This document shows, piece after piece, positions 1 through 54,287 of a DNA stretch of 54,287 nucleotides. Source of the DNA: Pseudomonadota bacterium. GTDB taxonomy: Bacteria; Desulfobacterota; QYQD01; JAZDGK01. Location of the stretch: assembly GCA_043806955.1 (NCBI GenBank), contig JAZDGK010000066.1, positions 1 through 54,287 of the forward strand. Direction: 5' to 3'. The stretch's first letter is position 1. The number at the start of each line of letters is the position of its first letter. Below the pieces are notes generated by a model. That model was not told the origin of the DNA and did no database searches. It worked only from the letters and a program-made list of their open reading frames with translations. A program made the position numbers and the translations under genes.

Positions 1-120
1 GGCCAGGGGAAAACTGAGATAACGAATTGTTTCGCCACAAATTGTATCTACCCTGAAACAGGTGACAACAGAAGAAGGGATTCCCCTCTGAGAGTTCGAA
101 CTTGAGCATCTTATGATCTT

Positions 121-429
121 ATGGACGTCCCTGTCGGTGCCCTGTCGGTGCCTGACATCGAAAGCCCTGGACTTGGCACTGTGTTTGTCGACGAGATCCA
201 GAGAGCAATCGAGAACATCTCTGAATTTCCGGAATCGGCACCGCTCATCCGGGGGCGCATCAGAAAGAGGATCATAATCAAGTTCCCGTATTCACTCTGT
301 CAGTCTTTCACGGAGTTCTTTGTCTTTACGAAGGAACTCTCCCAATCATGGCAGATTCCCGCGTCTGGTTCGAAGCGGGCCGTGAAAATGATCGGTTGGA
401 GATTGGGACGTTATGTTGCCAGGGGGTAG
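121..429 (+). pseudogene. RelE/ParE-family toxin remnant
   Basis: The core FVDEIQRAIENISEFPESAPLIRGRIRKRIIIKFPYSL resembles the conserved middle of ParE/RelE toxins. The expected C-terminal tail is readable only in another frame. The N-terminus runs through an 11-nt tandem duplication (131-152). Confidence 0.4.
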
Positions 430-545
430 ATAGCGAAGAGGAATGGATTTTCAGTAGGAAATGGAGCAGTAATTTATAATCTTATGGACGTCCCATTTCC
501 GGCTCATTCCGGCTCACAGGCGAATGTTGCAATCAATGTTCAAAA

Positions 546-581
546 CTAAAAAAACCGGGAATTGAAATTCCCGGTTTTTTG
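546..581. terminator. bidirectional rho-independent terminator
   Basis: A-run, stem ccgggaa/ttcccgg (555-561 / 568-574), then T-run. It lies between convergent ORFs. Confidence 0.6.
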
Positions 582-623
582 ATTTGGGGGGAGTGGGCAA
601 ACCAGTTCAGCGTCGTTTTCTAA

Positions 624-1181
624 TCATCCAAAACTTCGCTCAAATAACTCGGCGATTGCTTTCTTGGCGTTTTCTTCTAGAAAGCGCGTTCCTGTGCCTG
701 TGAAACGAACGTGATTAATAACAGGCTCATTTCCCTTCCGGCCCTCGACCCAGTCTACCTGATTCCAAGTGAACCACAAATTGCGTTTCTGATCGAACAC
801 ATGCAACGGCTTGTTGCACAGTTTGGCAAACTCGGCGCCCCATCCCGTACCACCCTTTACGGTCTTATCCTCCAGTATCTCCCCTATCACGTAAATTTCC
901 TGTCCATTGTTGATCTGATACCAGATGCTTTGCAGAATTTTGCGAAATGTCGGGTTCTGGGTGTAGCGACGATTCATCAATCGCGAAACGTATTCCAGAC
1001 TCACGTCTCCATTGTTGAGTTCGTCTTTATTCAGTACGCGTAAGCCGCGTTGACGAACTATAGCGTGTCCTTCAAATGTGAAGTTTACTTCCTCTATGCC
1101 AAAGCGCTCCGCATTCGCCCCGAATTCCGCTTCAGCCCCTTTAATGCCACCACTAAACAGAATACAATCTTCTTTCTTCAT
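624..1181 (-). CDS. hypothetical protein, possible SLOG/DprA-like Rossmann fold (function unknown)
   Basis: Intact 185-aa ORF with an N-terminal glycine loop ILFSGGIKGAEAEFG and a second GGTGWG loop. I cannot recognise a family with certainty. Confidence 0.55.
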   Translation of the reverse strand: MKKEDCILFSGGIKGAEAEFGANAERFGIEEVNFTFEGHAIVRQRGLRVLNKDELNNGDVSLEYVSRLMNRRYTQNPTFRKILQSIWYQINNGQEIYVIGEILEDKTVKGGTGWGAEFAKLCNKPLHVFDQKRNLWFTWNQVDWVEGRKGNEPVINHVRFTGTGTRFLEENAKKAIAELFERSFG

Positions 1182-1898
1182 TGTTCTTCTTCTCCAAAAA
1201 CTCTTTTTTTATTTATACACTGAATGGAGCACAGTTGTACCTTCAAACAGCTTGCATATAACCTGGGAATGCCGATTGTTTTAGACGGACTTTTCGCGGA
1301 GTGAACTATTTCCTGCCCAACAAATTACAAGAGTTGACATCAGCTACTGTGAAGTTGGTCACGATGATCTACTGCGGAAAGATCTTTTGGGAATGTTATC
1401 CGGTTTATCGCCCACCTTGTTTCTCAGGTTTATAGTGGGTTTTTGTGTTTATTTCAAGGTAAAACCGGCAAGCGGGACTTGAGAAGGTCGTCTGAAAATA
1501 AACAGAATAATGCACAGTCCCGCGCAAATGGTGACCCATATTGATGTGATGTCGGAAATTCAGTGAGGAGACGCGTTTGGCGAAAAATTCAGAAGTCAGT
1601 TGCCGGGAGCCAGAATCCAGAAGGCAAAAAAGTGACTCTGGGGAAAAGCATGGGAAACGGTGGTGCAGAAAATTCCTAGCACAGATTTGAGGTGCTGTAA
1701 AATGCGTCCTATCAGTAGGTTGCGTCGTCCAGCAAAAAGCTGGGGGGGGACGCTATGAAAACTGCCGCTTTCAGGATGAAAGTCCCATTTTTCGTCGACG
1801 TCCCGTCAGTCCGTCTGCGCGTTACTCTTTCTTTTTATTGTCCACATCGACGTAAATCTGCACGGAGATCCTTTCCGCGGAAAAACGAACGCAGCCCT

Positions 1899-2114
1899 TC
1901 AGGAGCCCAAAATCTCTTTCACCCGGCCGACGATGCCGCCCTCCAGGCGCACCTTGATGCCGTGGGGGTGGCGGGGCGATTTTGTAAGGAGATCCCGGAC
2001 GATCCCTTCCGTGAGGATGCCGCTTCGCTGATCCTCTTTCCGGACCACTCTCACCCGCATGCCGGGTGCGATGTCGGATCGGTTATTGCCGTTCATGAGT
2101 CCGTCCTTTACCAT
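1899..2114 (-). CDS. YwbE family protein (DUF2196)
   Basis: 71 aa. DQRSGILTEGIVRDLLTKSPRHPHGIKVRLEGGIVGRV is the hallmark of this family. Confidence 0.85.
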   Translation of the reverse strand: MVKDGLMNGNNRSDIAPGMRVRVVRKEDQRSGILTEGIVRDLLTKSPRHPHGIKVRLEGGIVGRVKEILGS

Positions 2115-2239
2115 AGATCGCCGTCAAAGCCATCGTTGTTTATTCTTCCCTATACCACATCACGCCCATCTCCGCATGCTCTGGGCGCGAAAAACCCCCG
2201 TCTACCCGATTATGACGTGCCGCGCTCATCGTCTGGCCC

Positions 2240-2975
2240 CTATTCTGATTTCAGCACCTCGCGGATCTGGTCGGCGGCATGGGGATATTCGCGCTCGTCA
2301 GGGTCATAGTTGTGAAGCAGGAAGTCGCGGTAACAGCGTTCGATGACGGGCCTGGAGCGGGTTTTTGTGGTCTCGCACGGAGAACGGCAAATCTGCCGCA
2401 GTGCCAGTCACCGGCCGCCGAGTTCCTCCTCCAGCTCCCTGACGACATCTCCGACGAAATCGTGAAATCCCCAGCCAATGCCGTCGGCCATCTGCTCCAC
2501 TCTCGCCAACCGGTCGCTGAACTGCGGATAAATCCCCCGCGCCTCGCCGCGCAACAGGGCGGCCAGTTCGTCCAGCGCAGCCTCCAGGCTGCTGTAGAAC
2601 CGCTCGTCAATGTCCCCATACTCACGGGTGAATCTAGTGCCGTTCTCCACATAGGTCATCAGCAGTTCCGCCGTACCGGGGATGTTGCCTGTAGCCTTAC
2701 GGTAGTCGCGGACGGCCTTACGCGCCTCTCCCAACTTCAGTTTGCCAAAGCCTCGTGCGGGGAAGAACTGCTCCACGATCTTGCCCCGATACTTTTCCAG
2801 GGCCTCGCCGCCGCACTCTCCGGCCTGACAGCGGGCATGGATGAAGTCCCGGTTCACGCCCGCCGGCAGCTTCGTACAGGTCTTTCACCAAGGCGAGCAG
2901 CGCGGGCTTCTCCCAGGTGGTGAGGTGTTGGCGGACCGCGCTCCAGCCGCCCGGCTTTTTGGTTGCGTTTGTCAT
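2240..2975 (-). pseudogene. DUF6155-like gene broken by two frameshifts
   Basis: Three consecutive minus-strand reading segments make up the gene. The first is MTNATKKPGGWSAVRQHLTTWEKPALLALVKDLYE. The second is NRDFIHARCQ...VVRELEEELGG. The third is RPVIERCYRDFLLHNYDPDEREYPHAADQIREVLKSE, ending with a stop at 2240-2242. The frame changes are near 2875 and 2405. Confidence 0.55.
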
Positions 2976-3655
2976 GGATTGAATCTCCTTGGTTGGACGG
3001 GTTTCAACCGGGGCAATGATTCGGGCGGAACGATCAGGGTGATGCTGCTATAGTGCGTAGTGGTTTTGGGCTTAAGGGGAAAGCCACGCTCGCGGCGGGC
3101 TGTCTCCAAGAACCAATCCACGCGCTTACGAGAAAGGTTCTGCAGTGTGGCCCCGTCACAAGCAGAGGTATCAAACGGCGGGACTCGAAGATCTCCCGAT
3201 TCGTCAAGGTGGGCGACCAGGCTGGCGTACCCCTCGGATGTCAGGGCGCTAAAGTCCTCAATGCGGCGGCGAACCAGTTCCTTGCTGACCTTGCGCACCA
3301 GTTGCTTCATATTGGGTGCGCGCTTCCCTTCATTTGATCCCCAGACATAAACGAGTCGAGTTTTCCCGTGTCGGGTAGCATGGAGATATTCACGCTCCGT
3401 CGCGGAGATACCGTTTTGGTCCTCGTCGCCGTAGTCGTAACCGAAGATGCCAACATAGATGTCGCAACGCTCAACTTCTCCGAGATAGACCTGGTCCGCC
3501 CGGCGGTCCTTAGCAGGGAGTTCCTCAAAGAGAAAGACTTCGGAGATAAATCGGTGCAAAACAGCATCCCCGAGGAGGAAAGCCTTCAAGTCCAGACGAA
3601 TTTGTTTGAATTCCTTCTGGACACTGCTGACGAATATCTTCATTTCACCCTTCAC
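2972..3655 (-). CDS. DUF4062 (TIR-like) domain protein, C-terminally truncated
   Basis: The N-terminus KIFVSSVQKEFKQIRLDL...CDIYVGIFGYDYG is typical of DUF4062. ATLQNLSRKRVDWFLETARRERGFPL looks like the start of an AlbA_2/Schlafen-type domain that then breaks off into low-quality sequence. The stop overlaps the DUF6155 start. Confidence 0.6.
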   Translation of the reverse strand: MKGEMKIFVSSVQKEFKQIRLDLKAFLLGDAVLHRFISEVFLFEELPAKDRRADQVYLGEVERCDIYVGIFGYDYGDEDQNGISATEREYLHATRHGKTRLVYVWGSNEGKRAPNMKQLVRKVSKELVRRRIEDFSALTSEGYASLVAHLDESGDLRVPPFDTSACDGATLQNLSRKRVDWFLETARRERGFPLKPKTTTHYSSITLIVPPESLPRLKPVQPRRFNP

Positions 3656-3658
3656 CCT

Positions 3659-4135
3659 TCACTCTTCACTTTTCACGATACCTTCGATCATCTTGTTGAA
3701 CTCGGCTTCGACCTTGGCTTCAAAGTCGGCCTCGATCTGGTAGACCTCGGTGAACTCGGCGAACGCCCAGCGACCATACCGGCCGAGGTTGTTCACCCCC
3801 GGCACCCAGTAGGTTTCCATAGTGGTTTTTTTCCCCTTGGCGTCCTCGCGCCGGTACCCTTTGATCTCGACTATCAAGTGCAGCGGGTCGTCATGACCTT
3901 CATCGACCAGAACAATAAAATCCGGCCGCTATAGCGCTTCGTCGAAGATGAGACCAAGTTGGCCGGCTGATCCTTTATGCTTCTTGGGCTTCGGAATCGG
4001 CGTAATGAACTCTGCGCGGCGGCGACTCTCGATAATTCGCTGTGTCGGCTGCCCTTGGTCATCGAGTTCCCAGTGCCGCGCCGGGTACTCGTAGGGCGAG
4101 TTGAGGATAGGTTTTTCGAAGAATCGATTATCCAT
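3659..4135 (-). pseudogene. type III restriction enzyme Res-subunit relic (N- and C-termini only)
   Basis: N-terminal MDNRFFEKPILNSPYEYPARHWELDDQGQPTQRIIESRRRAEFITPIPKPKK and C-terminal RPDFIVLVDEGHDDPLHLIVEIKGYRREDAKGKKTTMETYWVPGVNNLGRYGRWAFAEF are in the same frame. They are joined at a TAG (about 3929-3931). The whole helicase core is missing. Confidence 0.7.
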
Positions 4136-4163
4136 GTATAGGTTTTCTCCGGATGGCTGCCGT

Positions 4164-4517
4164 TCAGTATTCAGTGTATTTCTTGGAACTCCCGAACACT
4201 TTTTCCTTGGGATACTTCTGTTCGCTGATGCCGATTTTCCTGAGTGCCGCATCAGCCAAATCAATATCCAGCTTGTCGGCAAGGCGGACGACGTAGATCA
4301 GAACATCAGCCAGCTCGAGTTCCACCTCTTTGATCTTTTCAGGCGGTAATTGGGCGCTTTCTTCTTCTGTGAGCCATTGGAAATGCTCCACTACCTCGGC
4401 CGCCTCAGCAATCAGTCCCATCGAGAGGTTCTTTGGAGAGTGAAACTGGTCCCAGTCGCGTTCATCGGCAAACTCACGAAGACGGGTTTTGAGTTCCTGT
4501 AAGGAGTCCTGCTGCAT
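4164..4517 (-). CDS. MazG-like nucleotide pyrophosphohydrolase
   Basis: 117 aa. The EAAEVVEHFQW...ELADVLIYVVRLADKLDIDL all-alpha NTP-PPase motifs are present. Confidence 0.85.
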   Translation of the reverse strand: MQQDSLQELKTRLREFADERDWDQFHSPKNLSMGLIAEAAEVVEHFQWLTEEESAQLPPEKIKEVELELADVLIYVVRLADKLDIDLADAALRKIGISEQKYPKEKVFGSSKKYTEY

Positions 4518-4736
4518 CCGCTGTCCCTCGGCCTGATGTAGATCTTCAATCGGCTACTCCGCCAATTGCTCGGCAGGCACATCATAGACCTACGCGGCGA
4601 ATGGGTCAAGTAATTGTTATTCTGGGGTAAAATACGCTTTCTTGATGTGGCGCTGTGTCTCGACTTCGAAGTTCCCGGAGGAATCACCGAAGTCCGGTTT
4701 TCGAGGGGCAAATGGCGGATCACTATTCTGCGTCTA

Positions 4737-4902
4737 GGAGCCTGTCGGACTTAGGGGATCGTTACGAGGAAGTGGAGGAACGAGACCAGATATTCACGAA
4801 GTTGAGGCGCATAGTGTTGCTATGCAACGAAAATTCGGGGATATTTGGGCCGTTCCCCCCACTTCCGTAGTAGATCACCCCTAAGTCCGACAGGCTCCTA
4901 GG
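4737..4902 (+). repeat. RA family palindromic MITE-like element (intact, 166 bp)
   Basis: 21-bp perfect terminal inverted repeat ggagcctgtcggacttagggg / cccctaagtccgacaggctcc. The whole element folds as a long imperfect hairpin. There are 7 copies in the window. Confidence 0.85.
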
Positions 4903-5107
4903 GTATCACGCAGCTTATGTGGGTTACGTAACAGACAGGAAACAGATTCAGAAACTTGAATCAGTACGAACGAAAAAATACCCATCCCAGGACCGTCCGG
5001 CGCAAAAACCTTGAGGCCGGAAACGCTTAGTGCTATCGTAAAAGCATAATCTAACATTATCCCCTGCTTTCGTTGTTTCCTCCGGACAAAACTCCGGGCA
5101 AAGAACG

Positions 5108-5426
5108 TTAGGGTGCGTTACGAAATAAGTGGTACAAGATTGCGCCGGATTTTGGGCTGTATTCAAGGCTGCTTAAGGGGCGAGCATATGTATCCGTTCA
5201 CCGTTATCCGTTCACCGTTGTCCGTAAGAACCTGAAAAGCCTTTTTTCTCCGAACAGTCAACGGTGATCGTATTCTCCGTTAACTGTCAGGCGTGAGAAG
5301 CCCAAGAAACATCCTTTTCGGTGAACGGTCAACGGTGAACGGTCAACGGATACTAACCCTTAAGCAACGCAGAATACGGCCCAAAAGACTAGCAAGATGT
5401 CACAGTTATTTCGTAACGCATCCTAA
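5108..5426. repeat. RC family element carrying a nested RD element
   Basis: Termini are ttagggtgcgttacgaaataa / ttatttcgtaacgcatcctaa. The arms match the intact copy at 14053-14215. The centre is replaced by RD. Confidence 0.8.
5191..5353. repeat. RD family element nested in RC
   Basis: Ends are gtatccgttcaccgttatccgttcaccgttgtccg ... cggtgaacggtcaacggtgaacggtcaacggatac. Related copies lie at 15491-15640 and 40870-41414. Confidence 0.8.
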
Positions 5427-5449
5427 GTTCAGATCTGTTCAGTGCTGCT

Positions 5450-5899
5450 ATGCCGAACGATACCGCCCTCATAAGGTGCAGCAATTGCGGGACTGTCAAT
5501 CGTATACATCCCGGCAAGTTGCATGAGTCCCCCCGGTGCGGCAAGTGTAAGGCGCCCTTACGAATTCCGAACAGGCCGGTAATCGTCACGGCGAGCGATT
5601 TTGACCGGGAAGTAGTGAAATGGCCGGGACTGGTTCTGATTGAGTTCTGGACCCCCTTCTGTGTTCACTGCCAGGCGATGGCGCCCGTCCTGGACGCACT
5701 TGCCCGGGAGCGAGCGGGCAAGCTGAAGATAGTCAAGATCAATGCTGAAAGGGAGCCCATGCTGGCCCGGCAGTTCAGTATTATGGGAACACCTGCTTTC
5801 CTGCTCTACAGGAACGGAAACAAGCTTGGTGAAATCCCGGGCGCCCTGCCCAAGGCCCAATTGGAAAAATGGATCGATTCGGAGGGCAACTACGAATGA
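5450..5899 (+). CDS. thioredoxin with N-terminal zinc finger (Trx2-like), atypical CVHC active site
   Basis: CSNCG...CGKCK zinc-ribbon followed by a thioredoxin fold with FWTPFCVHCQ. Confidence 0.85.
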   Translation: MPNDTALIRCSNCGTVNRIHPGKLHESPRCGKCKAPLRIPNRPVIVTASDFDREVVKWPGLVLIEFWTPFCVHCQAMAPVLDALARERAGKLKIVKINAEREPMLARQFSIMGTPAFLLYRNGNKLGEIPGALPKAQLEKWIDSEGNYE

Positions 5900-6438
5900 T
5901 ACGAATGTACACGAATCTCTTTACTCTCCTTTTGCTCTTGACGTCATGCATACCTCGCTCCCTTCCGGCCAAGACAGAGGCTGTCTCCGCGTCGCATCCG
6001 CCGGTAGTAGAGCGCTATTATAGCCCGGATGTCGTCAGAAGCGGCGACGTTCTGAGGTTCTTTGTAACGGCGGCGGATGAAGATGCAGACATGTCGAACA
6101 TAGCAATCGAGTTCTGGCAGATGGGTGTGGGAGAACAATTTGCACCATATATCAGGATCCCGGAAGGGCAGAGAGAACACTTGAACGGTTTCCTGTACAT
6201 GCGCACCCCGCCTCCGACGTCCAACTTGTTCGGCGAGCGGATCAGGATCTCTGCCTGGATCATCGATAAAGCAGGCAACAGAAGCAAGACTGTCTCACAG
6301 GAAATCTATTTTGGGAATGAGTCGGCAACGCCCGTCTGCCCTCCGGAATGGGAGAATGCCTGCGAAAACCCACTTGGCCCCATACGCGTCGATTTGCGTC
6401 CATTTCAGGAACGGGGTGTTTCAATACAGAAAAGATGA
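5896..6438 (+). CDS. hypothetical lipoprotein
   Basis: MIRMYTNLFTLLLLLTSC signal peptide with a lipobox. The ATGA overlap with the thioredoxin stop suggests translational coupling. Confidence 0.6.
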   Translation: MIRMYTNLFTLLLLLTSCIPRSLPAKTEAVSASHPPVVERYYSPDVVRSGDVLRFFVTAADEDADMSNIAIEFWQMGVGEQFAPYIRIPEGQREHLNGFLYMRTPPPTSNLFGERIRISAWIIDKAGNRSKTVSQEIYFGNESATPVCPPEWENACENPLGPIRVDLRPFQERGVSIQKR

Positions 6439-6584
6439 CGCGGGGGGGGGAGGCTGGGAAGCCGGAAGGTGGGAGGGTGCGAAGGTGGGAGTAAAGAAAG
6501 ACGCGGGGAGAAATGCTGGGAAGCCGGGAAGCTGGAAGGCAGGAGTCCTGAATGACGAAACACCCCCGGTGAAAGGTGAACAAA

Positions 6585-6639
6585 TTTTCCTGTTTTCGTG
6601 CTTTCCTGATTGAATGATTATTTCTTTATCTTTGTGTCT
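6585..6639 (+). repeat. RM short repeat (55 bp)
   Basis: ttttcctgttttcgtgctttcctgattgaatgattatttctttatctttgtgtct. A roughly 90% identical inverted copy lies at 15323-15376. Confidence 0.75.
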
Positions 6640-6703
6640 TTGTGGTTCGGGTTGCGCTATCCTGCAAATCTGCGTTCATCTGCGTCCAATGAATTCCTGC
6701 GTC

Positions 6704-9700
6704 CTATTCCTGGTCAAGTACCTGGCGGACTATCTTTGTGAGGTCTCTGATTTTGTAGGGTTTTTGGATAAACCCCCTGGCCCCGTTTCGGAGGACAGCC
6801 TGGTAATGCCCATCGGCGCTATAGCCGCTTGAGACAATGACTTTTACCGCAGGATTCATCAGTCTCAACCGGTCAAACGTCTCAATTCCTCCCAGCCTCG
6901 GCATTATCATATCCAGTATGACGAGCGCAATTTCTTTTTTCAGGTTTTCATAAAGGGTAAGCGCTTCAATTCCGTCGGATGCCAGCATTACCTTATATCC
7001 GCTGTTCTCCAGGATTTCTTTCCCGAGTTCCCGAATAATCTGCTCGTCGTCTATGAGGAGTATGGTTTCGTCCCCTCGCACAAATTCATTAGGAGCTGCA
7101 TCGATACTATTGTCTGTAAGCTCTTTTTCCGATGCCGGCAGGTATATATCAAAGGTTGTTCCTTTCAGAACTTCGCTCTCGACATGGATGCATCCCTCAT
7201 GGTTTTTGACTACCCCGTACACGACGGAAAGACCCAGTCCAGTGCCTTTGGTTTTGTCTTTAGTGGTAAAAAACGGGTCGAATATCTTGTCCTGAATACC
7301 CTTGTCGATGCCCAGGCCTGTATCGGAAATGGAGATTTTAACGTACTTTCCGTCAACTGCGGCCAGAAGACATGCGGCTTGATGGTCGCAGGGAATCAGC
7401 ACATTTTCTGTCTTGATTGCCAGGATCCCCCCCGAAGGCATGGCGTCGCGTGCGTTTATGCAGATATTGAGGAGGACCTGCTCGATCTGCGACGGATCAG
7501 CTTCAATCGGCCACGTATCTGAATTCAGTTTCTTTCTTATTATGATATTCTTATCAAGCGTCCTTTCGAGTAGTTGGCTCGTCTCTTCCGCTATCCGGTT
7601 AACATTGGTCGTTTCTCTATGAGATTCTCCACCGCGGCTGAACGTGAGGAGCTGTTGGGTCAATCGTGCCGCTTTCAGAGCCGACTGTTCTATGGTATCG
7701 GCGTACTTGAATAGCGGATTCCCTTCGTCCAGTTTGACCTTGAACAGAGACGCATAGCCCAGGATGCCGGATAATAAGTTATTGAAATCATGCGCTATCC
7801 CTCCAGCGAGTACCCCTATGCTCTCCATTTTCGTGACCTGGAAGAGATGCTTCTCGAGTTGTTTTCCTTCTGTCACATCTCGAGAATACTCTACTGCCTG
7901 GATTACCTGATTATCGTTGTTAAAGATGGGAAATGTGAAGACATCGACAGTAATTGTGGTCCCGTCGGTCCTGGTTCGTTCCCTGGTTTCAAAAGCCGGA
8001 TCTCCTGTCCTGAATGTCTCCTCGACCAGGCATCTTTTACACCGTCCGTCTCGATCGTGAAATACCTTGTAGCATTTCCTGCCAATCATATTCCCTACCG
8101 GGATCCCGCGCTGTTTGGCCATCCCCGCATTTGCCTTTATTATCGAATAGTTTCGATCGACTACGTTGATGCCGTCGGTGATGCTGTTGAACAGGACCTG
8201 CAGCTCGTCTCTGGTTCTGGCCACTTCCTCTTCAAGCCTGCGTCTTTCAGTAACATCTCTGGCTATGCCCAATATCTCTGTGTCAGTCGCGCTGCCCTTA
8301 AGAACAGAGATATTCATTTCTACTATTTTCTCTTTTCCCGTCTTGTCTATTATCCGGAATGAAATTCCCACCGTGGACGTCCGGCCCGCAAATACCCGAT
8401 CTATCATACTCCTGATGCGGGCCTGGTCATCCCCATGCACTATGCCGAGCAGGGTCATTCTGCCCAGGATTTCTTCTTTGGGGTAGCCGGCGAGGCTCGC
8501 CCCGTAGTCATTGATCGATGTGAAAATGCAGTCTTTGTCTATTGTGAAAAAAGCGTCATTGGCAATCTCGAACAGATTGGCATACCGCATCTCGGTTGCC
8601 AGCAGCCTCTGCGTTCTCTCTTCGACCAGCCTTTCCAGGTTTTTTGAATAGTCATAGAGGCTCCTTTGGGCCTCGTTCAAGGCATCTGTCTTTGTCTGTA
8701 CGCTCTCAGCCATACGATTGAAAGATGAAGCCAGCATCCCGATCTCATCCTCACTTTCGATTATGGCCCGCTTGGTGTAGTCGCCCTCGGCAATCTTTTC
8801 CGAAGCCCCTGCCAGCTCCTTAATCGGACGCACGATTTTTTTTGAAACGAAGATTGATATCAGCACCCCGAATGGGGTAATACCGATTATGAATAGGGCA
8901 ATCTGGCCAAAAAGATCCTGCTTAAGGCCGACATACGGAGATTCCAGTGTGCCCACATAGAGTACGCCGATTGTGTTCTTATCAATGTCATAGATGGGTT
9001 CGTATGCAGTTATGTACCAGTCGTTGACTACGAATGCCCGGCCGATCCACCGTTGTCCTTTGTCCAGGCAAGCCTCTCCGACCTCGGCAGATATACACGT
9101 TCCAATCGCACGCGTGCCGTTGCTCCTTTTGACGTTCGTCGAAATCCGCGTCTCTCCCTGGAATATGGTAGCTGTTCCTACCATGCGGCCTTTATATAGC
9201 CGGTCACGGTAGACAGTATCCCTGGTTTTATCTACAATCGCGAAATTGCGATTGAGGAGCTTTGCTGCGTAAAGCGCTCCGACTACTTTCCCCCGGTCGG
9301 TAACCGGCTGGGCGGCGGCCAGAACCATTCCACCGTCCAGGTATTCGGGTCTTTTCGCAAGCTTGGCCCTTGGAGTCGGAACTATTTTTATGCGGGCTCG
9401 TTCGGCGAGTTCCGAACCCTCGTGCGCCAGTCTTTCCAGTGAGAGCAAGTCTGTTGCAGCGACTCGCGCGCCCTTGAGGGCTTTAGAGATGAGCTTGTCG
9501 GTTGATAAATCATCGTCGCAGAAATCCAGTTTGCCGGCTCTCGCAACAACGACTCCCTTGCTGTCTGTGGCTACCAGGATATCGGTCGATTCAAGGTGCA
9601 CCATCTCGTCCAGTTGGACCTTCAGATCCGCTCTTTTTCTACCGGTTATTCCGGAGACTATGGACGGCCGCATGGCCTGATACAGTACGAGATCGCACAG

Positions 9701-9895
9701 GGACTGGAGTTCTTCATTGTAAATGACGCGGCCGGAATTAAGGTCGAGCTCCACTTTTTCCTGTGCCTGCTTCAGGGCCGTCTTGTCGATAAAGTCCAGG
9801 CTCCAGACGACAAAGATGACTACGGACAGTGCGGGAACAGAGAGTATTCCCAGCAAAATTCGATTCCGGATCGATCTCCTTGAGAATTTTTTCAT
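6704..9895 (-). CDS. hybrid sensor histidine kinase (Cache-like sensor, HAMP, 2x PAS, HisKA/HATPase, receiver)
   Basis: N-terminal TM segment plus periplasmic domain, then HAMP (IVRPIKELAGASEKIAEGDY). H-box HDFNNLL and G-box GTGLGLSVV are present. The C-terminal receiver is ILLIDDE...ILDMIMP. Confidence 0.9.
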   Translation of the reverse strand: MKKFSRRSIRNRILLGILSVPALSVVIFVVWSLDFIDKTALKQAQEKVELDLNSGRVIYNEELQSLCDLVLYQAMRPSIVSGITGRKRADLKVQLDEMVHLESTDILVATDSKGVVVARAGKLDFCDDDLSTDKLISKALKGARVAATDLLSLERLAHEGSELAERARIKIVPTPRAKLAKRPEYLDGGMVLAAAQPVTDRGKVVGALYAAKLLNRNFAIVDKTRDTVYRDRLYKGRMVGTATIFQGETRISTNVKRSNGTRAIGTCISAEVGEACLDKGQRWIGRAFVVNDWYITAYEPIYDIDKNTIGVLYVGTLESPYVGLKQDLFGQIALFIIGITPFGVLISIFVSKKIVRPIKELAGASEKIAEGDYTKRAIIESEDEIGMLASSFNRMAESVQTKTDALNEAQRSLYDYSKNLERLVEERTQRLLATEMRYANLFEIANDAFFTIDKDCIFTSINDYGASLAGYPKEEILGRMTLLGIVHGDDQARIRSMIDRVFAGRTSTVGISFRIIDKTGKEKIVEMNISVLKGSATDTEILGIARDVTERRRLEEEVARTRDELQVLFNSITDGINVVDRNYSIIKANAGMAKQRGIPVGNMIGRKCYKVFHDRDGRCKRCLVEETFRTGDPAFETRERTRTDGTTITVDVFTFPIFNNDNQVIQAVEYSRDVTEGKQLEKHLFQVTKMESIGVLAGGIAHDFNNLLSGILGYASLFKVKLDEGNPLFKYADTIEQSALKAARLTQQLLTFSRGGESHRETTNVNRIAEETSQLLERTLDKNIIIRKKLNSDTWPIEADPSQIEQVLLNICINARDAMPSGGILAIKTENVLIPCDHQAACLLAAVDGKYVKISISDTGLGIDKGIQDKIFDPFFTTKDKTKGTGLGLSVVYGVVKNHEGCIHVESEVLKGTTFDIYLPASEKELTDNSIDAAPNEFVRGDETILLIDDEQIIRELGKEILENSGYKVMLASDGIEALTLYENLKKEIALVILDMIMPRLGGIETFDRLRLMNPAVKVIVSSGYSADGHYQAVLRNGARGFIQKPYKIRDLTKIVRQVLDQE

Positions 9896-9982
9896 TGATT
9901 CTGTCCGACATCAGGATTGGTTGTCAACCATTCGTATTTTTCGGCAAAAAAAGAGGATATCCTTAAGAAACTTTTGCAACAT

Positions 9983-10079
9983 AGCCTCTTGCAAAAGTTC
10001 CGTCTTTGCTTCGTGCTCTCACTCGTAATCCATGTTCAGGTTACGGGTTACGAGTTGCGCGTTACGAGTTAACATCATA
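9983..10079. repeat. RJ repeat
   Basis: agcctcttgcaaaagttccgtctttgcttcgtgctctcactcgtaatc...ggttacgggttacgagttgcg is the reverse complement of 45608-45696. Confidence 0.75.
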
Positions 10080-10463
10080 ACAACGCTTTCATTTTTCTGG
10101 TTCCGCGTCTTGAGTTTTCTTAACCCGAAACAGGGTTTTGCAAGAGGGTCAACATTGTTGCTTTTTGGTAACAGTTTAGCCCTTTGAAACGGCGCGCTGA
10201 AGCTCATTGCCAAATGGGAAATGTAAATGAAGAGACATTTTGTTCGAAATTCGGTTCGGCTCGCCCTGGGTGAATGGTGGCAGGCATCCCTCAAGAATAT
10301 TTTTTATTTGACGATCTTTTATATAGCCGGCCCGAAAACGCTTTTGGGCAGGTAGACGTATACTGCGAACGGCATTAATTGTCTGCTGAAAGGACGCTTT
10401 TCGGGTTTTTTCGGACAACGGTAAACGGATAACGGTGAACATTCACTACTAAGGGGTATCACA

Positions 10464-10805
10464 ATGGAGCAACGGAAGCTGAAGAGGAGGCATCTGGTAT
10501 ACTACCTGGAGGTCATGGACAGGAATTCCGGCCGGCATCTGGGCAATCTGGTTGATATTACGACAGAAGGGCTGATGTTGGTCACGAAGGAGCGCATCGG
10601 GCCAGACGCCCTGCTTGAATTCAGAATTGTCCTGCCGTCCGGCCTTCTGGGCAAACCGTATTTGGACCTCGACGGGAAAAGCCTGTGGTGCGAACTTGAC
10701 GTCAACCCTGATCTGTTCGCAACCGGTTTTCGGTTTTTCAATATATCAGAAGAGACTCTTGATGATATAGAACATCTGATTGAACACTACGGGTTCAACG
10801 ATTAA
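10464..10805 (+). CDS. PilZ domain protein
   Basis: RKLKR (RxxxR) and DITTEG (D/NxS/TxxG) motifs in a 113-aa single-domain protein. Confidence 0.8.
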   Translation: MEQRKLKRRHLVYYLEVMDRNSGRHLGNLVDITTEGLMLVTKERIGPDALLEFRIVLPSGLLGKPYLDLDGKSLWCELDVNPDLFATGFRFFNISEETLDDIEHLIEHYGFND

Positions 10806-10849
10806 TAAGCCGTCAGCGGTCAGCTTTCAGCAAAACACGTCTCATCCCG

Positions 10850-12130
10850 TCAGTGTACAGAGCAGGAAAAACAGGGGTCGTACGCTCGGACCAGTTGTTC
10901 GCATTTTGACTTCAGATCCCCCGGCCCGGCCTTTTCCGCGTAATTCTCGGCCAGAGAATGCAGATCTCTTTCGATATTAGCGAAGTTATGGGAAGTGGGA
11001 GTCACAACATTGGCTTTCCTGACGGCGCCGGAGCGATCTATGGCGTAACTGTGCATCAACAACCCGCGCGGCGCTTCCGTAATTGATATCCCTTCGCCTT
11101 CCCGGATTTCAACTTGCGGCGCCTCCTCTGTAAGATCTATCCCTTGGAGCAGGCGTATGCACTCCATCATGCCGCCATGGACCTCTAGCGCCTGTGCCGG
11201 ATTGTTATGATACGGGTTTCGGTCAGGTCTTCGAAAACCGACTTCACGGGCAAGTGCCTGTGTATGGTCGGGCAGTTGAGCAAATTTCAGATTCAGGCGA
11301 GCAAGCGCCCCTGACATTATACTCCCGCCGTTTTTGAGGTAAGATTTCTTGGCCATGGCATAGTCCTGCTGTTCTTCATGGAAGACAGCCGGATATTGCC
11401 TGATCTCCAAATCAATGCCTCCGGAAGAGACCACGTGACCCTCGTTCACTGCGTATTCCCCGTCTTTATGAAGGGCCACGAATTCGGCCTGGGTATTTAT
11501 CTCCGGATAAGGCAGCCCGCTGAAGAGACGGACCGTGTCCCCGGCCATGGGAAGGAGTTCTTCAACTTCTCTGATCATGGTATCAAAGCTCTCCCGTGAC
11601 GGGATCCTGGTGAAGCCGCCAACAACTAAAGCTATGGGATGAAGGGGCCGGCCGCCGATTATTTCCCCTATTTTGTTCATGACCGTTTTCATCTGAAGGA
11701 AGTCATTCTTTTCCTTTTCAAAACCATGCATCATGGTAAAAAAACCAGGATGACCAAAGTAGTCCGGCAGTGCGAACATGTACAGATGGACCAGATGGCT
11801 GGCTACTATTTGAGAAAGGCATATCAGACGGCGCAGCACTTTTGTCTGCAGACTGGGGGTGATTCCCATTGCGTCTTCAACTGCCTGAATGGCGGTGGTC
11901 ATGTGTGAAATCGGGCAAATCCCGCAGATACGGGCGACAATATCCCCGACCTCGCTGTACTTTCTGCCTGCCAGGAAACCTTCGAAAAACCTGGGCGGCT
12001 CAAAAATCTTCAGTTTTATCTCCTCGACGGCGCCGTCCTTTGTTTTTACCAGAATGGATGTCTCGCCTTCTACCCGGGCAAGAAAATCTACATGGCACGC
12101 GTGGGATTCAGGGGGTCGTGGCTGGGCCAT
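10850..12130 (-). CDS. [NiFe]-hydrogenase large (alpha) subunit, group 3b-like
   Basis: RVEGE, RICGICPISH and the C-terminal DPCFSCSVH motifs. Start chosen at MAQPRPP (12130), overlapping the small-subunit gene. The longer ORF to 12322 was rejected. Confidence 0.9.
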   Translation of the reverse strand: MAQPRPPESHACHVDFLARVEGETSILVKTKDGAVEEIKLKIFEPPRFFEGFLAGRKYSEVGDIVARICGICPISHMTTAIQAVEDAMGITPSLQTKVLRRLICLSQIVASHLVHLYMFALPDYFGHPGFFTMMHGFEKEKNDFLQMKTVMNKIGEIIGGRPLHPIALVVGGFTRIPSRESFDTMIREVEELLPMAGDTVRLFSGLPYPEINTQAEFVALHKDGEYAVNEGHVVSSGGIDLEIRQYPAVFHEEQQDYAMAKKSYLKNGGSIMSGALARLNLKFAQLPDHTQALAREVGFRRPDRNPYHNNPAQALEVHGGMMECIRLLQGIDLTEEAPQVEIREGEGISITEAPRGLLMHSYAIDRSGAVRKANVVTPTSHNFANIERDLHSLAENYAEKAGPGDLKSKCEQLVRAYDPCFSCSVH

Positions 12131-12896
12131 AAAGCTCCGCACCTCTTCGGAATTCGGGTTTTGCTGCAGCGTACTGGGTGAATCGACGATAAATATCGTC
12201 TCGAGAAACTCCCATCTTTTCAAATTGCCTTGCCAGTGCCGGGGTGTTTGCATCCTGCATCGGGCCCCAGCATCCGTAGCAGGCGCGATCATAGGAAGGG
12301 CATAAGGCCCCGCAGCCCGCATTGGTTACCGGTCCCATGCAGGGCCACTTGTGGGAGACAAGGACGCAGGTATTCTTCTTAAGCTTGCACTCCACGCAAA
12401 CCGCATAGTTAAAAAAGACCGGGCTCTTGCCTATGAGCAGGGACATGAACGCCTCCACCAGGTCTCGTTCTCCCATCGGGCAGCCCTTGATATACCCATC
12501 GACCGGGACATAGTCGTCCACCGGATGTGTTTTCATGGAGTGTATTTGCGGTATCCGTTCATAAACCCTCTTTTCTATTTCCAGTTCCGTCGTGCTGTTC
12601 TTTATGGCCGGAACGCCTCCGTTTACCGCGCATGAACCTATAGGAAACAAGTACCGCGCATTCTGGCGTACCCTTTTCAGTTGGTCGGCCTGTTCCACTT
12701 CGGTAATAGCCCCGTCTATGAGGACAAGGTCGAAAGGACCTGTATCCTCTCCCCCGCTCTGCCCCATTCTGAAGTATACAATCTCAACGTTGTCGAAGAT
12801 TTCCTGAATATGCTTCTGAAAATAGATCAGCTCGAACTCGCACCCCGCGCAGCAGGTATACTTAAAGACACCCAGACGAATTCTCTTCATAAACAC
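12108..12896 (-). CDS. [NiFe]-hydrogenase small (delta) subunit
   Basis: KYTCCAGCEFE and further Cys clusters typical of NAD(P)/F420-type small subunits. GAGGTG RBS upstream. Confidence 0.85.
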   Translation of the reverse strand: MFMKRIRLGVFKYTCCAGCEFELIYFQKHIQEIFDNVEIVYFRMGQSGGEDTGPFDLVLIDGAITEVEQADQLKRVRQNARYLFPIGSCAVNGGVPAIKNSTTELEIEKRVYERIPQIHSMKTHPVDDYVPVDGYIKGCPMGERDLVEAFMSLLIGKSPVFFNYAVCVECKLKKNTCVLVSHKWPCMGPVTNAGCGALCPSYDRACYGCWGPMQDANTPALARQFEKMGVSRDDIYRRFTQYAAAKPEFRRGAELYGPATTP

Positions 12897-12907
12897 CTCG
12901 ACGATGA

Positions 12908-12928
12908 AGTCAGGAGTCAGGAGTCAGA
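12908..12928. repeat. heptamer tandem array (agtcagg)x3
   Basis: Direct reading of the sequence. Related arrays lie at 17580-17605 and 45723-45740. Confidence 0.7.
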
Positions 12929-12993
12929 ATAACAACCCCGGACCGCTTTTTCCTGCTCAGCACTCAGTACTCACCACTCAGTACTCTTTCATC

Positions 12994-13025
12994 ATTCCGC
13001 AATCCGAAATCCGCAATCCGCAATC
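12994..13025 (-). repeat. heptamer tandem array (ccgcaat type) abutting the hydG-like stop codon
   Basis: The array attccgcaatccgaaatccgcaatccgcaatc overlaps the first two bases of the TGA at 13024-13026. Confidence 0.8.
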
Positions 13026-13848
13026 ACAAGAGTGTGTCCGAAAACCTCGCGATGTCCGGATAGCTGAACACGGGCCCGTCCTGGCAGACAAATTTTGCGC
13101 CGATCTGGCAATGGCCGCAGTGGGCTGTGCCGCAACGCATATTTCTTTCTAGAGAGACGTAAATGCTTTCCTCTCTGAACCCTTCGCGGACGAGCTGCCT
13201 GGCTGCAAAGCGCATCATGATCTCGGGACCGCACGTGAAGGCTATGCTGTTGGAGGGATTCAGACTGAGCCCTTCCATGTGTTGCGTTACCAGACCGGCC
13301 CGAAGATTCAGATCAGAGTCTGCAAACTCGTCTACGCAGTAAATCGTTTCGAGGGAGTCCGACTCCTGCCAGGCGCGGAGTTCATCATGAAAGATCATGT
13401 CGCGGGGTGTCTTTGCACCGTAAACAAAGACCAGTTTGCCGATTTGGACACGATGTTCGAGACAATAGTGAAGCAGCGATGTCACGGGCGCGAGTCCAAT
13501 ACCCCCCGCTATCAGCAGCACGTCTTTCCCCGCAACTCCTTGAATCGGCCAGCCCCTTCCCAGCGGTCCCCGAAACATGATATTTCCTCCTCTTTCGAGA
13601 CCGGCTATCAATCGAGTAACGTTTCCGACCCTCCGAATGGTATGCGTGAACTCCCGAGCATTCCCGTCAGGGAGGGAACTGCAAGAAATAGCCGCTTCCC
13701 CGACCCCGGGAAGCCCGAGCATATTGAACTGACCGGGGCAGAAATGAAGGGCTTCCCCATCGTCGGGAACAAAGGTATAAGAACTCGTATCCGCTGTTTC
13801 CTGCCGGATATCTGCAAGACGGGCAGTTCGATAGCTGGGATGGTACAT
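13024..13848 (-). CDS. hydrogenase gamma subunit, FAD/NAD(P)-binding oxidoreductase with 2Fe-2S (AsrB/HydG-like)
   Basis: Ferredoxin-reductase-type fold with a C-terminal CGTAHCGHCQIG cluster motif. Confidence 0.85.
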   Translation of the reverse strand: MYHPSYRTARLADIRQETADTSSYTFVPDDGEALHFCPGQFNMLGLPGVGEAAISCSSLPDGNAREFTHTIRRVGNVTRLIAGLERGGNIMFRGPLGRGWPIQGVAGKDVLLIAGGIGLAPVTSLLHYCLEHRVQIGKLVFVYGAKTPRDMIFHDELRAWQESDSLETIYCVDEFADSDLNLRAGLVTQHMEGLSLNPSNSIAFTCGPEIMMRFAARQLVREGFREESIYVSLERNMRCGTAHCGHCQIGAKFVCQDGPVFSYPDIARFSDTLL

Positions 13849-13867
13849 GGTTGTGTCGGAGTCGCTC

Positions 13868-14052
13868 TAAGGGCTTGCTCAGAAATAAACCGGCATTTTA
13901 GGCGCTCAGATTTAGGTCAGATTTGTTCGATCCGAGGCTGCAAAACCGGAGGAACAGTCGTTCTATTTCGAGGATTTTGCAGTTGAGGATCGGACGAAGC
14001 CGGCCTGAAGCTGTGATGCATAAAGAGCCGAGTTATTTCTGAGCAAGCCCTA
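13868..14052. repeat. RB family palindromic MITE-like element (intact, 185 bp)
   Basis: Termini are taagggcttgctcagaaataa / ttatttctgagcaagccctaa. Other copies lie at 39890-40239 and 41860-42034. Confidence 0.85.
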
Positions 14053-14215
14053 ATGATGCGTTACGAAATAACTGTGACATCTTGCTAGTCTTTTGGGCCG
14101 TATTCTGCGTTGCTTAAGGAGTCACATACTTCAGTATGCTCGCCCCTTAAGCAGCCTTGAATACAGCCCAAAATCCGGCGCAATCTTGTGCCACTTATTT
14201 CGTAGCGCATCCTAA
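14053..14215. repeat. RC family element (intact), directly abutting RB
   Basis: tgatgcgttacgaaataa ... ttatttcgtagcgcatcctaa. It is the reverse-oriented homologue of the arms of 5108-5426. Confidence 0.85.
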
Positions 14216-14226
14216 TGATCGTTTTT

Positions 14227-15306
14227 TCAAATACTTCTCGATAAAACTTCCTTTGCGGCGGGGGCCTTTTCCGTGGCCATTATTTCTTTGGCCATTACCG
14301 TCAGATCAATGTTCGTAGGGCACCAGGTCATACACCTGCCGCAGCCTACGCATCCGAAACATCCGAATTGCTCCATCCAGGTGGCAAGTTTGTGTGTTAC
14401 AAACTGTCTCAAGCGGGCGGTGCGGTTATCCCGAAAGTTTCCCCCATACACCTGGGCGAAATGGAGCTCCTGGCAGGAGTCCTTGTAACGCGTTCGCTCG
14501 CACCGGGTAAGGTCAAAATCCATGTGGTCTTTTGTGTTGTAACAAAAGCATGTCGGACAGACCATAGTGCAGTTGGTGCAATTCAAGCATCTCTGGTCGG
14601 CTGTGCGCTTCCACACGGGATGATCCGGATTAGTCAAAAGGCTTTCCACCACGTGGCTTGTGTCGAGCTTCTTTCGGAACTCTGTTTCCAGCTCCCGACC
14701 TGTCTCACGCTTCTGCTCGAAATGGATCTCTGTGGCACGTTCCAGCCCGAGTGGTTCTACAAGTTCAAGAGCCCTGTCTCCAAGGGTCTCCACGAGAAAA
14801 CAGGCACCATTCAAGTTCGTCAGAAGAAGATCGTAAACGCCCTTCACATTGAAGAGAGGGCCGGTTCCCATGGATGCACAAAAGCACTGGCGATAAACCC
14901 GGATACAATGCAGGCCTATGATTACCGTATTTTCACGCCATAGCCGGTAGTTCCTGTCCTCCATGCCCTTCTTCAAAAATACCTTGTCCAGCACCAGGAT
15001 GGCGTGAAGATCGCAGGAATGGACACCAAAGAGGACCTGCCGGGGCACTGTCCGGGGGACTTCGACTTCGTACTTCCCCCCTCGCAAATAGATAGTGCAG
15101 AGGTTTTCTTCAGTATGATAAATGGCTGTCTGAGGCCCCATCTCAGTCAGATCATAATCCACGTTGATTTCATGAGCCGACCGGACTTCAACCCAGGCCG
15201 GCCCACCCGGACGGTCAACCGGTCCGACCAGTTGGAAGTCTTTCCGCAAATCTTCCAGCCAGGGAATCAGACGGTCTTTTTCAAGCAAAAAGGCTTGTTC
15301 CTGCAT
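14227..15306 (-). CDS. hydrogenase beta subunit, 4Fe-4S protein (AsrA/HydB-like)
   Basis: CLNCTNCTMVCPTC and CVGCGRCMTWCP ferredoxin motifs. Start chosen at MQEQAFLLEK (15306). Confidence 0.85.
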   Translation of the reverse strand: MQEQAFLLEKDRLIPWLEDLRKDFQLVGPVDRPGGPAWVEVRSAHEINVDYDLTEMGPQTAIYHTEENLCTIYLRGGKYEVEVPRTVPRQVLFGVHSCDLHAILVLDKVFLKKGMEDRNYRLWRENTVIIGLHCIRVYRQCFCASMGTGPLFNVKGVYDLLLTNLNGACFLVETLGDRALELVEPLGLERATEIHFEQKRETGRELETEFRKKLDTSHVVESLLTNPDHPVWKRTADQRCLNCTNCTMVCPTCFCYNTKDHMDFDLTRCERTRYKDSCQELHFAQVYGGNFRDNRTARLRQFVTHKLATWMEQFGCFGCVGCGRCMTWCPTNIDLTVMAKEIMATEKAPAAKEVLSRSI

Positions 15307-15322
15307 GAATACTTCACCCCGG

Positions 15323-15376
15323 AGACACAGAGATAAAGAAATGATCATTCAATCAGGAAATCACGAAAGCAGGAAA
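15323..15376 (-). repeat. RM short repeat in the hydB-like 5' leader
   Basis: Inverted copy of 6585-6639. It creates the spurious MIISLSLCL N-terminal ORF extensions seen at both loci. Confidence 0.75.
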
Positions 15377-15411
15377 CGGAATGAAGACCTTGATAAGGTA
15401 GATTTTTGCTG

Positions 15412-15702
15412 GGAGCCTGTCGGACTTAGGGGATCGTCACGAGGAAGTGGAGGAACGAGACCAAATAATCACGAATTTGAGGCGCATAATAACCGTTCAC
15501 TGTTGACCGTTGACCGTTCACCTGCGAGGTACTTTTTGGGCCTCACGAATCATGGTGGCTGATTCACGGAGAATACTTTCACCGTATGCCAAAAAGAATC
15601 TGGCCATGTTTTGTCGGACAACGGTGAACTGATAACGGTAAACGGATACCGGCCGTTCCCCCACACTTCCGCAGTAGATCACCCCTAAGTCCGACAGGCT
15701 CC
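15412..15702 (+). repeat. RA element interrupted by an RD element
   Basis: Both RA termini are perfect. The central RA segment is replaced by RD (15491-15640). Confidence 0.8.
15491..15640 (-). repeat. RD element nested in RA
   Basis: The reverse complement matches gtatccgtt(c/t)accgttatc...ccgttgtccg of 5191-5353. Confidence 0.75.
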
Positions 15703-15856
15703 TATTTATAGTCTAGTTGAGCATCATTGATATTTCAATTGAAAAGTCATGTAATCCGACGGAGTAGTCAGAACCCGCAACCCATAACCCAACCCCGGGC
15801 ATCATTATTCAATCGGGAACCCTGGAAAACCGATTCACCCTTCACCGAACGTGTCC

Positions 15857-15886
15857 CTCAGCACTCAGCACTCAGCACTCAGCACT
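15857..15886. repeat. heptamer tandem array (ctcagca)x4
   Basis: Direct reading of the sequence. Degenerate versions lie at 12958-12985 and 27003-27020. Confidence 0.75.
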
Positions 15887-15928
15887 TTTTCTGTCTCCGC
15901 GTCTCCCCTTCACCGCGTCTTATTATTT

Positions 15929-15954
15929 CATTCCGCAATCCGCATTCCGCAATC
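15929..15954 (-). repeat. heptamer array (ccgcaat type) next to the malQ stop
   Basis: attccgcaatccgcattccgcaatcc ends 8 nt before the TAG at 15963-15965. Confidence 0.8.
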
Positions 15955-15962
15955 CACACTTC

Positions 15963-17462
15963 CTACCCCCTCCCATAGATATTCGTCATATGCGCCAAGC
16001 GTTCTGTAACCGACGGCCTTATCTGATGGGATTCCAGTCTCCATGCCCAGTTGCGCTTAATGGTTCCCGGCAGGTTCATTCTTGCTTTTTCGCCAAGCCC
16101 GAGCACGTCCTGCATGGGAATGACGGCAGTATCCGCCACCGACATCATGGCCATTCGCACGAATTCCCAGTGTATGTCGTCTGCCGAAATCTCCCGCCCC
16201 ACGTAGTCCCAGATCCTCTTTTTGTCTTCAGCGTTCGCCTCCGATTCGAACCATCCTCTGACCGTATTATTGTCATGCGTGCCCGTATAAACGATGGAGT
16301 TTTTCACGTGATTATGAGGAGCATAGGGGTTGGTGGCCATGCCGTCCCCAAAGGCGAAGAGGAGTACCTTCATGGTGGGCATACCGAAATGATCTATCAC
16401 TTCCCTTACATCCGCAGTTATGTAACCCAGATCCTCGGCAATTACGGGAAGGCAGGCAAAGCGTTTGTAAAGACTCTCAAAAAAATCAACAGCAGGGGCA
16501 TTTACCCATTTGCCCTTCATAGCTGTTTTTTCACCGGCTCCCACTTCCCAGTAAGCGACAAAACCTCTGAAATGATCGAGCCGGATGATATCATAGAGTT
16601 TGAATCCCTTTTCGAGGCGCTCAGCCCACCAGGCATAACGGTTTCCTTTTAAGACGTCCCAGTCATAAACGGGATTTCCCCAGAGTTGCCCGGTCGAGCT
16701 GAAATAGTCCGGGGGCACCCCTGCCACGAAAACAGGCTCTCTCTTTTCATTTAACTTGAATACCTCGGGATGGGTCCAGACCTGGGTACTGTCATGATTG
16801 ACGTAAATGGGCATGTCTCCGATAATCTGAATGCCCTTCCGGTTGCAGTGCTGTTTCAGCAAGTCCCACTGGTTGAAGAAGATATACTGAAAGAACTTTT
16901 CCATATTGATCCTGTCAGCCAGCTTGCCCTTCCACTCCGACAAGGCGTTCTCTCTGCGATACTTGAGTCCTTCAGGCCAACTCGTCCATGCCGATCCGTT
17001 AAAACTGTCCTTCAGGGCCACAAACAGGGCGTAGTCTTCAAGCCAATCGGAATTCTCCCGGCAAAAACCTTCAAACTCACAATCGGTCTTGATCCTCTCT
17101 CGGCAGCGTTCGTATGCAAGACGAAGCAGTTTACTCTTGTATTTGACGGCTGCTTTGTACAGGACCATATCAGAGACGAAACGGGGAGGGGATTCGATAT
17201 CGGATTTGGAAATGAAACCATTCTCGGCAAGGAGGTCAGGACTGATAAACAGACAGTTTCCGGCATAAGCCGAAAAGCTGCTGTAGGGCGAATTGCCGTG
17301 AATGCCGGCTATCGGATTCAAGGGCAGAATCTGCCAGTAGCTCTGCCCTGATTCCAAAAGAAAGTCTACGAATTTATATGCCCCGGGACCGAAATCACCT
17401 ATGCCGTAAGGTGACGGGAGCGATGAGATATGGAGAAGTATCCCGCTTCCTCTTTTTTGCAT
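15963..17462 (-). CDS. malQ: 4-alpha-glucanotransferase (amylomaltase, GH77)
   Basis: RGSGILLHISSLPSPYGIGDFG N-terminus and GH77 length and organisation (499 aa). Confidence 0.9.
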   Translation of the reverse strand: MQKRGSGILLHISSLPSPYGIGDFGPGAYKFVDFLLESGQSYWQILPLNPIAGIHGNSPYSSFSAYAGNCLFISPDLLAENGFISKSDIESPPRFVSDMVLYKAAVKYKSKLLRLAYERCRERIKTDCEFEGFCRENSDWLEDYALFVALKDSFNGSAWTSWPEGLKYRRENALSEWKGKLADRINMEKFFQYIFFNQWDLLKQHCNRKGIQIIGDMPIYVNHDSTQVWTHPEVFKLNEKREPVFVAGVPPDYFSSTGQLWGNPVYDWDVLKGNRYAWWAERLEKGFKLYDIIRLDHFRGFVAYWEVGAGEKTAMKGKWVNAPAVDFFESLYKRFACLPVIAEDLGYITADVREVIDHFGMPTMKVLLFAFGDGMATNPYAPHNHVKNSIVYTGTHDNNTVRGWFESEANAEDKKRIWDYVGREISADDIHWEFVRMAMMSVADTAVIPMQDVLGLGEKARMNLPGTIKRNWAWRLESHQIRPSVTERLAHMTNIYGRG

Positions 17463-17957
17463 CTTTTCCTCCCACGAACAAGGCTTCAGCCGCCAGCAAG
17501 TTTGTTTGTAATTGATCGTATATCAAAAAGATCAGGATGAGTCTACACAGAGTTTTGCAGAAGCCTCCATGTTTCATTTCTTCTGACTCCTGACTCCCGA
17601 CTTCCAACCACACCTCATCGTGGCCATTGACATCAGGAAGGGGCTTTTTTGGATCCATACTTCTGCAAGATATGTGACCGACCAAGCAACGAAGAAGACA
17701 GCCCAAGAGACCAGCAGGATGTGACAGTTATTTTGTGACGCACCCTAAGCAAGCCCTAATAGTATTTTCAATCAGAAGAATGAAGGGAAGCAAGCAGAAA
17801 TCCCTGCTTTGGACGAAGAACCGGACCGGATATCTTCTGCAATTCCCGCGCAATCTTGCCTGTTGCAAGTTTGGGCCGAAATGTTATAAGTACTGGATGG
17901 GACTAATTTATTAGTCCCTGTTCTTTCGTATTTTTTGAAATTGTTTTGGGACCGGAA

Positions 17958-19754
17958 ATGCCTCAGATTAGAAACTTCAGTATAATCGCACACATTGATC
18001 ATGGGAAATCCACCCTTGCAGACCGTCTAATTCAACTGGGAGGCCTGGTCTCAGATAGAGATTTTCGGGACCAGATACTTGACAACATGGATATTGAGCG
18101 CGAGCGCGGGATCACCATAAAAAGCCAGACGGTGACACTCCCTTACACAAGCAAAAAGGGAGAGAGATTTGACCTCAATCTTATCGATACGCCCGGGCAT
18201 GTTGACTTTTCCTACGAAGTATCCCGCGCTCTGGCCTCATGCGAAGGGGTGCTTCTTCTGGTTGATGCTTCGCAGGGAGTGCAAGCGCAGACCCTCGCCA
18301 ATCTGTACGCAGCTATGGAGCATAACCTCGTCGTAATCCCCGTGATCAACAAAATCGATCTCCCTTCAGCCGACATCGATCGCACAAAGGAACAGATCGA
18401 AAATGAGCTCGGGCTGGACGCCGACACTGCAATCCTTTGCTCGGCAAAAGAGGGGACAGGGATTGAAGACGTACTCGAGGCCGTTGTGGAACATATTCCA
18501 GCGCCTTCCGGGAAGGCCGATAATCCCCTTTCTGCTTTAATTTTCGATGCACGGTACGACTCTTTTAGAGGGACTATCGTGAGCTGCCGTGTTTTTGACG
18601 GCACTGTCCGGCCCGGGAATGTAATTCGCATGATGTTCAACAACACGGTTTACAAGGTCGAAGAGGTCGGGATCTTTCGGCTGAATAGAGAGCCCAAACC
18701 GGAGATCTCGGCGGGATCGGTCGGGTATATTATCGCCGGGATCAAGACAGTCAGCGATACAAGAATAGGCGATACCATCACCCTCGATTCTGATCCCGTA
18801 CTCAGCCCCCTGCCCGGATTCAAAGAGGTTAAACCGGTAGTCTTTTCATCCATTTATCCAATTTCTGCAGATGATTACCTGTCGCTTGTTGATGCCCTTG
18901 AAAAATACAAGTTGAATGACGCGGCTCTGGTCTATCAAAAGGATTCGTCTTCCGCGCTCGGGCAGGGTTTCAGGTGTGGATTCCTCGGGTTACTCCATTT
19001 AGAGATTGTACAGGAGCGTCTCGAACGCGAATTCGGGCAGTCGATCATTATGACCGTTCCGAGCGTTAGATATCGTTTCACGTTAGATGGCGATACCACG
19101 GCCGTTATTGACAATCCACAATACTATCCCGATCCCGCCAAGATCAAACAGACCGAGGAACCTTTCATAAGGGCGAGCATATTAACACCGGAACGTTACG
19201 TCGGCGCAATAATGAAACTTTGCGTCGAACGTAGAGGCGTCAATTCCCGTTTTGTTTATCCCACTCCCGGCCGGGTTGAACTGATCTTTGACATGCCTCT
19301 GGCTGAGGTGGTATTTGATTTTTACGACAGGCTGAAGACGGTAACCCAGGGATACGGCTCTTTCGACTATGAACTGCTGGATTACCGGGAGAGTGATCTT
19401 GTAAAACTCGACATCCTGGTAAATGGCGACAAGGTGGACGCCCTCTCGGTAATAGTCCACCAGGACCGTGCCAGGGACATGGGCGTTCGCATCTGTGACA
19501 GGTTAAAGAAAGAAATACCCAAGCATCAGTTTAAAATTGCCATTCAAGGGGCAATCGGCGGCAAAATCGTTTCCCGGTCCACTATTTCAGCCTTTCGAAA
19601 GGACGTCACGGCAAAGTGTTATGGCGGTGATATAACCCGGAAAAGAAAGCTCCTGGAAAAGCAGAAAGAAGGCAAGAAGCGGATGAAAATGGTCGGGTCG
19701 GTTATGATCCCCCAGGGCGCTTTCGTAGCCGTACTGAAAACAGAAGACGAGTGA
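17958..19754 (+). CDS. lepA: elongation factor 4
   Basis: IRNFSIIAHIDHGKSTLADRL, DTPGHVDF and NKIDL motifs, plus the LepA C-terminal domain. Confidence 0.95.
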   Translation: MPQIRNFSIIAHIDHGKSTLADRLIQLGGLVSDRDFRDQILDNMDIERERGITIKSQTVTLPYTSKKGERFDLNLIDTPGHVDFSYEVSRALASCEGVLLLVDASQGVQAQTLANLYAAMEHNLVVIPVINKIDLPSADIDRTKEQIENELGLDADTAILCSAKEGTGIEDVLEAVVEHIPAPSGKADNPLSALIFDARYDSFRGTIVSCRVFDGTVRPGNVIRMMFNNTVYKVEEVGIFRLNREPKPEISAGSVGYIIAGIKTVSDTRIGDTITLDSDPVLSPLPGFKEVKPVVFSSIYPISADDYLSLVDALEKYKLNDAALVYQKDSSSALGQGFRCGFLGLLHLEIVQERLEREFGQSIIMTVPSVRYRFTLDGDTTAVIDNPQYYPDPAKIKQTEEPFIRASILTPERYVGAIMKLCVERRGVNSRFVYPTPGRVELIFDMPLAEVVFDFYDRLKTVTQGYGSFDYELLDYRESDLVKLDILVNGDKVDALSVIVHQDRARDMGVRICDRLKKEIPKHQFKIAIQGAIGGKIVSRSTISAFRKDVTAKCYGGDITRKRKLLEKQKEGKKRMKMVGSVMIPQGAFVAVLKTEDE

Positions 19755-19800
19755 ATTTGAGCCACAAAGGCACAAGGAAGAATACTATTTGCCTACTCTT

Positions 19801-19933
19801 GATGGATTCGTAAAAAGTCGTCACTCCGGTGAGAACCGGAGTCCAGGATCTTTGTAACTATTTGAATAGACTGGATTCCGGCTTCCGCCGGAATGACAAA
19901 AAGCAGCTCTTTCCGACTTTTTACGAGACCATC
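19801..19933 (+). repeat. RG family MITE-like element with 6-bp target-site duplication
   Basis: TIR gatggattcgtaaaaagtcg / cgactttttacgagaccatc. It is flanked by actctt at 19795-19800 and 19934-19939. Confidence 0.85.
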
Positions 19934-20040
19934 ACTCTTGGTGGCCTGATGGTTTTGAGTGTTCTTGGATAGATTTTCCTGAGTTCCTGTTTTCCTGATT
20001 CAAATATTTTTGGTCTTAATTCGCGTTCATTCGTAGTTGA

Positions 20041-20270
20041 GAGGGTGTCTAAAAACTCTCAATTTTGTTTCAAGGTCAAGGAAGGCGAGGATTCTAACCC
20101 TTGAAGGCTGGGATGCTGGGAGGCGAGAAGGCTGAGAGGCAATCCCGGCGGGTCAGCTTTCTGGCTTCGGCTTCCCAGCCTCCTGGCTTCCTAGCTTCCT
20201 GGCCTTCTGAGGATTAGAATCCGAGCCTGACGCAGAGATTGGACAAAAGGGAGAGTTTTTAGACACCCTC
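20041..20270. repeat. RF family palindromic MITE-like element (230 bp)
   Basis: TIR gagggtgtctaaaaactctc / gagagtttttagacaccctc. TGA lies on both flanks. A second copy lies at 46627-46833. Confidence 0.85.
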
Positions 20271-20277
20271 TGAGGTT

Positions 20278-21387
20278 ATGGATAGTCCCGGGCTCTACAT
20301 TCACGTTCCTTTTTGCCGGACGAAATGTCCGTACTGTGATTTCTATTCGGTCACATCCACGGGCCGCATATCCGCCTGGCTCGATGCGCTGGAGAAGGAG
20401 GCCATCCTCTACAAGGATGATTTTGATCCTTTTGATTCCCTGTATCTGGGGGGAGGAACTCCGAGTCTGCTCGGTCAAGCAGAGCTTACCAGGCTTGCAG
20501 GCGGTCTGTTTCGTACCCTGGCTTTTTCCCCGGATACGGAATTCACCATCGAAGCTAATCCCGACGATATCGATGCAGACAAGCCCGCAGTAATGCGTGA
20601 CCTTGGGATAAACCGGTTCAGCCTGGGTGCACAGTCCTTTAGTGAAAAGGATTTGCTCTACCTGAAGCGAAGGCATTCCGTGGGCCAGACGGAGAAAGCG
20701 CTCCGATCGATTCGGCGAGCCGGATTCAAAAACATTGGAATCGACCTGATTTACGGCTTCGAAGGTCAGACGGAGAAGCGCTGGATGGAGACTATGGCGC
20801 GGGTACTTGAGTTCGAGCCTGAGCATATATCATGTTATCAGATGACCTTCGAACCGGGCACACCGTTTACCAGAATGAACGAAAATGGTCGAATCAAACC
20901 ATTAGGTGCAAGCAGGGAAAGGGCTTTTTCCGTCCTCACTTCTCGTTTTCTGACCGAACACGGCTATATTCATTACGAAATATCAAACTATGCCCGAAGC
21001 GAAGAATTCCGTTCGCGTCATAACCAGAAATACTGGAACCATACGCCTTACCTTGGCCTTGGCCCTGCAGCGCATTCCTTCCGGAACGGCGAAAGATGGT
21101 GGAATCCCAGATCGGTCACTCGGTACTGCGAGGCCGTCCGGAATGGCCGCAGCCCGGTTGAGGCACGCGAAGTTCTTTCGCAGGAACAACTCCGGATGGA
21201 AACGGTCTTTCTCGGCTTTCGCACTCTCCGAGGCGTCGATTTGAAAGACCTTGGGCAGGATGCGGGAGTTCCGGCCATTCTCTCCCGTCTGAAGGCATCA
21301 AAACTGATAAAGGTCGAAGGAGAGAGGATTTACCCCACCCTGAAAGGGTTTCTGATCGCCGACAGCCTTCCGCTCCTATTCGCCTGA
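20278..21387 (+). CDS. hemW: radical SAM heme chaperone HemW (HemN-like)
   Basis: LYIHVPFCRTKCPYCDF radical SAM motif and HemN-like length (369 aa). The position after lepA is the usual synteny. Confidence 0.9.
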   Translation: MDSPGLYIHVPFCRTKCPYCDFYSVTSTGRISAWLDALEKEAILYKDDFDPFDSLYLGGGTPSLLGQAELTRLAGGLFRTLAFSPDTEFTIEANPDDIDADKPAVMRDLGINRFSLGAQSFSEKDLLYLKRRHSVGQTEKALRSIRRAGFKNIGIDLIYGFEGQTEKRWMETMARVLEFEPEHISCYQMTFEPGTPFTRMNENGRIKPLGASRERAFSVLTSRFLTEHGYIHYEISNYARSEEFRSRHNQKYWNHTPYLGLGPAAHSFRNGERWWNPRSVTRYCEAVRNGRSPVEAREVLSQEQLRMETVFLGFRTLRGVDLKDLGQDAGVPAILSRLKASKLIKVEGERIYPTLKGFLIADSLPLLFA

Positions 21388-21599
21388 CCTCGCGTTCGGC
21401 CGTTTCAGCAATTCTGCAATCTGCAGCTTTCCCGGCCCGCCGGAGGCCGGTTATACAGACGCTCAAAAAATAGTTTTTGACCGGATCGCTTTCTTAAGTT
21501 AGAATTATTCATTGACGATACATCTTTGTGGTCTGCCGGCCATCGCCTGTGGTCAGTTCCGGCACAGGATAAAACGGTTCTGGAACTCTTCGATCTTCA

Positions 21600-22820
21600 G
21601 TGATTGGCAGCATGGAGCACCTTATTCGATACATATGGCCGTCCATCAAGGATTCGCACGACGCCGGAGAGGCCGCCTTCCAGGGGGTCGCTGCCGCAGC
21701 AGCTTGTATACTACTGTCGTTCAGTGGGGCACACTCCAGTATCATAGGAATACCCCTTCTGGACCGGACGGGCGTATTCATGGTCGCCGATGCCGTTTTC
21801 TTTGCCGTAATAGCCTTAGGCATATACAGGATGTCCCGAGCCGCGGCTGTCGCAGGAGCTGCTTTTTTCCTGCTCGACAAGTCGATCGCGTTCGCGTCCT
21901 GCGGGCTCTTCCATAGTGTCGCGGCGGTAGCTGTGCTTTTCAGCTACATGAACTCCATAAGAGGAACATTCGCCTATCATATCTTTCAACCCAAACGAAA
22001 GACCGATTCTCGTCGCGGGCTGTCGACTATTATGAAGAGACTGGAATCCCATGCGTCCGGTCATCTGGTCCGGCTCAAAGCGGTCCTCAATTCGCGAATT
22101 CAGCTCCAAAGAATCGGGGCAATAGCACTCGCGCTGCTTGCCCCCTTAATTCTGATCACCAGTACGGTTGAAAACCATGACCAGCCGAAAATAAGTGAAC
22201 AACCACATTCTCCCAGGATGACAATGCAGCAGGCTCTCGACATGTGGATGAACAGCAGGGAGAAGCTGCCTCCTGATTGCCGTGAACTCGCGGATCTTGT
22301 ACAGACAAAGCTCTATTGGAACGAAATAAACGAAATCCACAAAGAGCTTCTGGATATAGAATCTCTCTCAAAAATGGCTGATAATCCGCTTATTCCGTTG
22401 CGTGAGGCCATAATGAACTCAGTCAACCGTTCTCTTTTTACCGCCGCCATCATGAATCTCGATTACGAACGAAAAAACAGAATACAAAGGAAACTGGCAT
22501 ATACCGACGACATGCTCGGGTTCGAGCATGTCTCAAATCTGTTCATCTATAATATCCTGCGTTTCTACTCTATGAAAAAGTACAATGATGGAGCTGCGGA
22601 AGACTGGTTTACGTTCTATGTAAAGACCGCCCACTCGAGTGTTATGACGAAAATAGCTGCTTTCAGCAGCGGCATGTCCAAAGCCGGACGTTCTACTGTT
22701 TTCTCAGGAACCCGGCAGCTTGTGGCACATCATATAAAAGAGAAGCTCCTCCACGCCCCTCCCGGAATGCCGTTCGGAAAGGAAGGGACCTCCGAGGTCA
22801 CCCATTCCGCACGGCTTTAG
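21600..22820 (+). CDS. hypothetical membrane protein with an unrecognised C-terminal soluble domain
   Basis: The N-terminal roughly 120 aa contain several hydrophobic helices, with one more TM near aa 180. I found no recognisable motifs. The start could be 21612. Confidence 0.55.
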   Translation: MIGSMEHLIRYIWPSIKDSHDAGEAAFQGVAAAAACILLSFSGAHSSIIGIPLLDRTGVFMVADAVFFAVIALGIYRMSRAAAVAGAAFFLLDKSIAFASCGLFHSVAAVAVLFSYMNSIRGTFAYHIFQPKRKTDSRRGLSTIMKRLESHASGHLVRLKAVLNSRIQLQRIGAIALALLAPLILITSTVENHDQPKISEQPHSPRMTMQQALDMWMNSREKLPPDCRELADLVQTKLYWNEINEIHKELLDIESLSKMADNPLIPLREAIMNSVNRSLFTAAIMNLDYERKNRIQRKLAYTDDMLGFEHVSNLFIYNILRFYSMKKYNDGAAEDWFTFYVKTAHSSVMTKIAAFSSGMSKAGRSTVFSGTRQLVAHHIKEKLLHAPPGMPFGKEGTSEVTHSARL

Positions 22821-22831
22821 GTATCCAGAAA

Positions 22832-23006
22832 ATGCTAGTATACCGTGCATAGGTCAATTCCCAATATCGAATGTCCAATGCTCAATGTCCAACGTCCAAT
22901 GTCCAAGGGACCCTCTCCTGGTTGGAAATTGGTTATTGAGCATTGATCATTGGACATTGATCCTAAGATGCTGGTATCGTGGAAGCCTCTAAGTCGGGCA
23001 GGCTCC
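22832..23006. repeat. RE family element plus RA right-end fragment
   Basis: gtccaatg-rich palindrome homologous to 42597-42744. It ends in ctaagtcgggcaggctcc, which is an RA terminus. Confidence 0.75.
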
Positions 23007-23226
23007 TGGACCGGCAAAGATGGGCGTCTTCATCACGAATCTTTTGTCGGGGTTGAAGAAACTCAAGAAACTCTTGCATTTTGCCGAACATAAGCTATAT
23101 AGAGTTTATAATAGATAAATCAAACAGTTCAACGATGAGATAGGTCCTGGGTGAAACCGGCCCGTCCCATACGTTGACACCAACTCAAAAAGGAAATCGT
23201 CAGATCCGGTTCATCCGGGTAGAATT

Positions 23227-24540
23227 ATGCATCCCGAGTCGATTGTACTGCCTCAATTCGTATCAAACCCTGCAGAAAACTTGCCCCCAAGGATCATTCC
23301 ACGGCCGGAACATCCCATATCACGCAAAGATATCGATCCGGACGCCCTCAAGGTACTCTACAGATTGAAACATCATGGATTCCTGGCATATCTGGTCGGC
23401 GGAAGTGTCAGGGATCTTTTCCTCGGGAAAAGACCAAAGGATTTCGACATAGCCACCGATGCCCGCCCAAGCCAGATTAAAGACCTTTTCGGTAACAGCC
23501 GTTTGATCGGCAAGAGATTCAGGCTGGTTCAGGTTGTTTTTCGAGGAGGCAAAGTAGTTGAGGTATCCACATTTCGGCGCCGTTCAGAGTTCGAAGAAGA
23601 GGAATGTGCACTGGCCAGTAATAACAGCTACGGCACTCCTTCCGAAGATGCCTGGCGCCGCGATCTTACCGTTAACGCCCTTTTTTACAATATAGAAGAC
23701 TTTTCCGTGGTGGACTACGTTGGAGGCGTGCAGGATCTCAAGGAAGGGATCATCAGAATAGTCGGAGACCCGGATATTCGTTTGGCCCGGGATCCAGGGC
23801 GTATTATCCGGGCACTGCGCCATGCGGCCCGTACAGGCTTTGTAATAGAAGAAAAGACCTTTAGAGCTATTGAAAAACATCGTGACGGCATTTGGCTCTG
23901 CCCGATATCAAGAATTCGCGATGAATGGCTCAAGGACTTCATGAGTGAGAGTGTTGCGCCGTGCATTCACCAGATGATCAAGACAAAGTTCCTCTATTCG
24001 CTCTTCCCCTTTTATGAGCCCGTTCTTCAACAGGAAAATAACGTCTCTTTCCTTTTGTCACTGCTTGCCAGAATGGATGAACTCCATTCTCAGGGAGTCC
24101 GCCTCGACGAGACCTTCAAATTTGCGTTGTTTCTTCTTCCGTGGTTCCACTTTTCCTATCCGGGAGACGCATCCGCTTCTAAGCCACTATCTCCGTGGTT
24201 TACCGAAGCAAAACGCCAGGCGGTGCATTCCGTTCTCGGCGCTATGGACATAAAAAGATCGGTTCGTGAGAATGCGGCTTACATTCTGGCGGCACAATCT
24301 GTCCTTTCGGACATAATCGACAAAGAAGAATTGCCTCATCGCCTCAGACCCCGCCGTTATCCGGTCGATGCGATAAAACTCTTCCTGCTGGCCTCGGAGG
24401 CCCGGGGGGTATCGTTCCCACCCGAATCGATATCGCTTTTGTACAGAGGGGCCCGGGGTTCACGGAAAGGCACCCCCATGCCCAGGCCGAAAAAAACCAG
24501 AAAGCGCTTCCGGCCAAAAAGAACCGATCCCGCAGAATAG
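23227..24540 (+). CDS. pcnB: poly(A) polymerase / tRNA nucleotidyltransferase family
   Basis: YLVGGSVRDLFLGKRPKDFDIATDA nucleotidyltransferase motif and a basic C-terminal tail. Confidence 0.85.
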   Translation: MHPESIVLPQFVSNPAENLPPRIIPRPEHPISRKDIDPDALKVLYRLKHHGFLAYLVGGSVRDLFLGKRPKDFDIATDARPSQIKDLFGNSRLIGKRFRLVQVVFRGGKVVEVSTFRRRSEFEEEECALASNNSYGTPSEDAWRRDLTVNALFYNIEDFSVVDYVGGVQDLKEGIIRIVGDPDIRLARDPGRIIRALRHAARTGFVIEEKTFRAIEKHRDGIWLCPISRIRDEWLKDFMSESVAPCIHQMIKTKFLYSLFPFYEPVLQQENNVSFLLSLLARMDELHSQGVRLDETFKFALFLLPWFHFSYPGDASASKPLSPWFTEAKRQAVHSVLGAMDIKRSVRENAAYILAAQSVLSDIIDKEELPHRLRPRRYPVDAIKLFLLASEARGVSFPPESISLLYRGARGSRKGTPMPRPKKTRKRFRPKRTDPAE

Positions 24541-24589
24541 CCCCTGCCATAAGCTCCTACTCAAGCCGGTTTTGTGCCCAATAAGAAAT

Positions 24590-24723
24590 GAATGTCGAAT
24601 ATCGAACAAGGAATTTCGATTTATGAAGTTCCCTGGTTATTCTCGTCCTTAACTTTAGGCACTTTAGGCACTTCTTTCATCATCCTTCGACATTCATCAT
24701 TCCTTGTTCGACATTCGACATTC
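24590..24723. repeat. RK palindromic element
   Basis: Arms are gaatgtcgaatatcgaacaaggaat / attccttgttcgacattcgacattc. It sits between the convergent pcnB and kdsB genes. Confidence 0.7.
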
Positions 24724-24760
24724 TTCGAGGGTGTCCCGAGATTCTCAGCCTTGTTCCAGG

Positions 24761-25579
24761 TCAAGGAAGGCGGGGATTGCAAGGGTGACCGGCCAATATC
24801 CTTTCTTTCACCCTCTCAAGGTCCGCCGGTGTATCTACCTCGATTGAATCATAGGGAGTAAGCACCGTCCTGATCCGGTAGCCGTGTTCAAGGGCGCGAA
24901 GCTGTTCAAGCTTCTCCGATCCCTCCCAGATGCCGACGGGGAGCTTCACAAATTTCGCGAGGAAGTCTTTCCGATAGGCGTAAAACCCAAGATGTTTGTA
25001 GTAGAACGGGAGATTTCCTTCCCCGCGGAAATAGGGAATCCTTGCCCGGGAAAAATAAAGAGCATCTCCGTTTTTATCAAACACGGTCTTTACATGGTTT
25101 GGATCATCCAGCTCTTCCGGCCGTATGATCCGGTAGATAAGTGTGGACATGGGAATGGCCGGGTCTTTCAAAAGAGGATCGACGAGGTCTTTTATTATTG
25201 CCGGCGGGAACAAGGGCTGGTCTCCCTGGATGTTTACCACTATATCCTGGTCGTTCAGTGCGAGTCTTTCCGCCGCTTCCGCAATACGGTCGGTTCCTGA
25301 AGGATGATCATCTCGGGTAATGACTGCTTCTCCTCCAAACGAAACGGTTGTTGAGAAGATGCGTTCATCATCGGTAGCGATGACGACTCTGGAGACATCA
25401 TTTGCCTCCTTTGCCCGCTCATATACATGCTGGATCATCGACTTCCCGAGAATGTCCGCCAGGGGTTTGCCGGGAAACCGTGAGGATTGATACCGGGCCG
25501 GAATAATAGCCACGATATTCGGAAAAGAATCGTTGCGAGTTGCGAGTTGCGAGTTGCGGGTTATATCATTTCTAGACAT
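24761..25579 (-). CDS. kdsB: 3-deoxy-manno-octulosonate cytidylyltransferase
   Basis: IVAIIPARYQSSRFPGKPL motif. The start is uncertain: the ATG at 25579 adds a leader that reads through a heptamer array, and a GTG giving MAIIPARY is possible. Confidence 0.85.
   Translation of the reverse strand: MSRNDITRNSQLATRNDSFPNIVAIIPARYQSSRFPGKPLADILGKSMIQHVYERAKEANDVSRVVIATDDERIFSTTVSFGGEAVITRDDHPSGTDRIAEAAERLALNDQDIVVNIQGDQPLFPPAIIKDLVDPLLKDPAIPMSTLIYRIIRPEELDDPNHVKTVFDKNGDALYFSRARIPYFRGEGNLPFYYKHLGFYAYRKDFLAKFVKLPVGIWEGSEKLEQLRALEHGYRIRTVLTPYDSIEVDTPADLERVKERILAGHPCNPRLP
25532..25562. repeat. heptamer tandem array (gttgcga)x4
   Basis: Direct reading of the sequence. It lies in the kdsB 5' region. 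Confidence 0.8.
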
Positions 25580-25761
25580 AGCCTGTCTGATCTTGTGGTC
25601 CAAATTCTTCTTATTCACCGCCCGCTCACCAGGAGCCTGTCGGACTTACCTGTCTGCGCGACCATTCGTCGCCGGCCGTCCGATTGTTCTTGCTTTCGTA
25701 TCCCTGCAAGAAAAACTCTTCTCGGCGTTCTCCGCGTGCTCGGCGGTAAATACTTTTCTGG

Positions 25762-26973
25762 TTATATCGCTTCGGCTGCTTTTTCAATAGCGCTTAGGAT
25801 CTGATTCATCCGGTCTTTTGAGATCTTTATCGGTATTTGGTAGACGAGACACCGGTCCATTATTTTTGCCGATTCGGGCAGCGCATCCGGCCGGTAACGA
25901 AGTTCACCCTCGGCACCTCCATGCTTGAACGGCCGGCCATTCTCGGCCAGTGTAGAACCCGCGAGAAGATGCTCCCACTTTGGGTAGTAGTGCCATGTAT
26001 TTTCAGAAAAATAGACGGCGCCGGCGCCGTTCTCTCTGAGCACTTTGTTGAATCTCTGAGTCTTCTCTGCATCCGGCAGGAAAAATGCGAGAAACGTTGC
26101 CGTATCGCCGGTCTCGTCCACCAGGCGCCGGAACGTTACGCCCTTGACTTTTTTCAGGGCCTTCTTGATACGGCTCTTATTCTTCTTCTGAAGGGCAATT
26201 ATTTTGTCCAGCTTTGCGAGCTGAGCCAGCCCGATCGCCCCCTGGAGCTCCATCATACGATAATTAAACCCTGTATAACTCCGGCCCTCACCCCCTCTGC
26301 CTCCGGGATTCGGCACGTGGTCATGGCCGTGATCATGGTATTCGCAGGCTTTCCGGTAAAGATCGGGATCGCCGGTAAGGACCATGCCCCCTTCACCGGT
26401 CGTTATCGTCTTTACGGGGTCGAATGAAAAGGTTCCCATCTCCCCGAACGTGCCCAGGAACTGCGTTCCTATCTTTCCCCCTGCGGCCTGAGCCGTATCT
26501 TCGATTACTTTCAGATTATGGCGCCGGGCAATCGCCGTAATCTCTTGTATTCGGGCCTGTGCACCGAGCATGTGTACCGGGATGACAGCCTTGGTTCGCG
26601 GAGTGATCTTCTTTTCCATATCCGCCGGGGCCATATTCAGTGTCTCGTCTATCTCCGCAAATACCGGGACTGCACCGGCGTCAAGTATTGCCTCCCAGGT
26701 AGCGACAAACGTGAATCCCTGGGTGATGACCTCATCGCCGGCGCCTATGCCCAGCGCAGCCATGGCCACTTTCAGGGCCGCAGTTCCGGAAGAAACTGCC
26801 AGGGCATGCCGTGCGTTACAATAACGCGCAAAAGCCTCTTCAAACTCCCGTACTTTGTAAATGCCTTTGCGCTCATTCGGAAACTCATAACGAAAAAGGA
26901 CGCCTGTCTTCAAGACATCCTCGATCTGTTTTCTTTCTTCCCTGCCGAATACCTCATACCCGGGCATTTTCAA
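25762..26973 (-). CDS. DegT/DnrJ/EryC1/StrS-family PLP aminotransferase
   Basis: 403 aa, with FSFDPVKTITTGEGG as the catalytic lysine region. Confidence 0.9.
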   Translation of the reverse strand: MKMPGYEVFGREERKQIEDVLKTGVLFRYEFPNERKGIYKVREFEEAFARYCNARHALAVSSGTAALKVAMAALGIGAGDEVITQGFTFVATWEAILDAGAVPVFAEIDETLNMAPADMEKKITPRTKAVIPVHMLGAQARIQEITAIARRHNLKVIEDTAQAAGGKIGTQFLGTFGEMGTFSFDPVKTITTGEGGMVLTGDPDLYRKACEYHDHGHDHVPNPGGRGGEGRSYTGFNYRMMELQGAIGLAQLAKLDKIIALQKKNKSRIKKALKKVKGVTFRRLVDETGDTATFLAFFLPDAEKTQRFNKVLRENGAGAVYFSENTWHYYPKWEHLLAGSTLAENGRPFKHGGAEGELRYRPDALPESAKIMDRCLVYQIPIKISKDRMNQILSAIEKAAEAI

Positions 26974-27088
26974 ACTCCTTTCCTGTAAAACGAGTTGTTC
27001 TCCTCACCACTCAGTACCTGAATCCCAAATCCGAAATGGGTACTCCCAACTTCCATCTTTTGGCCTTCCCCGCGTCTTTCTTTTTCCC

Positions 27089-27127
27089 ATTCCGAAATCC
27101 CAAATCCGCAATCCGCAATCCGCAATC
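27089..27127 (-). repeat. heptamer array (ccgcaat type) next to the ADH stop
   Basis: attccgaaatcccaaatccgcaatccgcaatccgcaatc ends 3 nt before the TGA at 27131-27133. Confidence 0.8.
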
Positions 27128-27130
27128 GAA

Positions 27131-28294
27131 TCACTCCATCCCCTCGTAAGCCAACTCGTAAAGCCTTTCCACTTCCTCCACGGTCACGGTCCGCGGATTA
27201 TTTGCTATCGGACGTGCAACCGTCATGGCGATTTTGGCCATCTTCGGTATATCTTTTTTCGGGATTCCAAGATCTTTGATTGTGCTCGGAATCCCGATAT
27301 CCGCATTCAATATTGCCAGGGTTTCCGAAGCAAGCTCAGCGGCTCCCCGGGCCGAATATGCGCCGGTATCTTCTCCCAGGATTTCCGCTATCCGGGCAAA
27401 CTTTTCCAGATCTCCCACCAGGTTGAAAAGAGCTACGTAAGGAAGCAGAACAGCGTTGGCCAGGCCATGAGGAATACGATGCATCCCGCCGAGCGGATAA
27501 GCCATGGCGTGCACGAGTCCGACCCCGGCAACGGCCAGAGAAAGCCCCCCGAAAAGGCTGCCCAGGAGCATCTTCTCCCTTGCCTCAATATCGTCTCCCC
27601 GGCAGCATGCCCGCCGGATATTCTGGGATATGAGGCGCATGCCCTCTGTGGCCCAAAGGTCTGAAAAGGGCTGAGCCGCTCTTGAAACATAAGACTCGAG
27701 GGCGTGGGTAAAGGCATCAATGCCGGTAAAGGCTGTCACCAGCGGAGGTACTGACACGGTAAGAGCGGGATCGAGAATGGCCAGCTCGGGATAAAGATAC
27801 TCACCGTTTATCCCCCCTTTGGACTTGGTCTTCTCATTGATGAAGACCGCTGTGAAGCTTACTTCGCTACCCGTACCCGCGGTCGTCGGTATCATTATCT
27901 TAGGAATGCCGGGTTTTTCGATCTTGTTAAGCCCGACGTAATCAACCGCCTTCCCTTTGTTCGTCACGAGAACGGCAACGGCTTTAGCTACATCCATTGC
28001 TGAACCGCCTCCTGCCCCGATTACGCAGTCACATCCTTCCTTACGGGCCAAGGCAGCCGCACTATCCGCAATCTTAAGGCCCGGTTCCGGATCCACGTCT
28101 TCGAACAGGACATACTGAATTCCTGCTCCCTTGAGCGGATCCTCAAGTTTTTCCAGGAGGTCCGACCGGCGGAGTGACGGATCGGCAACCAGAAAAGCCT
28201 TGGCGCCCTTCAGACTCTTGACCTCATCTCCCAGCCCGCTGGTCTCACCAACACCGAATCTTATGGAAGTTGCAAGTTTGAATGAGAATTTCAT
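27131..28294 (-). CDS. iron-containing alcohol dehydrogenase family protein
   Basis: GAGGGSAMDVAKA together with His-rich metal motifs (HALESY, HAMAYPLGGMHRIPHG). Start chosen at MKFSFKL. Confidence 0.9.
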   Translation of the reverse strand: MKFSFKLATSIRFGVGETSGLGDEVKSLKGAKAFLVADPSLRRSDLLEKLEDPLKGAGIQYVLFEDVDPEPGLKIADSAAALARKEGCDCVIGAGGGSAMDVAKAVAVLVTNKGKAVDYVGLNKIEKPGIPKIMIPTTAGTGSEVSFTAVFINEKTKSKGGINGEYLYPELAILDPALTVSVPPLVTAFTGIDAFTHALESYVSRAAQPFSDLWATEGMRLISQNIRRACCRGDDIEAREKMLLGSLFGGLSLAVAGVGLVHAMAYPLGGMHRIPHGLANAVLLPYVALFNLVGDLEKFARIAEILGEDTGAYSARGAAELASETLAILNADIGIPSTIKDLGIPKKDIPKMAKIAMTVARPIANNPRTVTVEEVERLYELAYEGME

Positions 28295-28393
28295 TTCTAA
28301 CGTTCCTTTTCTGTGTAATTTCACTTAGTTATTGGCACAGAGCGAACAGTATAACAGAGTCTCTTTTCCTTTTCAAACCAAAACTGGCCGGAG

Positions 28394-28556
28394 GGTGCAA
28401 GTAGAAGTGGGACTATGGCCGCTTGGAACACTGTTGAATTAAGCCAACGTTGAGAAAACATCCCAGTGGCACAGCCGAGGGTGGCTGTGCTGCATGACCA
28501 TGACCTGAATCTATAAAAGGAGACCTGACATCCAGTCCCACTTATACTTGCACCCT
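28394..28556. repeat. RH family palindromic element
   Basis: TIR ggtgcaagtagaagtgggact / agtcccacttatacttgcacc. The core contains the gtggcacagccg...cggctgtg hairpin. A second copy lies at 40883-41046. Confidence 0.85.
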
Positions 28557-28606
28557 GGAAAACCAGCGTGTTTGACATCTGACCCCGCATCCGATAACCT
28601 GTTCTC

Positions 28607-28700
28607 ATGTTTTCCTTCCGAAAGATCCTCTGTCCCACTGACTACAGCGAGCCGTCATACGAGGCCTTGGCCGGAGCTGCGGAGCTGGTCCGCCGAATAG
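28607..28700 (+). pseudogene. universal stress protein N-terminal fragment
   Basis: MFSFRKILCPTDYSEPSYEALAGAAELV resembles a UspA N-terminus. The rest of the ORF is not USP-like. Confidence 0.35.
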
Positions 28701-28842
28701 GCGGGACGGGGGGGTGTAGCGGCCAAGACTTCACTTCCTCGACTCTTATTTCAACAGCATTGCCCCCCCTCCGGACAGCACATCCGATCTCGAACAAAAC
28801 CGTTTTCAGATACGATCTGTCACCCAAAAAACCAGAATACTA

Positions 28843-29022
28843 AGTACAGATCCACACAAATGGGTATCCAAAATGGGTTCGTAACACGAGACGCGGATAG
28901 GCGGGGTTTTCTAACCCCGCCCACAATGGACGTCTCGGTCGCCGGGCGGCCCCCTGGAAAGGGCCGCCTATCCGACGGGGGGATTTCAGCATAATGGATA
29001 CCTTCTTATGTGGAGCTGTACT
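28843..29022. repeat. RI family palindromic element
   Basis: Ends are agtacagatccacac / tgtggagctgtact. The core ataggcggggttttctaaccccgcc...ggccgcctatcc is shared with 46437-46577. Confidence 0.8.
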
Positions 29023-29120
29023 AAGTCAGATCCGGTTCGTACCGATAAGCTATACGAGCGGCTATATACAGATTAGTCCAAACGGGCTTGCGTTTGGATA
29101 GGATCGCAGGGGGTGGAACC

Positions 29121-30719
29121 ATGAAGGTAACTTGTCTTGGTGCAGCGCGGACCGTGACCGGATCCTCATTTCTCCTGGAGACTGATGACGCACGTATTCT
29201 TCTGGATTGCGGCATGTTTCAGGGCGGGAAAGAGATACAGAGAAGAAATGATACATTCCACCATTCAGCAGGAGACTTGGACTTCTTACTCCTGACCCAC
29301 GCCCATATCGACCACAGCGGCTTGGTGCCGAAGCTGGTCAAGGAAGGCTTCAAGGGCCGGATCGTCAGCACAAAGGCCACCTTCGAGCTATGCCAGATCA
29401 TGCTCCGGGACAGCGCCCATATCCAGGAGATAGAGGCGGAGTGGGACCACAAACGAAACAAGCGCCAAGGGAAGCGAGGCATGCCTCCGATCCCCTTGTA
29501 CACGCTAAGAGATGCGGAATCAAGTCTCAACTTCTTCAAGCCCGTGAACTATGGGGAAATGATCAAGCTGACTTCCAAAATCTCGGCGAGATTTCTTGAC
29601 GCGGGGCATATCCTTGGCTCCGCCTTTATTGAAATATGGGACCATAACGAAAATCCACCTCTAAAAATAGTCTTCTCTGGCGATATCGGCCAAAAGGGAC
29701 AGATGCTCGTTTCCGATCCAACTCCGATTAAGGAGGCGGATTTCCTCTTTATGGAGTCCACCTATGGTAATCGCCTCCACAAGAGCAAGGAGAGAACACA
29801 CAAAGAGCTTCTCAGCGCCATTAGAGGAGCAGTGAAGGACCGTGAAAAGGTCATAATCCCTGCCTTCGCGGTGGAACGAACCCAGGAGCTCATCTACATC
29901 CTGAGCCGTTTTTATCACGAAGGACTCTTGGCGGAAGTGCCCATTTACATAGACAGCCCTCTCGCCATTTCAGCTACGGAGGTCTTTCGCAATAATCCAC
30001 AGTTCTTGAATGACCAGACAAACATACTTCTGGACAGGGGGGACCACCCGCTCATACTGCCGACGCTTTCCTTCACTCGCACCACTGAGGAATCCCGCGC
30101 GGTCAACAATGGCGAGGGGCCTTGCATAATCATTGCCGCAAGCGGGATGTGCGATGCCGGCCGGATAAAACACCATCTCCGCAATAACCTGTGGCGCCCC
30201 GGCGCACATATCGTCTTTGTAGGTTTTCAGGCGAAAGGGACTCCGGGCCGGCAGATCGTAGACGGTGCACCCAAAGTCAAAATCTTCGGTGAAGAAATTG
30301 CGGTAAAAGCCAATATACATACACTTGGCGGCTTTTCAGCCCATGCGGATCAGGGTGAACTCCTCCGGTGGCTCGGGAATTTTACAAACCCCGCTCTTAA
30401 GGTTTTTGTTGTCCACGGAGAAGAAGAGGCCAGCCTGGAGTTTGTAAAGGCCATCGAACGCACGTACTGGCTGGAAGCCAAAGCCCCGGAATGGCTGCAG
30501 ACGATTGAGCTCTCGCGCGGCCCCCGAAAGCCCGAGATGGAAAAACCCCAGTCTGTTCAAGTCTTACCGAATATAGAGAAGATTGAGCTCGAAATCCACA
30601 GACTCAAAAACAAGCTTTACAGCAAAGGGCAGACTGACCCGTCGGAAAAGGAAGAAGCACGGGATAAGCTGAAAGCTATGAACGCAGAACTGCAAGGCAT
30701 CCTGGAAATACTCGAATAA
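29121..30719 (+). CDS. MBL-fold beta-CASP RNA-metabolising hydrolase
   Basis: LLTHAHIDHSG (HxHxDH) motif, beta-CASP region and a C-terminal HGE motif, plus a roughly 70-aa charged tail. Confidence 0.85.
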   Translation: MKVTCLGAARTVTGSSFLLETDDARILLDCGMFQGGKEIQRRNDTFHHSAGDLDFLLLTHAHIDHSGLVPKLVKEGFKGRIVSTKATFELCQIMLRDSAHIQEIEAEWDHKRNKRQGKRGMPPIPLYTLRDAESSLNFFKPVNYGEMIKLTSKISARFLDAGHILGSAFIEIWDHNENPPLKIVFSGDIGQKGQMLVSDPTPIKEADFLFMESTYGNRLHKSKERTHKELLSAIRGAVKDREKVIIPAFAVERTQELIYILSRFYHEGLLAEVPIYIDSPLAISATEVFRNNPQFLNDQTNILLDRGDHPLILPTLSFTRTTEESRAVNNGEGPCIIIAASGMCDAGRIKHHLRNNLWRPGAHIVFVGFQAKGTPGRQIVDGAPKVKIFGEEIAVKANIHTLGGFSAHADQGELLRWLGNFTNPALKVFVVHGEEEASLEFVKAIERTYWLEAKAPEWLQTIELSRGPRKPEMEKPQSVQVLPNIEKIELEIHRLKNKLYSKGQTDPSEKEEARDKLKAMNAELQGILEILE

Positions 30720-31320
30720 TGTTTGAACCGCATGCGCTCAGGGGTCGCAGGAGCCTGTTGCCCGAATTGACTTCCCCTCTCCCCGCGGGGAGAGGAAATC
30801 ATGCCTGCATTCAATAGCCTGCGCCGCACACTCCCGGCGCTTTCCCGCAGGCACGATTTATGTATAGTGGGAAGTGCCAGCCCGAATGCGCCCCCTCCGT
30901 GCCCCCGCACCCGCTTCCGCATGTGGAAACTTTCTTCCATCAAATGAGAATCTAACTACACATTTAATGGAAGTGTATTTCCTAGAATCATCTCCCTATC
31001 CGTCATAACCTTCGGATGCGTCGTGATAATAATCTAACCAGAATCCGGCATACTCGTTGCAAGTGAATACAGGCGTCTGTATGGAACCGGGGAGGGTGCC
31101 CCGCATCGTTCGGGACTGTTTGTTCATACGGGATTCGGTATTCGGAGATATTACTCCGGTACGATCGTTTCCGGCCGACAGCAATTGCAGAACGAAGGAC
31201 TTTGCGGGAATCAGGATCAAAGGCATTTCCTCCCGGATAATGCGGGCAACTTCTCCTCACAGGTTTTCATCATCAATCGGACGAATCAAAGAGGTTTGTT
31301 GGGCGCATAAGACGGCGCCA

Positions 31321-31389
31321 GGAGCCCGTCGGGCTTGGGGATCGTCACCAGGGATGGGCGATAGATGATGTCTAAGTCTGACAGGCTCC
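31321..31389. repeat. RA element, internally deleted (69 bp)
   Basis: ggagcccgtcgggcttggggatcgtcacc...tctaagtctgacaggctcc retains only the terminal stems. Confidence 0.7.
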
Positions 31390-31491
31390 TGGACTATTCC
31401 GAAAGAAGGGGGGGTGATCATCGTACAGGCTGCTATTTGTTGACAACGACTTGGAGATAAATTTTAAAATGCAAAAAGGAAAGGAATAATT

Positions 31492-34400
31492 ATGAGTAGA
31501 GCGCAAATCGTATACTATCTGAAGTTTCTGCTGGTTTTGCTCGTTACCGTTCTAATGGGTGCGGGTGCAGGGGGTTCTTCCGTTCTTGCAGCCAATCTCG
31601 ACGTTCCCGGTGATTTCAGCACCATTCAGGCCGCCGTTGACGCCTCCGTGGATGGAGACGTGGTAATCGTTGCACCGGGGACGTACACCGAGAACATCGA
31701 TTTTCTCGGAAAAGCGATCGCCGTGAGAAGCGCTCAGCCGAACAATCCGGCCATTGCAGATGCCACCGTGATTGACGGGGGCGGAGTGGGAGCGGCAGTT
31801 ACTTTCAAAGGCGGCGAGGGAGTCAGCTCGGTATTGAACGGGCTCACCATAGAAAACGGAAATGACGGCTGCGGTGGCGGGATTTCCTGCCAGCAGTCTT
31901 CACCTTCAATTATGAATTGCCGCATTAGGCAGAATCGAGGTCAGCACGGAGGCGGCATCGGCTGCCTGTCCGGGGCAGCCCCTGTTATCGTAAATTGCCT
32001 GATATACTCCAATGAAGCTGACCTGACCGGGGGGGGCATATACGCGGATGCAGACTCCTGTCCGGTTATCACTAACTGCGTCATAGCCGATAATGACACG
32101 TCGTTATTCGGCGGCGGAGGCCTTTATTGCGTCGAAGCCATTGTTACTAACTGCATTGTCTGGGGAAATTACCCGAATGGCCTCTTCGCCTCCGAAGATG
32201 CGGTTATGTTCTCGGATATTCAGGAAAGCAAGGGTGGGTCGGGCAATATCAGCGCGGACCCCGTTTTTGTGAATGCGGCTGCCGGAGACTATCACGTGGC
32301 CGAAGACTCTCCCTGCATCGATGCGGGCAGCAATGAGGCTCCCGGTCTCCCGGCTACCGACAAGGACGGTAATCCTCGTATTCTCAACGTAGTCGTAGAC
32401 ATGGGTGCATTTGAAGCGCCTGAACCGGAAATCGATCCGGACGTTATCACGGTTACCATCCAGGCCGGAGATCCGGAGGCGGCTGAACCGGATAAAGGTC
32501 CGGTCAACACCGGGAAGTTCACCGTTGTCCGTGAAGGAAACATCAACTCCGAATTGATCGTGAAATATAAGGTGACCGGTACGGCAACTGCCGGCGCCGA
32601 CTACACCCAACTGTCAGGGACTGTGACCATCCCGGCTAAAAAAACCGAGGCGGACATTATTGTCACCCCCCTCCAGGACCAGGACTATGAGGGTGACGAG
32701 ACGGTAGTAGTCACTCTTACAACGAGCGTTTCTTACACCATAGGTTCACCTGGAAATGCAGAGGTCGTAATCAAAGACAACGACCGTCCGACCATAACTA
32801 TTCAGACTACCGACGCTGAAGCGGCCGAGCCCGGCAATGGTCCCGTCAATACGGGAAAATTCACTCTGACGCGTACCGGGAAGACGGACGCCGAGTTCGC
32901 CGTAACCATAAAGGTCGCCGGCACGGCGATAAATGGGACCGATTACAGCGAAGTCGCAGACACGGTAACCTTTCCGGCAAAAAAGGCTGATGCCGTCATT
33001 ATCATAACCCCTTCCCAGGATACGGATTTCGAAGGCGACGAAACAGTAGTTGTCTCGCTTGTAAGCAACCCTTCGTACATTATCGGTTCGCCAAGCAGTG
33101 GGACTGTGACGATTAAGGATAATGACCGGCCGGACGTCAGCATCGTGGCCACGGACTCTGATGCCGCTGAACCGTCAAAGGGTCCGGTTAATACAGGGCG
33201 ATTTACCGTCAGCCGTACGGGAATTACGAGTTCCGAGCTTGTTGTGACCTACAAGGTCTCCGGAACAGCCGCAGCGGGTACCGACTATGCCGAGCTGGCC
33301 GGTTCCGTAACTATTCCGGCCAAGAAAGCCGAAGCGACCATCACGGTAACCCCGCTCCACGATGCGGATTTTGAAGGCGACGAAACGGTAGTAGTGACAC
33401 TTACAAGCAGCGTGTCTTATACTATCGCATCACCAAGCACTGATACGGTAACGATCAAAGACAATGATCTCGCCGTCGTAACCCTCGCGGCCACGGACGC
33501 TGATGCGGCCGAACCGGGTACCGGACCGGTCAATACCGGCAAGTTTACGGTCTATCGCACGGGAAACACCACCTCTGATCTGTCTGTAACGTACAAGGTT
33601 GCAGGAACGGCTACGGCTGGAACCGATTATACTGAATTGACCGGTTCTGTAACCATACCGGCCAAAAAAACCGAGGCCGTGTTCACCGTGACACCTCTCC
33701 ATGATGTTGATTCTGAAGCGAACGAGACTGTTGTCGCTACGCTGACCGTGAGCGCGGCGTACGCGATCGGCGCCCCAAGCTCCGGTATGGTAGTAATCAA
33801 AGATAACGACCTGCCGGTGGTAACGGTCAAAGCCACTGATCCCGAAGCGGCTGAGCCTTTCAGAGGACCGGTTAACACCGGGAAATTTACCGTCTATCGC
33901 ACCGGAATTACGGCGACTGCGGTGACGGTGACTTACAAAGTTGCAGGAACGGCTACGGCTGGAACCGATTATGCCGAACTGGTGGGCTCCGTAGTCATAC
34001 CGCCCAGAAAGACCGACGCGATCATCGTAGTCACCCCTCTCAACGATCTCGATTGTGAAGGGAACGAGACGGTGGTTCTTACACTCACCGTTGCCGAGGG
34101 GTATACTGTCGGCACGCCGAGCAGCGATACCGTAACTATCATAGATAATGACATCCCGACTGTGACTGTTGCGGCCACAGATCCGGAAGCCTCCGAGCCG
34201 AGAGTGGGACCGCTCAACACCGGCAAATTCACGGTCACCCGCAACACCACGGGTCCGGCGATGACTGTAAACTACACCGTTGCCGGTTCTGCGGCAGCCG
34301 GGGCTGATTATACAGAGTTGGCCGGTTCTGTAACTATTCCTGCCGGCAAGAGCGAGATCAGTGTTACCGTATCTCCTCTTGCTGACACAGAAGTGGAAGG

Positions 34401-35529
34401 GGATGAAACGGTAATCCTCAATCTCTCCGCCGGCGGTGGATATGTCGTCGGTAAGCCCGGCAGTGCAACAGTGGTAATCAAGGACGAAGACATGCCGAGC
34501 AAGCCGGTGATCACCGTTAAGGCTACAGATCCGGACGCGGCTGAGCCCTTCCGTGGCCCGGTCAACACCGGAAAATTCACCGTCTATCGCGCCGGGGATG
34601 CCGCGGCCGAGTTGACCGTAACTTACAAAGTCACGGGAACGGCTACAGGTGGAACCGATTATACCGAATTGACCGGTTCTGTAACCATACCGGCCAAAAA
34701 GACCGAAGCTCTTGTCACCATAACTCCTCTCCATGATCTCGACTTTGAAGGAGACGAGACTGTGGTGATTACCCTCTCTGCCGGTGTTGGGTATACGGTC
34801 GGTGTGCCGGCGAGCGACACGGTCGTGATCAAAGACGACGATCTACCGGCCGTGACCGTTGTGGCTACCGATCCGGATGCGGCTGAGCCCTCCCATGGTC
34901 CTGTAAATACAGGAAAGTTTACCGTCTATAGGACCGGGAATACCAGTGCTGAACTGATAGTGAGTTATAAAGTTGCCGGTACCGCCGGCGCCGGAACGGA
35001 TTACACGGCATTGACCGGTACTGTAACAATACCAGCCAAAAAGGCCGAAGCCGTCATCACTGTGACACCTCTCCATGATCTGGATTTCGAGGGACCGGAA
35101 AGCGTGATAGTGACTCTCGCCGTCGGCGCCGGCTACGTTGTCGGCAAGCCAAACAGTGATATCGTTGTGATTAATGACAACGACCTGCCCGCCGTCAGTG
35201 TGACTGCCACAGACCCTGCCGCGGCTGAGCCGTTCAGGGGGCCTGTTGATACGGGACGATTCACGATCACTCGGACAGGGAATGTATCCCTCCCGCTCAT
35301 CGTCCAGTACAAAGTAACGGGTACGGCAACCGCCGGAACCGATTATGCACAACCAAGTGGTTCGGTAACGATACCGGCGCGACAGACTTCCGCACAAGTG
35401 GTCATAACGCCGCTGAATGACACGGAACCCGAGAAGGACGAGACCGTGATACTTGAAATCCTCCCAGACCAGGCGTACGCTATCGGTACGCCAAAAAATG
35501 CCACGGTCACAATCATGGATAATGACTGA
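31492..35529 (+). CDS. secreted protein: parallel beta-helix N-domain plus 9 tandem Calx-beta domains
   Basis: Signal peptide, then beta-helix turns (NCRI/NCLI/NCVI/NCIV). After that come nine repeats of about 114 aa, each with AAEP..GPVNTGKFTV.R.G...Y.V.GTA..G.DY...G.VTIPA.K......TPL.D.D.EGDETVV.TL. The protein ends in DND directly before the stop. Confidence 0.9.
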   Translation: MSRAQIVYYLKFLLVLLVTVLMGAGAGGSSVLAANLDVPGDFSTIQAAVDASVDGDVVIVAPGTYTENIDFLGKAIAVRSAQPNNPAIADATVIDGGGVGAAVTFKGGEGVSSVLNGLTIENGNDGCGGGISCQQSSPSIMNCRIRQNRGQHGGGIGCLSGAAPVIVNCLIYSNEADLTGGGIYADADSCPVITNCVIADNDTSLFGGGGLYCVEAIVTNCIVWGNYPNGLFASEDAVMFSDIQESKGGSGNISADPVFVNAAAGDYHVAEDSPCIDAGSNEAPGLPATDKDGNPRILNVVVDMGAFEAPEPEIDPDVITVTIQAGDPEAAEPDKGPVNTGKFTVVREGNINSELIVKYKVTGTATAGADYTQLSGTVTIPAKKTEADIIVTPLQDQDYEGDETVVVTLTTSVSYTIGSPGNAEVVIKDNDRPTITIQTTDAEAAEPGNGPVNTGKFTLTRTGKTDAEFAVTIKVAGTAINGTDYSEVADTVTFPAKKADAVIIITPSQDTDFEGDETVVVSLVSNPSYIIGSPSSGTVTIKDNDRPDVSIVATDSDAAEPSKGPVNTGRFTVSRTGITSSELVVTYKVSGTAAAGTDYAELAGSVTIPAKKAEATITVTPLHDADFEGDETVVVTLTSSVSYTIASPSTDTVTIKDNDLAVVTLAATDADAAEPGTGPVNTGKFTVYRTGNTTSDLSVTYKVAGTATAGTDYTELTGSVTIPAKKTEAVFTVTPLHDVDSEANETVVATLTVSAAYAIGAPSSGMVVIKDNDLPVVTVKATDPEAAEPFRGPVNTGKFTVYRTGITATAVTVTYKVAGTATAGTDYAELVGSVVIPPRKTDAIIVVTPLNDLDCEGNETVVLTLTVAEGYTVGTPSSDTVTIIDNDIPTVTVAATDPEASEPRVGPLNTGKFTVTRNTTGPAMTVNYTVAGSAAAGADYTELAGSVTIPAGKSEISVTVSPLADTEVEGDETVILNLSAGGGYVVGKPGSATVVIKDEDMPSKPVITVKATDPDAAEPFRGPVNTGKFTVYRAGDAAAELTVTYKVTGTATGGTDYTELTGSVTIPAKKTEALVTITPLHDLDFEGDETVVITLSAGVGYTVGVPASDTVVIKDDDLPAVTVVATDPDAAEPSHGPVNTGKFTVYRTGNTSAELIVSYKVAGTAGAGTDYTALTGTVTIPAKKAEAVITVTPLHDLDFEGPESVIVTLAVGAGYVVGKPNSDIVVINDNDLPAVSVTATDPAAAEPFRGPVDTGRFTITRTGNVSLPLIVQYKVTGTATAGTDYAQPSGSVTIPARQTSAQVVITPLNDTEPEKDETVILEILPDQAYAIGTPKNATVTIMDND
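32440..35526 (+). repeat. coding tandem repeat, 9 units of about 342 bp
   Basis: Periodicity is seen in the translated Calx-beta units and in the recurring DNA strings (for example ccggtcaacaccgg[ga]aa[ag]ttcac). Confidence 0.85.
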
Positions 35530-35558
35530 GATTCTTTGGCAGGTAACGACCGAAAACG

Positions 35559-35593
35559 AAAAGAGCCGGGACAAGTTCCCGGCTCTTTTTTTG
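35559..35593. terminator. bidirectional rho-independent terminator
   Basis: Stem gagccggg/cccggctc (35563-70 / 35578-85) followed by a T7 run, with an A-rich tract upstream. It lies between convergent genes. Confidence 0.7.
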
Positions 35594-35638
35594 CCTCTAT
35601 CAGACGCAGGCAGTCGCACACACGATGATCCGGTCGGC

Positions 35639-37240
35639 TCACAAGAGCCTGTCTGACTTTTCATCCGCCTTGGCGCCGTAGTATCGCTCTATGCTCCTCA
35701 CCATTTCTTCTATCGTAAACCGTTCGGGCATAACGTGGATGGCAATTCCATATTGTCTCGCCGTTTCGGCTGTAATCGGCCCGATGCATGCTATGCTCAC
35801 GCCCTTAAGGAGCTCGCTGATAGATTCTCGGCCCATTATCTCCACAAAATTGCCGACCGTGGACGAGCTCGTGAATGTGATCATATCGATTTCCTTATTC
35901 TTGAAGAGTCCGGCCAGGCGATCTCTTTCTTTGGCCTCCGGTTTTACCGTCCTGTAAGCAGCAATCAGTTCTACGTGCGCCCCTGCTTCAGCCAGCTTTT
36001 GGGGCAATACTTCTCTGGCCTTTTCAGCACGGGGAATAAGGACTCTCTTCCCGTTGACGCCGGCTTTCTCCAGCCCCTCAATAACTCCTTCGGCTCTGTA
36101 CTCGGAGGGGATGTAATCGGGCAAGATATAGGCGTTTTCCAGAATCTCCGCCGTTTTCGGGCCGATCGCCGCAATTTTGCAATCTTTAAGCGCCCGAAGA
36201 TCAAGGCCCAGGACCTTCAGCCTTGCAAGAAAATTGCCGGCGCCATTGACGCTTGTAAAAACGATCCAGTCGAATTCTCTAAGCCGCCTTATCGCGTCGT
36301 CTAAAGGATCCCAGCTCTCCGGCGGGATAATGCAGATAGTGGGGAATTCCTCGCAGGCCGCTCCCAGTTTTTCCAGTCTGTCTACCAGTTCGCTCGCCTG
36401 CTCACGGGTCCTGGTAACAACGATCCGCCGGCCGAAGAGAGGCTTGCTCTCAAACCAGGAAAGCTTTTCGTGAAGGCCCACGACCTCGCCCACTACGGTA
36501 ATGGCCGGCGGCTTTATGCCTTTTTGGGAGACGAGATCCACAATATTTGCGAGGGTCCCGATTACTTTCTCCTGCTGCGCTGTTGTGCCCCAGCGGATGA
36601 CAGCGACGGGGGTATCAGGCGAACGGCCGTTTGAGGTAAGTCTTTCTACTATATGGGGCAGATTCTTAACTCCCATAAAAAAAACCAGGGTCCCAATACC
36701 GGTAGCTATCTTGTCCCAGGCGATATTGCTCTCCGACTTAGTGGGATCCTCATGCCCGGAGATAAAAGCAACACTGGTTGTATACTTTCTGTGTGTTAAA
36801 GGAATACCGGCATATGCCGGTACGGCAATGGCTGAAGTTATTCCCGGCACTATTTCGAAAAGCACGCCGGCGGCGACCAGTTCCTCCGCCTCTTCCCCCC
36901 CTCGCCCAAAGATGAACGGATCTCCTCCCTTCAACCGGGCAACCGTTTTGCCTTCCTTTGCTTTCGTGATGATTAACTCGTTTATGTCACCCTGTTCCAT
37001 TGCATGACAGCCGCCCTGCTTTCCCACGTAAACTCGTTCGGCTTTGTCAGGGGCGTAGTCAAGGAGGCGCTTGCTCGCAAGATAGTCGTATATTACGACA
37101 TCCGCTTCGGAGAGCACTTCCTTGGCCTTTAATGTCAACAGGCCGGGATCGCCCGGCCCTGCTCCAATCAGAAAGACTTTTCCTGTTGTTTTTGAACTAT
37201 CTTCCATATGACTCCATTCAGAATCGTTTCCAATGCGCAT
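35639..37240 (-). CDS. cobA/hemD: bifunctional uroporphyrinogen-III C-methyltransferase / uroporphyrinogen-III synthase
   Basis: N-terminal VFLIGAGPGDPGLLTLKA methylase domain and C-terminal HemD domain. There is a TGATG overlap with the hemC stop. Confidence 0.9.
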   Translation of the reverse strand: MRIGNDSEWSHMEDSSKTTGKVFLIGAGPGDPGLLTLKAKEVLSEADVVIYDYLASKRLLDYAPDKAERVYVGKQGGCHAMEQGDINELIITKAKEGKTVARLKGGDPFIFGRGGEEAEELVAAGVLFEIVPGITSAIAVPAYAGIPLTHRKYTTSVAFISGHEDPTKSESNIAWDKIATGIGTLVFFMGVKNLPHIVERLTSNGRSPDTPVAVIRWGTTAQQEKVIGTLANIVDLVSQKGIKPPAITVVGEVVGLHEKLSWFESKPLFGRRIVVTRTREQASELVDRLEKLGAACEEFPTICIIPPESWDPLDDAIRRLREFDWIVFTSVNGAGNFLARLKVLGLDLRALKDCKIAAIGPKTAEILENAYILPDYIPSEYRAEGVIEGLEKAGVNGKRVLIPRAEKAREVLPQKLAEAGAHVELIAAYRTVKPEAKERDRLAGLFKNKEIDMITFTSSSTVGNFVEIMGRESISELLKGVSIACIGPITAETARQYGIAIHVMPERFTIEEMVRSIERYYGAKADEKSDRLL

Positions 37241-38184
37241 CAGCCCAATGCCCGTTGATACACTTTTTCGAGTACTTCTCTTGCTCCCATATCGAGGATT
37301 TCTTCAGCAAGTGAGATCCCCAGTTTTTCTGCTTCAGAAACGGAACCGGCCGCCATTTTTCTAAAAAGAAGGGTACCGTCCGGGTCAGCGACTATCCCGT
37401 GCAGAATGAGCTCCTTGCCATCTACCTTTGCATACGCCCCGACAGGCACCTGGCAACCGCCTTCCAGCCTTTTTAAATAGGCTCGTTCGGCCCTTAGGGC
37501 CAAAGCAGTCTCAGAATGATTCAGAAAAAAAATGGACTCCAGAAACTCTCCATCGTCGCGCCTCACCTCCATCCCGAGGGCGCCCTGGCCGATTGCCGGC
37601 AGCATAATTTCAACAGGCAGGAATTCCGTTATTCTCGCTTCCAGAGACATCCGGTTTAATCCGGCTGCGGCTACAATCACACCGGCAAGGGATTCGGTGG
37701 TGACCTTTCTGAGACGTGTGTCGAGATTGCCGCGAATGGAAACGACTTCCAGGTCCTTTCTGAAGGCAAGAAGCTGCGCCTTCCTGCGCAGACTGCTCGT
37801 GCCGATGCGAGCGCCGGAAGGGAGGTCGCCCAGTTTCCGGCCGTCACCGGAGATAAATACATCGCGGGGATCTTCTCTCAAAGTAACGATTCCGATATCG
37901 AGCTCGGAGGGCAAGTCGGTGGGGACATCCTTCATGCTGTGGACGGCAAGATCGATTTCTTTCCGCACCAAGGCATCTTCGATCTCCTTTACAAAAAGGC
38001 CTTTGCCGCCGACGTTGGCCAGAGGCACATCAAGGATCTTGTCTCCTTTGGTCGTGATCTTGATCAACGTTGCCCGCGATCCCGGCAAACCAGCCTCGAT
38101 CTGATCCTTAACCCATGTAGCCTGTGTCAGCGCCAATGCGCTTCCGCGCGTGCCTATACGTATATTTTTAAGATCAACTGACAC
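37240..38184 (-). CDS. hemC: hydroxymethylbilane synthase
   Basis: IRIGTRGSALALTQA and SLRGNLDTRL-type motifs, 314 aa. Confidence 0.95.
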   Translation of the reverse strand: MSVDLKNIRIGTRGSALALTQATWVKDQIEAGLPGSRATLIKITTKGDKILDVPLANVGGKGLFVKEIEDALVRKEIDLAVHSMKDVPTDLPSELDIGIVTLREDPRDVFISGDGRKLGDLPSGARIGTSSLRRKAQLLAFRKDLEVVSIRGNLDTRLRKVTTESLAGVIVAAAGLNRMSLEARITEFLPVEIMLPAIGQGALGMEVRRDDGEFLESIFFLNHSETALALRAERAYLKRLEGGCQVPVGAYAKVDGKELILHGIVADPDGTLLFRKMAAGSVSEAEKLGISLAEEILDMGAREVLEKVYQRALG

Positions 38185-38292
38185 TTGTTACGCTCCAATC
38201 CTGATTTGGCGGCTGCGTATTGCAGTTCCGTCTGAGTAGATCATTGCAGGATAGCTGTGACAAGTCCACCTTGACAGTTCGCCGTTCACCTA

Positions 38293-38454
38293 GGAGGCTG
38301 TCCGATGACTGGGATCGTAGCGAGGGAAGTGGAGGACGGTCCCAAATATTCACGGATTTGAGGGACAATAGTGGACCTATGGCCCGAAAATCCGGGGATA
38401 TTTGGGGCGTCATCCCACTTTCCGCAGTAGATCGCCAGTTGTCGGACAGCCTCC
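38293..38454 (+). repeat. RA element, divergent subfamily copy
   Basis: ggaggctgtccga...tcggacagcctcc. The core gaagtggagga...attcacg...ggggatatttgg is conserved with the other RA copies. Confidence 0.8.
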
Positions 38455-38529
38455 CAGGGTAAGAAGTGACCCGAATATGTTGCGCATTATCGGTGAACGG
38501 ATAACGGTCAATGGTCAACGGTCAACATT

Positions 38530-38748
38530 TCAATGGCATGTGCTGCACGACTTGCTCGAACAGCTTGAGCAGCCGCTCGAACTCGCTGTGCTTGTAAACT
38601 TGCTTCCGCTCTTGAACGCACAGGCCGACATCAGTCTTTCCAGATGAGTGCCGTGACACTTCGGGCAGACTACGGTATCCGACTTTCCAAATACCAGTCT
38701 TTCGAAGTCTGCGCCGCAGTCACAGCAGTGAAATTCAAAAATGGGCAT
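38530..38748 (-). CDS. FmdB-family zinc-ribbon protein
   Basis: MPIFEFHCCDCG...CPKCHG followed by a Ser/Cys-rich tail. The longer ORF to 38907 was rejected because it reads through repeats. Confidence 0.75.
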   Translation of the reverse strand: MPIFEFHCCDCGADFERLVFGKSDTVVCPKCHGTHLERLMSACAFKSGSKFTSTASSSGCSSCSSKSCSTCH

Positions 38749-38875
38749 TTTCCCCTTTTCTCCTTTTTTCGTGACACGGGTTACGTGCGTTTCACAGCCG
38801 AGGGCGGCTGTGCCACACATTCCGCACTCCGTTGTCCCCGCGTCACCGCGTCTCCATGTCTCCGCGTCCCTCTTC

Positions 38876-39862
38876 TCATTCCGCACTCCGCACTCCGCAT
38901 TCCGCACTATCTCTGATTCCCAGCTCTTCCATTATCGCTGCGGCAAGCAGCGGCACCATTATCTCGTGATGGCCGACAAGACTGTAACCCCTGCCGCCTT
39001 CTTTCGTTGGCCGTGAGACAACGTTTGTCATCGGACGATAATGACGTATGAAATCCATGTTTACAGCGCAAAAATCCCTGACGGTGTGTCCCAGATTCCG
39101 GGCAAGACTCAGTGCTTTCAAGAAGACCTCCGGCAATATAACCGCAGAACCGATATTGAAAAAGACTCCGCCCTCCAGCATGGAAACCAGGCTGCAAAGC
39201 ACTCGGAAATCATGGAGGCTCGTCTTTCCTAAAGCTGAACCGTCTGCTTTCGGATGCATATGAATAATATCGGTGCCCAAAGCGACATGAACAGTAACGG
39301 GAATGGAGAGTCCGGCTGCCGTGCCGAGCAGACTCAAATGCTTATATGGCAGCCCGCTCACCATGATCTGCTCGCCCACGGATTCTCCCAGGCCGATATC
39401 CTTGTCAGCCCCTGTCGCCACGGCATCGTTTATGAAGGCGGCAGTCTCCTCGGCCATGCCAAAGTCTCCGGAACCCAGCACAGCACTGACGTCTTCCGAT
39501 GTCCGCGCAACCATCGCCACTTCGACATCATGGATAACGCAGGCGCCGTTCATCGCTATGGCCGAGATTATTCCGTTTTCCATTAATGAGATCAGGACAG
39601 GGTTCAATCCCACTTTGATGACATGAGCGCCCATGGCCAGAATGACGGGCCTTTTGTTTCGAACAGAAGAGGCTACCTCGTTAACGATTGCACGCAAATC
39701 ATTCCCGGCAAGAATGGAAGGAAGCCCCTGAAGAAATCCGGCAAAGCTCTTCCCGGCAAAGATTGGCTTCCCGAAGTTCTCCTGCGAGACCTTGCTCTGT
39801 CTTTCTGTGAGGCTGTAAGTCTTCAGCTTTCCGACATCAATCGGACCGGGTTTTGATTTCAT
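38876..39862 (-). CDS. deoxyhypusine synthase-like family protein
   Basis: GAHVIKVGLNPVLISLMENGIISAIAMNGACVIHDVEVA and the overall Rossmann layout resemble bacterial DHS-like proteins. The last roughly 12 codons are encoded by a heptamer array. Confidence 0.55.
   Translation of the reverse strand: MKSKPGPIDVGKLKTYSLTERQSKVSQENFGKPIFAGKSFAGFLQGLPSILAGNDLRAIVNEVASSVRNKRPVILAMGAHVIKVGLNPVLISLMENGIISAIAMNGACVIHDVEVAMVARTSEDVSAVLGSGDFGMAEETAAFINDAVATGADKDIGLGESVGEQIMVSGLPYKHLSLLGTAAGLSIPVTVHVALGTDIIHMHPKADGSALGKTSLHDFRVLCSLVSMLEGGVFFNIGSAVILPEVFLKALSLARNLGHTVRDFCAVNMDFIRHYRPMTNVVSRPTKEGGRGYSLVGHHEIMVPLLAAAIMEELGIRDSAECGVRSAE
38878..38907 (-). repeat. heptamer array (ccgcact/ccgcatt type) inside the 3' end of the DHS-like ORF
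   Basis: attccgcactccgcactccgcattccgcac translates on the minus strand as SAECGVRSAE. Confidence 0.8.
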
Positions 39863-39889
39863 GTAAAGAATTCCGGGAGTTTATTGGTT

Positions 39890-40239
39890 CTAAGGGCTTG
39901 CTCAGAAATAAATTGGCATTTTAGGCGTTCAGATTTAGGTCGGATTTGTTCGATCCGAGGCTGCAAAACCAGAGGAGCCTGTCGGACTTACGATGATCTA
40001 CTGCGGAAAGTGGGATGACGGCCCAAATATCCCCGAATTTTCGTTGCATAGCAACACTATGCGCCTCAACTTCGTGAATATTTGGTCTCGTCCTCCACTT
40101 CCCTCGCGACGATCTCCTAAGTCCGACAGGCTCCTTGGAATAGTCGTTCTATTTCGAGAATTTTGCAGTTGAGGATCGGACGAAGCCGGCCTGAAGCCGG
40201 GATGCATAAAAAGCCAAGTTATTTCTGAGCATGCCCTAA
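39890..40239. repeat. RB element carrying a nested RA element
   Basis: Both RB arms are intact. RA is inserted at the hairpin apex. The right terminus supplies the gmhA stop codon. Confidence 0.85.
39974..40139 (-). repeat. RA element nested in RB
   Basis: Perfect ggagcctgtcggactta / taagtccgacaggctcc termini, 166 bp. Confidence 0.85.
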
Positions 40240-40826
40240 TGCGGGCCTTGAAAGAGAATATGATCCACCAGTTCACAAAGCACATGGCCGCAAAAACCAT
40301 GCGCCTCCTGGATACGGGGGACCTTGATGGAAGAAACAATAAGTGGAATATCCACAATTTGAGCCACCTTCCCACCGTCTCTGCCGGTTAGAACAACCGT
40401 TTTTATTTCAATCCCTTTTGCTGTTTCCAGAGCCTTGATCACATTGGGTGAATTCCCGCTTGTAGTAATGCCCAGGACAACGTCGCCCCTGCGCCCAAGG
40501 GCCTTAACTTGCTTGCTGAAAACATCTTCAAAAGAATAATCATTGGCTATACTGGTCAGGATGGAAGTATCGGTTGTCAGAGCTACGGCTGGAAGTGGTT
40601 CTCTTTCTATCAGGAAACGGTTGACAAATTCTGCGGCAATATGTTGGGCATCGGCAGCACTCCCTCCATTCCCGAACAGAAGCAGCTTTCCCCCACTCCG
40701 GAAAGTCTCCGCAATGATCATTGCCGTTTCTTTAATCCGCTGCAGATTATCCAGTATGAATTGCCTCTTGACGCTTATCGAGTCTTCCAGGCTTTTTTCA
40801 ATGATTTGGTCCATTTTTCTCTCCAT
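40236..40826 (-). CDS. gmhA: D-sedoheptulose-7-phosphate isomerase (SIS domain)
   Basis: LLLFGNGGSAADAQHIAAEF and ITTSGNSPNV motifs, 196 aa. Confidence 0.85.
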   Translation of the reverse strand: MERKMDQIIEKSLEDSISVKRQFILDNLQRIKETAMIIAETFRSGGKLLLFGNGGSAADAQHIAAEFVNRFLIEREPLPAVALTTDTSILTSIANDYSFEDVFSKQVKALGRRGDVVLGITTSGNSPNVIKALETAKGIEIKTVVLTGRDGGKVAQIVDIPLIVSSIKVPRIQEAHGFCGHVLCELVDHILFQGPH

Positions 40827-40882
40827 TCAGCCGTTTCACAATAATATTTTTGTTAAAGGGTGTCAATGTGTAACCGTTCACC

Positions 40883-41046
40883 GGGGTGCAAGTAGAAGTG
40901 GGACTATGGCCGTTTGGAACACTGTTGAATCAAGCCAATGTTGAGAAAACATCCCATGTGGCACAGTCGCCTCGGCTGTGCTACATGACCATGACCTGAA
41001 TGTATAAAAGGGGACCTGACATCCAGTCCCACTTCTGCTTGCACCC
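40883..41046. repeat. RH element nested in the left end of RD
   Basis: ggggtgcaagtagaagtgggact ... agtcccacttctgcttgcaccc. Confidence 0.85.
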
Positions 41047-41153
41047 CCGTTCACCGTTGTCCGTAAAAACTCGCAAGAATCGAGTCCATACAACCTCAAA
41101 AGCGTCTTCTTGGCAAAGAGTCACGGTGATCGCGTATTCCCTTTCGGTCTCTG

Positions 41154-41316
41154 GGAGCCTGTCGGACTTAGGGTGATCTACTGCGGAAAGTGGAGGGAAC
41201 GGCCCAAATATCCCCGACTTTGTCGTTACATAGCAACACTATGCGCCTCAAATTCGTGAATATTTGGCCTCGTTCCTCCACTTCCTCGTGACGATCCCCT
41301 AAGTCCGACAAACTCC
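41154..41316 (-). repeat. RA element nested in RD
   Basis: ggagcctgtcggacttaggg ... ccctaagtccgacaaactcc. Confidence 0.85.
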
Positions 41317-41468
41317 TGGTCCCCGATGCCAAGAGACGAGGAACCGGAGACCACGAGCCAAATATTACCTGAAAAGCGCGAGGAACGTCTTTTCGGTCAA
41401 CGGTGAACGGATACGTCAATGTCAATACCTTGCTCAAATTCACCGCCTGTATTCGGTACACTGAGATG

Positions 41469-41633
41469 TTAAGGGTCTGTCACGGAATAAGTTGCGCAAT
41501 TCTGAGTGCTGAGGCACCCGTCTGGCAAGGCGCGATGAGGGCGCATACCGGGAGTATGCAACCGACGAGCAACGCAGCCGGACGGGATGGATCGGCGCTC
41601 AGAATGCCCAAGTTATTTCGTGACAGGCCCTAA
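41469..41633. repeat. RC-like element (distinct subfamily)
   Basis: Termini are ttaagggtctgtcacggaataa / ttatttcgtgacaggccctaa. The interior is unrelated to RC. Confidence 0.7.
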
Positions 41634-41859
41634 GAGTCTGTTTCGAATTTCGAATCTCGTCCGGCTGTATAGGTCTGCATTCTCTCAATTTGCGGCCATC
41701 TGACCTTCCCGTCCCCGGACGGGAAGGACAGATGGTATTCCTTATAAAAATAATCAAAGAATCGTAGTGGGTCTCTTTTTTTGTTGAAATTATATTCATT
41801 ATATGCTATCGATCCCGCAACTGTAGCATGTATGCGGGATTCCGGGCGCAACAACAGAC

Positions 41860-42034
41860 TGAGGGCTTGCTCAGAAATAAATTGGCATTTCAGGCGCTCA
41901 GATTTAGGTCGGATTTGTTCGATCCGAGACTGCAAAACCGGAGGAATAGTCGTTCTATTTCGAGGATTTTGCAGTTGAGGATCGGACGAATCTGGGATGC
42001 ATAAAGAGCCAAGTTATTTCTGAGCAAGCCATAA
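41860..42034. repeat. RB element (intact)
   Basis: tgagggcttgctcagaaataa ... ttatttctgagcaagccataa. Confidence 0.85.
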
Positions 42035-42094
42035 GGCAACAATGGGTACAAACAAAGGGCTTTAACCTAAATCCAAAAAGGGGGATAAATAGCT

Positions 42095-42367
42095 ATGACA
42101 AAGGCGGAACTGGTAGCAAAAGTAGCTGATGATGTTGGACTGAAAAAGGTGGAAGCGGAAAAGACGATTAATTCTCTCCTAGGCACCCTGAAAGAAGTGC
42201 TGAAGAAGGAAGGGAGAATGGCCCTGGCTGGTTTTGGCACGTTTAGCGTGACAAAACGTAAGGCCAGAACGGGACGTAATCCTCAGACCGGGCAGCCGAT
42301 CAAGATCAAAGCCGGCAAGGCCATAAAGTTCAAAGCCGGCAAGGCGTTGAAGGCTTTCATAAAATAG
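42095..42367 (+). CDS. hup: HU family DNA-binding protein
   Basis: MTKAELV...GFGTFSVTKRKARTGRNPQTGQPIKI, 90 aa. Confidence 0.95.
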   Translation: MTKAELVAKVADDVGLKKVEAEKTINSLLGTLKEVLKKEGRMALAGFGTFSVTKRKARTGRNPQTGQPIKIKAGKAIKFKAGKALKAFIK

Positions 42368-42389
42368 CGGACTGTTATTGATGTTGAGA

Positions 42390-42427
42390 AAAAGGCAGGC
42401 ATTTTCTCAATGTCCTGCCTTTTTCTT
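42390..42427 (+). terminator. rho-independent terminator of hup
   Basis: Stem aaggcagg/cctgcctt (42392-99 / 42414-21) followed by a T-rich run. Confidence 0.7.
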
Positions 42428-42433
42428 TGGCTG

Positions 42434-42771
42434 GGAGTCTGTCGGAATTATGGGGATCGTCACGAGGAAGTGGAGGAACGAGGCCAAATATTCACGAATT
42501 TGAGGCGCATAGTGTTGCTATGCAACGAGAATTCGGGGATACTTGGGCCGTTCCCCCCCACTTTCCGCCGTAGATCATCCCTAATGGAGCCGGAACATGC
42601 TAATATACCGTGCATAGGTCAATGTCCAATATCGAATGCTCAATGTCCAAGGTCCAAGGTATTTGCTCCTGATTGGAAATTGGTTATTGAACATTGGACA
42701 TTGGACATTGATCCTAAAACGGTATATTGGAAACTTCTAAGTCCCTAAGTCCGACAGACTCCTTGACAAGG
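42434..42771 (+). repeat. RA element carrying a nested RE element near its right end
   Basis: ggagtctgtcggaatta...core...gtagatcatccctaa[insert]ctaagtccgacagactcc. Confidence 0.8.
42597..42744. repeat. RE element nested in RA
   Basis: atgctaatataccgtgcataggtcaatgtccaatatcgaatg...cattgatcctaaaacggtatattgg is homologous to 22832-22995. Confidence 0.75.
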
Positions 42772-42799
42772 TGCTCTCATCAACATAGATTTAATCCAC

Positions 42800-43519
42800 A
42801 TGGAAGAAGGAAGAACGAAACAATTGCAGACTTTGGAGAAGCGGGTCCTCTATTCTTTTGAAAATAAGGAATTACTAAATCAGGCCCTCACGCACAGATC
42901 ATACAGCCATGAAAAAACATCCAGGCCTGAAGACAATGAATGTCTTGAATTCCTGGGCGATGCCGTACTGGGCCTGATCATCAGTCACATCCTCTATTCC
43001 CGGTATCAGAGTTATGAAGAGGGCGCGCTGTCGCAGCTAAAGGCCAGCCTGGTAAGCGAGGGCCGGCTCGCCCAGCTCGCAAAAAAGCTTGGGCTGGGCA
43101 AATATCTTTTTCTCGGAAGAGGTGAAGAACTGTCGGGTGGCAGAGCTAAGAATTCGATTCTCGCCGATACGTATGAGGCGCTTCTTGCGGCCTTGTATCT
43201 CGATGGAGGGATCGAGCCGGTCCACAAGCTTGTGCAGAAGCACTTCTTGCCGCTTCTTCCCGACTCTATCAGCAAGGAATTGATCCTTGATTATAAGAGC
43301 CGCCTCCAGGAGTATACACAGGAGGACCTCAAGGCGATACCGGAGTACGTAATACTTAAGGAATCAGGGCCGGAACACCAGAAACAGTTTACCGTGGGAA
43401 TAAGACTTAGTGGTAAAATGATGGCAAGAGGATCGGGTAAAAGCAAAAAAATCGCCGAACAAAAAGCGGCAAGAGCTGCTTTGAAAAAGATTACGGCGGC
43501 GAAGGAGGAGGAGAGCTGA
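42800..43519 (+). CDS. rnc: ribonuclease III
   Basis: NECLEFLGDAVL signature and a C-terminal dsRBD (GSGKSKKIAEQKAA). Confidence 0.95.
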   Translation: MEEGRTKQLQTLEKRVLYSFENKELLNQALTHRSYSHEKTSRPEDNECLEFLGDAVLGLIISHILYSRYQSYEEGALSQLKASLVSEGRLAQLAKKLGLGKYLFLGRGEELSGGRAKNSILADTYEALLAALYLDGGIEPVHKLVQKHFLPLLPDSISKELILDYKSRLQEYTQEDLKAIPEYVILKESGPEHQKQFTVGIRLSGKMMARGSGKSKKIAEQKAARAALKKITAAKEEES

Positions 43520-43633
43520 TTTTCTTTCTTTTCCTGAGTTCCTGATTAAACATTGGTTCTGCTTCGGTTTGTTTCTTTCGGGCGCCCGGACTGTCGCCGC
43601 CCTATCAAAATCCCGTTTTCCGGTTATTAAGCG

Positions 43634-44644
43634 ATGCCCCCTTATGTAATACCGGTTTTTATCCCCCATCAGGGATGCCCGCAAAGATGCATCTTCTGTG
43701 ATCAATCGATCATTACCGGAAACTCCGGTCCGTTCCGTCCGGAAACCGTGTCGGCCCTGATCGAGGCCGGTCTGAAGAGGAAACGCAAAGAGAGCAGGTC
43801 GGAAGTGCAGGTAGCCTTTTATGGCGGAACATTCACAGGCATCGATCCCGGCATACAGGAGACCATACTCTCCATAGGCAAAGAATTCTGCGAAAAAGGA
43901 GCGGTAAATTCACTCCGTCTGTCAACAAGACCGGACTATATAAGTCCGGACACAATATCCCGGCTTAAAAAGTTTCCGGTGGAAACTGTGGAGCTGGGTG
44001 TACAGTCGATGAATGACGACGTTTTGGCTCTGGCGCGTCGCGGCCATTGTGCGGCAGACAGTATTCGCGCCGTAAGCGCACTCAAGGCCGCCGGTTTTCA
44101 TGTGGGCATTCAGATTATGATCGGCCTGCCCGGTGAACCGGAGAACGGATTGCCCGCAAATTTAGGCCCCCTGTTTGATTGCGGGCCGGAATTCCTCCGG
44201 ATATATCCGACTCTGGTCCTCAAAGGAACTATATTGGCCGGGATGTACAGGAGTGGAGCGTACAAGCCTTTGGAACTTCAACGAGCGATTGATATATGCG
44301 GGAAGATCTACCTCTTTTCCCGAGCGAAGAATGTGCGAGTCGTGCGAATGGGTTTACAGCCGGACACAAGTCTGGAGCGGAGTATTATCGATGGACCTTA
44401 CCATCCCGCATTCGGTGAAATGGTGAAAGCTGAAGTCCTTAAGAACGACATTCTGAAGGAACTGGTTTTTCTTCAGGGCTCGGCCAAGGCACATTTGCGG
44501 GTCTCGCCATTCGATCTATCCTTGCTGACAGGTTCCAAACGGAGGGTATGGCACGAGCTCGAACGAGTTTGCAGGATTCAGTCGCTGAAAGTCAGTACCG
44601 ATTACAGACTGGGCCGTGGAGAATTTCATGTCGGTTGCCAATGA
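43634..44644 (+). CDS. radical SAM protein (ELP3/TIGR01212-like, function unknown)
   Basis: IPHQGCPQRCIFCDQ CxxxCxxC motif, 336 aa. It overlaps the era start. Confidence 0.8.
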   Translation: MPPYVIPVFIPHQGCPQRCIFCDQSIITGNSGPFRPETVSALIEAGLKRKRKESRSEVQVAFYGGTFTGIDPGIQETILSIGKEFCEKGAVNSLRLSTRPDYISPDTISRLKKFPVETVELGVQSMNDDVLALARRGHCAADSIRAVSALKAAGFHVGIQIMIGLPGEPENGLPANLGPLFDCGPEFLRIYPTLVLKGTILAGMYRSGAYKPLELQRAIDICGKIYLFSRAKNVRVVRMGLQPDTSLERSIIDGPYHPAFGEMVKAEVLKNDILKELVFLQGSAKAHLRVSPFDLSLLTGSKRRVWHELERVCRIQSLKVSTDYRLGRGEFHVGCQ

Positions 44645-45527
44645 TTTCAAGTCCGGGTATGTGGCCATAATCGGCCCGCCCAACGTCGGAAAGTCCACCT
44701 TTCTTAACCGTGTACTGGGGCAGAAGATTGCCATCGTCTCTTCCCGCCCGCAGACCACCCGCACCAGGCTCCTCGGGATACATACCGAGCCGGGATACCA
44801 GTTAGTCTTCATTGACACGCCCGGTATTCACAGGCCCAAAAGCACTCTGGGCCAGACTATGGTCCAAACGGCGTTAGACAGTCTGCGTGAAGCAGACGTC
44901 GTTCTCCTGATACTGGACGCAAAAAATCCCTCTCCCGAAAATGCGATGCAACTTTTGCTCGACGAGCTGCGTTCCACCTCAAGCCCGGCGATACTGGTCC
45001 TCAACAAAGTGGACCTTGTCAGGAAGGACACCCTCTTACCGCTGATCGAAAAATACAAGAAGCTTTATGATTTCAAGGCCATCGTGCCCGTATCCGCTTT
45101 GACCGGAGAAAATCTGGACAGGCTTCTGAATGAAATCCTCAACTATACTCCCCAGGGAGAGCCTTATTTCCCCCCGGAAACCATTACGGACCAGCAGGAA
45201 AGATTCCTTGCCGCTGAGATGGTTCGCGAAAAGGTATTCGAGTTTACCGGCCAGGAAATCCCGTACGCCACTGCGATAATAATTGACGAATTCAAGGAAC
45301 TCCCCGAAAAACACCTCGTATCGATATCGGCCACAATTCTCGTGGAAAAGACTTCTCAAAAAGGAATAATGATCGGCAAGGGTGGCAACCTTCTGAAGCG
45401 GATCGGTGAGGCCGCAAGAAAAGATCTGGAGATTATGCTGGATTCGAAAGTGTTTTTGCGCCTGTGGGTCAAGGTGCGAAAGGATTGGTCAAACAGTCCG
45501 GAGATCCGCAAAGAAATGGGATTCTGA
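44628..45527 (+). CDS. era: GTPase Era
   Basis: GPPNVGKST, DTPG and NKVD motifs with a KH domain. An alternative GTG start lies at 44616. Confidence 0.95.
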   Translation: MSVANDFKSGYVAIIGPPNVGKSTFLNRVLGQKIAIVSSRPQTTRTRLLGIHTEPGYQLVFIDTPGIHRPKSTLGQTMVQTALDSLREADVVLLILDAKNPSPENAMQLLLDELRSTSSPAILVLNKVDLVRKDTLLPLIEKYKKLYDFKAIVPVSALTGENLDRLLNEILNYTPQGEPYFPPETITDQQERFLAAEMVREKVFEFTGQEIPYATAIIIDEFKELPEKHLVSISATILVEKTSQKGIMIGKGGNLLKRIGEAARKDLEIMLDSKVFLRLWVKVRKDWSNSPEIRKEMGF

Positions 45528-45607
45528 AGAGCCTCCGGCAAAACTCTGTTTCGTGTTTCGAGTTAAGAAAACCCAGAACGCTCAACCAGAAAAATGAAAG
45601 GGTTTCT

Positions 45608-45696
45608 ATGATGTTAACACGCAACTCGTAACCCGTAACCTGAGCATCGATTACGAGTGAGAGCACGAAGCAAAGACGGGACTTTTGCAGGAGGCT
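45608..45696. repeat. RJ repeat
   Basis: Reverse complement of 9983-10079. Confidence 0.75.
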
Positions 45697-45817
45697 CAAA
45701 ATGTCTCGGCTTTTCCGATACCGGCTCCTGACTTCTGAGCATGGGAGGCGAAATAACCAAGGCTGTTGTGAGCTATGAGAGATGAGTTCTCACATTGGTA
45801 CATGTAAGAATCTAAAT

Positions 45818-46435
45818 ATGACCGCCGTAATCCTGGCTGGCGGAAAGAGTAAGCGCATGCAGACCAACAAGGCATTGCTTACTTTTCACAGGAAACCGAT
45901 GGTGTCCCATATCTCTGAACTTCTGCACGGCATTTTCGATGATATAATAGTTGTAGCAAGTAATATATTGGACTACAGCTCCGCCGGGGTTACGACCGTA
46001 ACCGATCTCATCAAGGATAGAGGGCCTCTTGGCGGATTGTATACAGGGCTCTTCTACGCGCCAGGATCTCATGTCTTTGTAGTCGGCTGCGACATGCCTC
46101 TTTTGAACCGGGAAGTAATCCGATATCTCATAAATCAGGTCAATCCCTCACTGGACGTTATTGTTCCGTTGCTTCCCGGCGGATACGAACCTTTGCACGC
46201 GGTCTATTCGCGAAAATGCCTCAAATTGATTGAGACTCATCTCAGGTATGAAAAATTAAAGATCACGGCCCTTTATGACCGGCTTCGGATCAAGGCCGTG
46301 GTTGCAGGGGAGTTCGATCAGTTTGACCCCATGGGAATATCCTTTTTCAATGTGAACAGTCCTGAAGACTTTGCCCGCGCCCAGTTGCTCTCTCAAGGTT
46401 TGCTCGGTACGGCTCCACGAAAACATGTACCCTGA
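45818..46435 (+). CDS. mobA: molybdenum cofactor guanylyltransferase
   Basis: MTAVILAGGKSKRM...GPLGG...CDMP motifs. Confidence 0.85.
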   Translation: MTAVILAGGKSKRMQTNKALLTFHRKPMVSHISELLHGIFDDIIVVASNILDYSSAGVTTVTDLIKDRGPLGGLYTGLFYAPGSHVFVVGCDMPLLNREVIRYLINQVNPSLDVIVPLLPGGYEPLHAVYSRKCLKLIETHLRYEKLKITALYDRLRIKAVVAGEFDQFDPMGISFFNVNSPEDFARAQLLSQGLLGTAPRKHVP

Positions 46436-46436
46436 A

Positions 46437-46577
46437 TAGACGGACCCTGATAGGCGGGGTTTTCTAACCCCGCCGAGAATGGATGGTTCCGTTGCGGGGC
46501 GGCCCTGGAAAGGGCCGCCTATCCGAAGGGCTGGAAAGCCTGCGTATTATGGGTGCTTTATTCTGTGGATCTGTACT
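46437..46577. repeat. RI element lacking its left end
   Basis: It shares ataggcggggttttctaaccccgcc...ggccgcctatcc...tgtggatctgtact with 28843-29022. It starts immediately after the mobA stop. Confidence 0.75.
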
Positions 46578-46626
46578 CAGCAATGAGTCGGCATAAAGGG
46601 TCAATCTGTTTCTGGGCATGCCCTGA

Positions 46627-46833
46627 GAGGGTGTCTAAAAACTCTCAATTTTGTTCAAGGTCAAGGAGGGCGAGGATTCTAACACTTGAAGGACTGAAGG
46701 CTGGGATGCTGGGAGGCGAGAAGGCTGAGAGGCAATCCCAGCGGGTCAGCTTCCCAGCTTCCTGGCCTTCTGAGGATTAGAATTCGAGCCTGACGCAGAG
46801 ATTGGGCAAAAGGGAGAGTTTTTACACACCCTC
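46627..46833. repeat. RF element (207 bp)
   Basis: Same TIR as 20041-20270, with TGA on both flanks. Confidence 0.85.
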
Positions 46834-46970
46834 TGAGAACGAAGTTGTTCCTAAAAGTACATAGCGAACTCACCAGGCAGTGTTCTTTTTGCCACATAGT
46901 AAACCACAGGGTCTCGCCGTCGGAAAGCACAATTCACCTCAAAAAAGCTGAATTTCAATGGATTGATAGA

Positions 46971-47987
46971 ATGTCGATTCCTTTTTCGATCCGTGCCGTT
47001 TCTGAATATGTCCGGGCATGCTTGTTGCAGACGATACCTGATCGTACAACAAAGCTTTTCGGAGTGTCTATTTTGTATCAGCGAACCATAACCAATAAGG
47101 TACAGTGCACCGGTATCGGTCTCCATAACGGATTAAAAGTTGATCTGACTATAAAACCGGCCCCGGCCGATACAGGGATTATCTTTAAGCGTATCGACCT
47201 CCCCGGGGGACCATACATAGCTGCCGATTATCAACATATAAAAGATACGACCTTAGCTACAAGACTGGGGCTGGGCGATGCTGTCGTATCTACAGTTGAG
47301 CATCTCATGGCTGCATTCATGGGCCTCGGGATAGACAATGCCCTGGTCGAAATCGACGGTCCGGAAGTGCCCAGTCTTGATGGCAGCGCCGCACCGTTCG
47401 TCCTGATGTTGAAAAAGGCCAGGCCGGTTTCTCAGGGGGAAAAGAGAGAGTATATCAGGATACTGGAACCGATTCAGGTCCGCTGTGAAGGGAAGACCCT
47501 CTCACTCATTCCGGATGATTGCTTCAGAATAACATACAGCATTGACTTTGATCATCCGCTCATTCAACAGCAGTCTTACAGCCTTACCCTCTCTGAGGAT
47601 ACTTTCTGCCGGCAGATTTGCAACGCAAGGACTTTCGGGTTCCTTAACGAGGTTCAGAATCTCAAGAAAAATGGTTATGCTCTGGGTGGCTCCCTCGACA
47701 ATGCCATAGTGATAGATAATTCTTCTATCTTGAACGAGGGCGGGCTCAGATTTGAAAATGAATTTGTGCGTCATAAGATATTGGATCTGATCGGAGATAT
47801 GGCGCTACTCGGTAAACCTCTGCTCGGACATATTATTGCACATAAGTCCGGGCATGCTTTGCATCAGCGTCTGCTTCAAAAAATGGCACGCCAGACAGAA
47901 CGGTGGCATCTTTGCCACGAGGTCCTCGAAGGAGAGGATTCCGATTCCGAGCTGTCCGGACTTGTTCTGGCAACCGGCGCCGCCTAG
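46971..47987 (+). CDS. lpxC: UDP-3-O-acyl-N-acetylglucosamine deacetylase
   Basis: QRTI...[17 protein letters not shown] and HKSGHALH motifs. The true start may be the TTG at 47073, preceded by ggag at 47061. Confidence 0.85.
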
Positions 47988-48201
47988 GCGGTCTTCTTTT
48001 TTCGTCCTTTGTTCCGCAGTTCCATTCTCACCGTCATTTTTCGTTGACAAAACTGGGACTAAGACATTAATTAGTTTCCGGACCGGAGACCCGGTTTCCT
48101 ATGGTTCCCAGCCTGACGAAGACCGGTTCCGCCTGGAATACTGCAACTTCTTAGACGGTCTTGAACAAACAGTCGTACCAGTCGATATCTTTGGAGTTTC
48201 C

Positions 48202-48579
48202 ATGAACAAGCCGAATTTTGCGAAATGTGGCGGTTTGTTGCCGGCAATTGCGCAGGATTACAGGACCGGCGAGATATTGATGCTCGCGTATATGAACGAA
48301 GAAGCCTGGGACCAGACTCTGGCCTCGGGCAAAGTGCACTATTTCAGCCGGAGTCGCAGGGAATTATGGCTCAAGGGCAAAACATCAGGCAATGTACAAA
48401 TCGTAAAAGAGATTTTTCTGGATTGCGATGACGATACGATTTTGATTAAGATTGAACAACTGGGTGGAGCAGCGTGCCATACGGGGTATCGGAGCTGTTT
48501 CTTCAGAAAGCTGGAAGACAATGAATGGAGAACTGTCGGGGAAAGAATCTTTGATCCCAGGGAGGTCTATAAGTCTTGA
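48202..48579 (+). CDS. hisI: phosphoribosyl-AMP cyclohydrolase
   Basis: [22 protein letters not shown]...[10 protein letters not shown]...[11 protein letters not shown]...CHTGYRSCF. Confidence 0.9.
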
Positions 48580-49448
48580 GCAAGCTTAAACTCGGAATCC
48601 CCAAAGGCAGCCTGGAAAGGTCCACTCTGGAGCTCTTTGCCAGATCGGGATGGCGGATCTCGCTCAATTCCCGGAGTTATTTTCCGGAAATAGATGATGA
48701 CGACATAGAATGCCATATATGCCGGGCCCAGGAAATGTCCCGTTATGTGGAAAACGGGACGCTCGATGCCGGCCTTACCGGCAGGGATTGGATACTTGAG
48801 AACGATTCTGATGTCGCGGTTGTCGACGAACTTGTCTATTCGAAAGTCAGCCAGCGCCCCACGAGATGGGTATTGGCCGTACCGGTGAATTCCCCTATTC
48901 AGAGACTGGAAGATCTGGCCGGTAAGAAAATTGCGACCGAGCTGCTGAATTTTACCAAGCGCTATTTTGCGGAGAGGAATGTCCCTGTAAAAGTTGAATT
49001 TTCCTGGGGTGCGACTGAGGCCAAGGTTGTTTCAGGCTTGGCGGATGCCATCGTGGAGGTCACAGAGACCGGGAGCACGATAAAAGCGCATGGGCTCCAT
49101 ATAATCCATGAGCTGATGCAGTCCACAACTCAGTTCATAGCAAACAAAGGCGCCTGGGAGGATCCCTGGAAGAAAGAAAAAATTCAACAAATAGCCATGC
49201 TCTTGAAGGGCGCTCTGCGAGCCTACAAAATGGTGGGCTTGAAAATGAACGTGCCCGATCATAAATTAAAGGATATAGTAGCCTTACTCCCCAGTCTCAA
49301 CGCCCCCACCATAGCCCATCTTTACCAGTCGGAATGGTATTCTGTCGAATCGGTAATCGAGCAGAAAGCGGTGAGAGATCTCATCCCGAGACTTCTCAAG
49401 GCGGGTGCAGAGGGCATCATAGAGTATTCGTTAAACAAGGTTTTGTGA
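48576..49448 (+). CDS. hisG: ATP phosphoribosyltransferase (long form)
   Basis: [11 protein letters not shown] and [10 protein letters not shown] motifs, 290 aa. The TTG start overlaps the hisI stop. Confidence 0.9.
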
Positions 49449-49450
49449 AC

Positions 49451-50254
49451 ATGAGACAAAGCAAGACAGTTTGGTTTCAGGCCGCCTTCTTCACAATTGC
49501 CGCCCTTGCCCTGGTTTCATGCGCGGAAGATGCAGTTGCGCGCCGTAAGAAGGCCATAGTGCATCTTAACCTGAGCGACACATATTTCAGGGAGGGACAG
49601 CTTCCTGCGGCCTTGGGCGAGGCCCTTAAGGCCATGAAACTGGACGATGAGAACCCCTCTATCCATAATGAGCTTGGTCAGATATACGCAACACGTGGAG
49701 AGTTCGATAAAGCCGCGCATCATTTCAACGAATCGATCAAAATACGGCCGGATTTCTCGGATGCTTACAATAATCTGGGCGCCCTGTATCTCAATATGGG
49801 AGAATGGGACAAGGCCATAGAGCAGTTCCATGTGGCTCTCTCCAACCCCCTTTACCAGACTCCGCATTACGCTCACACCAATATGGGCTGGGCATACTAT
49901 CGCAAGGGCGACCATGAACAGGCCATCCGTCACTACCATCTGGCGCTCAGGTTTGCCCCGCGTTTCAGCCTTGCTTTTAACAACCTGGGATTAGCCTTTA
50001 TGTCCCAGAACAAAGATGAAGAGGCGCTGGACGCCTTCCAGCGAGCTGTAAACTATTATCCCTCGTATGCGGAAGCCCGTTGCCACATGGGAGATCTCTT
50101 CCTGCGCCAGAAGCAGGAAATAAAGGCCATGGCTGCATTCGAAGAGGTGATTCGACTCTCACCGGACAGCATCTGGGGCAGACACGCACGCAAAGCCATG
50201 GCCGAACTGGAACAGATAACGCCTGGGGCGCAGGACGTAAACGTTCACCGTTGA
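49451..50254 (+). CDS. TPR-repeat lipoprotein (PilW/YfgL-like)
   Basis: Signal peptide with lipobox LVSC and several TPR units (AYNNLGALY, AFNNLGLAF). Confidence 0.8.
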   Translation: MRQSKTVWFQAAFFTIAALALVSCAEDAVARRKKAIVHLNLSDTYFREGQLPAALGEALKAMKLDDENPSIHNELGQIYATRGEFDKAAHHFNESIKIRPDFSDAYNNLGALYLNMGEWDKAIEQFHVALSNPLYQTPHYAHTNMGWAYYRKGDHEQAIRHYHLALRFAPRFSLAFNNLGLAFMSQNKDEEALDAFQRAVNYYPSYAEARCHMGDLFLRQKQEIKAMAAFEEVIRLSPDSIWGRHARKAMAELEQITPGAQDVNVHR

Positions 50255-50494
50255 TTGTTCGCCGTTTACAAAAACAAGCGCCTTTCGGGTTCTCACGGAC
50301 AACAGCAAACCGATAACAGCGGACGGTCGGACCCAAGCTGGCGCCATATGTGGCACAGCCGCCCCCGGCTGTGAAATCACGCCCCGGACCACAGCCGAGG
50401 GCGGCTGTGCCACATGCATAGCTCGCCAGAACAGGCTTAATTCAACAGCATTGACGGTCGGACCCGAAGGGGAAAAAGTTGCGGAGCGCCTGAG

Positions 50495-51085
50495 TTGAAA
50501 ATCATATCATCAGACTTCATCGATAGTGTGTACAATTTGCATCAGCTTCCGAATGACGGACGGACGGAGATAGCGTTTGCCGGCCGTTCAAATGTGGGGA
50601 AGTCATCCTTCATTAATACTATCCTTGGCCGAAAAAAACTCGCCCAAGTCAGCAAGAGCCCGGGCCGCACTCAGTCGCTCAACTTCTATCTCGTGAATGA
50701 CTCCATCTATTTCGTCGATCTCCCCGGCTACGGGTATGCGAAGGTGCCTGTTGAGATGAAGACAAAATGGAAGCACCTGATCGAAGGATATCTTTCAAAT
50801 CGACCCACCCTGAAGCTGGTAGTTCTCCTCTTCGATATCCGCAGGAATGCTACCGAGGAAGATCTTCTGCTCCTGGACTGGTTCAGACTGCGCCACATTC
50901 CGGTGCTGACGGTCCTGACCAAAGCGGACAAACTGTCAAACAACCAGTGTACGGCACAGTTGGCCGCTTTCAGCCGTTCAATATCCGCGGACCAAAACAG
51001 CACTGTCGCATTCTCTGCAGTAACGCGCCAGGGCAAAGACGTTGTCTGGGAAAAGATCCTCGGCTTTCTACCCAACGCTGATTGA
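50495..51085 (+). CDS. engB: ribosome biogenesis GTP-binding protein YsxC/EngB
   Basis: AGRSNVGKSSFIN, DLPGYGYA and TKADK motifs. Confidence 0.9.
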   Translation: MKIISSDFIDSVYNLHQLPNDGRTEIAFAGRSNVGKSSFINTILGRKKLAQVSKSPGRTQSLNFYLVNDSIYFVDLPGYGYAKVPVEMKTKWKHLIEGYLSNRPTLKLVVLLFDIRRNATEEDLLLLDWFRLRHIPVLTVLTKADKLSNNQCTAQLAAFSRSISADQNSTVAFSAVTRQGKDVVWEKILGFLPNAD

Positions 51086-51309
51086 ATCAAGCCCGCCTGC
51101 GCTCCTGAGTCTTTGCCCCTCAGAATGGCTTGAATGTAGCACAGCCGCCCCCGGCTGTGGCTCCGTCATAATCCGTCCTTCGGGGTTAAACCATCCGGAA
51201 TTGTCCTTGACCTCGCCATACTATACATGAAAACAGCGAGGAGCCTAATAATCCTTGCGCGCCACTTCAAATGGCGCAATACGGCATATCGCGCCATCAC
51301 GAGGAGAAC

Positions 51310-51620
51310 ATGACCAAACTGGTCCCACAAGACGAAGTAGACGCTGTTCTGCGAGCCGTTGAGCGATTTCCCGACGGTGCTTCTCTCAAGGCCATCAGCG
51401 ACGCCTTGAAGAGGATGTGCCGCAAGAGGATCGCCTGCGTTTTATCGAGGTGGCGGAAACGGAGGCCATGAGCCTTCACGAGGGAAACATCGCCCGCTAC
51501 CGCCTGCGGCCATCGCAATACCAGACTTGGCGGGAGACGTGGCGCTGACGAGAAGTGAAATGATGACCAAGCCCACCGAACACAAAACCGTCCAGGCCCG
51601 CATCCTCGCCTACGCACGCC
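51310..51620 (+). pseudogene. relic of a type I R-M locus (unidentified upstream gene tail plus hsdR N-terminus)
   Basis: MMTKPTEHKTVQARILAYA (51560-51616) matches the conserved HsdR N-terminus as I recall it, and then degenerates. Upstream is a frameshifted fragment ending ...EAMSLHEGNIARYRLRPSQYQTWRETWR. Confidence 0.35.
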
Positions 51621-51814
51621 GCTGCTTCTTTCTTCATTCAGTTGACGGCGCTGTACTTGACAAGAAAACAACGCGCCTGAGGCCCCACCCTGCTTCTTCA
51701 AAACCAGAAAGCTCACGTCTCCGCGCGACTCTGTATTGCCAAAGCTCGACGGCCTCGCAACGAGTTCATTTACGGCGGTTACGCTGCATCCCTTGCCGGG
51801 AGAGTTTCAGCATC

Positions 51815-53059
51815 TCAGTCTGCTTCAACCTGCGTCCTGACCCCCTCTTTCTGAATCGCGGGCAGGACCCAGGGCAGGAGTATGAACGCCGGACAGGCGG
51901 CAAAAAAAGTAAGCACGAAGAACGGCCCGTAACCAAATTGTTCAGCAGCAAATCCGCTCAGCATTCGGGAAATCGTGCCGCTGAATCCGAACAACGTAGT
52001 GAAAAGTGCGTATTGAGTTGCACTGAAACGTCTGTTGCATAAGACCATTAAGAACGCCATGAATGCAGCAGTGCCCAGTCCGCCGGTAAAGCTCTCAAAT
52101 ATGGAAGCAGAGTAAACAAGTATCTTCTGGGGTGCCAACGCGGCATAAGCATAGCCTAAATTGGACAGGGCTTGCAGCGCACCCAGACGCCAGATCGCTC
52201 GCCCGATTCCCCATCGGCTGGTCAACCATCCGCCTATGACAGCCCCCCCTATGCTGGCAAGCGGAGACAGGCTCGCGGAAATCAGGCCGATCTCAATCCG
52301 GGTGAAACCCCGGTCCACCCAGAAAGGACTGATCATCTGCCCCATCATTGCATCACCGACTTTGAAAAGCAGTATAAACAGAAGCAGGGCGATCAAATTG
52401 GGTTTGCGGCCCAGATCTTGTAAAGGCAAAACCCATGATTCCATGACCTTTTGCGGTGTACAAACACCGGATCGGGAATCCTGACGGCATCCCGGAGTGA
52501 AAAAGACTACACAGGCCAAGGTGAGCATGATGACGGACAGCCCGATAAATGAACCCTCCCACCCGACAAACTCGGCCAGAGAGATTATGCCGCCTCCCGA
52601 AAAAATCAGGGCCACCCGGTACGAACCGCTGCGGATGCCGTTTGCCATCCCGAGCTCTTTGTCATCGAGTATTTGTATGGTATAGCCATCGACGGCAATG
52701 TCCTGGGTAGCGGATGCCACGGCCATAACACCCAGAACGAACCAGATCAGGATTCCGGGTTGACCGGGATCGATTCGTACCGTGGCCGCAATGGCAATAC
52801 CGATCAGGATTTCGGCGCCGACAATCCAAATATACTTTTGCCCGAAACGATCAATGATCGGCGCCCAGAGTACCTTCAGACTCCAGGCCAGGCCTACCAG
52901 ACTGAGCAGCCCGATGCTTTCCAGGCTCATTCCGTTTGAACGAAAAAAAACCGACAGGGTATTGTTGATGAAACCAAAAGGAATGCCTTCGGCAAAATAG
53001 AGTAGACTGATGACGAAGATTTTGGTTCCGGGAATGCCAAATATCGATTTTTTTAACAT
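51815..53059 (-). CDS. MFS transporter, AmpG-like
   Basis: About 12 predicted hydrophobic helices. The LLYFAEGIPFGF...LKVLWAPIIDRFG motif is typical of the AmpG family. Start chosen at MLKKSIF. Confidence 0.8.
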   Translation of the reverse strand: MLKKSIFGIPGTKIFVISLLYFAEGIPFGFINNTLSVFFRSNGMSLESIGLLSLVGLAWSLKVLWAPIIDRFGQKYIWIVGAEILIGIAIAATVRIDPGQPGILIWFVLGVMAVASATQDIAVDGYTIQILDDKELGMANGIRSGSYRVALIFSGGGIISLAEFVGWEGSFIGLSVIMLTLACVVFFTPGCRQDSRSGVCTPQKVMESWVLPLQDLGRKPNLIALLLFILLFKVGDAMMGQMISPFWVDRGFTRIEIGLISASLSPLASIGGAVIGGWLTSRWGIGRAIWRLGALQALSNLGYAYAALAPQKILVYSASIFESFTGGLGTAAFMAFLMVLCNRRFSATQYALFTTLFGFSGTISRMLSGFAAEQFGYGPFFVLTFFAACPAFILLPWVLPAIQKEGVRTQVEAD

Positions 53060-53154
53060 TAATGGAGGGGATTTTTCGGCCCTTTGCCTCGACCGAAGCT
53101 CACGACGGATTTCGATTTTTACTGAAAATCGTTTGCTCGTAAGGACCAATTAAT

Positions 53155-53310
53155 GATGACTTCGTAAAAAGTCAGAAAGTACCACCTTTTGTCATTCCGG
53201 CCCCGTATCAAGTACGGGGTAAACTTCAGCCGGAATCCAGTCTATTCAACTGGTTACTGAGGATCTGGACTCCGGTTTTCACCGGAGTGACGACCTTTTA
53301 CGAGACCATC
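53155..53310 (-). repeat. RG element with aattaa flanks
   Basis: Inverted copy of 19801-19933 with a 23-bp extra hairpin. It is flanked by aattaa at 53148-53153 and 53311-53316. Confidence 0.85.
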
Positions 53311-53347
53311 AATTAACAGGTTGGAGTAGAAAGGCAAAAAAGCCTTT

Positions 53348-53617
53348 CTACTCTGCCTTGCTCTCTTTAGGGGCCGGAGCTTCAGAGGCTTTCTTTTCAG
53401 AAGAGTTGTTCTCCGCGGGTTTTGAAGCGCTGAAATTTTTTCCCGCATAGTCGGTTACATACCACCCGCTGCCCTTCAGGTGAAAAGAGCTGCAGGAAAT
53501 GAGTTTCTTCAGTCCTCCTGAGCAGTGTGGGCACTCCGTCAAAGGAGCATCGGAGATCTTTTGCCAGGATTCGGTAATTCGGGAACATTGCTGACATTGA
53601 TACTCATAAACCGGCAC
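53348..53617 (-). CDS. FmdB-family zinc-ribbon protein
   Basis: MPVYEYQCQQCS...CPHCSG...GSGWY. Confidence 0.8.
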   Translation of the reverse strand: MPVYEYQCQQCSRITESWQKISDAPLTECPHCSGGLKKLISCSSFHLKGSGWYVTDYAGKNFSASKPAENNSSEKKASEAPAPKESKAE

Positions 53618-53653
53618 GTTACTACACCTCCTATCTATATGTAGATTGATGAT

Positions 53654-54241
53654 CTAAAGCTGCAATTCTCCTATGCTTTGTTCTGTGGAATCGGACCTGG
53701 TCCATACTCCGCCGAGACCGGATCCAAAAAGACCTGCATGTCCCTCATAGTTCCGCAGGACCGGATCAATACCGCTGACAGGAACCGCCCTAAGGATTTC
53801 AGAGGTGGTTCGATGAACTCTGGTTTCTTCACCGGTACGTTCCTGCTCCGATGCATGGAACCGGTGAAGAAACCTTTTGAAACGCACTATATGCACCAAT
53901 TCATGGGTCAGAACATATAAAAGCAAAGGGAAGAGGGCAATACCCCTCCCTCCGTTTGTGGCTTTTAGTATTTGATGGTCGTGAAGACAAATCTTATAAA
54001 ACTCGTACCGGCCTCTGCCTGATGGAGATTTCGCGGGATCCTGCCTGTATCGCGCAACCTGAGCAAAGACGCCAGCGACTATTTCTTCGCTGGTCAGATC
54101 CTTGAGAGTACGGACATCATACGGCGCATTTTTCCAGTCCGTCGAGGACAGTTTGTAGTAGTCACTCGCTATCTGCTCAGCAAGCACGAGAGCATCATCC
54201 ACTATACGTAAATGATTCTCGTTGAAATATACCATATCCAT
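53654..54241 (-). CDS. hypothetical protein with an HExxH motif
   Basis: 195-aa intact ORF. THELVHIVRF is a possible metallopeptidase motif. I did not recognise a family. Confidence 0.55.
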   Translation of the reverse strand: MDMVYFNENHLRIVDDALVLAEQIASDYYKLSSTDWKNAPYDVRTLKDLTSEEIVAGVFAQVARYRQDPAKSPSGRGRYEFYKICLHDHQILKATNGGRGIALFPLLLYVLTHELVHIVRFKRFLHRFHASEQERTGEETRVHRTTSEILRAVPVSGIDPVLRNYEGHAGLFGSGLGGVWTRSDSTEQSIGELQL

Positions 54242-54287
54242 TTTAGCCCAAATACTCCATCAGACCGAAGCGATCCTTCCTATCGAC

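Follow-up and report, generated by a model that had tools for sequence, protein, structure and literature searches.

The window analyzed here, a stretch of 54,287 nucleotides from the MAG of an uncultured, sulfate-reducer-type bacterium, contains three co-oriented genes on the minus strand that encode an Fe-type alcohol dehydrogenase (ADH), a DegT family aminotransferase and KdsB. All three open reading frames were verified where the initial, sequence-only reading of this DNA had placed them, except that the aminotransferase more likely starts at the ATG at position 26967 than at the TTG at 26973, because an AAAGGAG ribosome-binding site is located 8 nt upstream of the former. The following features were recognized in the locus:

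28348 to 28376, minus strand: sigma-70-like promoter candidate (TTGAAA, 17-nt spacer, TG-TATACT), approximately 50 nt upstream of the ADH start
27131 to 28294, minus strand: Fe-type (group III) alcohol dehydrogenase of 387 aa, assigned to a clade denoted ADHx on the basis of family and fold matches, trees and linkage to KdnA
27093 to 27127, minus strand: heptamer array of three gattgcg units and two degenerate units, beginning 3 nt past the ADH stop codon, within the ADH-kdnA spacer
25762 to 26967, minus strand: KdnA family PLP aminotransferase of 401 aa, predicted to be the transaminase that converts 8-oxo-Kdo to Kdo8N
25532 to 25562, minus strand: heptamer array of four cgcaact units, in the kdnA-kdsB spacer and the 5' end of the kdsB reading frame
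24761 to 25579, minus strand: kdsB, CMP-Kdo synthetase, above the curated family cut-offs, start uncertain
24495 to 24515, minus strand: terminator-like hairpin with a T run (match to consensus only), downstream of kdsB and overlapping the 3' end of the convergent gene

The promoter candidate, also a match to consensus only, agrees with 10 of the 12 consensus positions, possesses the extended -10 TG and is the top-scoring site of the region. The spacers inside the predicted operon are 163 bp (ADH-kdnA) and 182 bp (the second one), the former being long compared with the ADH-kdnA spacers of relatives (22 to 185 bp) because the heptamer array lies in it. Candidate starts of kdsB are GTG 25618, ATG 25579 and GTG 25513, and an Rfam scan of positions 20000 to 32000 found no RNA families. 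All genomes compared from the same taxonomic order (8 of 8) have the ADH-aminotransferase-kdsB arrangement too, which bears out the expectation that the neighborhood is conserved in relatives. The best explanation of this layout is that the three genes form one operon, with co-transcription predicted.

Judging from sequence comparison, the aminotransferase is clearly a member of the KdnA family. It matches the DegT_DnrJ_EryC1 family of Pfam (PF01041, E 7e-89), and its top match among solved structures is Shewanella KdnA (5k8b; E 2.9e-105, 356 bits), separated by a gap of approximately 175 bits from the runner-up, perosamine synthetase (E 4.8e-52, 181 bits). In the reverse search, the window aminotransferase, which is about 46% identical to KdnA of Shewanella xiamenensis, is the top match of Shewanella KdnA in the window's genome, that is, a reciprocal best hit. 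When compared with a small outgroup set of 5-6 sequences, the window protein and Shewanella KdnA form one clade (support 94/93) to the exclusion of ArnB, WecE and the genome's own DegT paralogs, and the window protein contains all 15 KdnA-family-specific invariant residues. It also possesses an N-terminal insert (R26/Y27/F29/R33; RY.F...R) that the outgroups lack, and conserves the PLP lysine K186 and the cofactor-binding aspartate D157. The identification of the DegT enzyme as KdnA in the sequence-only reading thus withstood the reciprocal comparison.

The ADH matches the Fe-ADH (PF00465, E 3e-49) and ADH_Fe_C (PF25137, E 5e-52) families and conserves the metal ligands D193, H197, H262 and H276 together with the dinucleotide motif GGGSxxD. 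Searches of PDB and NCBIfam place methanol, 1,3-propanediol, lactaldehyde, choline and sulfoacetaldehyde dehydrogenases at the top, and every NCBIfam match stays below its curated cut-off. KdnB (5k8c), the representative of the class used for comparison (Kdo 8-oxidase, Fe-ADH subfamily cd08184), is only the 34th among the PDB matches (E 2.4e-30, compared with 1e-81 for methanol and propanediol dehydrogenases). The identity to Shewanella KdnB is 30-32% over only about 290 residues, and ADHx and KdnB are barely alignable over their C-terminal ~100 residues. The direct hallmarks of KdnB, namely the best-hit relation, the length of about 356 aa and the kdnA-kdnB-kdsB gene order, are all missing in the window ADH.

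According to the work of Gattis et al. 2013, as it is cited in PMC4402001 and PMC5125639, the Kdo8N (8-amino-3,8-dideoxy-D-manno-octulosonate) cluster of Shewanella oneidensis is organized as kdnA-kdnB-kdsB, and the structures 5K8B and 5K8C represent its products. The window resembles this cluster in the tight linkage of a DegT/KdnA aminotransferase, a group III Fe-ADH-fold oxidoreductase and KdsB; KdnA is orthologous, the oxidoreductases belong to one clade, and kdsB is the main or only copy of the genome in both cases. Accordingly, of the arrangement that had been considered the expected one for Kdo8N chemistry, the linkage of the three families holds, whereas the order differs (ADH-kdnA-kdsB in the window). 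Unlike its counterpart in S. oneidensis (356 aa), the window oxidoreductase consists of 387 aa, shares only about 30% identity with it and resembles an ordinary NAD-dependent Fe-ADH; the window belongs to an anaerobic Thermodesulfobacteriota MAG, for which the pathway is a prediction. KdnA-KdnB-KdsB clusters, and with them a predicted Kdo8N pathway outside Shewanella, are also found in other Gammaproteobacteria and in Desulfobacterales MAGs (carriers include Corallincola, Paraferrimonas, Aliikangiella, Piscirickettsiaceae, Thiotrichales, Thiomicrospira and Desulfobacula); in contrast to the window with its ADHx, these clusters encode a true, fast-evolved KdnB (51-64% identical to that of Shewanella) and follow the Shewanella gene order. 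The suggestion that aminated Kdo occurs outside the genus where it was described would therefore be new with respect to chemistry, but many genomes from outside Shewanella already contain homologs of KdnA and KdnB, and the JGI annotation already denotes the Desulfobulbales KdnA homologs as Kdo8N transaminase.

KdsB of the cluster exceeds the curated cut-offs of NF003952 (320 bits against 193) and TIGR00466 (241 bits against 155) and is the top match of Shewanella KdsB in the window's genome (54%). The same MAG encodes two additional KdsB-like proteins, KdsA and two WaaA proteins. The possibility that the cluster has its own, additional kdsB copy was ruled out because five relatives, as well as three of the five KdnB-type genomes (S. 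xiamenensis among them), have no kdsB other than the cluster-linked one. The cluster of Desulfurivibrio contains an extra gene for a SAM-methyltransferase.

In a survey of 401 Thermodesulfobacteriota genomes, for which the identity threshold of 47% and the groups to be tested were set after inspection of the data and in which related genomes are counted non-independently, KdnA was detected in 108. ADHx is present in 77 of these, at a distance of no more than 600 bp from KdnA in 69 genomes that span 16 family codes of the phylum, and KdnB is present in 24 (adjacent in 15); none of the 108 encodes both, and 7 encode neither, with KdnA located at a contig end in at least two of the latter (G377 and G185). 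Only three genomes have ADHx without a detected KdnA, two of them with a fragmented KdnA gene 3-5 kb away and one with ADHx at a contig end. An adjacent ADH was sought and rejected in G024 and G025, where KdnA is flanked by TatC, PanC and others; the former genome has an unlinked true KdnB, and the latter an unlinked ADHx. A natural swap is represented by two families (f18 and f105) that lack ADHx and combine KdnA of the window subclade with a true KdnB, which is unlinked to KdnA and shares 59-62% identity with the Shewanella enzyme. In the window's genome (MAG 86% complete), a KdnB-type gene was not found. Throughout the phylum, ADHx and KdnB exclude each other as partners of KdnA. Given the ADH-KdnA adjacency in 69 genomes and the gene order kept in all eight genomes of the same order, the arrangement is not due to chance.

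We consider it likely that the three-gene operon makes Kdo8N, which would feed into LPS, and that ADHx is the stand-in for KdnB in most of the KdnA-bearing Thermodesulfobacteriota. The Fe-type ADH would oxidize free Kdo at its C8 hydroxyl, yielding the 8-aldehyde, and would probably employ NAD(P)+ and a bound metal; the KdnA family PLP aminotransferase, as suggested by orthology, would then convert 8-oxo-Kdo to Kdo8N. KdsB, with Kdo8N and/or Kdo as the predicted substrate, would activate the sugar with CMP for transfer to lipid A by a WaaA transferase. Kdo8N is, then, predicted to occur in the ADHx-carrying organisms.

It appears unlikely that the ADH and the KdnA-like enzyme instead use a different but related substrate (another ulosonic acid, Kdo-8-phosphate or CMP-Kdo), or yield a further modified product such as an N-acylated derivative, in a pathway that would only be Kdo8N-like. 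The modest identity to the characterized enzymes (about 46% for KdnA and 30% for KdnB), the poorly alignable C-terminal regions, the methyltransferase gene of Desulfurivibrio and the extra KdsB-like and WaaA genes in the window's genome are compatible with such a difference; nevertheless, the window clade and the Shewanella clade have all KdnA-family-specific residues in common, the window-type KdnA is partnered with a true KdnB in f18 and f105, and both types maintain the linkage to the sole housekeeping kdsB.

Phylogenetic analysis unites ADHx with KdnB and KdnB-like proteins in one clade, both in a 63-row tree (100/99) and in a 78-row tree built from the N-terminal 300 residues only (100/98); the nearest ADHs that are not linked to KdnA (41-47% identity) as well as FucO, EutG, AdhE and YqhD remain outside this clade in both trees. 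We therefore dropped the notion, first suggested by the rank of KdnB among the PDB matches, that the ADH is an unrelated Fe-ADH acquired by non-orthologous displacement. Placement of KdnB outside ADHx and its near relatives was rejected by the AU test at a modest p value of 0.0235, with the test groups picked after the tree was seen, whereas monophyly of ADHx without KdnB was not rejected (p 0.117). KdnB is placed beside or within ADHx, and its exact position (sister or nested) is uncertain because of its stem of approximately 3 substitutions per site. Two residues, Thr148 and Asn163, are invariant across 55 rows of ADHx, KdnB and KdnB-like proteins, bar one KdnB row at Asn163, and are absent at the equivalent positions in all 24 other Fe-ADHs compared. 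Most of the latter contain I or V at the position of Thr148, and FucO contains N151, which binds the hydroxyl beside the oxidized carbon (PMC10087678).

The long stem of KdnB, together with the modest and the non-significant AU results, could indicate that the grouping is a long-branch artifact and that ADHx is an independently recruited paralog that does the same job as KdnB (non-orthologous displacement). We regard this as quite improbable: attraction would draw KdnB to the long branches of YqhD, L124 and L125 rather than to the short-branched ADHx, the grouping persists with more taxa, with another alignment, with the N-terminal domain alone and upon removal of the nearest ADHx row, and two derived active-site residues are shared. 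The functional prediction for ADHx is unchanged whether or not the grouping is real. The best explanation of these data is that ADHx is a slowly evolving lineage to which the fast-evolved Shewanella KdnB is sister or from which it descends.

Escherichia coli FucO, Klebsiella DhaT and the Bacillus-type NAD-dependent methanol dehydrogenases share with the window ADH the fold, the GGGS motif and the Asp/His3 metal site and show the highest raw similarity to it (E 1e-70 to 1e-81), but fall outside the ADHx and KdnB clade and have no linkage to KdnA. That the ADH is a general catabolic alcohol or aldehyde oxidoreductase (of the ethanol, propanediol or methanol type) that merely neighbors an LPS aminotransferase, with Kdo oxidized by another enzyme or not at all, is very improbable: it is the sole true Fe-ADH of its genome and its top matches are catabolic-type dehydrogenases (below the NCBIfam cut-offs), but ADHx adjoins KdnA across 16 family codes, practically never occurs without KdnA and never with KdnB, forms with KdnB a clade that leaves out the nearest free-standing ADHs, and has active-site substitutions in common with KdnB only. 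The window ADH is best read as a putative Kdo 8-dehydrogenase, the functional counterpart of KdnB, as had been proposed; raw similarity speaks against this assignment, whereas the trees and the mutual exclusivity with KdnB as the partner of KdnA support it. Altogether, the two enzymes do not group with unrelated clades and their neighborhood is conserved, in agreement with the Kdo8N pathway reading.

Shewanella KdnB has been reported to contain tightly bound NAD and to depend on O2. We lean, by a slight preponderance, toward the view that the window ADH represents an ancestral-like, ordinary NAD-dependent Kdo 8-dehydrogenase, that Shewanella KdnB arose from ADHx through a burst of divergence, and that Kdo8N-containing LPS is widespread among anaerobic Thermodesulfobacteriota (about a quarter of the genomes sampled), with Desulfurivibrio and other Desulfobulbales among the carriers, hidden by the label 'alcohol dehydrogenase', which is all that databases assign to ADHx. 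As a conventional-looking counterpart of the unusual KdnB, ADHx would help to explain the origin of the odd cofactor behavior of the latter.

An Fe-ADH with Thr148 and Asn163 that adjoins kdnA is suggested as an annotation rule for this enzyme. The Kdo8N prediction is directly testable because carriers such as Desulfurivibrio alkaliphilus are in culture. In the literature considered here, inner-core Kdo8N is reported for Shewanella only, where it is tied to tolerance of polymyxin and bile salts (PMC4402001). If the present interpretation is correct, a large anaerobic phylum would commonly carry aminated inner-core Kdo, and the 'missing' first enzyme of the pathway in these organisms would be identified.

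The window carries three co-oriented genes, as the sequence-only reading had described; they lie on the minus strand, and Pfam and NCBIfam searches bear out the families of all three. The features of the locus are:

28294-27131, minus strand: Fe-type alcohol dehydrogenase (ADH), 387 aa, start codon ATG, ribosome-binding site AAAGGAA
27093-27127, minus strand: heptamer array, gattgcg x3 plus 2 degenerate units, beginning 3 nt past the ADH stop codon
26967-25762, minus strand: DegT-family aminotransferase, 401 aa, start codon ATG, ribosome-binding site AAAGGAG
25532-25562, minus strand: heptamer array, cgcaact x4, within the 5' end of the kdsB ORF
25579-24761, minus strand: KdsB, NCBIfam score above the curated cut-offs

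The aminotransferase ORF holds, though its start is more likely this ATG than the previously proposed TTG (26973), 6 nt upstream. The spacers within the unit (163 and 182 bp) are enlarged by the heptamer arrays; in relatives, ADH and kdnA lie 22 to 185 bp apart. Because heptamers occupy the 5' end of kdsB, its start is uncertain (25618, 25579 or 25513), and with either 25579 or 25618 the cgcaact array would read RNSQLATRN in the protein. The region's best sigma-70-like consensus match (10/12 positions, extended -10) precedes the ADH start by ~50 nt. Neither neighbor is related to the three genes or shares their orientation: one flank carries a CCA/poly(A) polymerase-family gene, the other a beta-CASP RNase gene. 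The three genes thus form a self-contained unit. The 790-bp non-coding gap between the ADH and the divergent RNase gene (28295-29087) matched no RNA family in Rfam, and a 105-aa ORF within it (28321-28638) looks spurious.

In a comparison with all PDB sequences, the top match of the aminotransferase was KdnA of Shewanella oneidensis (5k8b; E 2.9e-105, 356 bits), the aminotransferase of 8-amino-3,8-dideoxy-D-manno-octulosonate (Kdo8N) synthesis, followed by perosamine synthetase (181 bits); Shewanella KdnA, searched against the window's own genome, in turn retrieved the window protein first. A 60-row tree sets the KdnA family apart, with support of 94/93, from ArnB and WecE of E. coli as well as the DegT paralogues of the window's own genome. 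Fifteen positions are invariant within the KdnA family and different or absent in the outgroups; the window protein has every one of them, including the N-terminal R26/Y27/F29/R33 insert, and also the PLP lysine K186 and D157. Several homologues of the Desulfobulbales type are already labelled 'Kdo8N transaminase' by JGI. Judged by its sequence, the window aminotransferase is KdnA, in agreement with the earlier proposal.

For the dehydrogenase, raw similarity points to a generic group III ADH but appears to be misleading. Methanol, 1,3-propanediol and lactaldehyde dehydrogenases match at E 1e-70 to 1e-81, the Shewanella oxidoreductase KdnB (5k8c) matches at E 2.4e-30 over the first ~290 residues only, and the protein falls below every NCBIfam equivalog cut-off. 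For phylogenetic analysis, true KdnB sequences were drawn from Shewanella loci with the order kdnA-kdnB-kdsB. In a 63-row tree that included the nearest KdnA-unlinked Fe-ADHs (41-47% identity), FucO, EutG, AdhE and YqhD, KdnB and the KdnA-linked clade of window-type Fe-ADHs (hereafter ADHx) form a single clade (100/99), in which KdnB, on a stem of ~3 substitutions per site, nests beside one ADHx row. The grouping persisted (100/98) in a 78-row tree built from an L-INS-i alignment of the N-terminal 300 residues with that row left out. In AU tests, with the groups named after the tree had been seen, placement of KdnB outside ADHx and its near relatives was rejected (p 0.0235) and ADHx monophyly was not (p 0.117); KdnB is therefore either sister to ADHx or nested within it. 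Thr148 and Asn163 are invariant across 55 ADHx, KdnB and KdnB-like rows, except for one KdnB row at Asn163, and occur at these positions in 0/24 other Fe-ADHs, which suggests that they are shared derived residues. Thr148 aligns with N151 of FucO, which hydrogen-bonds the hydroxyl adjoining the oxidised carbon (PMC10087678); the counterpart in Kdo would be the C7 hydroxyl. Phylogeny thus supports the window ADH as the predicted KdnB counterpart, with the nearest KdnA-unlinked Fe-ADHs excluded.

A separate KdnB-like clade, sister to true KdnB and 41-44% identical to Shewanella KdnB (loci L164-L167 in genomes G238, G085, G102 and G272), is carried by 10 of the phylum's genomes. Since 8 of the 10 lack KdnA, it probably has another function.

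Among 401 genomes sampled across Thermodesulfobacteriota, which include related, non-independent genomes and incomplete MAGs, 108 in 58 of 255 genera encode KdnA (E <= 1e-90). ADHx, defined by an identity threshold of >= 47% set after the data had been seen, is present in 77 of these, within 600 bp of KdnA in 69 (16 family codes), and a KdnB-type gene in 24 (15 adjacent, 9 unlinked); no genome has both. Seven have neither, and in at least two of these (G377, G185) KdnA is at a contig end. Just 3 KdnA-negative genomes encode ADHx: in one, ADHx is at a contig end, and in two, an intact ADHx lies 3-5 kb from a KdnA (G172:C54:100292-101452, G311:C22:427337-428288) that is split over two or three reading frames and has internal stops, through either pseudogenisation or assembly frameshifts. 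In Desulfurivibrio alkaliphilus, the cluster reads ADHx-KdnA-(methyltransferase)-KdsB. In families f18 and f105, which lack ADHx, KdnA of the window's subclade is accompanied by a true KdnB that is unlinked and shares 59-62% identity with its Shewanella counterpart; this natural swap, a genomic co-occurrence, shows that KdnB can serve window-type KdnA. Within the phylum, ADHx is the dominant partner of KdnA, and it is the lineage closest to KdnB. Genome G076 (family f32, genus g33) has KdnA and a KdnB-type gene on separate contigs, which may be explained by a recent swap or by mixed binning; of its sampled congeners, six have ADHx adjoining KdnA and the seventh (G383) has neither.

The source MAG is 3.2 Mb in size and 86% complete, with the window as its contig 66; the nearest named homologues come from Thermodesulfobacteriota or 'Deltaproteobacteria' MAGs, followed by Desulfobulbales such as Desulfurivibrio. 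The window ADH is the MAG's sole true Fe-ADH, and no KdnB-type gene was found in this 86% complete assembly. KdsA is present, together with two homologues of the Kdo transferase WaaA (PF04413; G000:C265:1564-2112 and G000:C34:6768-7316). No kdsB other than the cluster-linked one occurs in five relatives, and the same holds for 3 of the 5 KdnB-type genomes checked, including Shewanella xiamenensis. The window's genome has two additional KdsB-family genes, one of them truncated and located on a contig of 2.4 kb (G000:C62:1536-2069). The other (G000:C184:14325-15101; L141:7326-8102), 42% identical to the window KdsB, belongs to an O-antigen-like cluster that also encodes Wzy_C, an HpcH/HpaI-type aldolase, a methyltransferase, a B12-radical SAM enzyme, an epimerase and a 2-hydroxyacid dehydrogenase; this cluster may specify the pathway to a different ulosonic acid.

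Homology and genomic context suggest a pathway in which the window ADH would oxidise free Kdo at C8, KdnA would transaminate the product to Kdo8N, KdsB would activate it, and WaaA would transfer the activated sugar to lipid A; the sequence-only reading of the three genes as a Kdo8N pathway is supported. In the literature consulted, Kdo8N is described in Shewanella only ('exclusively', according to a 2014 review). Predicted genes for it outside Shewanella are not unprecedented, since kdnA-kdnB-kdsB is already visible, at the sequence level, in several further genera of Gammaproteobacteria as well as in MAGs of Desulfobacterales. Unlike the Shewanella cluster, the window has the order ADH-kdnA-kdsB and, in place of KdnB, an ordinary-looking Fe-ADH of a clade that databases label merely 'iron-containing alcohol dehydrogenase'. 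What appears to be new, from sequence comparison, is this ADHx variant of the known Kdo8N pathway.

Follow-up and report, generated by a model that had tools for sequence, protein, structure and literature searches.

Nested MITEs are known in bacteria from Chunjie of Geobacter uraniireducens and Nezha of cyanobacteria. REPs are 20 to 40 nt long, show no target duplication, and have the Y1 transposase RAYT as their associated enzyme. TAA or TNA is duplicated by a group of IS5-related elements and by Tourist-type MITEs, which belong to the PIF/Harbinger superfamily. For the IS1182 family, derived MITEs of 160 and 169 bp with 25- to 26-bp inverted repeats and a 4-bp direct repeat have been described (PMC3852290), and full-length members include ISPse1, with 1,653 bp, inverted repeats of 16/16, and a direct repeat of 4 (PMC3281130), and ISPsy36, with 1,666 bp and the palindromic 4-bp target GGCC (PMC8027508).

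The locus described here, positions 39890 to 42771 of a 54,287-nucleotide contig that was analyzed as a whole (the window), is very probably an intergenic landing zone of non-autonomous hairpin MITEs of several unrelated families, mobilized in trans by transposases located elsewhere or formerly present, and as such, though densely packed, an essentially unremarkable instance of something already known. Self-BLAST of the window recovered in place all nine elements that the initial annotation had reported for this region (E-values of 1e-17 to 1e-55). Over the whole 54-kb contig, the repeat families comprise approximately 25 units, all of them intergenic, that make up 9% of the DNA and approximately 35% of the non-coding DNA; the units are 136 to 243 bp long, and the overlapping ORFs are short frames without support. 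Terminal inverted repeats were conserved among copies of RA, RB, RC, the RC-like element, RD, RH, and four further families, and such conserved termini were seen in other genomes as well as in the window. Target duplications were CTAG/CTAG and CTGG/CTGG for RA, TAA/TAA for RB, RC, and the RC-like element, and probably two copies of GTCAATGT for RD. In size, lack of coding capacity, terminal inverted repeats, target duplication, and insertion polymorphism, the nest elements have the general properties of MITEs, in support of the initial interpretation. The window also contains a GC-rich, REP-like hairpin family of 24 to 30 nt (GTGGCACAGCCG-N5-GGCTGTG). A 3-kb internal repeat at 32.4 to 35.5 kb was assigned to a gene for a Calx-beta repeat protein and is unrelated to the elements.

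RA is a non-coding, multi-copy unit of approximately 165 bp (about 161 to 168 bp) that forms a full-length imperfect palindrome; its fold as single-stranded DNA reached −49.1 kcal/mol, with a z of −10.7 against shuffles. The terminus, CTAG-[G/C]AGCCTGTCGGACTTAGG, is conserved over approximately 22 bp, and the 17-mer terminus occurred 14 times in the window at three or fewer mismatches, against 0.13 expected. Our reference intact copy, outside the nest at 4734 to 4901 on the minus strand, has CTAG on both sides. The copy nested at the RB apex (39975 to 40133, plus strand), approximately 90% identical to the copies at 4734 and 41155, is flanked by AGAG and CTTG, i.e., shows no target duplication, while the copy in the middle of RD (41155 to 41315, plus strand) has a perfect 4-bp duplication, CTGG, at 41151 to 41154 and 41316 to 41319. 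RA copy 3, which carries RE (42435 to 42761, minus strand), lies between CTGG (42431 to 42434) and CTTG (42762 to 42765), and the copy at 15409 to 15704 (plus strand), which contains an RD, is among the youngest, being 94 to 96% identical to the copy at 4734. Altogether, RA flanks in the window form two perfect pairs (CTAG and CTGG) and are unequal at four copies; the left flank is CTGG in four of the six copies and the right flank differs (CTAG, CTTG, CTAT), a pattern hard to derive from a plain 4-bp duplication that then decayed at random. In other genomes, CTAG was found on both sides of most RA copies, and because this target is palindromic, duplications of 2 bp and 4 bp are indistinguishable.

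One scan of species-representative genomes placed the terminal 16-mer of RA at no fewer than 116 loci in many phyla, nearly all of which extend to CTAG[G/C]AGCCTGTCGGACTTAGG, with unrelated flanks past CTAG; inverted termini in other genomes had a modal spacing of 160 to 169 nt. RA was found across many bacterial phyla at 62 to 80% identity, recurring at up to 80% in Gamma- and Betaproteobacteria, Nitrospirales, and Deltaproteobacteria, and its terminus was additionally present in Verrucomicrobiota, Lentisphaerae, and Acidobacteriota. Many of the matches in other MAGs lay exactly at contig ends, and BLAST against a plasmid collection gave no match for RA. Other interior types, 32 to 356 bp long, carry the same terminus and CTAG flanks, as expected if mobilization needs the ends only. 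Full-length IS of the IS1182 family in three unrelated phyla end in an RA-type terminus, its 22 nt identical or nearly so. That of a Lentisphaerae genome (L030) is approximately 1,650 bp long with CTAG on both sides and a 475-amino-acid ORF scoring 305 bits to the NCBIfam model NF033551, "IS1182 family transposase," whose cutoff is 270 bits; in a Vicinamibacterales genome (L023), the terminus accompanies a 449-amino-acid ORF scoring 304 bits to the same model, and a gammaproteobacterial MAG (L032) has a transposase C terminus with an RA-type terminus in multiple copies and also holds RA MITEs. Co-occurrence of IS and MITE was noted in genome JBOIEG01. Among the 116 loci, no paired RA termini with IS-like spacing were matched within 4 mismatches, because the right end of the Lentisphaerae IS is more diverged. 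An IS630/mariner-type MITE, an idea that arose from the TA duplication inside CTAG, was dropped as a candidate for RA, the ORFs behind the terminus being IS1182-family transposases. Altogether, the shared termini suggest that RA behaves as an IS1182-type MITE targeting CTAG-like tetranucleotides, so that the mobilizing family, which the initial annotation could not name, can be named for RA only.

RB, RC, and the RC-like element have a common terminus type that begins with GGG and is unlike that of RA. RB copy 1, the host element at 39894 to 40236 (plus strand; terminus GGGCTTGCTCAGAAATAA), is flanked by TAA at 39891 to 39893 and 40237 to 40239 and carries RA at its apex; the gmhA stop codon (40236 to 40238, minus strand) consists of the last RB base and two bases of this TAA. 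The intact RB copy 2 (41863 to 42031, plus strand) lies between TGA and TAA, the palindromic RC-like element (41473 to 41630, plus strand; terminus GGGTCTGTCACGGAATAAGTTG) has TAA on both sides, and an RC with an RD inside (5103 to 5430, plus strand) lies between TAG and TAA. Overall, TAA flanks were found at all six elements (three RB, two RC, and the RC-like element); in two of them a flank has decayed to TGA or TAG. RE, also palindromic (approximately 42585 to 42741, plus strand), sits in the TAA of the right RA terminus between direct repeats of TCCCTAA (42578 to 42584 and 42742 to 42748), minimally TAA. A second RE copy at 22825 to 23011 also ends in an RA-type terminus, and RE was considered as a variant interior of an RA-type element; the 7-bp direct repeat and an independent event in a gammaproteobacterial genome (L049), where RA is split at that very position, between CCTAA and G, by an unrelated element, favor nested insertion. 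A second class, with TAA as both target and duplicated sequence, comprises RB, RC, the RC-like element, and probably RE, and the length of the target duplication is what suggests a family for RB and RC. Shallow searches with the RB terminus yielded no match in the plasmid collection by BLAST, one match in a viral scan, within coding sequence and judged spurious, and 22 matches in a metagenome scan, of which three were MITE-like with TAA/TAG flanks and none had a transposase.

The RD composite (40870 to 41414, plus strand), with RH and RA inside, is flanked by GTCAATGT at 40862 to 40869 and 41415 to 41422, and its termini, GTAACCGTTCACCG... and ...CGGTGAACGGATAC, are made of CCGTTNN heptamer repeats. 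RH (40884 to 41046, plus strand; terminus GGGTGCAAGTAGAAGTGGGACT) lies between these terminal repeats, bears a small hairpin, GTGGCACAG-N-CTGTGC, at its apex, and is 91% identical to 28393 to 28555. The 8-bp motif occurs twice at one of the three RD copies and is single in the relative L117 (see below), though it is arranged in tandem there; neither of the other two RD copies has a duplication. Judged by this duplication length, RD may constitute a third class. An IS66-like or other 8-bp-duplicating family is a candidate for RD. IS66 ends start with GTAA. A direct repeat of 8 is recorded for IS66 members (PMC3281130). A viral scan with the heptamer motif returned just short hairpins with similar motifs and chance matches in coding sequence, and no autonomous partner was found for RD.

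We compared the window with L117, a syntenic relative whose orthologous contig has approximately 84% nucleotide identity. At least five sites filled in the window were empty in L117, one of them base-precisely: the RA+RE composite between hup and rnc is absent, with CTTG in L117 where the window has CTGG[...]CTTG (L117, GGC-TT-GACAAGG; window, GGCTG[...]TTGACAAGG). L117 has a lone TAA in place of RB copy 2 and a lone GTCAATGT(CAAT) in place of the RD composite, and RB copy 1 with its RA is missing from the spacer between the DHS-like gene and gmhA, as are the RC-like element and an element pair at 46443 to 46837 from their sites. L117 has RA copies of its own at other positions.

The claim that the 54-kb contig contains no transposase proved correct: no transposase domain was found in the contig ORFs by Pfam scans, by tblastn with IS1182 transposases, or in the precomputed Pfam annotation of the syntenic relative. 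Six hypothetical ORFs of the contig had no Pfam match whatever, and the Y1 transposase domain was absent from all scanned contig ORFs. We conclude that at least three transposition systems fed the nest, all probably in trans. For RA, we assume a cognate IS1182 element in this organism, whose transposase, an IS5-related DDE enzyme, would recognize the 18- to 22-bp terminal inverted repeat [G/C]AGCCTGTCGGACTTAGG and mobilize RA in trans into CTAG-like tetranucleotides, with duplication of 4 bp or just the central 2 bp. The TAA class would insert at and duplicate TAA, and RD would enter via a third system with an 8-bp duplication. As the elements bear each other's target motifs (the RA terminus contains CTAAG) and tolerate disruption, they would insert into each other in both directions.

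Such reciprocal nesting, noted in the initial annotation, is real: RA at 41155 to 41315 lies in RD, and RD at approximately 15489 to 15650 lies in the RA at 15409 to 15704. The reported RD in RC was likewise located, at 5190 to 5355 within its host. Overlapping activity of RA and RD is the simplest reading, given that the RA in RD has its perfect CTGG/CTGG and that the RA hosting RD is young; movement of a composite as a unit is a conceivable alternative. The RB apex junction was quoted exactly, reading AAAACCGGA followed directly by GGAATAG in both intact copies and AAAACCAGA[RA]TTGGAATAG in the filled copy. The proposed preference for hairpin apices stood in part, in that four of the six nested insertions lie in the middle of the hairpin (relative position, 0.45 to 0.55), whereas RH in RD and RE in RA lie near an end. 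Three of the four mid-hairpin insertions (RA in RB, RD in RA, and RD in RC) lack a target duplication, and in two of these, both involving RD, the host apex is replaced, with approximately 32 nt lost in RA and approximately 15 nt in RC, the latter judged against the intact RC at 14053 to 14223. These two duplication-less insertions with apex deletion are not canonical transposition. L117 and other genomes frequently contain apex-deleted RA variants of 70 to 147 nt, so the RA centre appears fragile.

These observations bear on how the nest arose. Local segmental duplication or rearrangement instead of transposition might be suggested by the several copies within a few kilobases at 39.9 to 42.8 kb, but the repeat copies are scattered from 4.7 to 53.3 kb and their flanks are unrelated, so they are dispersed elements and not segmental duplications; with sharp, family-specific boundaries accompanied by flanking duplications, RA in many phyla, and base-precise empty sites in L117, we regard this reading as refuted. 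Spread of REP/BIME-like palindromes by a REP-associated Y1/HUH transposase acting on single-stranded DNA would fit palindromic, intergenic, clustered elements, the insertions that lack duplications and lie in hairpin loops, which would be single stranded, and the presence of a true REP-like hairpin family in the window. It is nevertheless very improbable, being already contradicted for RA and for RB/RC by the IS1182-type DDE terminus and CTAG flanks of the former, the TAA duplications of the latter, and the CTGG duplication of the RA in RD; the units, moreover, are 136 to 243 bp long rather than 20 to 40, and the scanned ORFs contain no Y1 domain. For the nested events, canonical transposition might be complemented by another route, in which the hairpin or cruciform tips of long palindromes are cut and excised MITEs or transposase-bound ends join the break. 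The mid-hairpin positions, the missing duplications, the apex bases lost in the two RD events, and the fragile RA centre all point this way, and DDE-type IS have been reported, from experiments, to insert into DNA breaks without target duplication (bioRxiv 10.1101/2024.06.02.596822). However, there are three such events only, all old (71 to 96% identical), which decayed duplications or later deletions could also produce, the RA in RD is central yet perfectly duplicated, and hairpin cleavage in this organism is presumed. We thus treat breaks at the hairpin tip as a tentative and somewhat doubtful source of the duplication-less insertions.

A structured RNA function was weighed against the arm covariation of RA. 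Across phyla, double changes were found in 34 of 47 pairs of the RA hairpin, and 90.5% of cells were paired, compared to 74% in shuffles and 31 to 45% in slid controls. This strong covariation could be taken to mean that RA and its companions are structured non-coding RNA genes, their copies kept for a functional RNA hairpin. G:T wobble cells (63), however, and A:C cells (58) occurred equally often, making both strands equally paired, a pattern that marks a DNA inverted repeat and not a strand-specific RNA. The whole window gave no Rfam match at the gathering score or E-value thresholds, with only sub-threshold, generic miRNA-precursor hairpins in the region, copies lie in either orientation relative to neighboring genes, and close relatives differ in their presence or absence; RNA genes are therefore extremely improbable. 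The covariation, full-length and strand-symmetric, points to a constraint at the DNA level instead, and it exceeds what a MITE needs if the termini alone are recognized. It is unlikely that palindromic MITEs are self-reinforcing landing pads whose broken tips capture elements without duplication and, separately, that RA arm complementarity, instead of persisting as a passive relic, is kept up across phyla by an active process at the DNA level, be it intramolecular repair or selection for competence in transposition. If true, the landing-pad reading would explain mid-hairpin nesting, apex base loss, and nest growth.

Under the preferred reading of a landing zone for MITEs mobilized in trans, this uncultivated Thermodesulfobacteriota-like lineage bears an unusually heavy and diverse MITE load, approximately one-third of the contig's non-coding DNA. 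Such repeats break assemblies, give rise to spurious ORFs, and can remodel the ends of genes, as with the gmhA stop codon derived from RB. The link between RA and IS1182 would name the enzyme for a recurring MITE family and provide a useful marker of cross-phylum IS1182 transfer. The duplication-less mid-hairpin insertions and the strand-symmetric covariation are unusual and offer small, testable hints on how bacteria handle palindromic DNA.

Compared with known systems, RA most resembles the ISMac2-derived MITEs of Methanosarcina acetivorans (PMC3852290) in size, long terminal inverted repeats, non-coding and multi-copy nature, ends shared with an IS1182-family IS, and perhaps a 4-bp direct repeat; those MITEs differ in host domain and terminal sequence, whereas RA, an imperfect palindrome along its full length with covarying arms, occurs in many bacterial phyla. 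The Lentisphaerae element is like ISPse1 and ISPsy36 in its length of approximately 1,650 bp, its one transposase, and its palindromic tetranucleotide flank (CTAG), whereas RA, in contrast to full-length IS1182 IS, is without a transposase, its target being CTAG or CTNG instead of GGCC. RB, RC, and the RC-like element recall the TAA/TNA-duplicating IS5-related and Tourist-type elements in being short, with GGG-initial termini and 3-bp TAA flanks; the likeness lies in the target duplication, as no autonomous partner was found for RB/RC. As in REP/BIME arrays, the nest elements are intergenic, palindromic, and clustered, but the terminal repeats and duplications of RA and RB/RC are of the DDE type. 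Finally, like Chunjie and Nezha, the nest consists of small, palindromic, non-autonomous elements that are dense in intergenic DNA and sometimes lie inside each other; it differs from them in sequence and presumed transposase families, and in the interleaving of at least three duplication classes within a single spacer region of 2.9 kb.

Self-BLAST of the 54,287-base window, with one protein-coding repeat excluded, resolved approximately 25 repeat units that sort into at least 10 families. All units are intergenic, and nearly all are imperfect palindromes, with 62 to 77% identity to their own reverse complement over the full length; together they occupy ~4.9 kb, which corresponds to ~35% of the non-coding DNA and to 9% of the contig as a whole. 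This greatly exceeds the chance expectation: at ≤3 mismatches, the window contains 14 occurrences of the 17-nt RA terminus (0.13 expected), and the fold of RA as single-stranded DNA has an energy of −49.1 kcal/mol (z = −10.7). Between the DHS-like gene and rnc, where the initial annotation had placed nine units, self-BLAST and exact boundaries recovered all nine, namely, RB copy 1 (39894-40236), interrupted at its apex by RA (39975-40133); an RD composite (40870-41414) holding RH (40884-41046) and RA (41155-41315); an RC-like element (41473-41630); an intact RB, RB2 (41863-42031); and an RA (42435-42761) carrying RE at ~42585-42741. Two further nestings claimed outside this region, RD in RC (5103-5430) and the reciprocal RD in RA (15409-15704), are also real. 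A mini-RA of ~70 nt with CCAG/CTGG flanks (31319-31393) and a solo left RA-type terminus (25630-25652) were missed by self-BLAST. A 3-kb internal repeat block (32451-35526) was ruled out as MITE-related; it belongs to a gene (31492-35529) whose 1,345-aa product contains nine Calx-beta domains and a beta-helix region.

After its identical match, the Era protein of the window is nearest to those of Thermodesulfobacteriota and Desulfovibrionales MAGs. A relative with an 84% identical Era provided an 18.9-kb contig, L117, that is collinear with the window at 35.7 to 54.2 kb (~84% nucleotide identity) and from which the majority of the window's elements are missing. The clearest case is RA+RE in the hup/rnc spacer, a base-precise insertion: the spacer sequence is ...TTTGGC-TT-GACAAGG... 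in L117 and ...TTTGGCTG[GGAGTC...RA+RE...GACTCC]TTGACAAGG... in the window, with a duplication of 2 bp, or of 4 bp (CTTG) if one change is allowed. Similarly, L117 has a single TAA at the RB2 site, compared to TGA[RB]TAA in the window, and it contains none of RB copy 1 with its RA, RD with RH and RA, the RC-like element and two elements at 46443-46837. L117 also carries a full RA at a site occupied by another family in the window (53145-53312), and short apex-deleted RA remnants in two spacers that are occupied in the window as well. The comparison of empty and filled sites proposed in the initial annotation thus revealed both states; therefore, the elements moved after the lineages split, and the insertions of both contigs indicate recurrent insertion into the same spacers.

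Target duplications appear to define at least three mechanistic classes of element. RA is flanked by CTAG-like tetranucleotides, e.g., CTAG/CTAG at 4734 and CTGG/CTGG around the RA nested in RD. TAA flanks are found for the three RB copies, the two RC copies and the RC-like element, which have in common the terminus pattern GGG-N5-7-GAAATAA-N-TTG. RD ends in CCGTTNN heptamer repeats, and its sole intergenic copy has GTCAATGT on both sides, a sequence that L117 contains once at this site. RE is located in the TAA of the right terminus of RA, with TCCCTAA repeats on either side, a site explained by the conserved RA terminus containing CTAAG, a TAA target; the RA of a gammaproteobacterial genome (L049) is split by an unrelated element at precisely this position.

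The perfect CTGG duplication around the RA in RD indicates that this RA inserted later than RD. The RD at 15489 lies in a young RA copy, 94 to 96% identical to the RA at 4734, and so arrived later than that copy. The reciprocal nesting supports overlapping periods of activity, as initially proposed, which would hold unless composites travelled as units. The accompanying claim of a preference for host apexes applies to four of six nested insertions (host-relative position 0.45 to 0.55) but not to RH in RD and RE in RA, which lie near the ends. Three of the four mid-hairpin insertions (RA in RB, RD in RA and RD in RC) have no target duplication, the host apex was replaced in both RD events (~32 nt in RA and ~15 nt in RC), and apex-deleted RA variants are common, being found in L117, at 31319-31393 in the window and in other genomes. 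These features suggest that palindrome centres are fragile and, from three old events, that part of the nesting may represent insertion into a break; insertion of DDE-type IS into breaks has been reported (bioRxiv 10.1101/2024.06.02.596822).

A single scan of species-representative genomes for the terminal 16-mer of RA found it at 116 or more loci, spread over many phyla; nearly all of these continue to the 22-mer CTAG[G/C]AGCCTGTCGGACTTAGG and are therefore unlike chance matches of the bare 16-mer. Inverted termini have a modal spacing of 160 to 169 nt; 38 full-length copies align end to end with the window RA at 62 to 80% identity, and the sequence outside CTAG is unrelated among copies. The RA-type terminus also encloses other interiors (32 to 356 bp) and bounds full-length insertion sequences. 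A ~1,650-bp element of Lentisphaerae (L030), with CTAG on both sides, encodes a 475-aa protein; in Vicinamibacterales (L023) 68 nt separate the terminus from a downstream 449-aa ORF; and in a gammaproteobacterial MAG (L032) the terminus follows a transposase C-terminus. Nine contig ends of this MAG have the same end, and RA MITEs are present in it as well. The L030 and L023 proteins contain DUF772 and DDE_Tnp_1 domains and score 305 and 304 bits, respectively, against the NCBIfam "IS1182 family transposase" (cutoff, 270 bits). Because its terminus is common to IS encoding IS1182-family transposases, RA is probably best described as an IS1182-type MITE. No IS1182 transposase homologue was found in the window, L117 or locus L118, and no window ORF contains a transposase domain of any kind, bearing out the earlier claim for the 54 kb; we therefore infer mobilisation in trans. 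Other loci (L041, L047, L077, L087, L108 and L116) contain a ~205-nt element type, each end of which is a mini-palindrome of ~40 nt made of the RA-type terminus and its inverse, and solitary terminus-terminus hairpins of 32 to 40 nt also occur in other genomes; these are minimal forms of the same MITE superfamily.

The RA arms co-vary over their entire length across phyla, with double changes in 34 of 47 predicted pairs and 90.5% of cells paired, compared to 74% when shuffled and 31 to 45% with the partner slid. G:T and A:C cells are similar in number (63 versus 58), which makes the constraint symmetric between strands and places it on the DNA inverted repeat rather than on a strand-specific RNA; Rfam contained no matching family. 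This covariation would reflect either concerted evolution of the arms or selection that keeps the element competent for transposition.

For RB/RC, terminus scans of viral, metagenome and plasmid sequences found no autonomous partner: the metagenomes gave three MITE-like matches with TAA/TAG flanks, the single viral match was spurious and plasmids gave no match. Duplications of 3 bp (TAA/TNA) are typical of some IS5-family subgroups and PIF/Harbinger-Tourist elements, and those of 8 bp of IS66, ISL3 and IS256-type elements. As leads, the TAA duplication would point RB/RC toward the former, and an 8-bp duplication would point RD toward the latter; IS66 members have 8-bp direct repeats (PMC3281130). 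At 13839-14223, RB (13867-14053) and RC (14053-14223) have one TAA in common, and a degenerate inverted RC-terminus copy lies on the far side of RB (13839-13866); this arrangement may reflect insertion of RB into a mini-palindrome or an RC terminus. Four IMG/VR viral contigs (L121, L122, L126 and L128) contain an identical ~50-nt hairpin of the RD heptamer motif (TTATCCGTTCACCGTTGTCCG...CGGTGAACGGTCAACGGTGAAC), and locus L127 contains a related heptamer array. Separate from the MITEs is a small GC-rich, REP-like hairpin family, GTGGCACAGCCG-N5-GGCTGTG, with 10 strand-matches in the window versus 0.02 expected (28466-28493, 38789-38816, 40958-40985, an inverted pair at 50350-50413, and 51136-51163). 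The apexes of both RH elements are copies of it, and one copy lies inside the longest ORF call at 38530-38907, before the Zn-ribbon domain that this ORF encodes.

Several elements abut gene ends (Era/45529, the MFS gene/53145 and a 406-aa ORF/22812). At the gmhA 3' end (40236-40239), the stop codon, TAG on the minus strand, consists of the last RB base and two bases of the TAA duplication, and GmhA ends in ...FQGPH* in the window versus ...FQSSPQTL* in L117, whose gmhA stop (L117 ~4621-4630) lies within the flank of an RA-like remnant. Stop codons are present within both kinds of target, CTAG and TAA, which may explain these positions. Elsewhere, a non-palindromic 61-nt repeat occurs in inverted orientation at 6586-6646 and 15316-15376 (88.5% identical), the latter copy overlapping the 5' end of a 4Fe-4S protein ORF by 33 nt. 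Positions 2001-3000 have a G+C content of 0.605 versus ~0.51 for the contig and span overlapping hypothetical ORFs (1755-2309 and 2279-2923) with no Pfam match, with genes for a DUF4062 protein and a MazG-like protein next; the segment may represent an islet that is foreign or related to defence.

Altogether, both the initial observation and its MITE interpretation hold. The region is a dense multi-family MITE nest whose main family, RA, appears attributable to IS1182-type transposases, and the evidence points to two or more additional transposition systems. IS1182-derived MITEs are already known, as are nested MITEs and MITEs in general; somewhat beyond routine are the cross-phylum distribution of RA, the element load on the genome and the duplication-less apex insertions. 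The RA-linked data agree with the IS1182 family as published, i.e., ISPse1, of 1,653 bp with a 4-bp direct repeat (PMC3281130); ISPsy36, with a 4-bp palindromic target (PMC8027508); and the IS1182-derived MITEs of Methanosarcina acetivorans, of 160 and 169 bp with 25- to 26-bp inverted repeats and a 4-bp repeat (PMC3852290).
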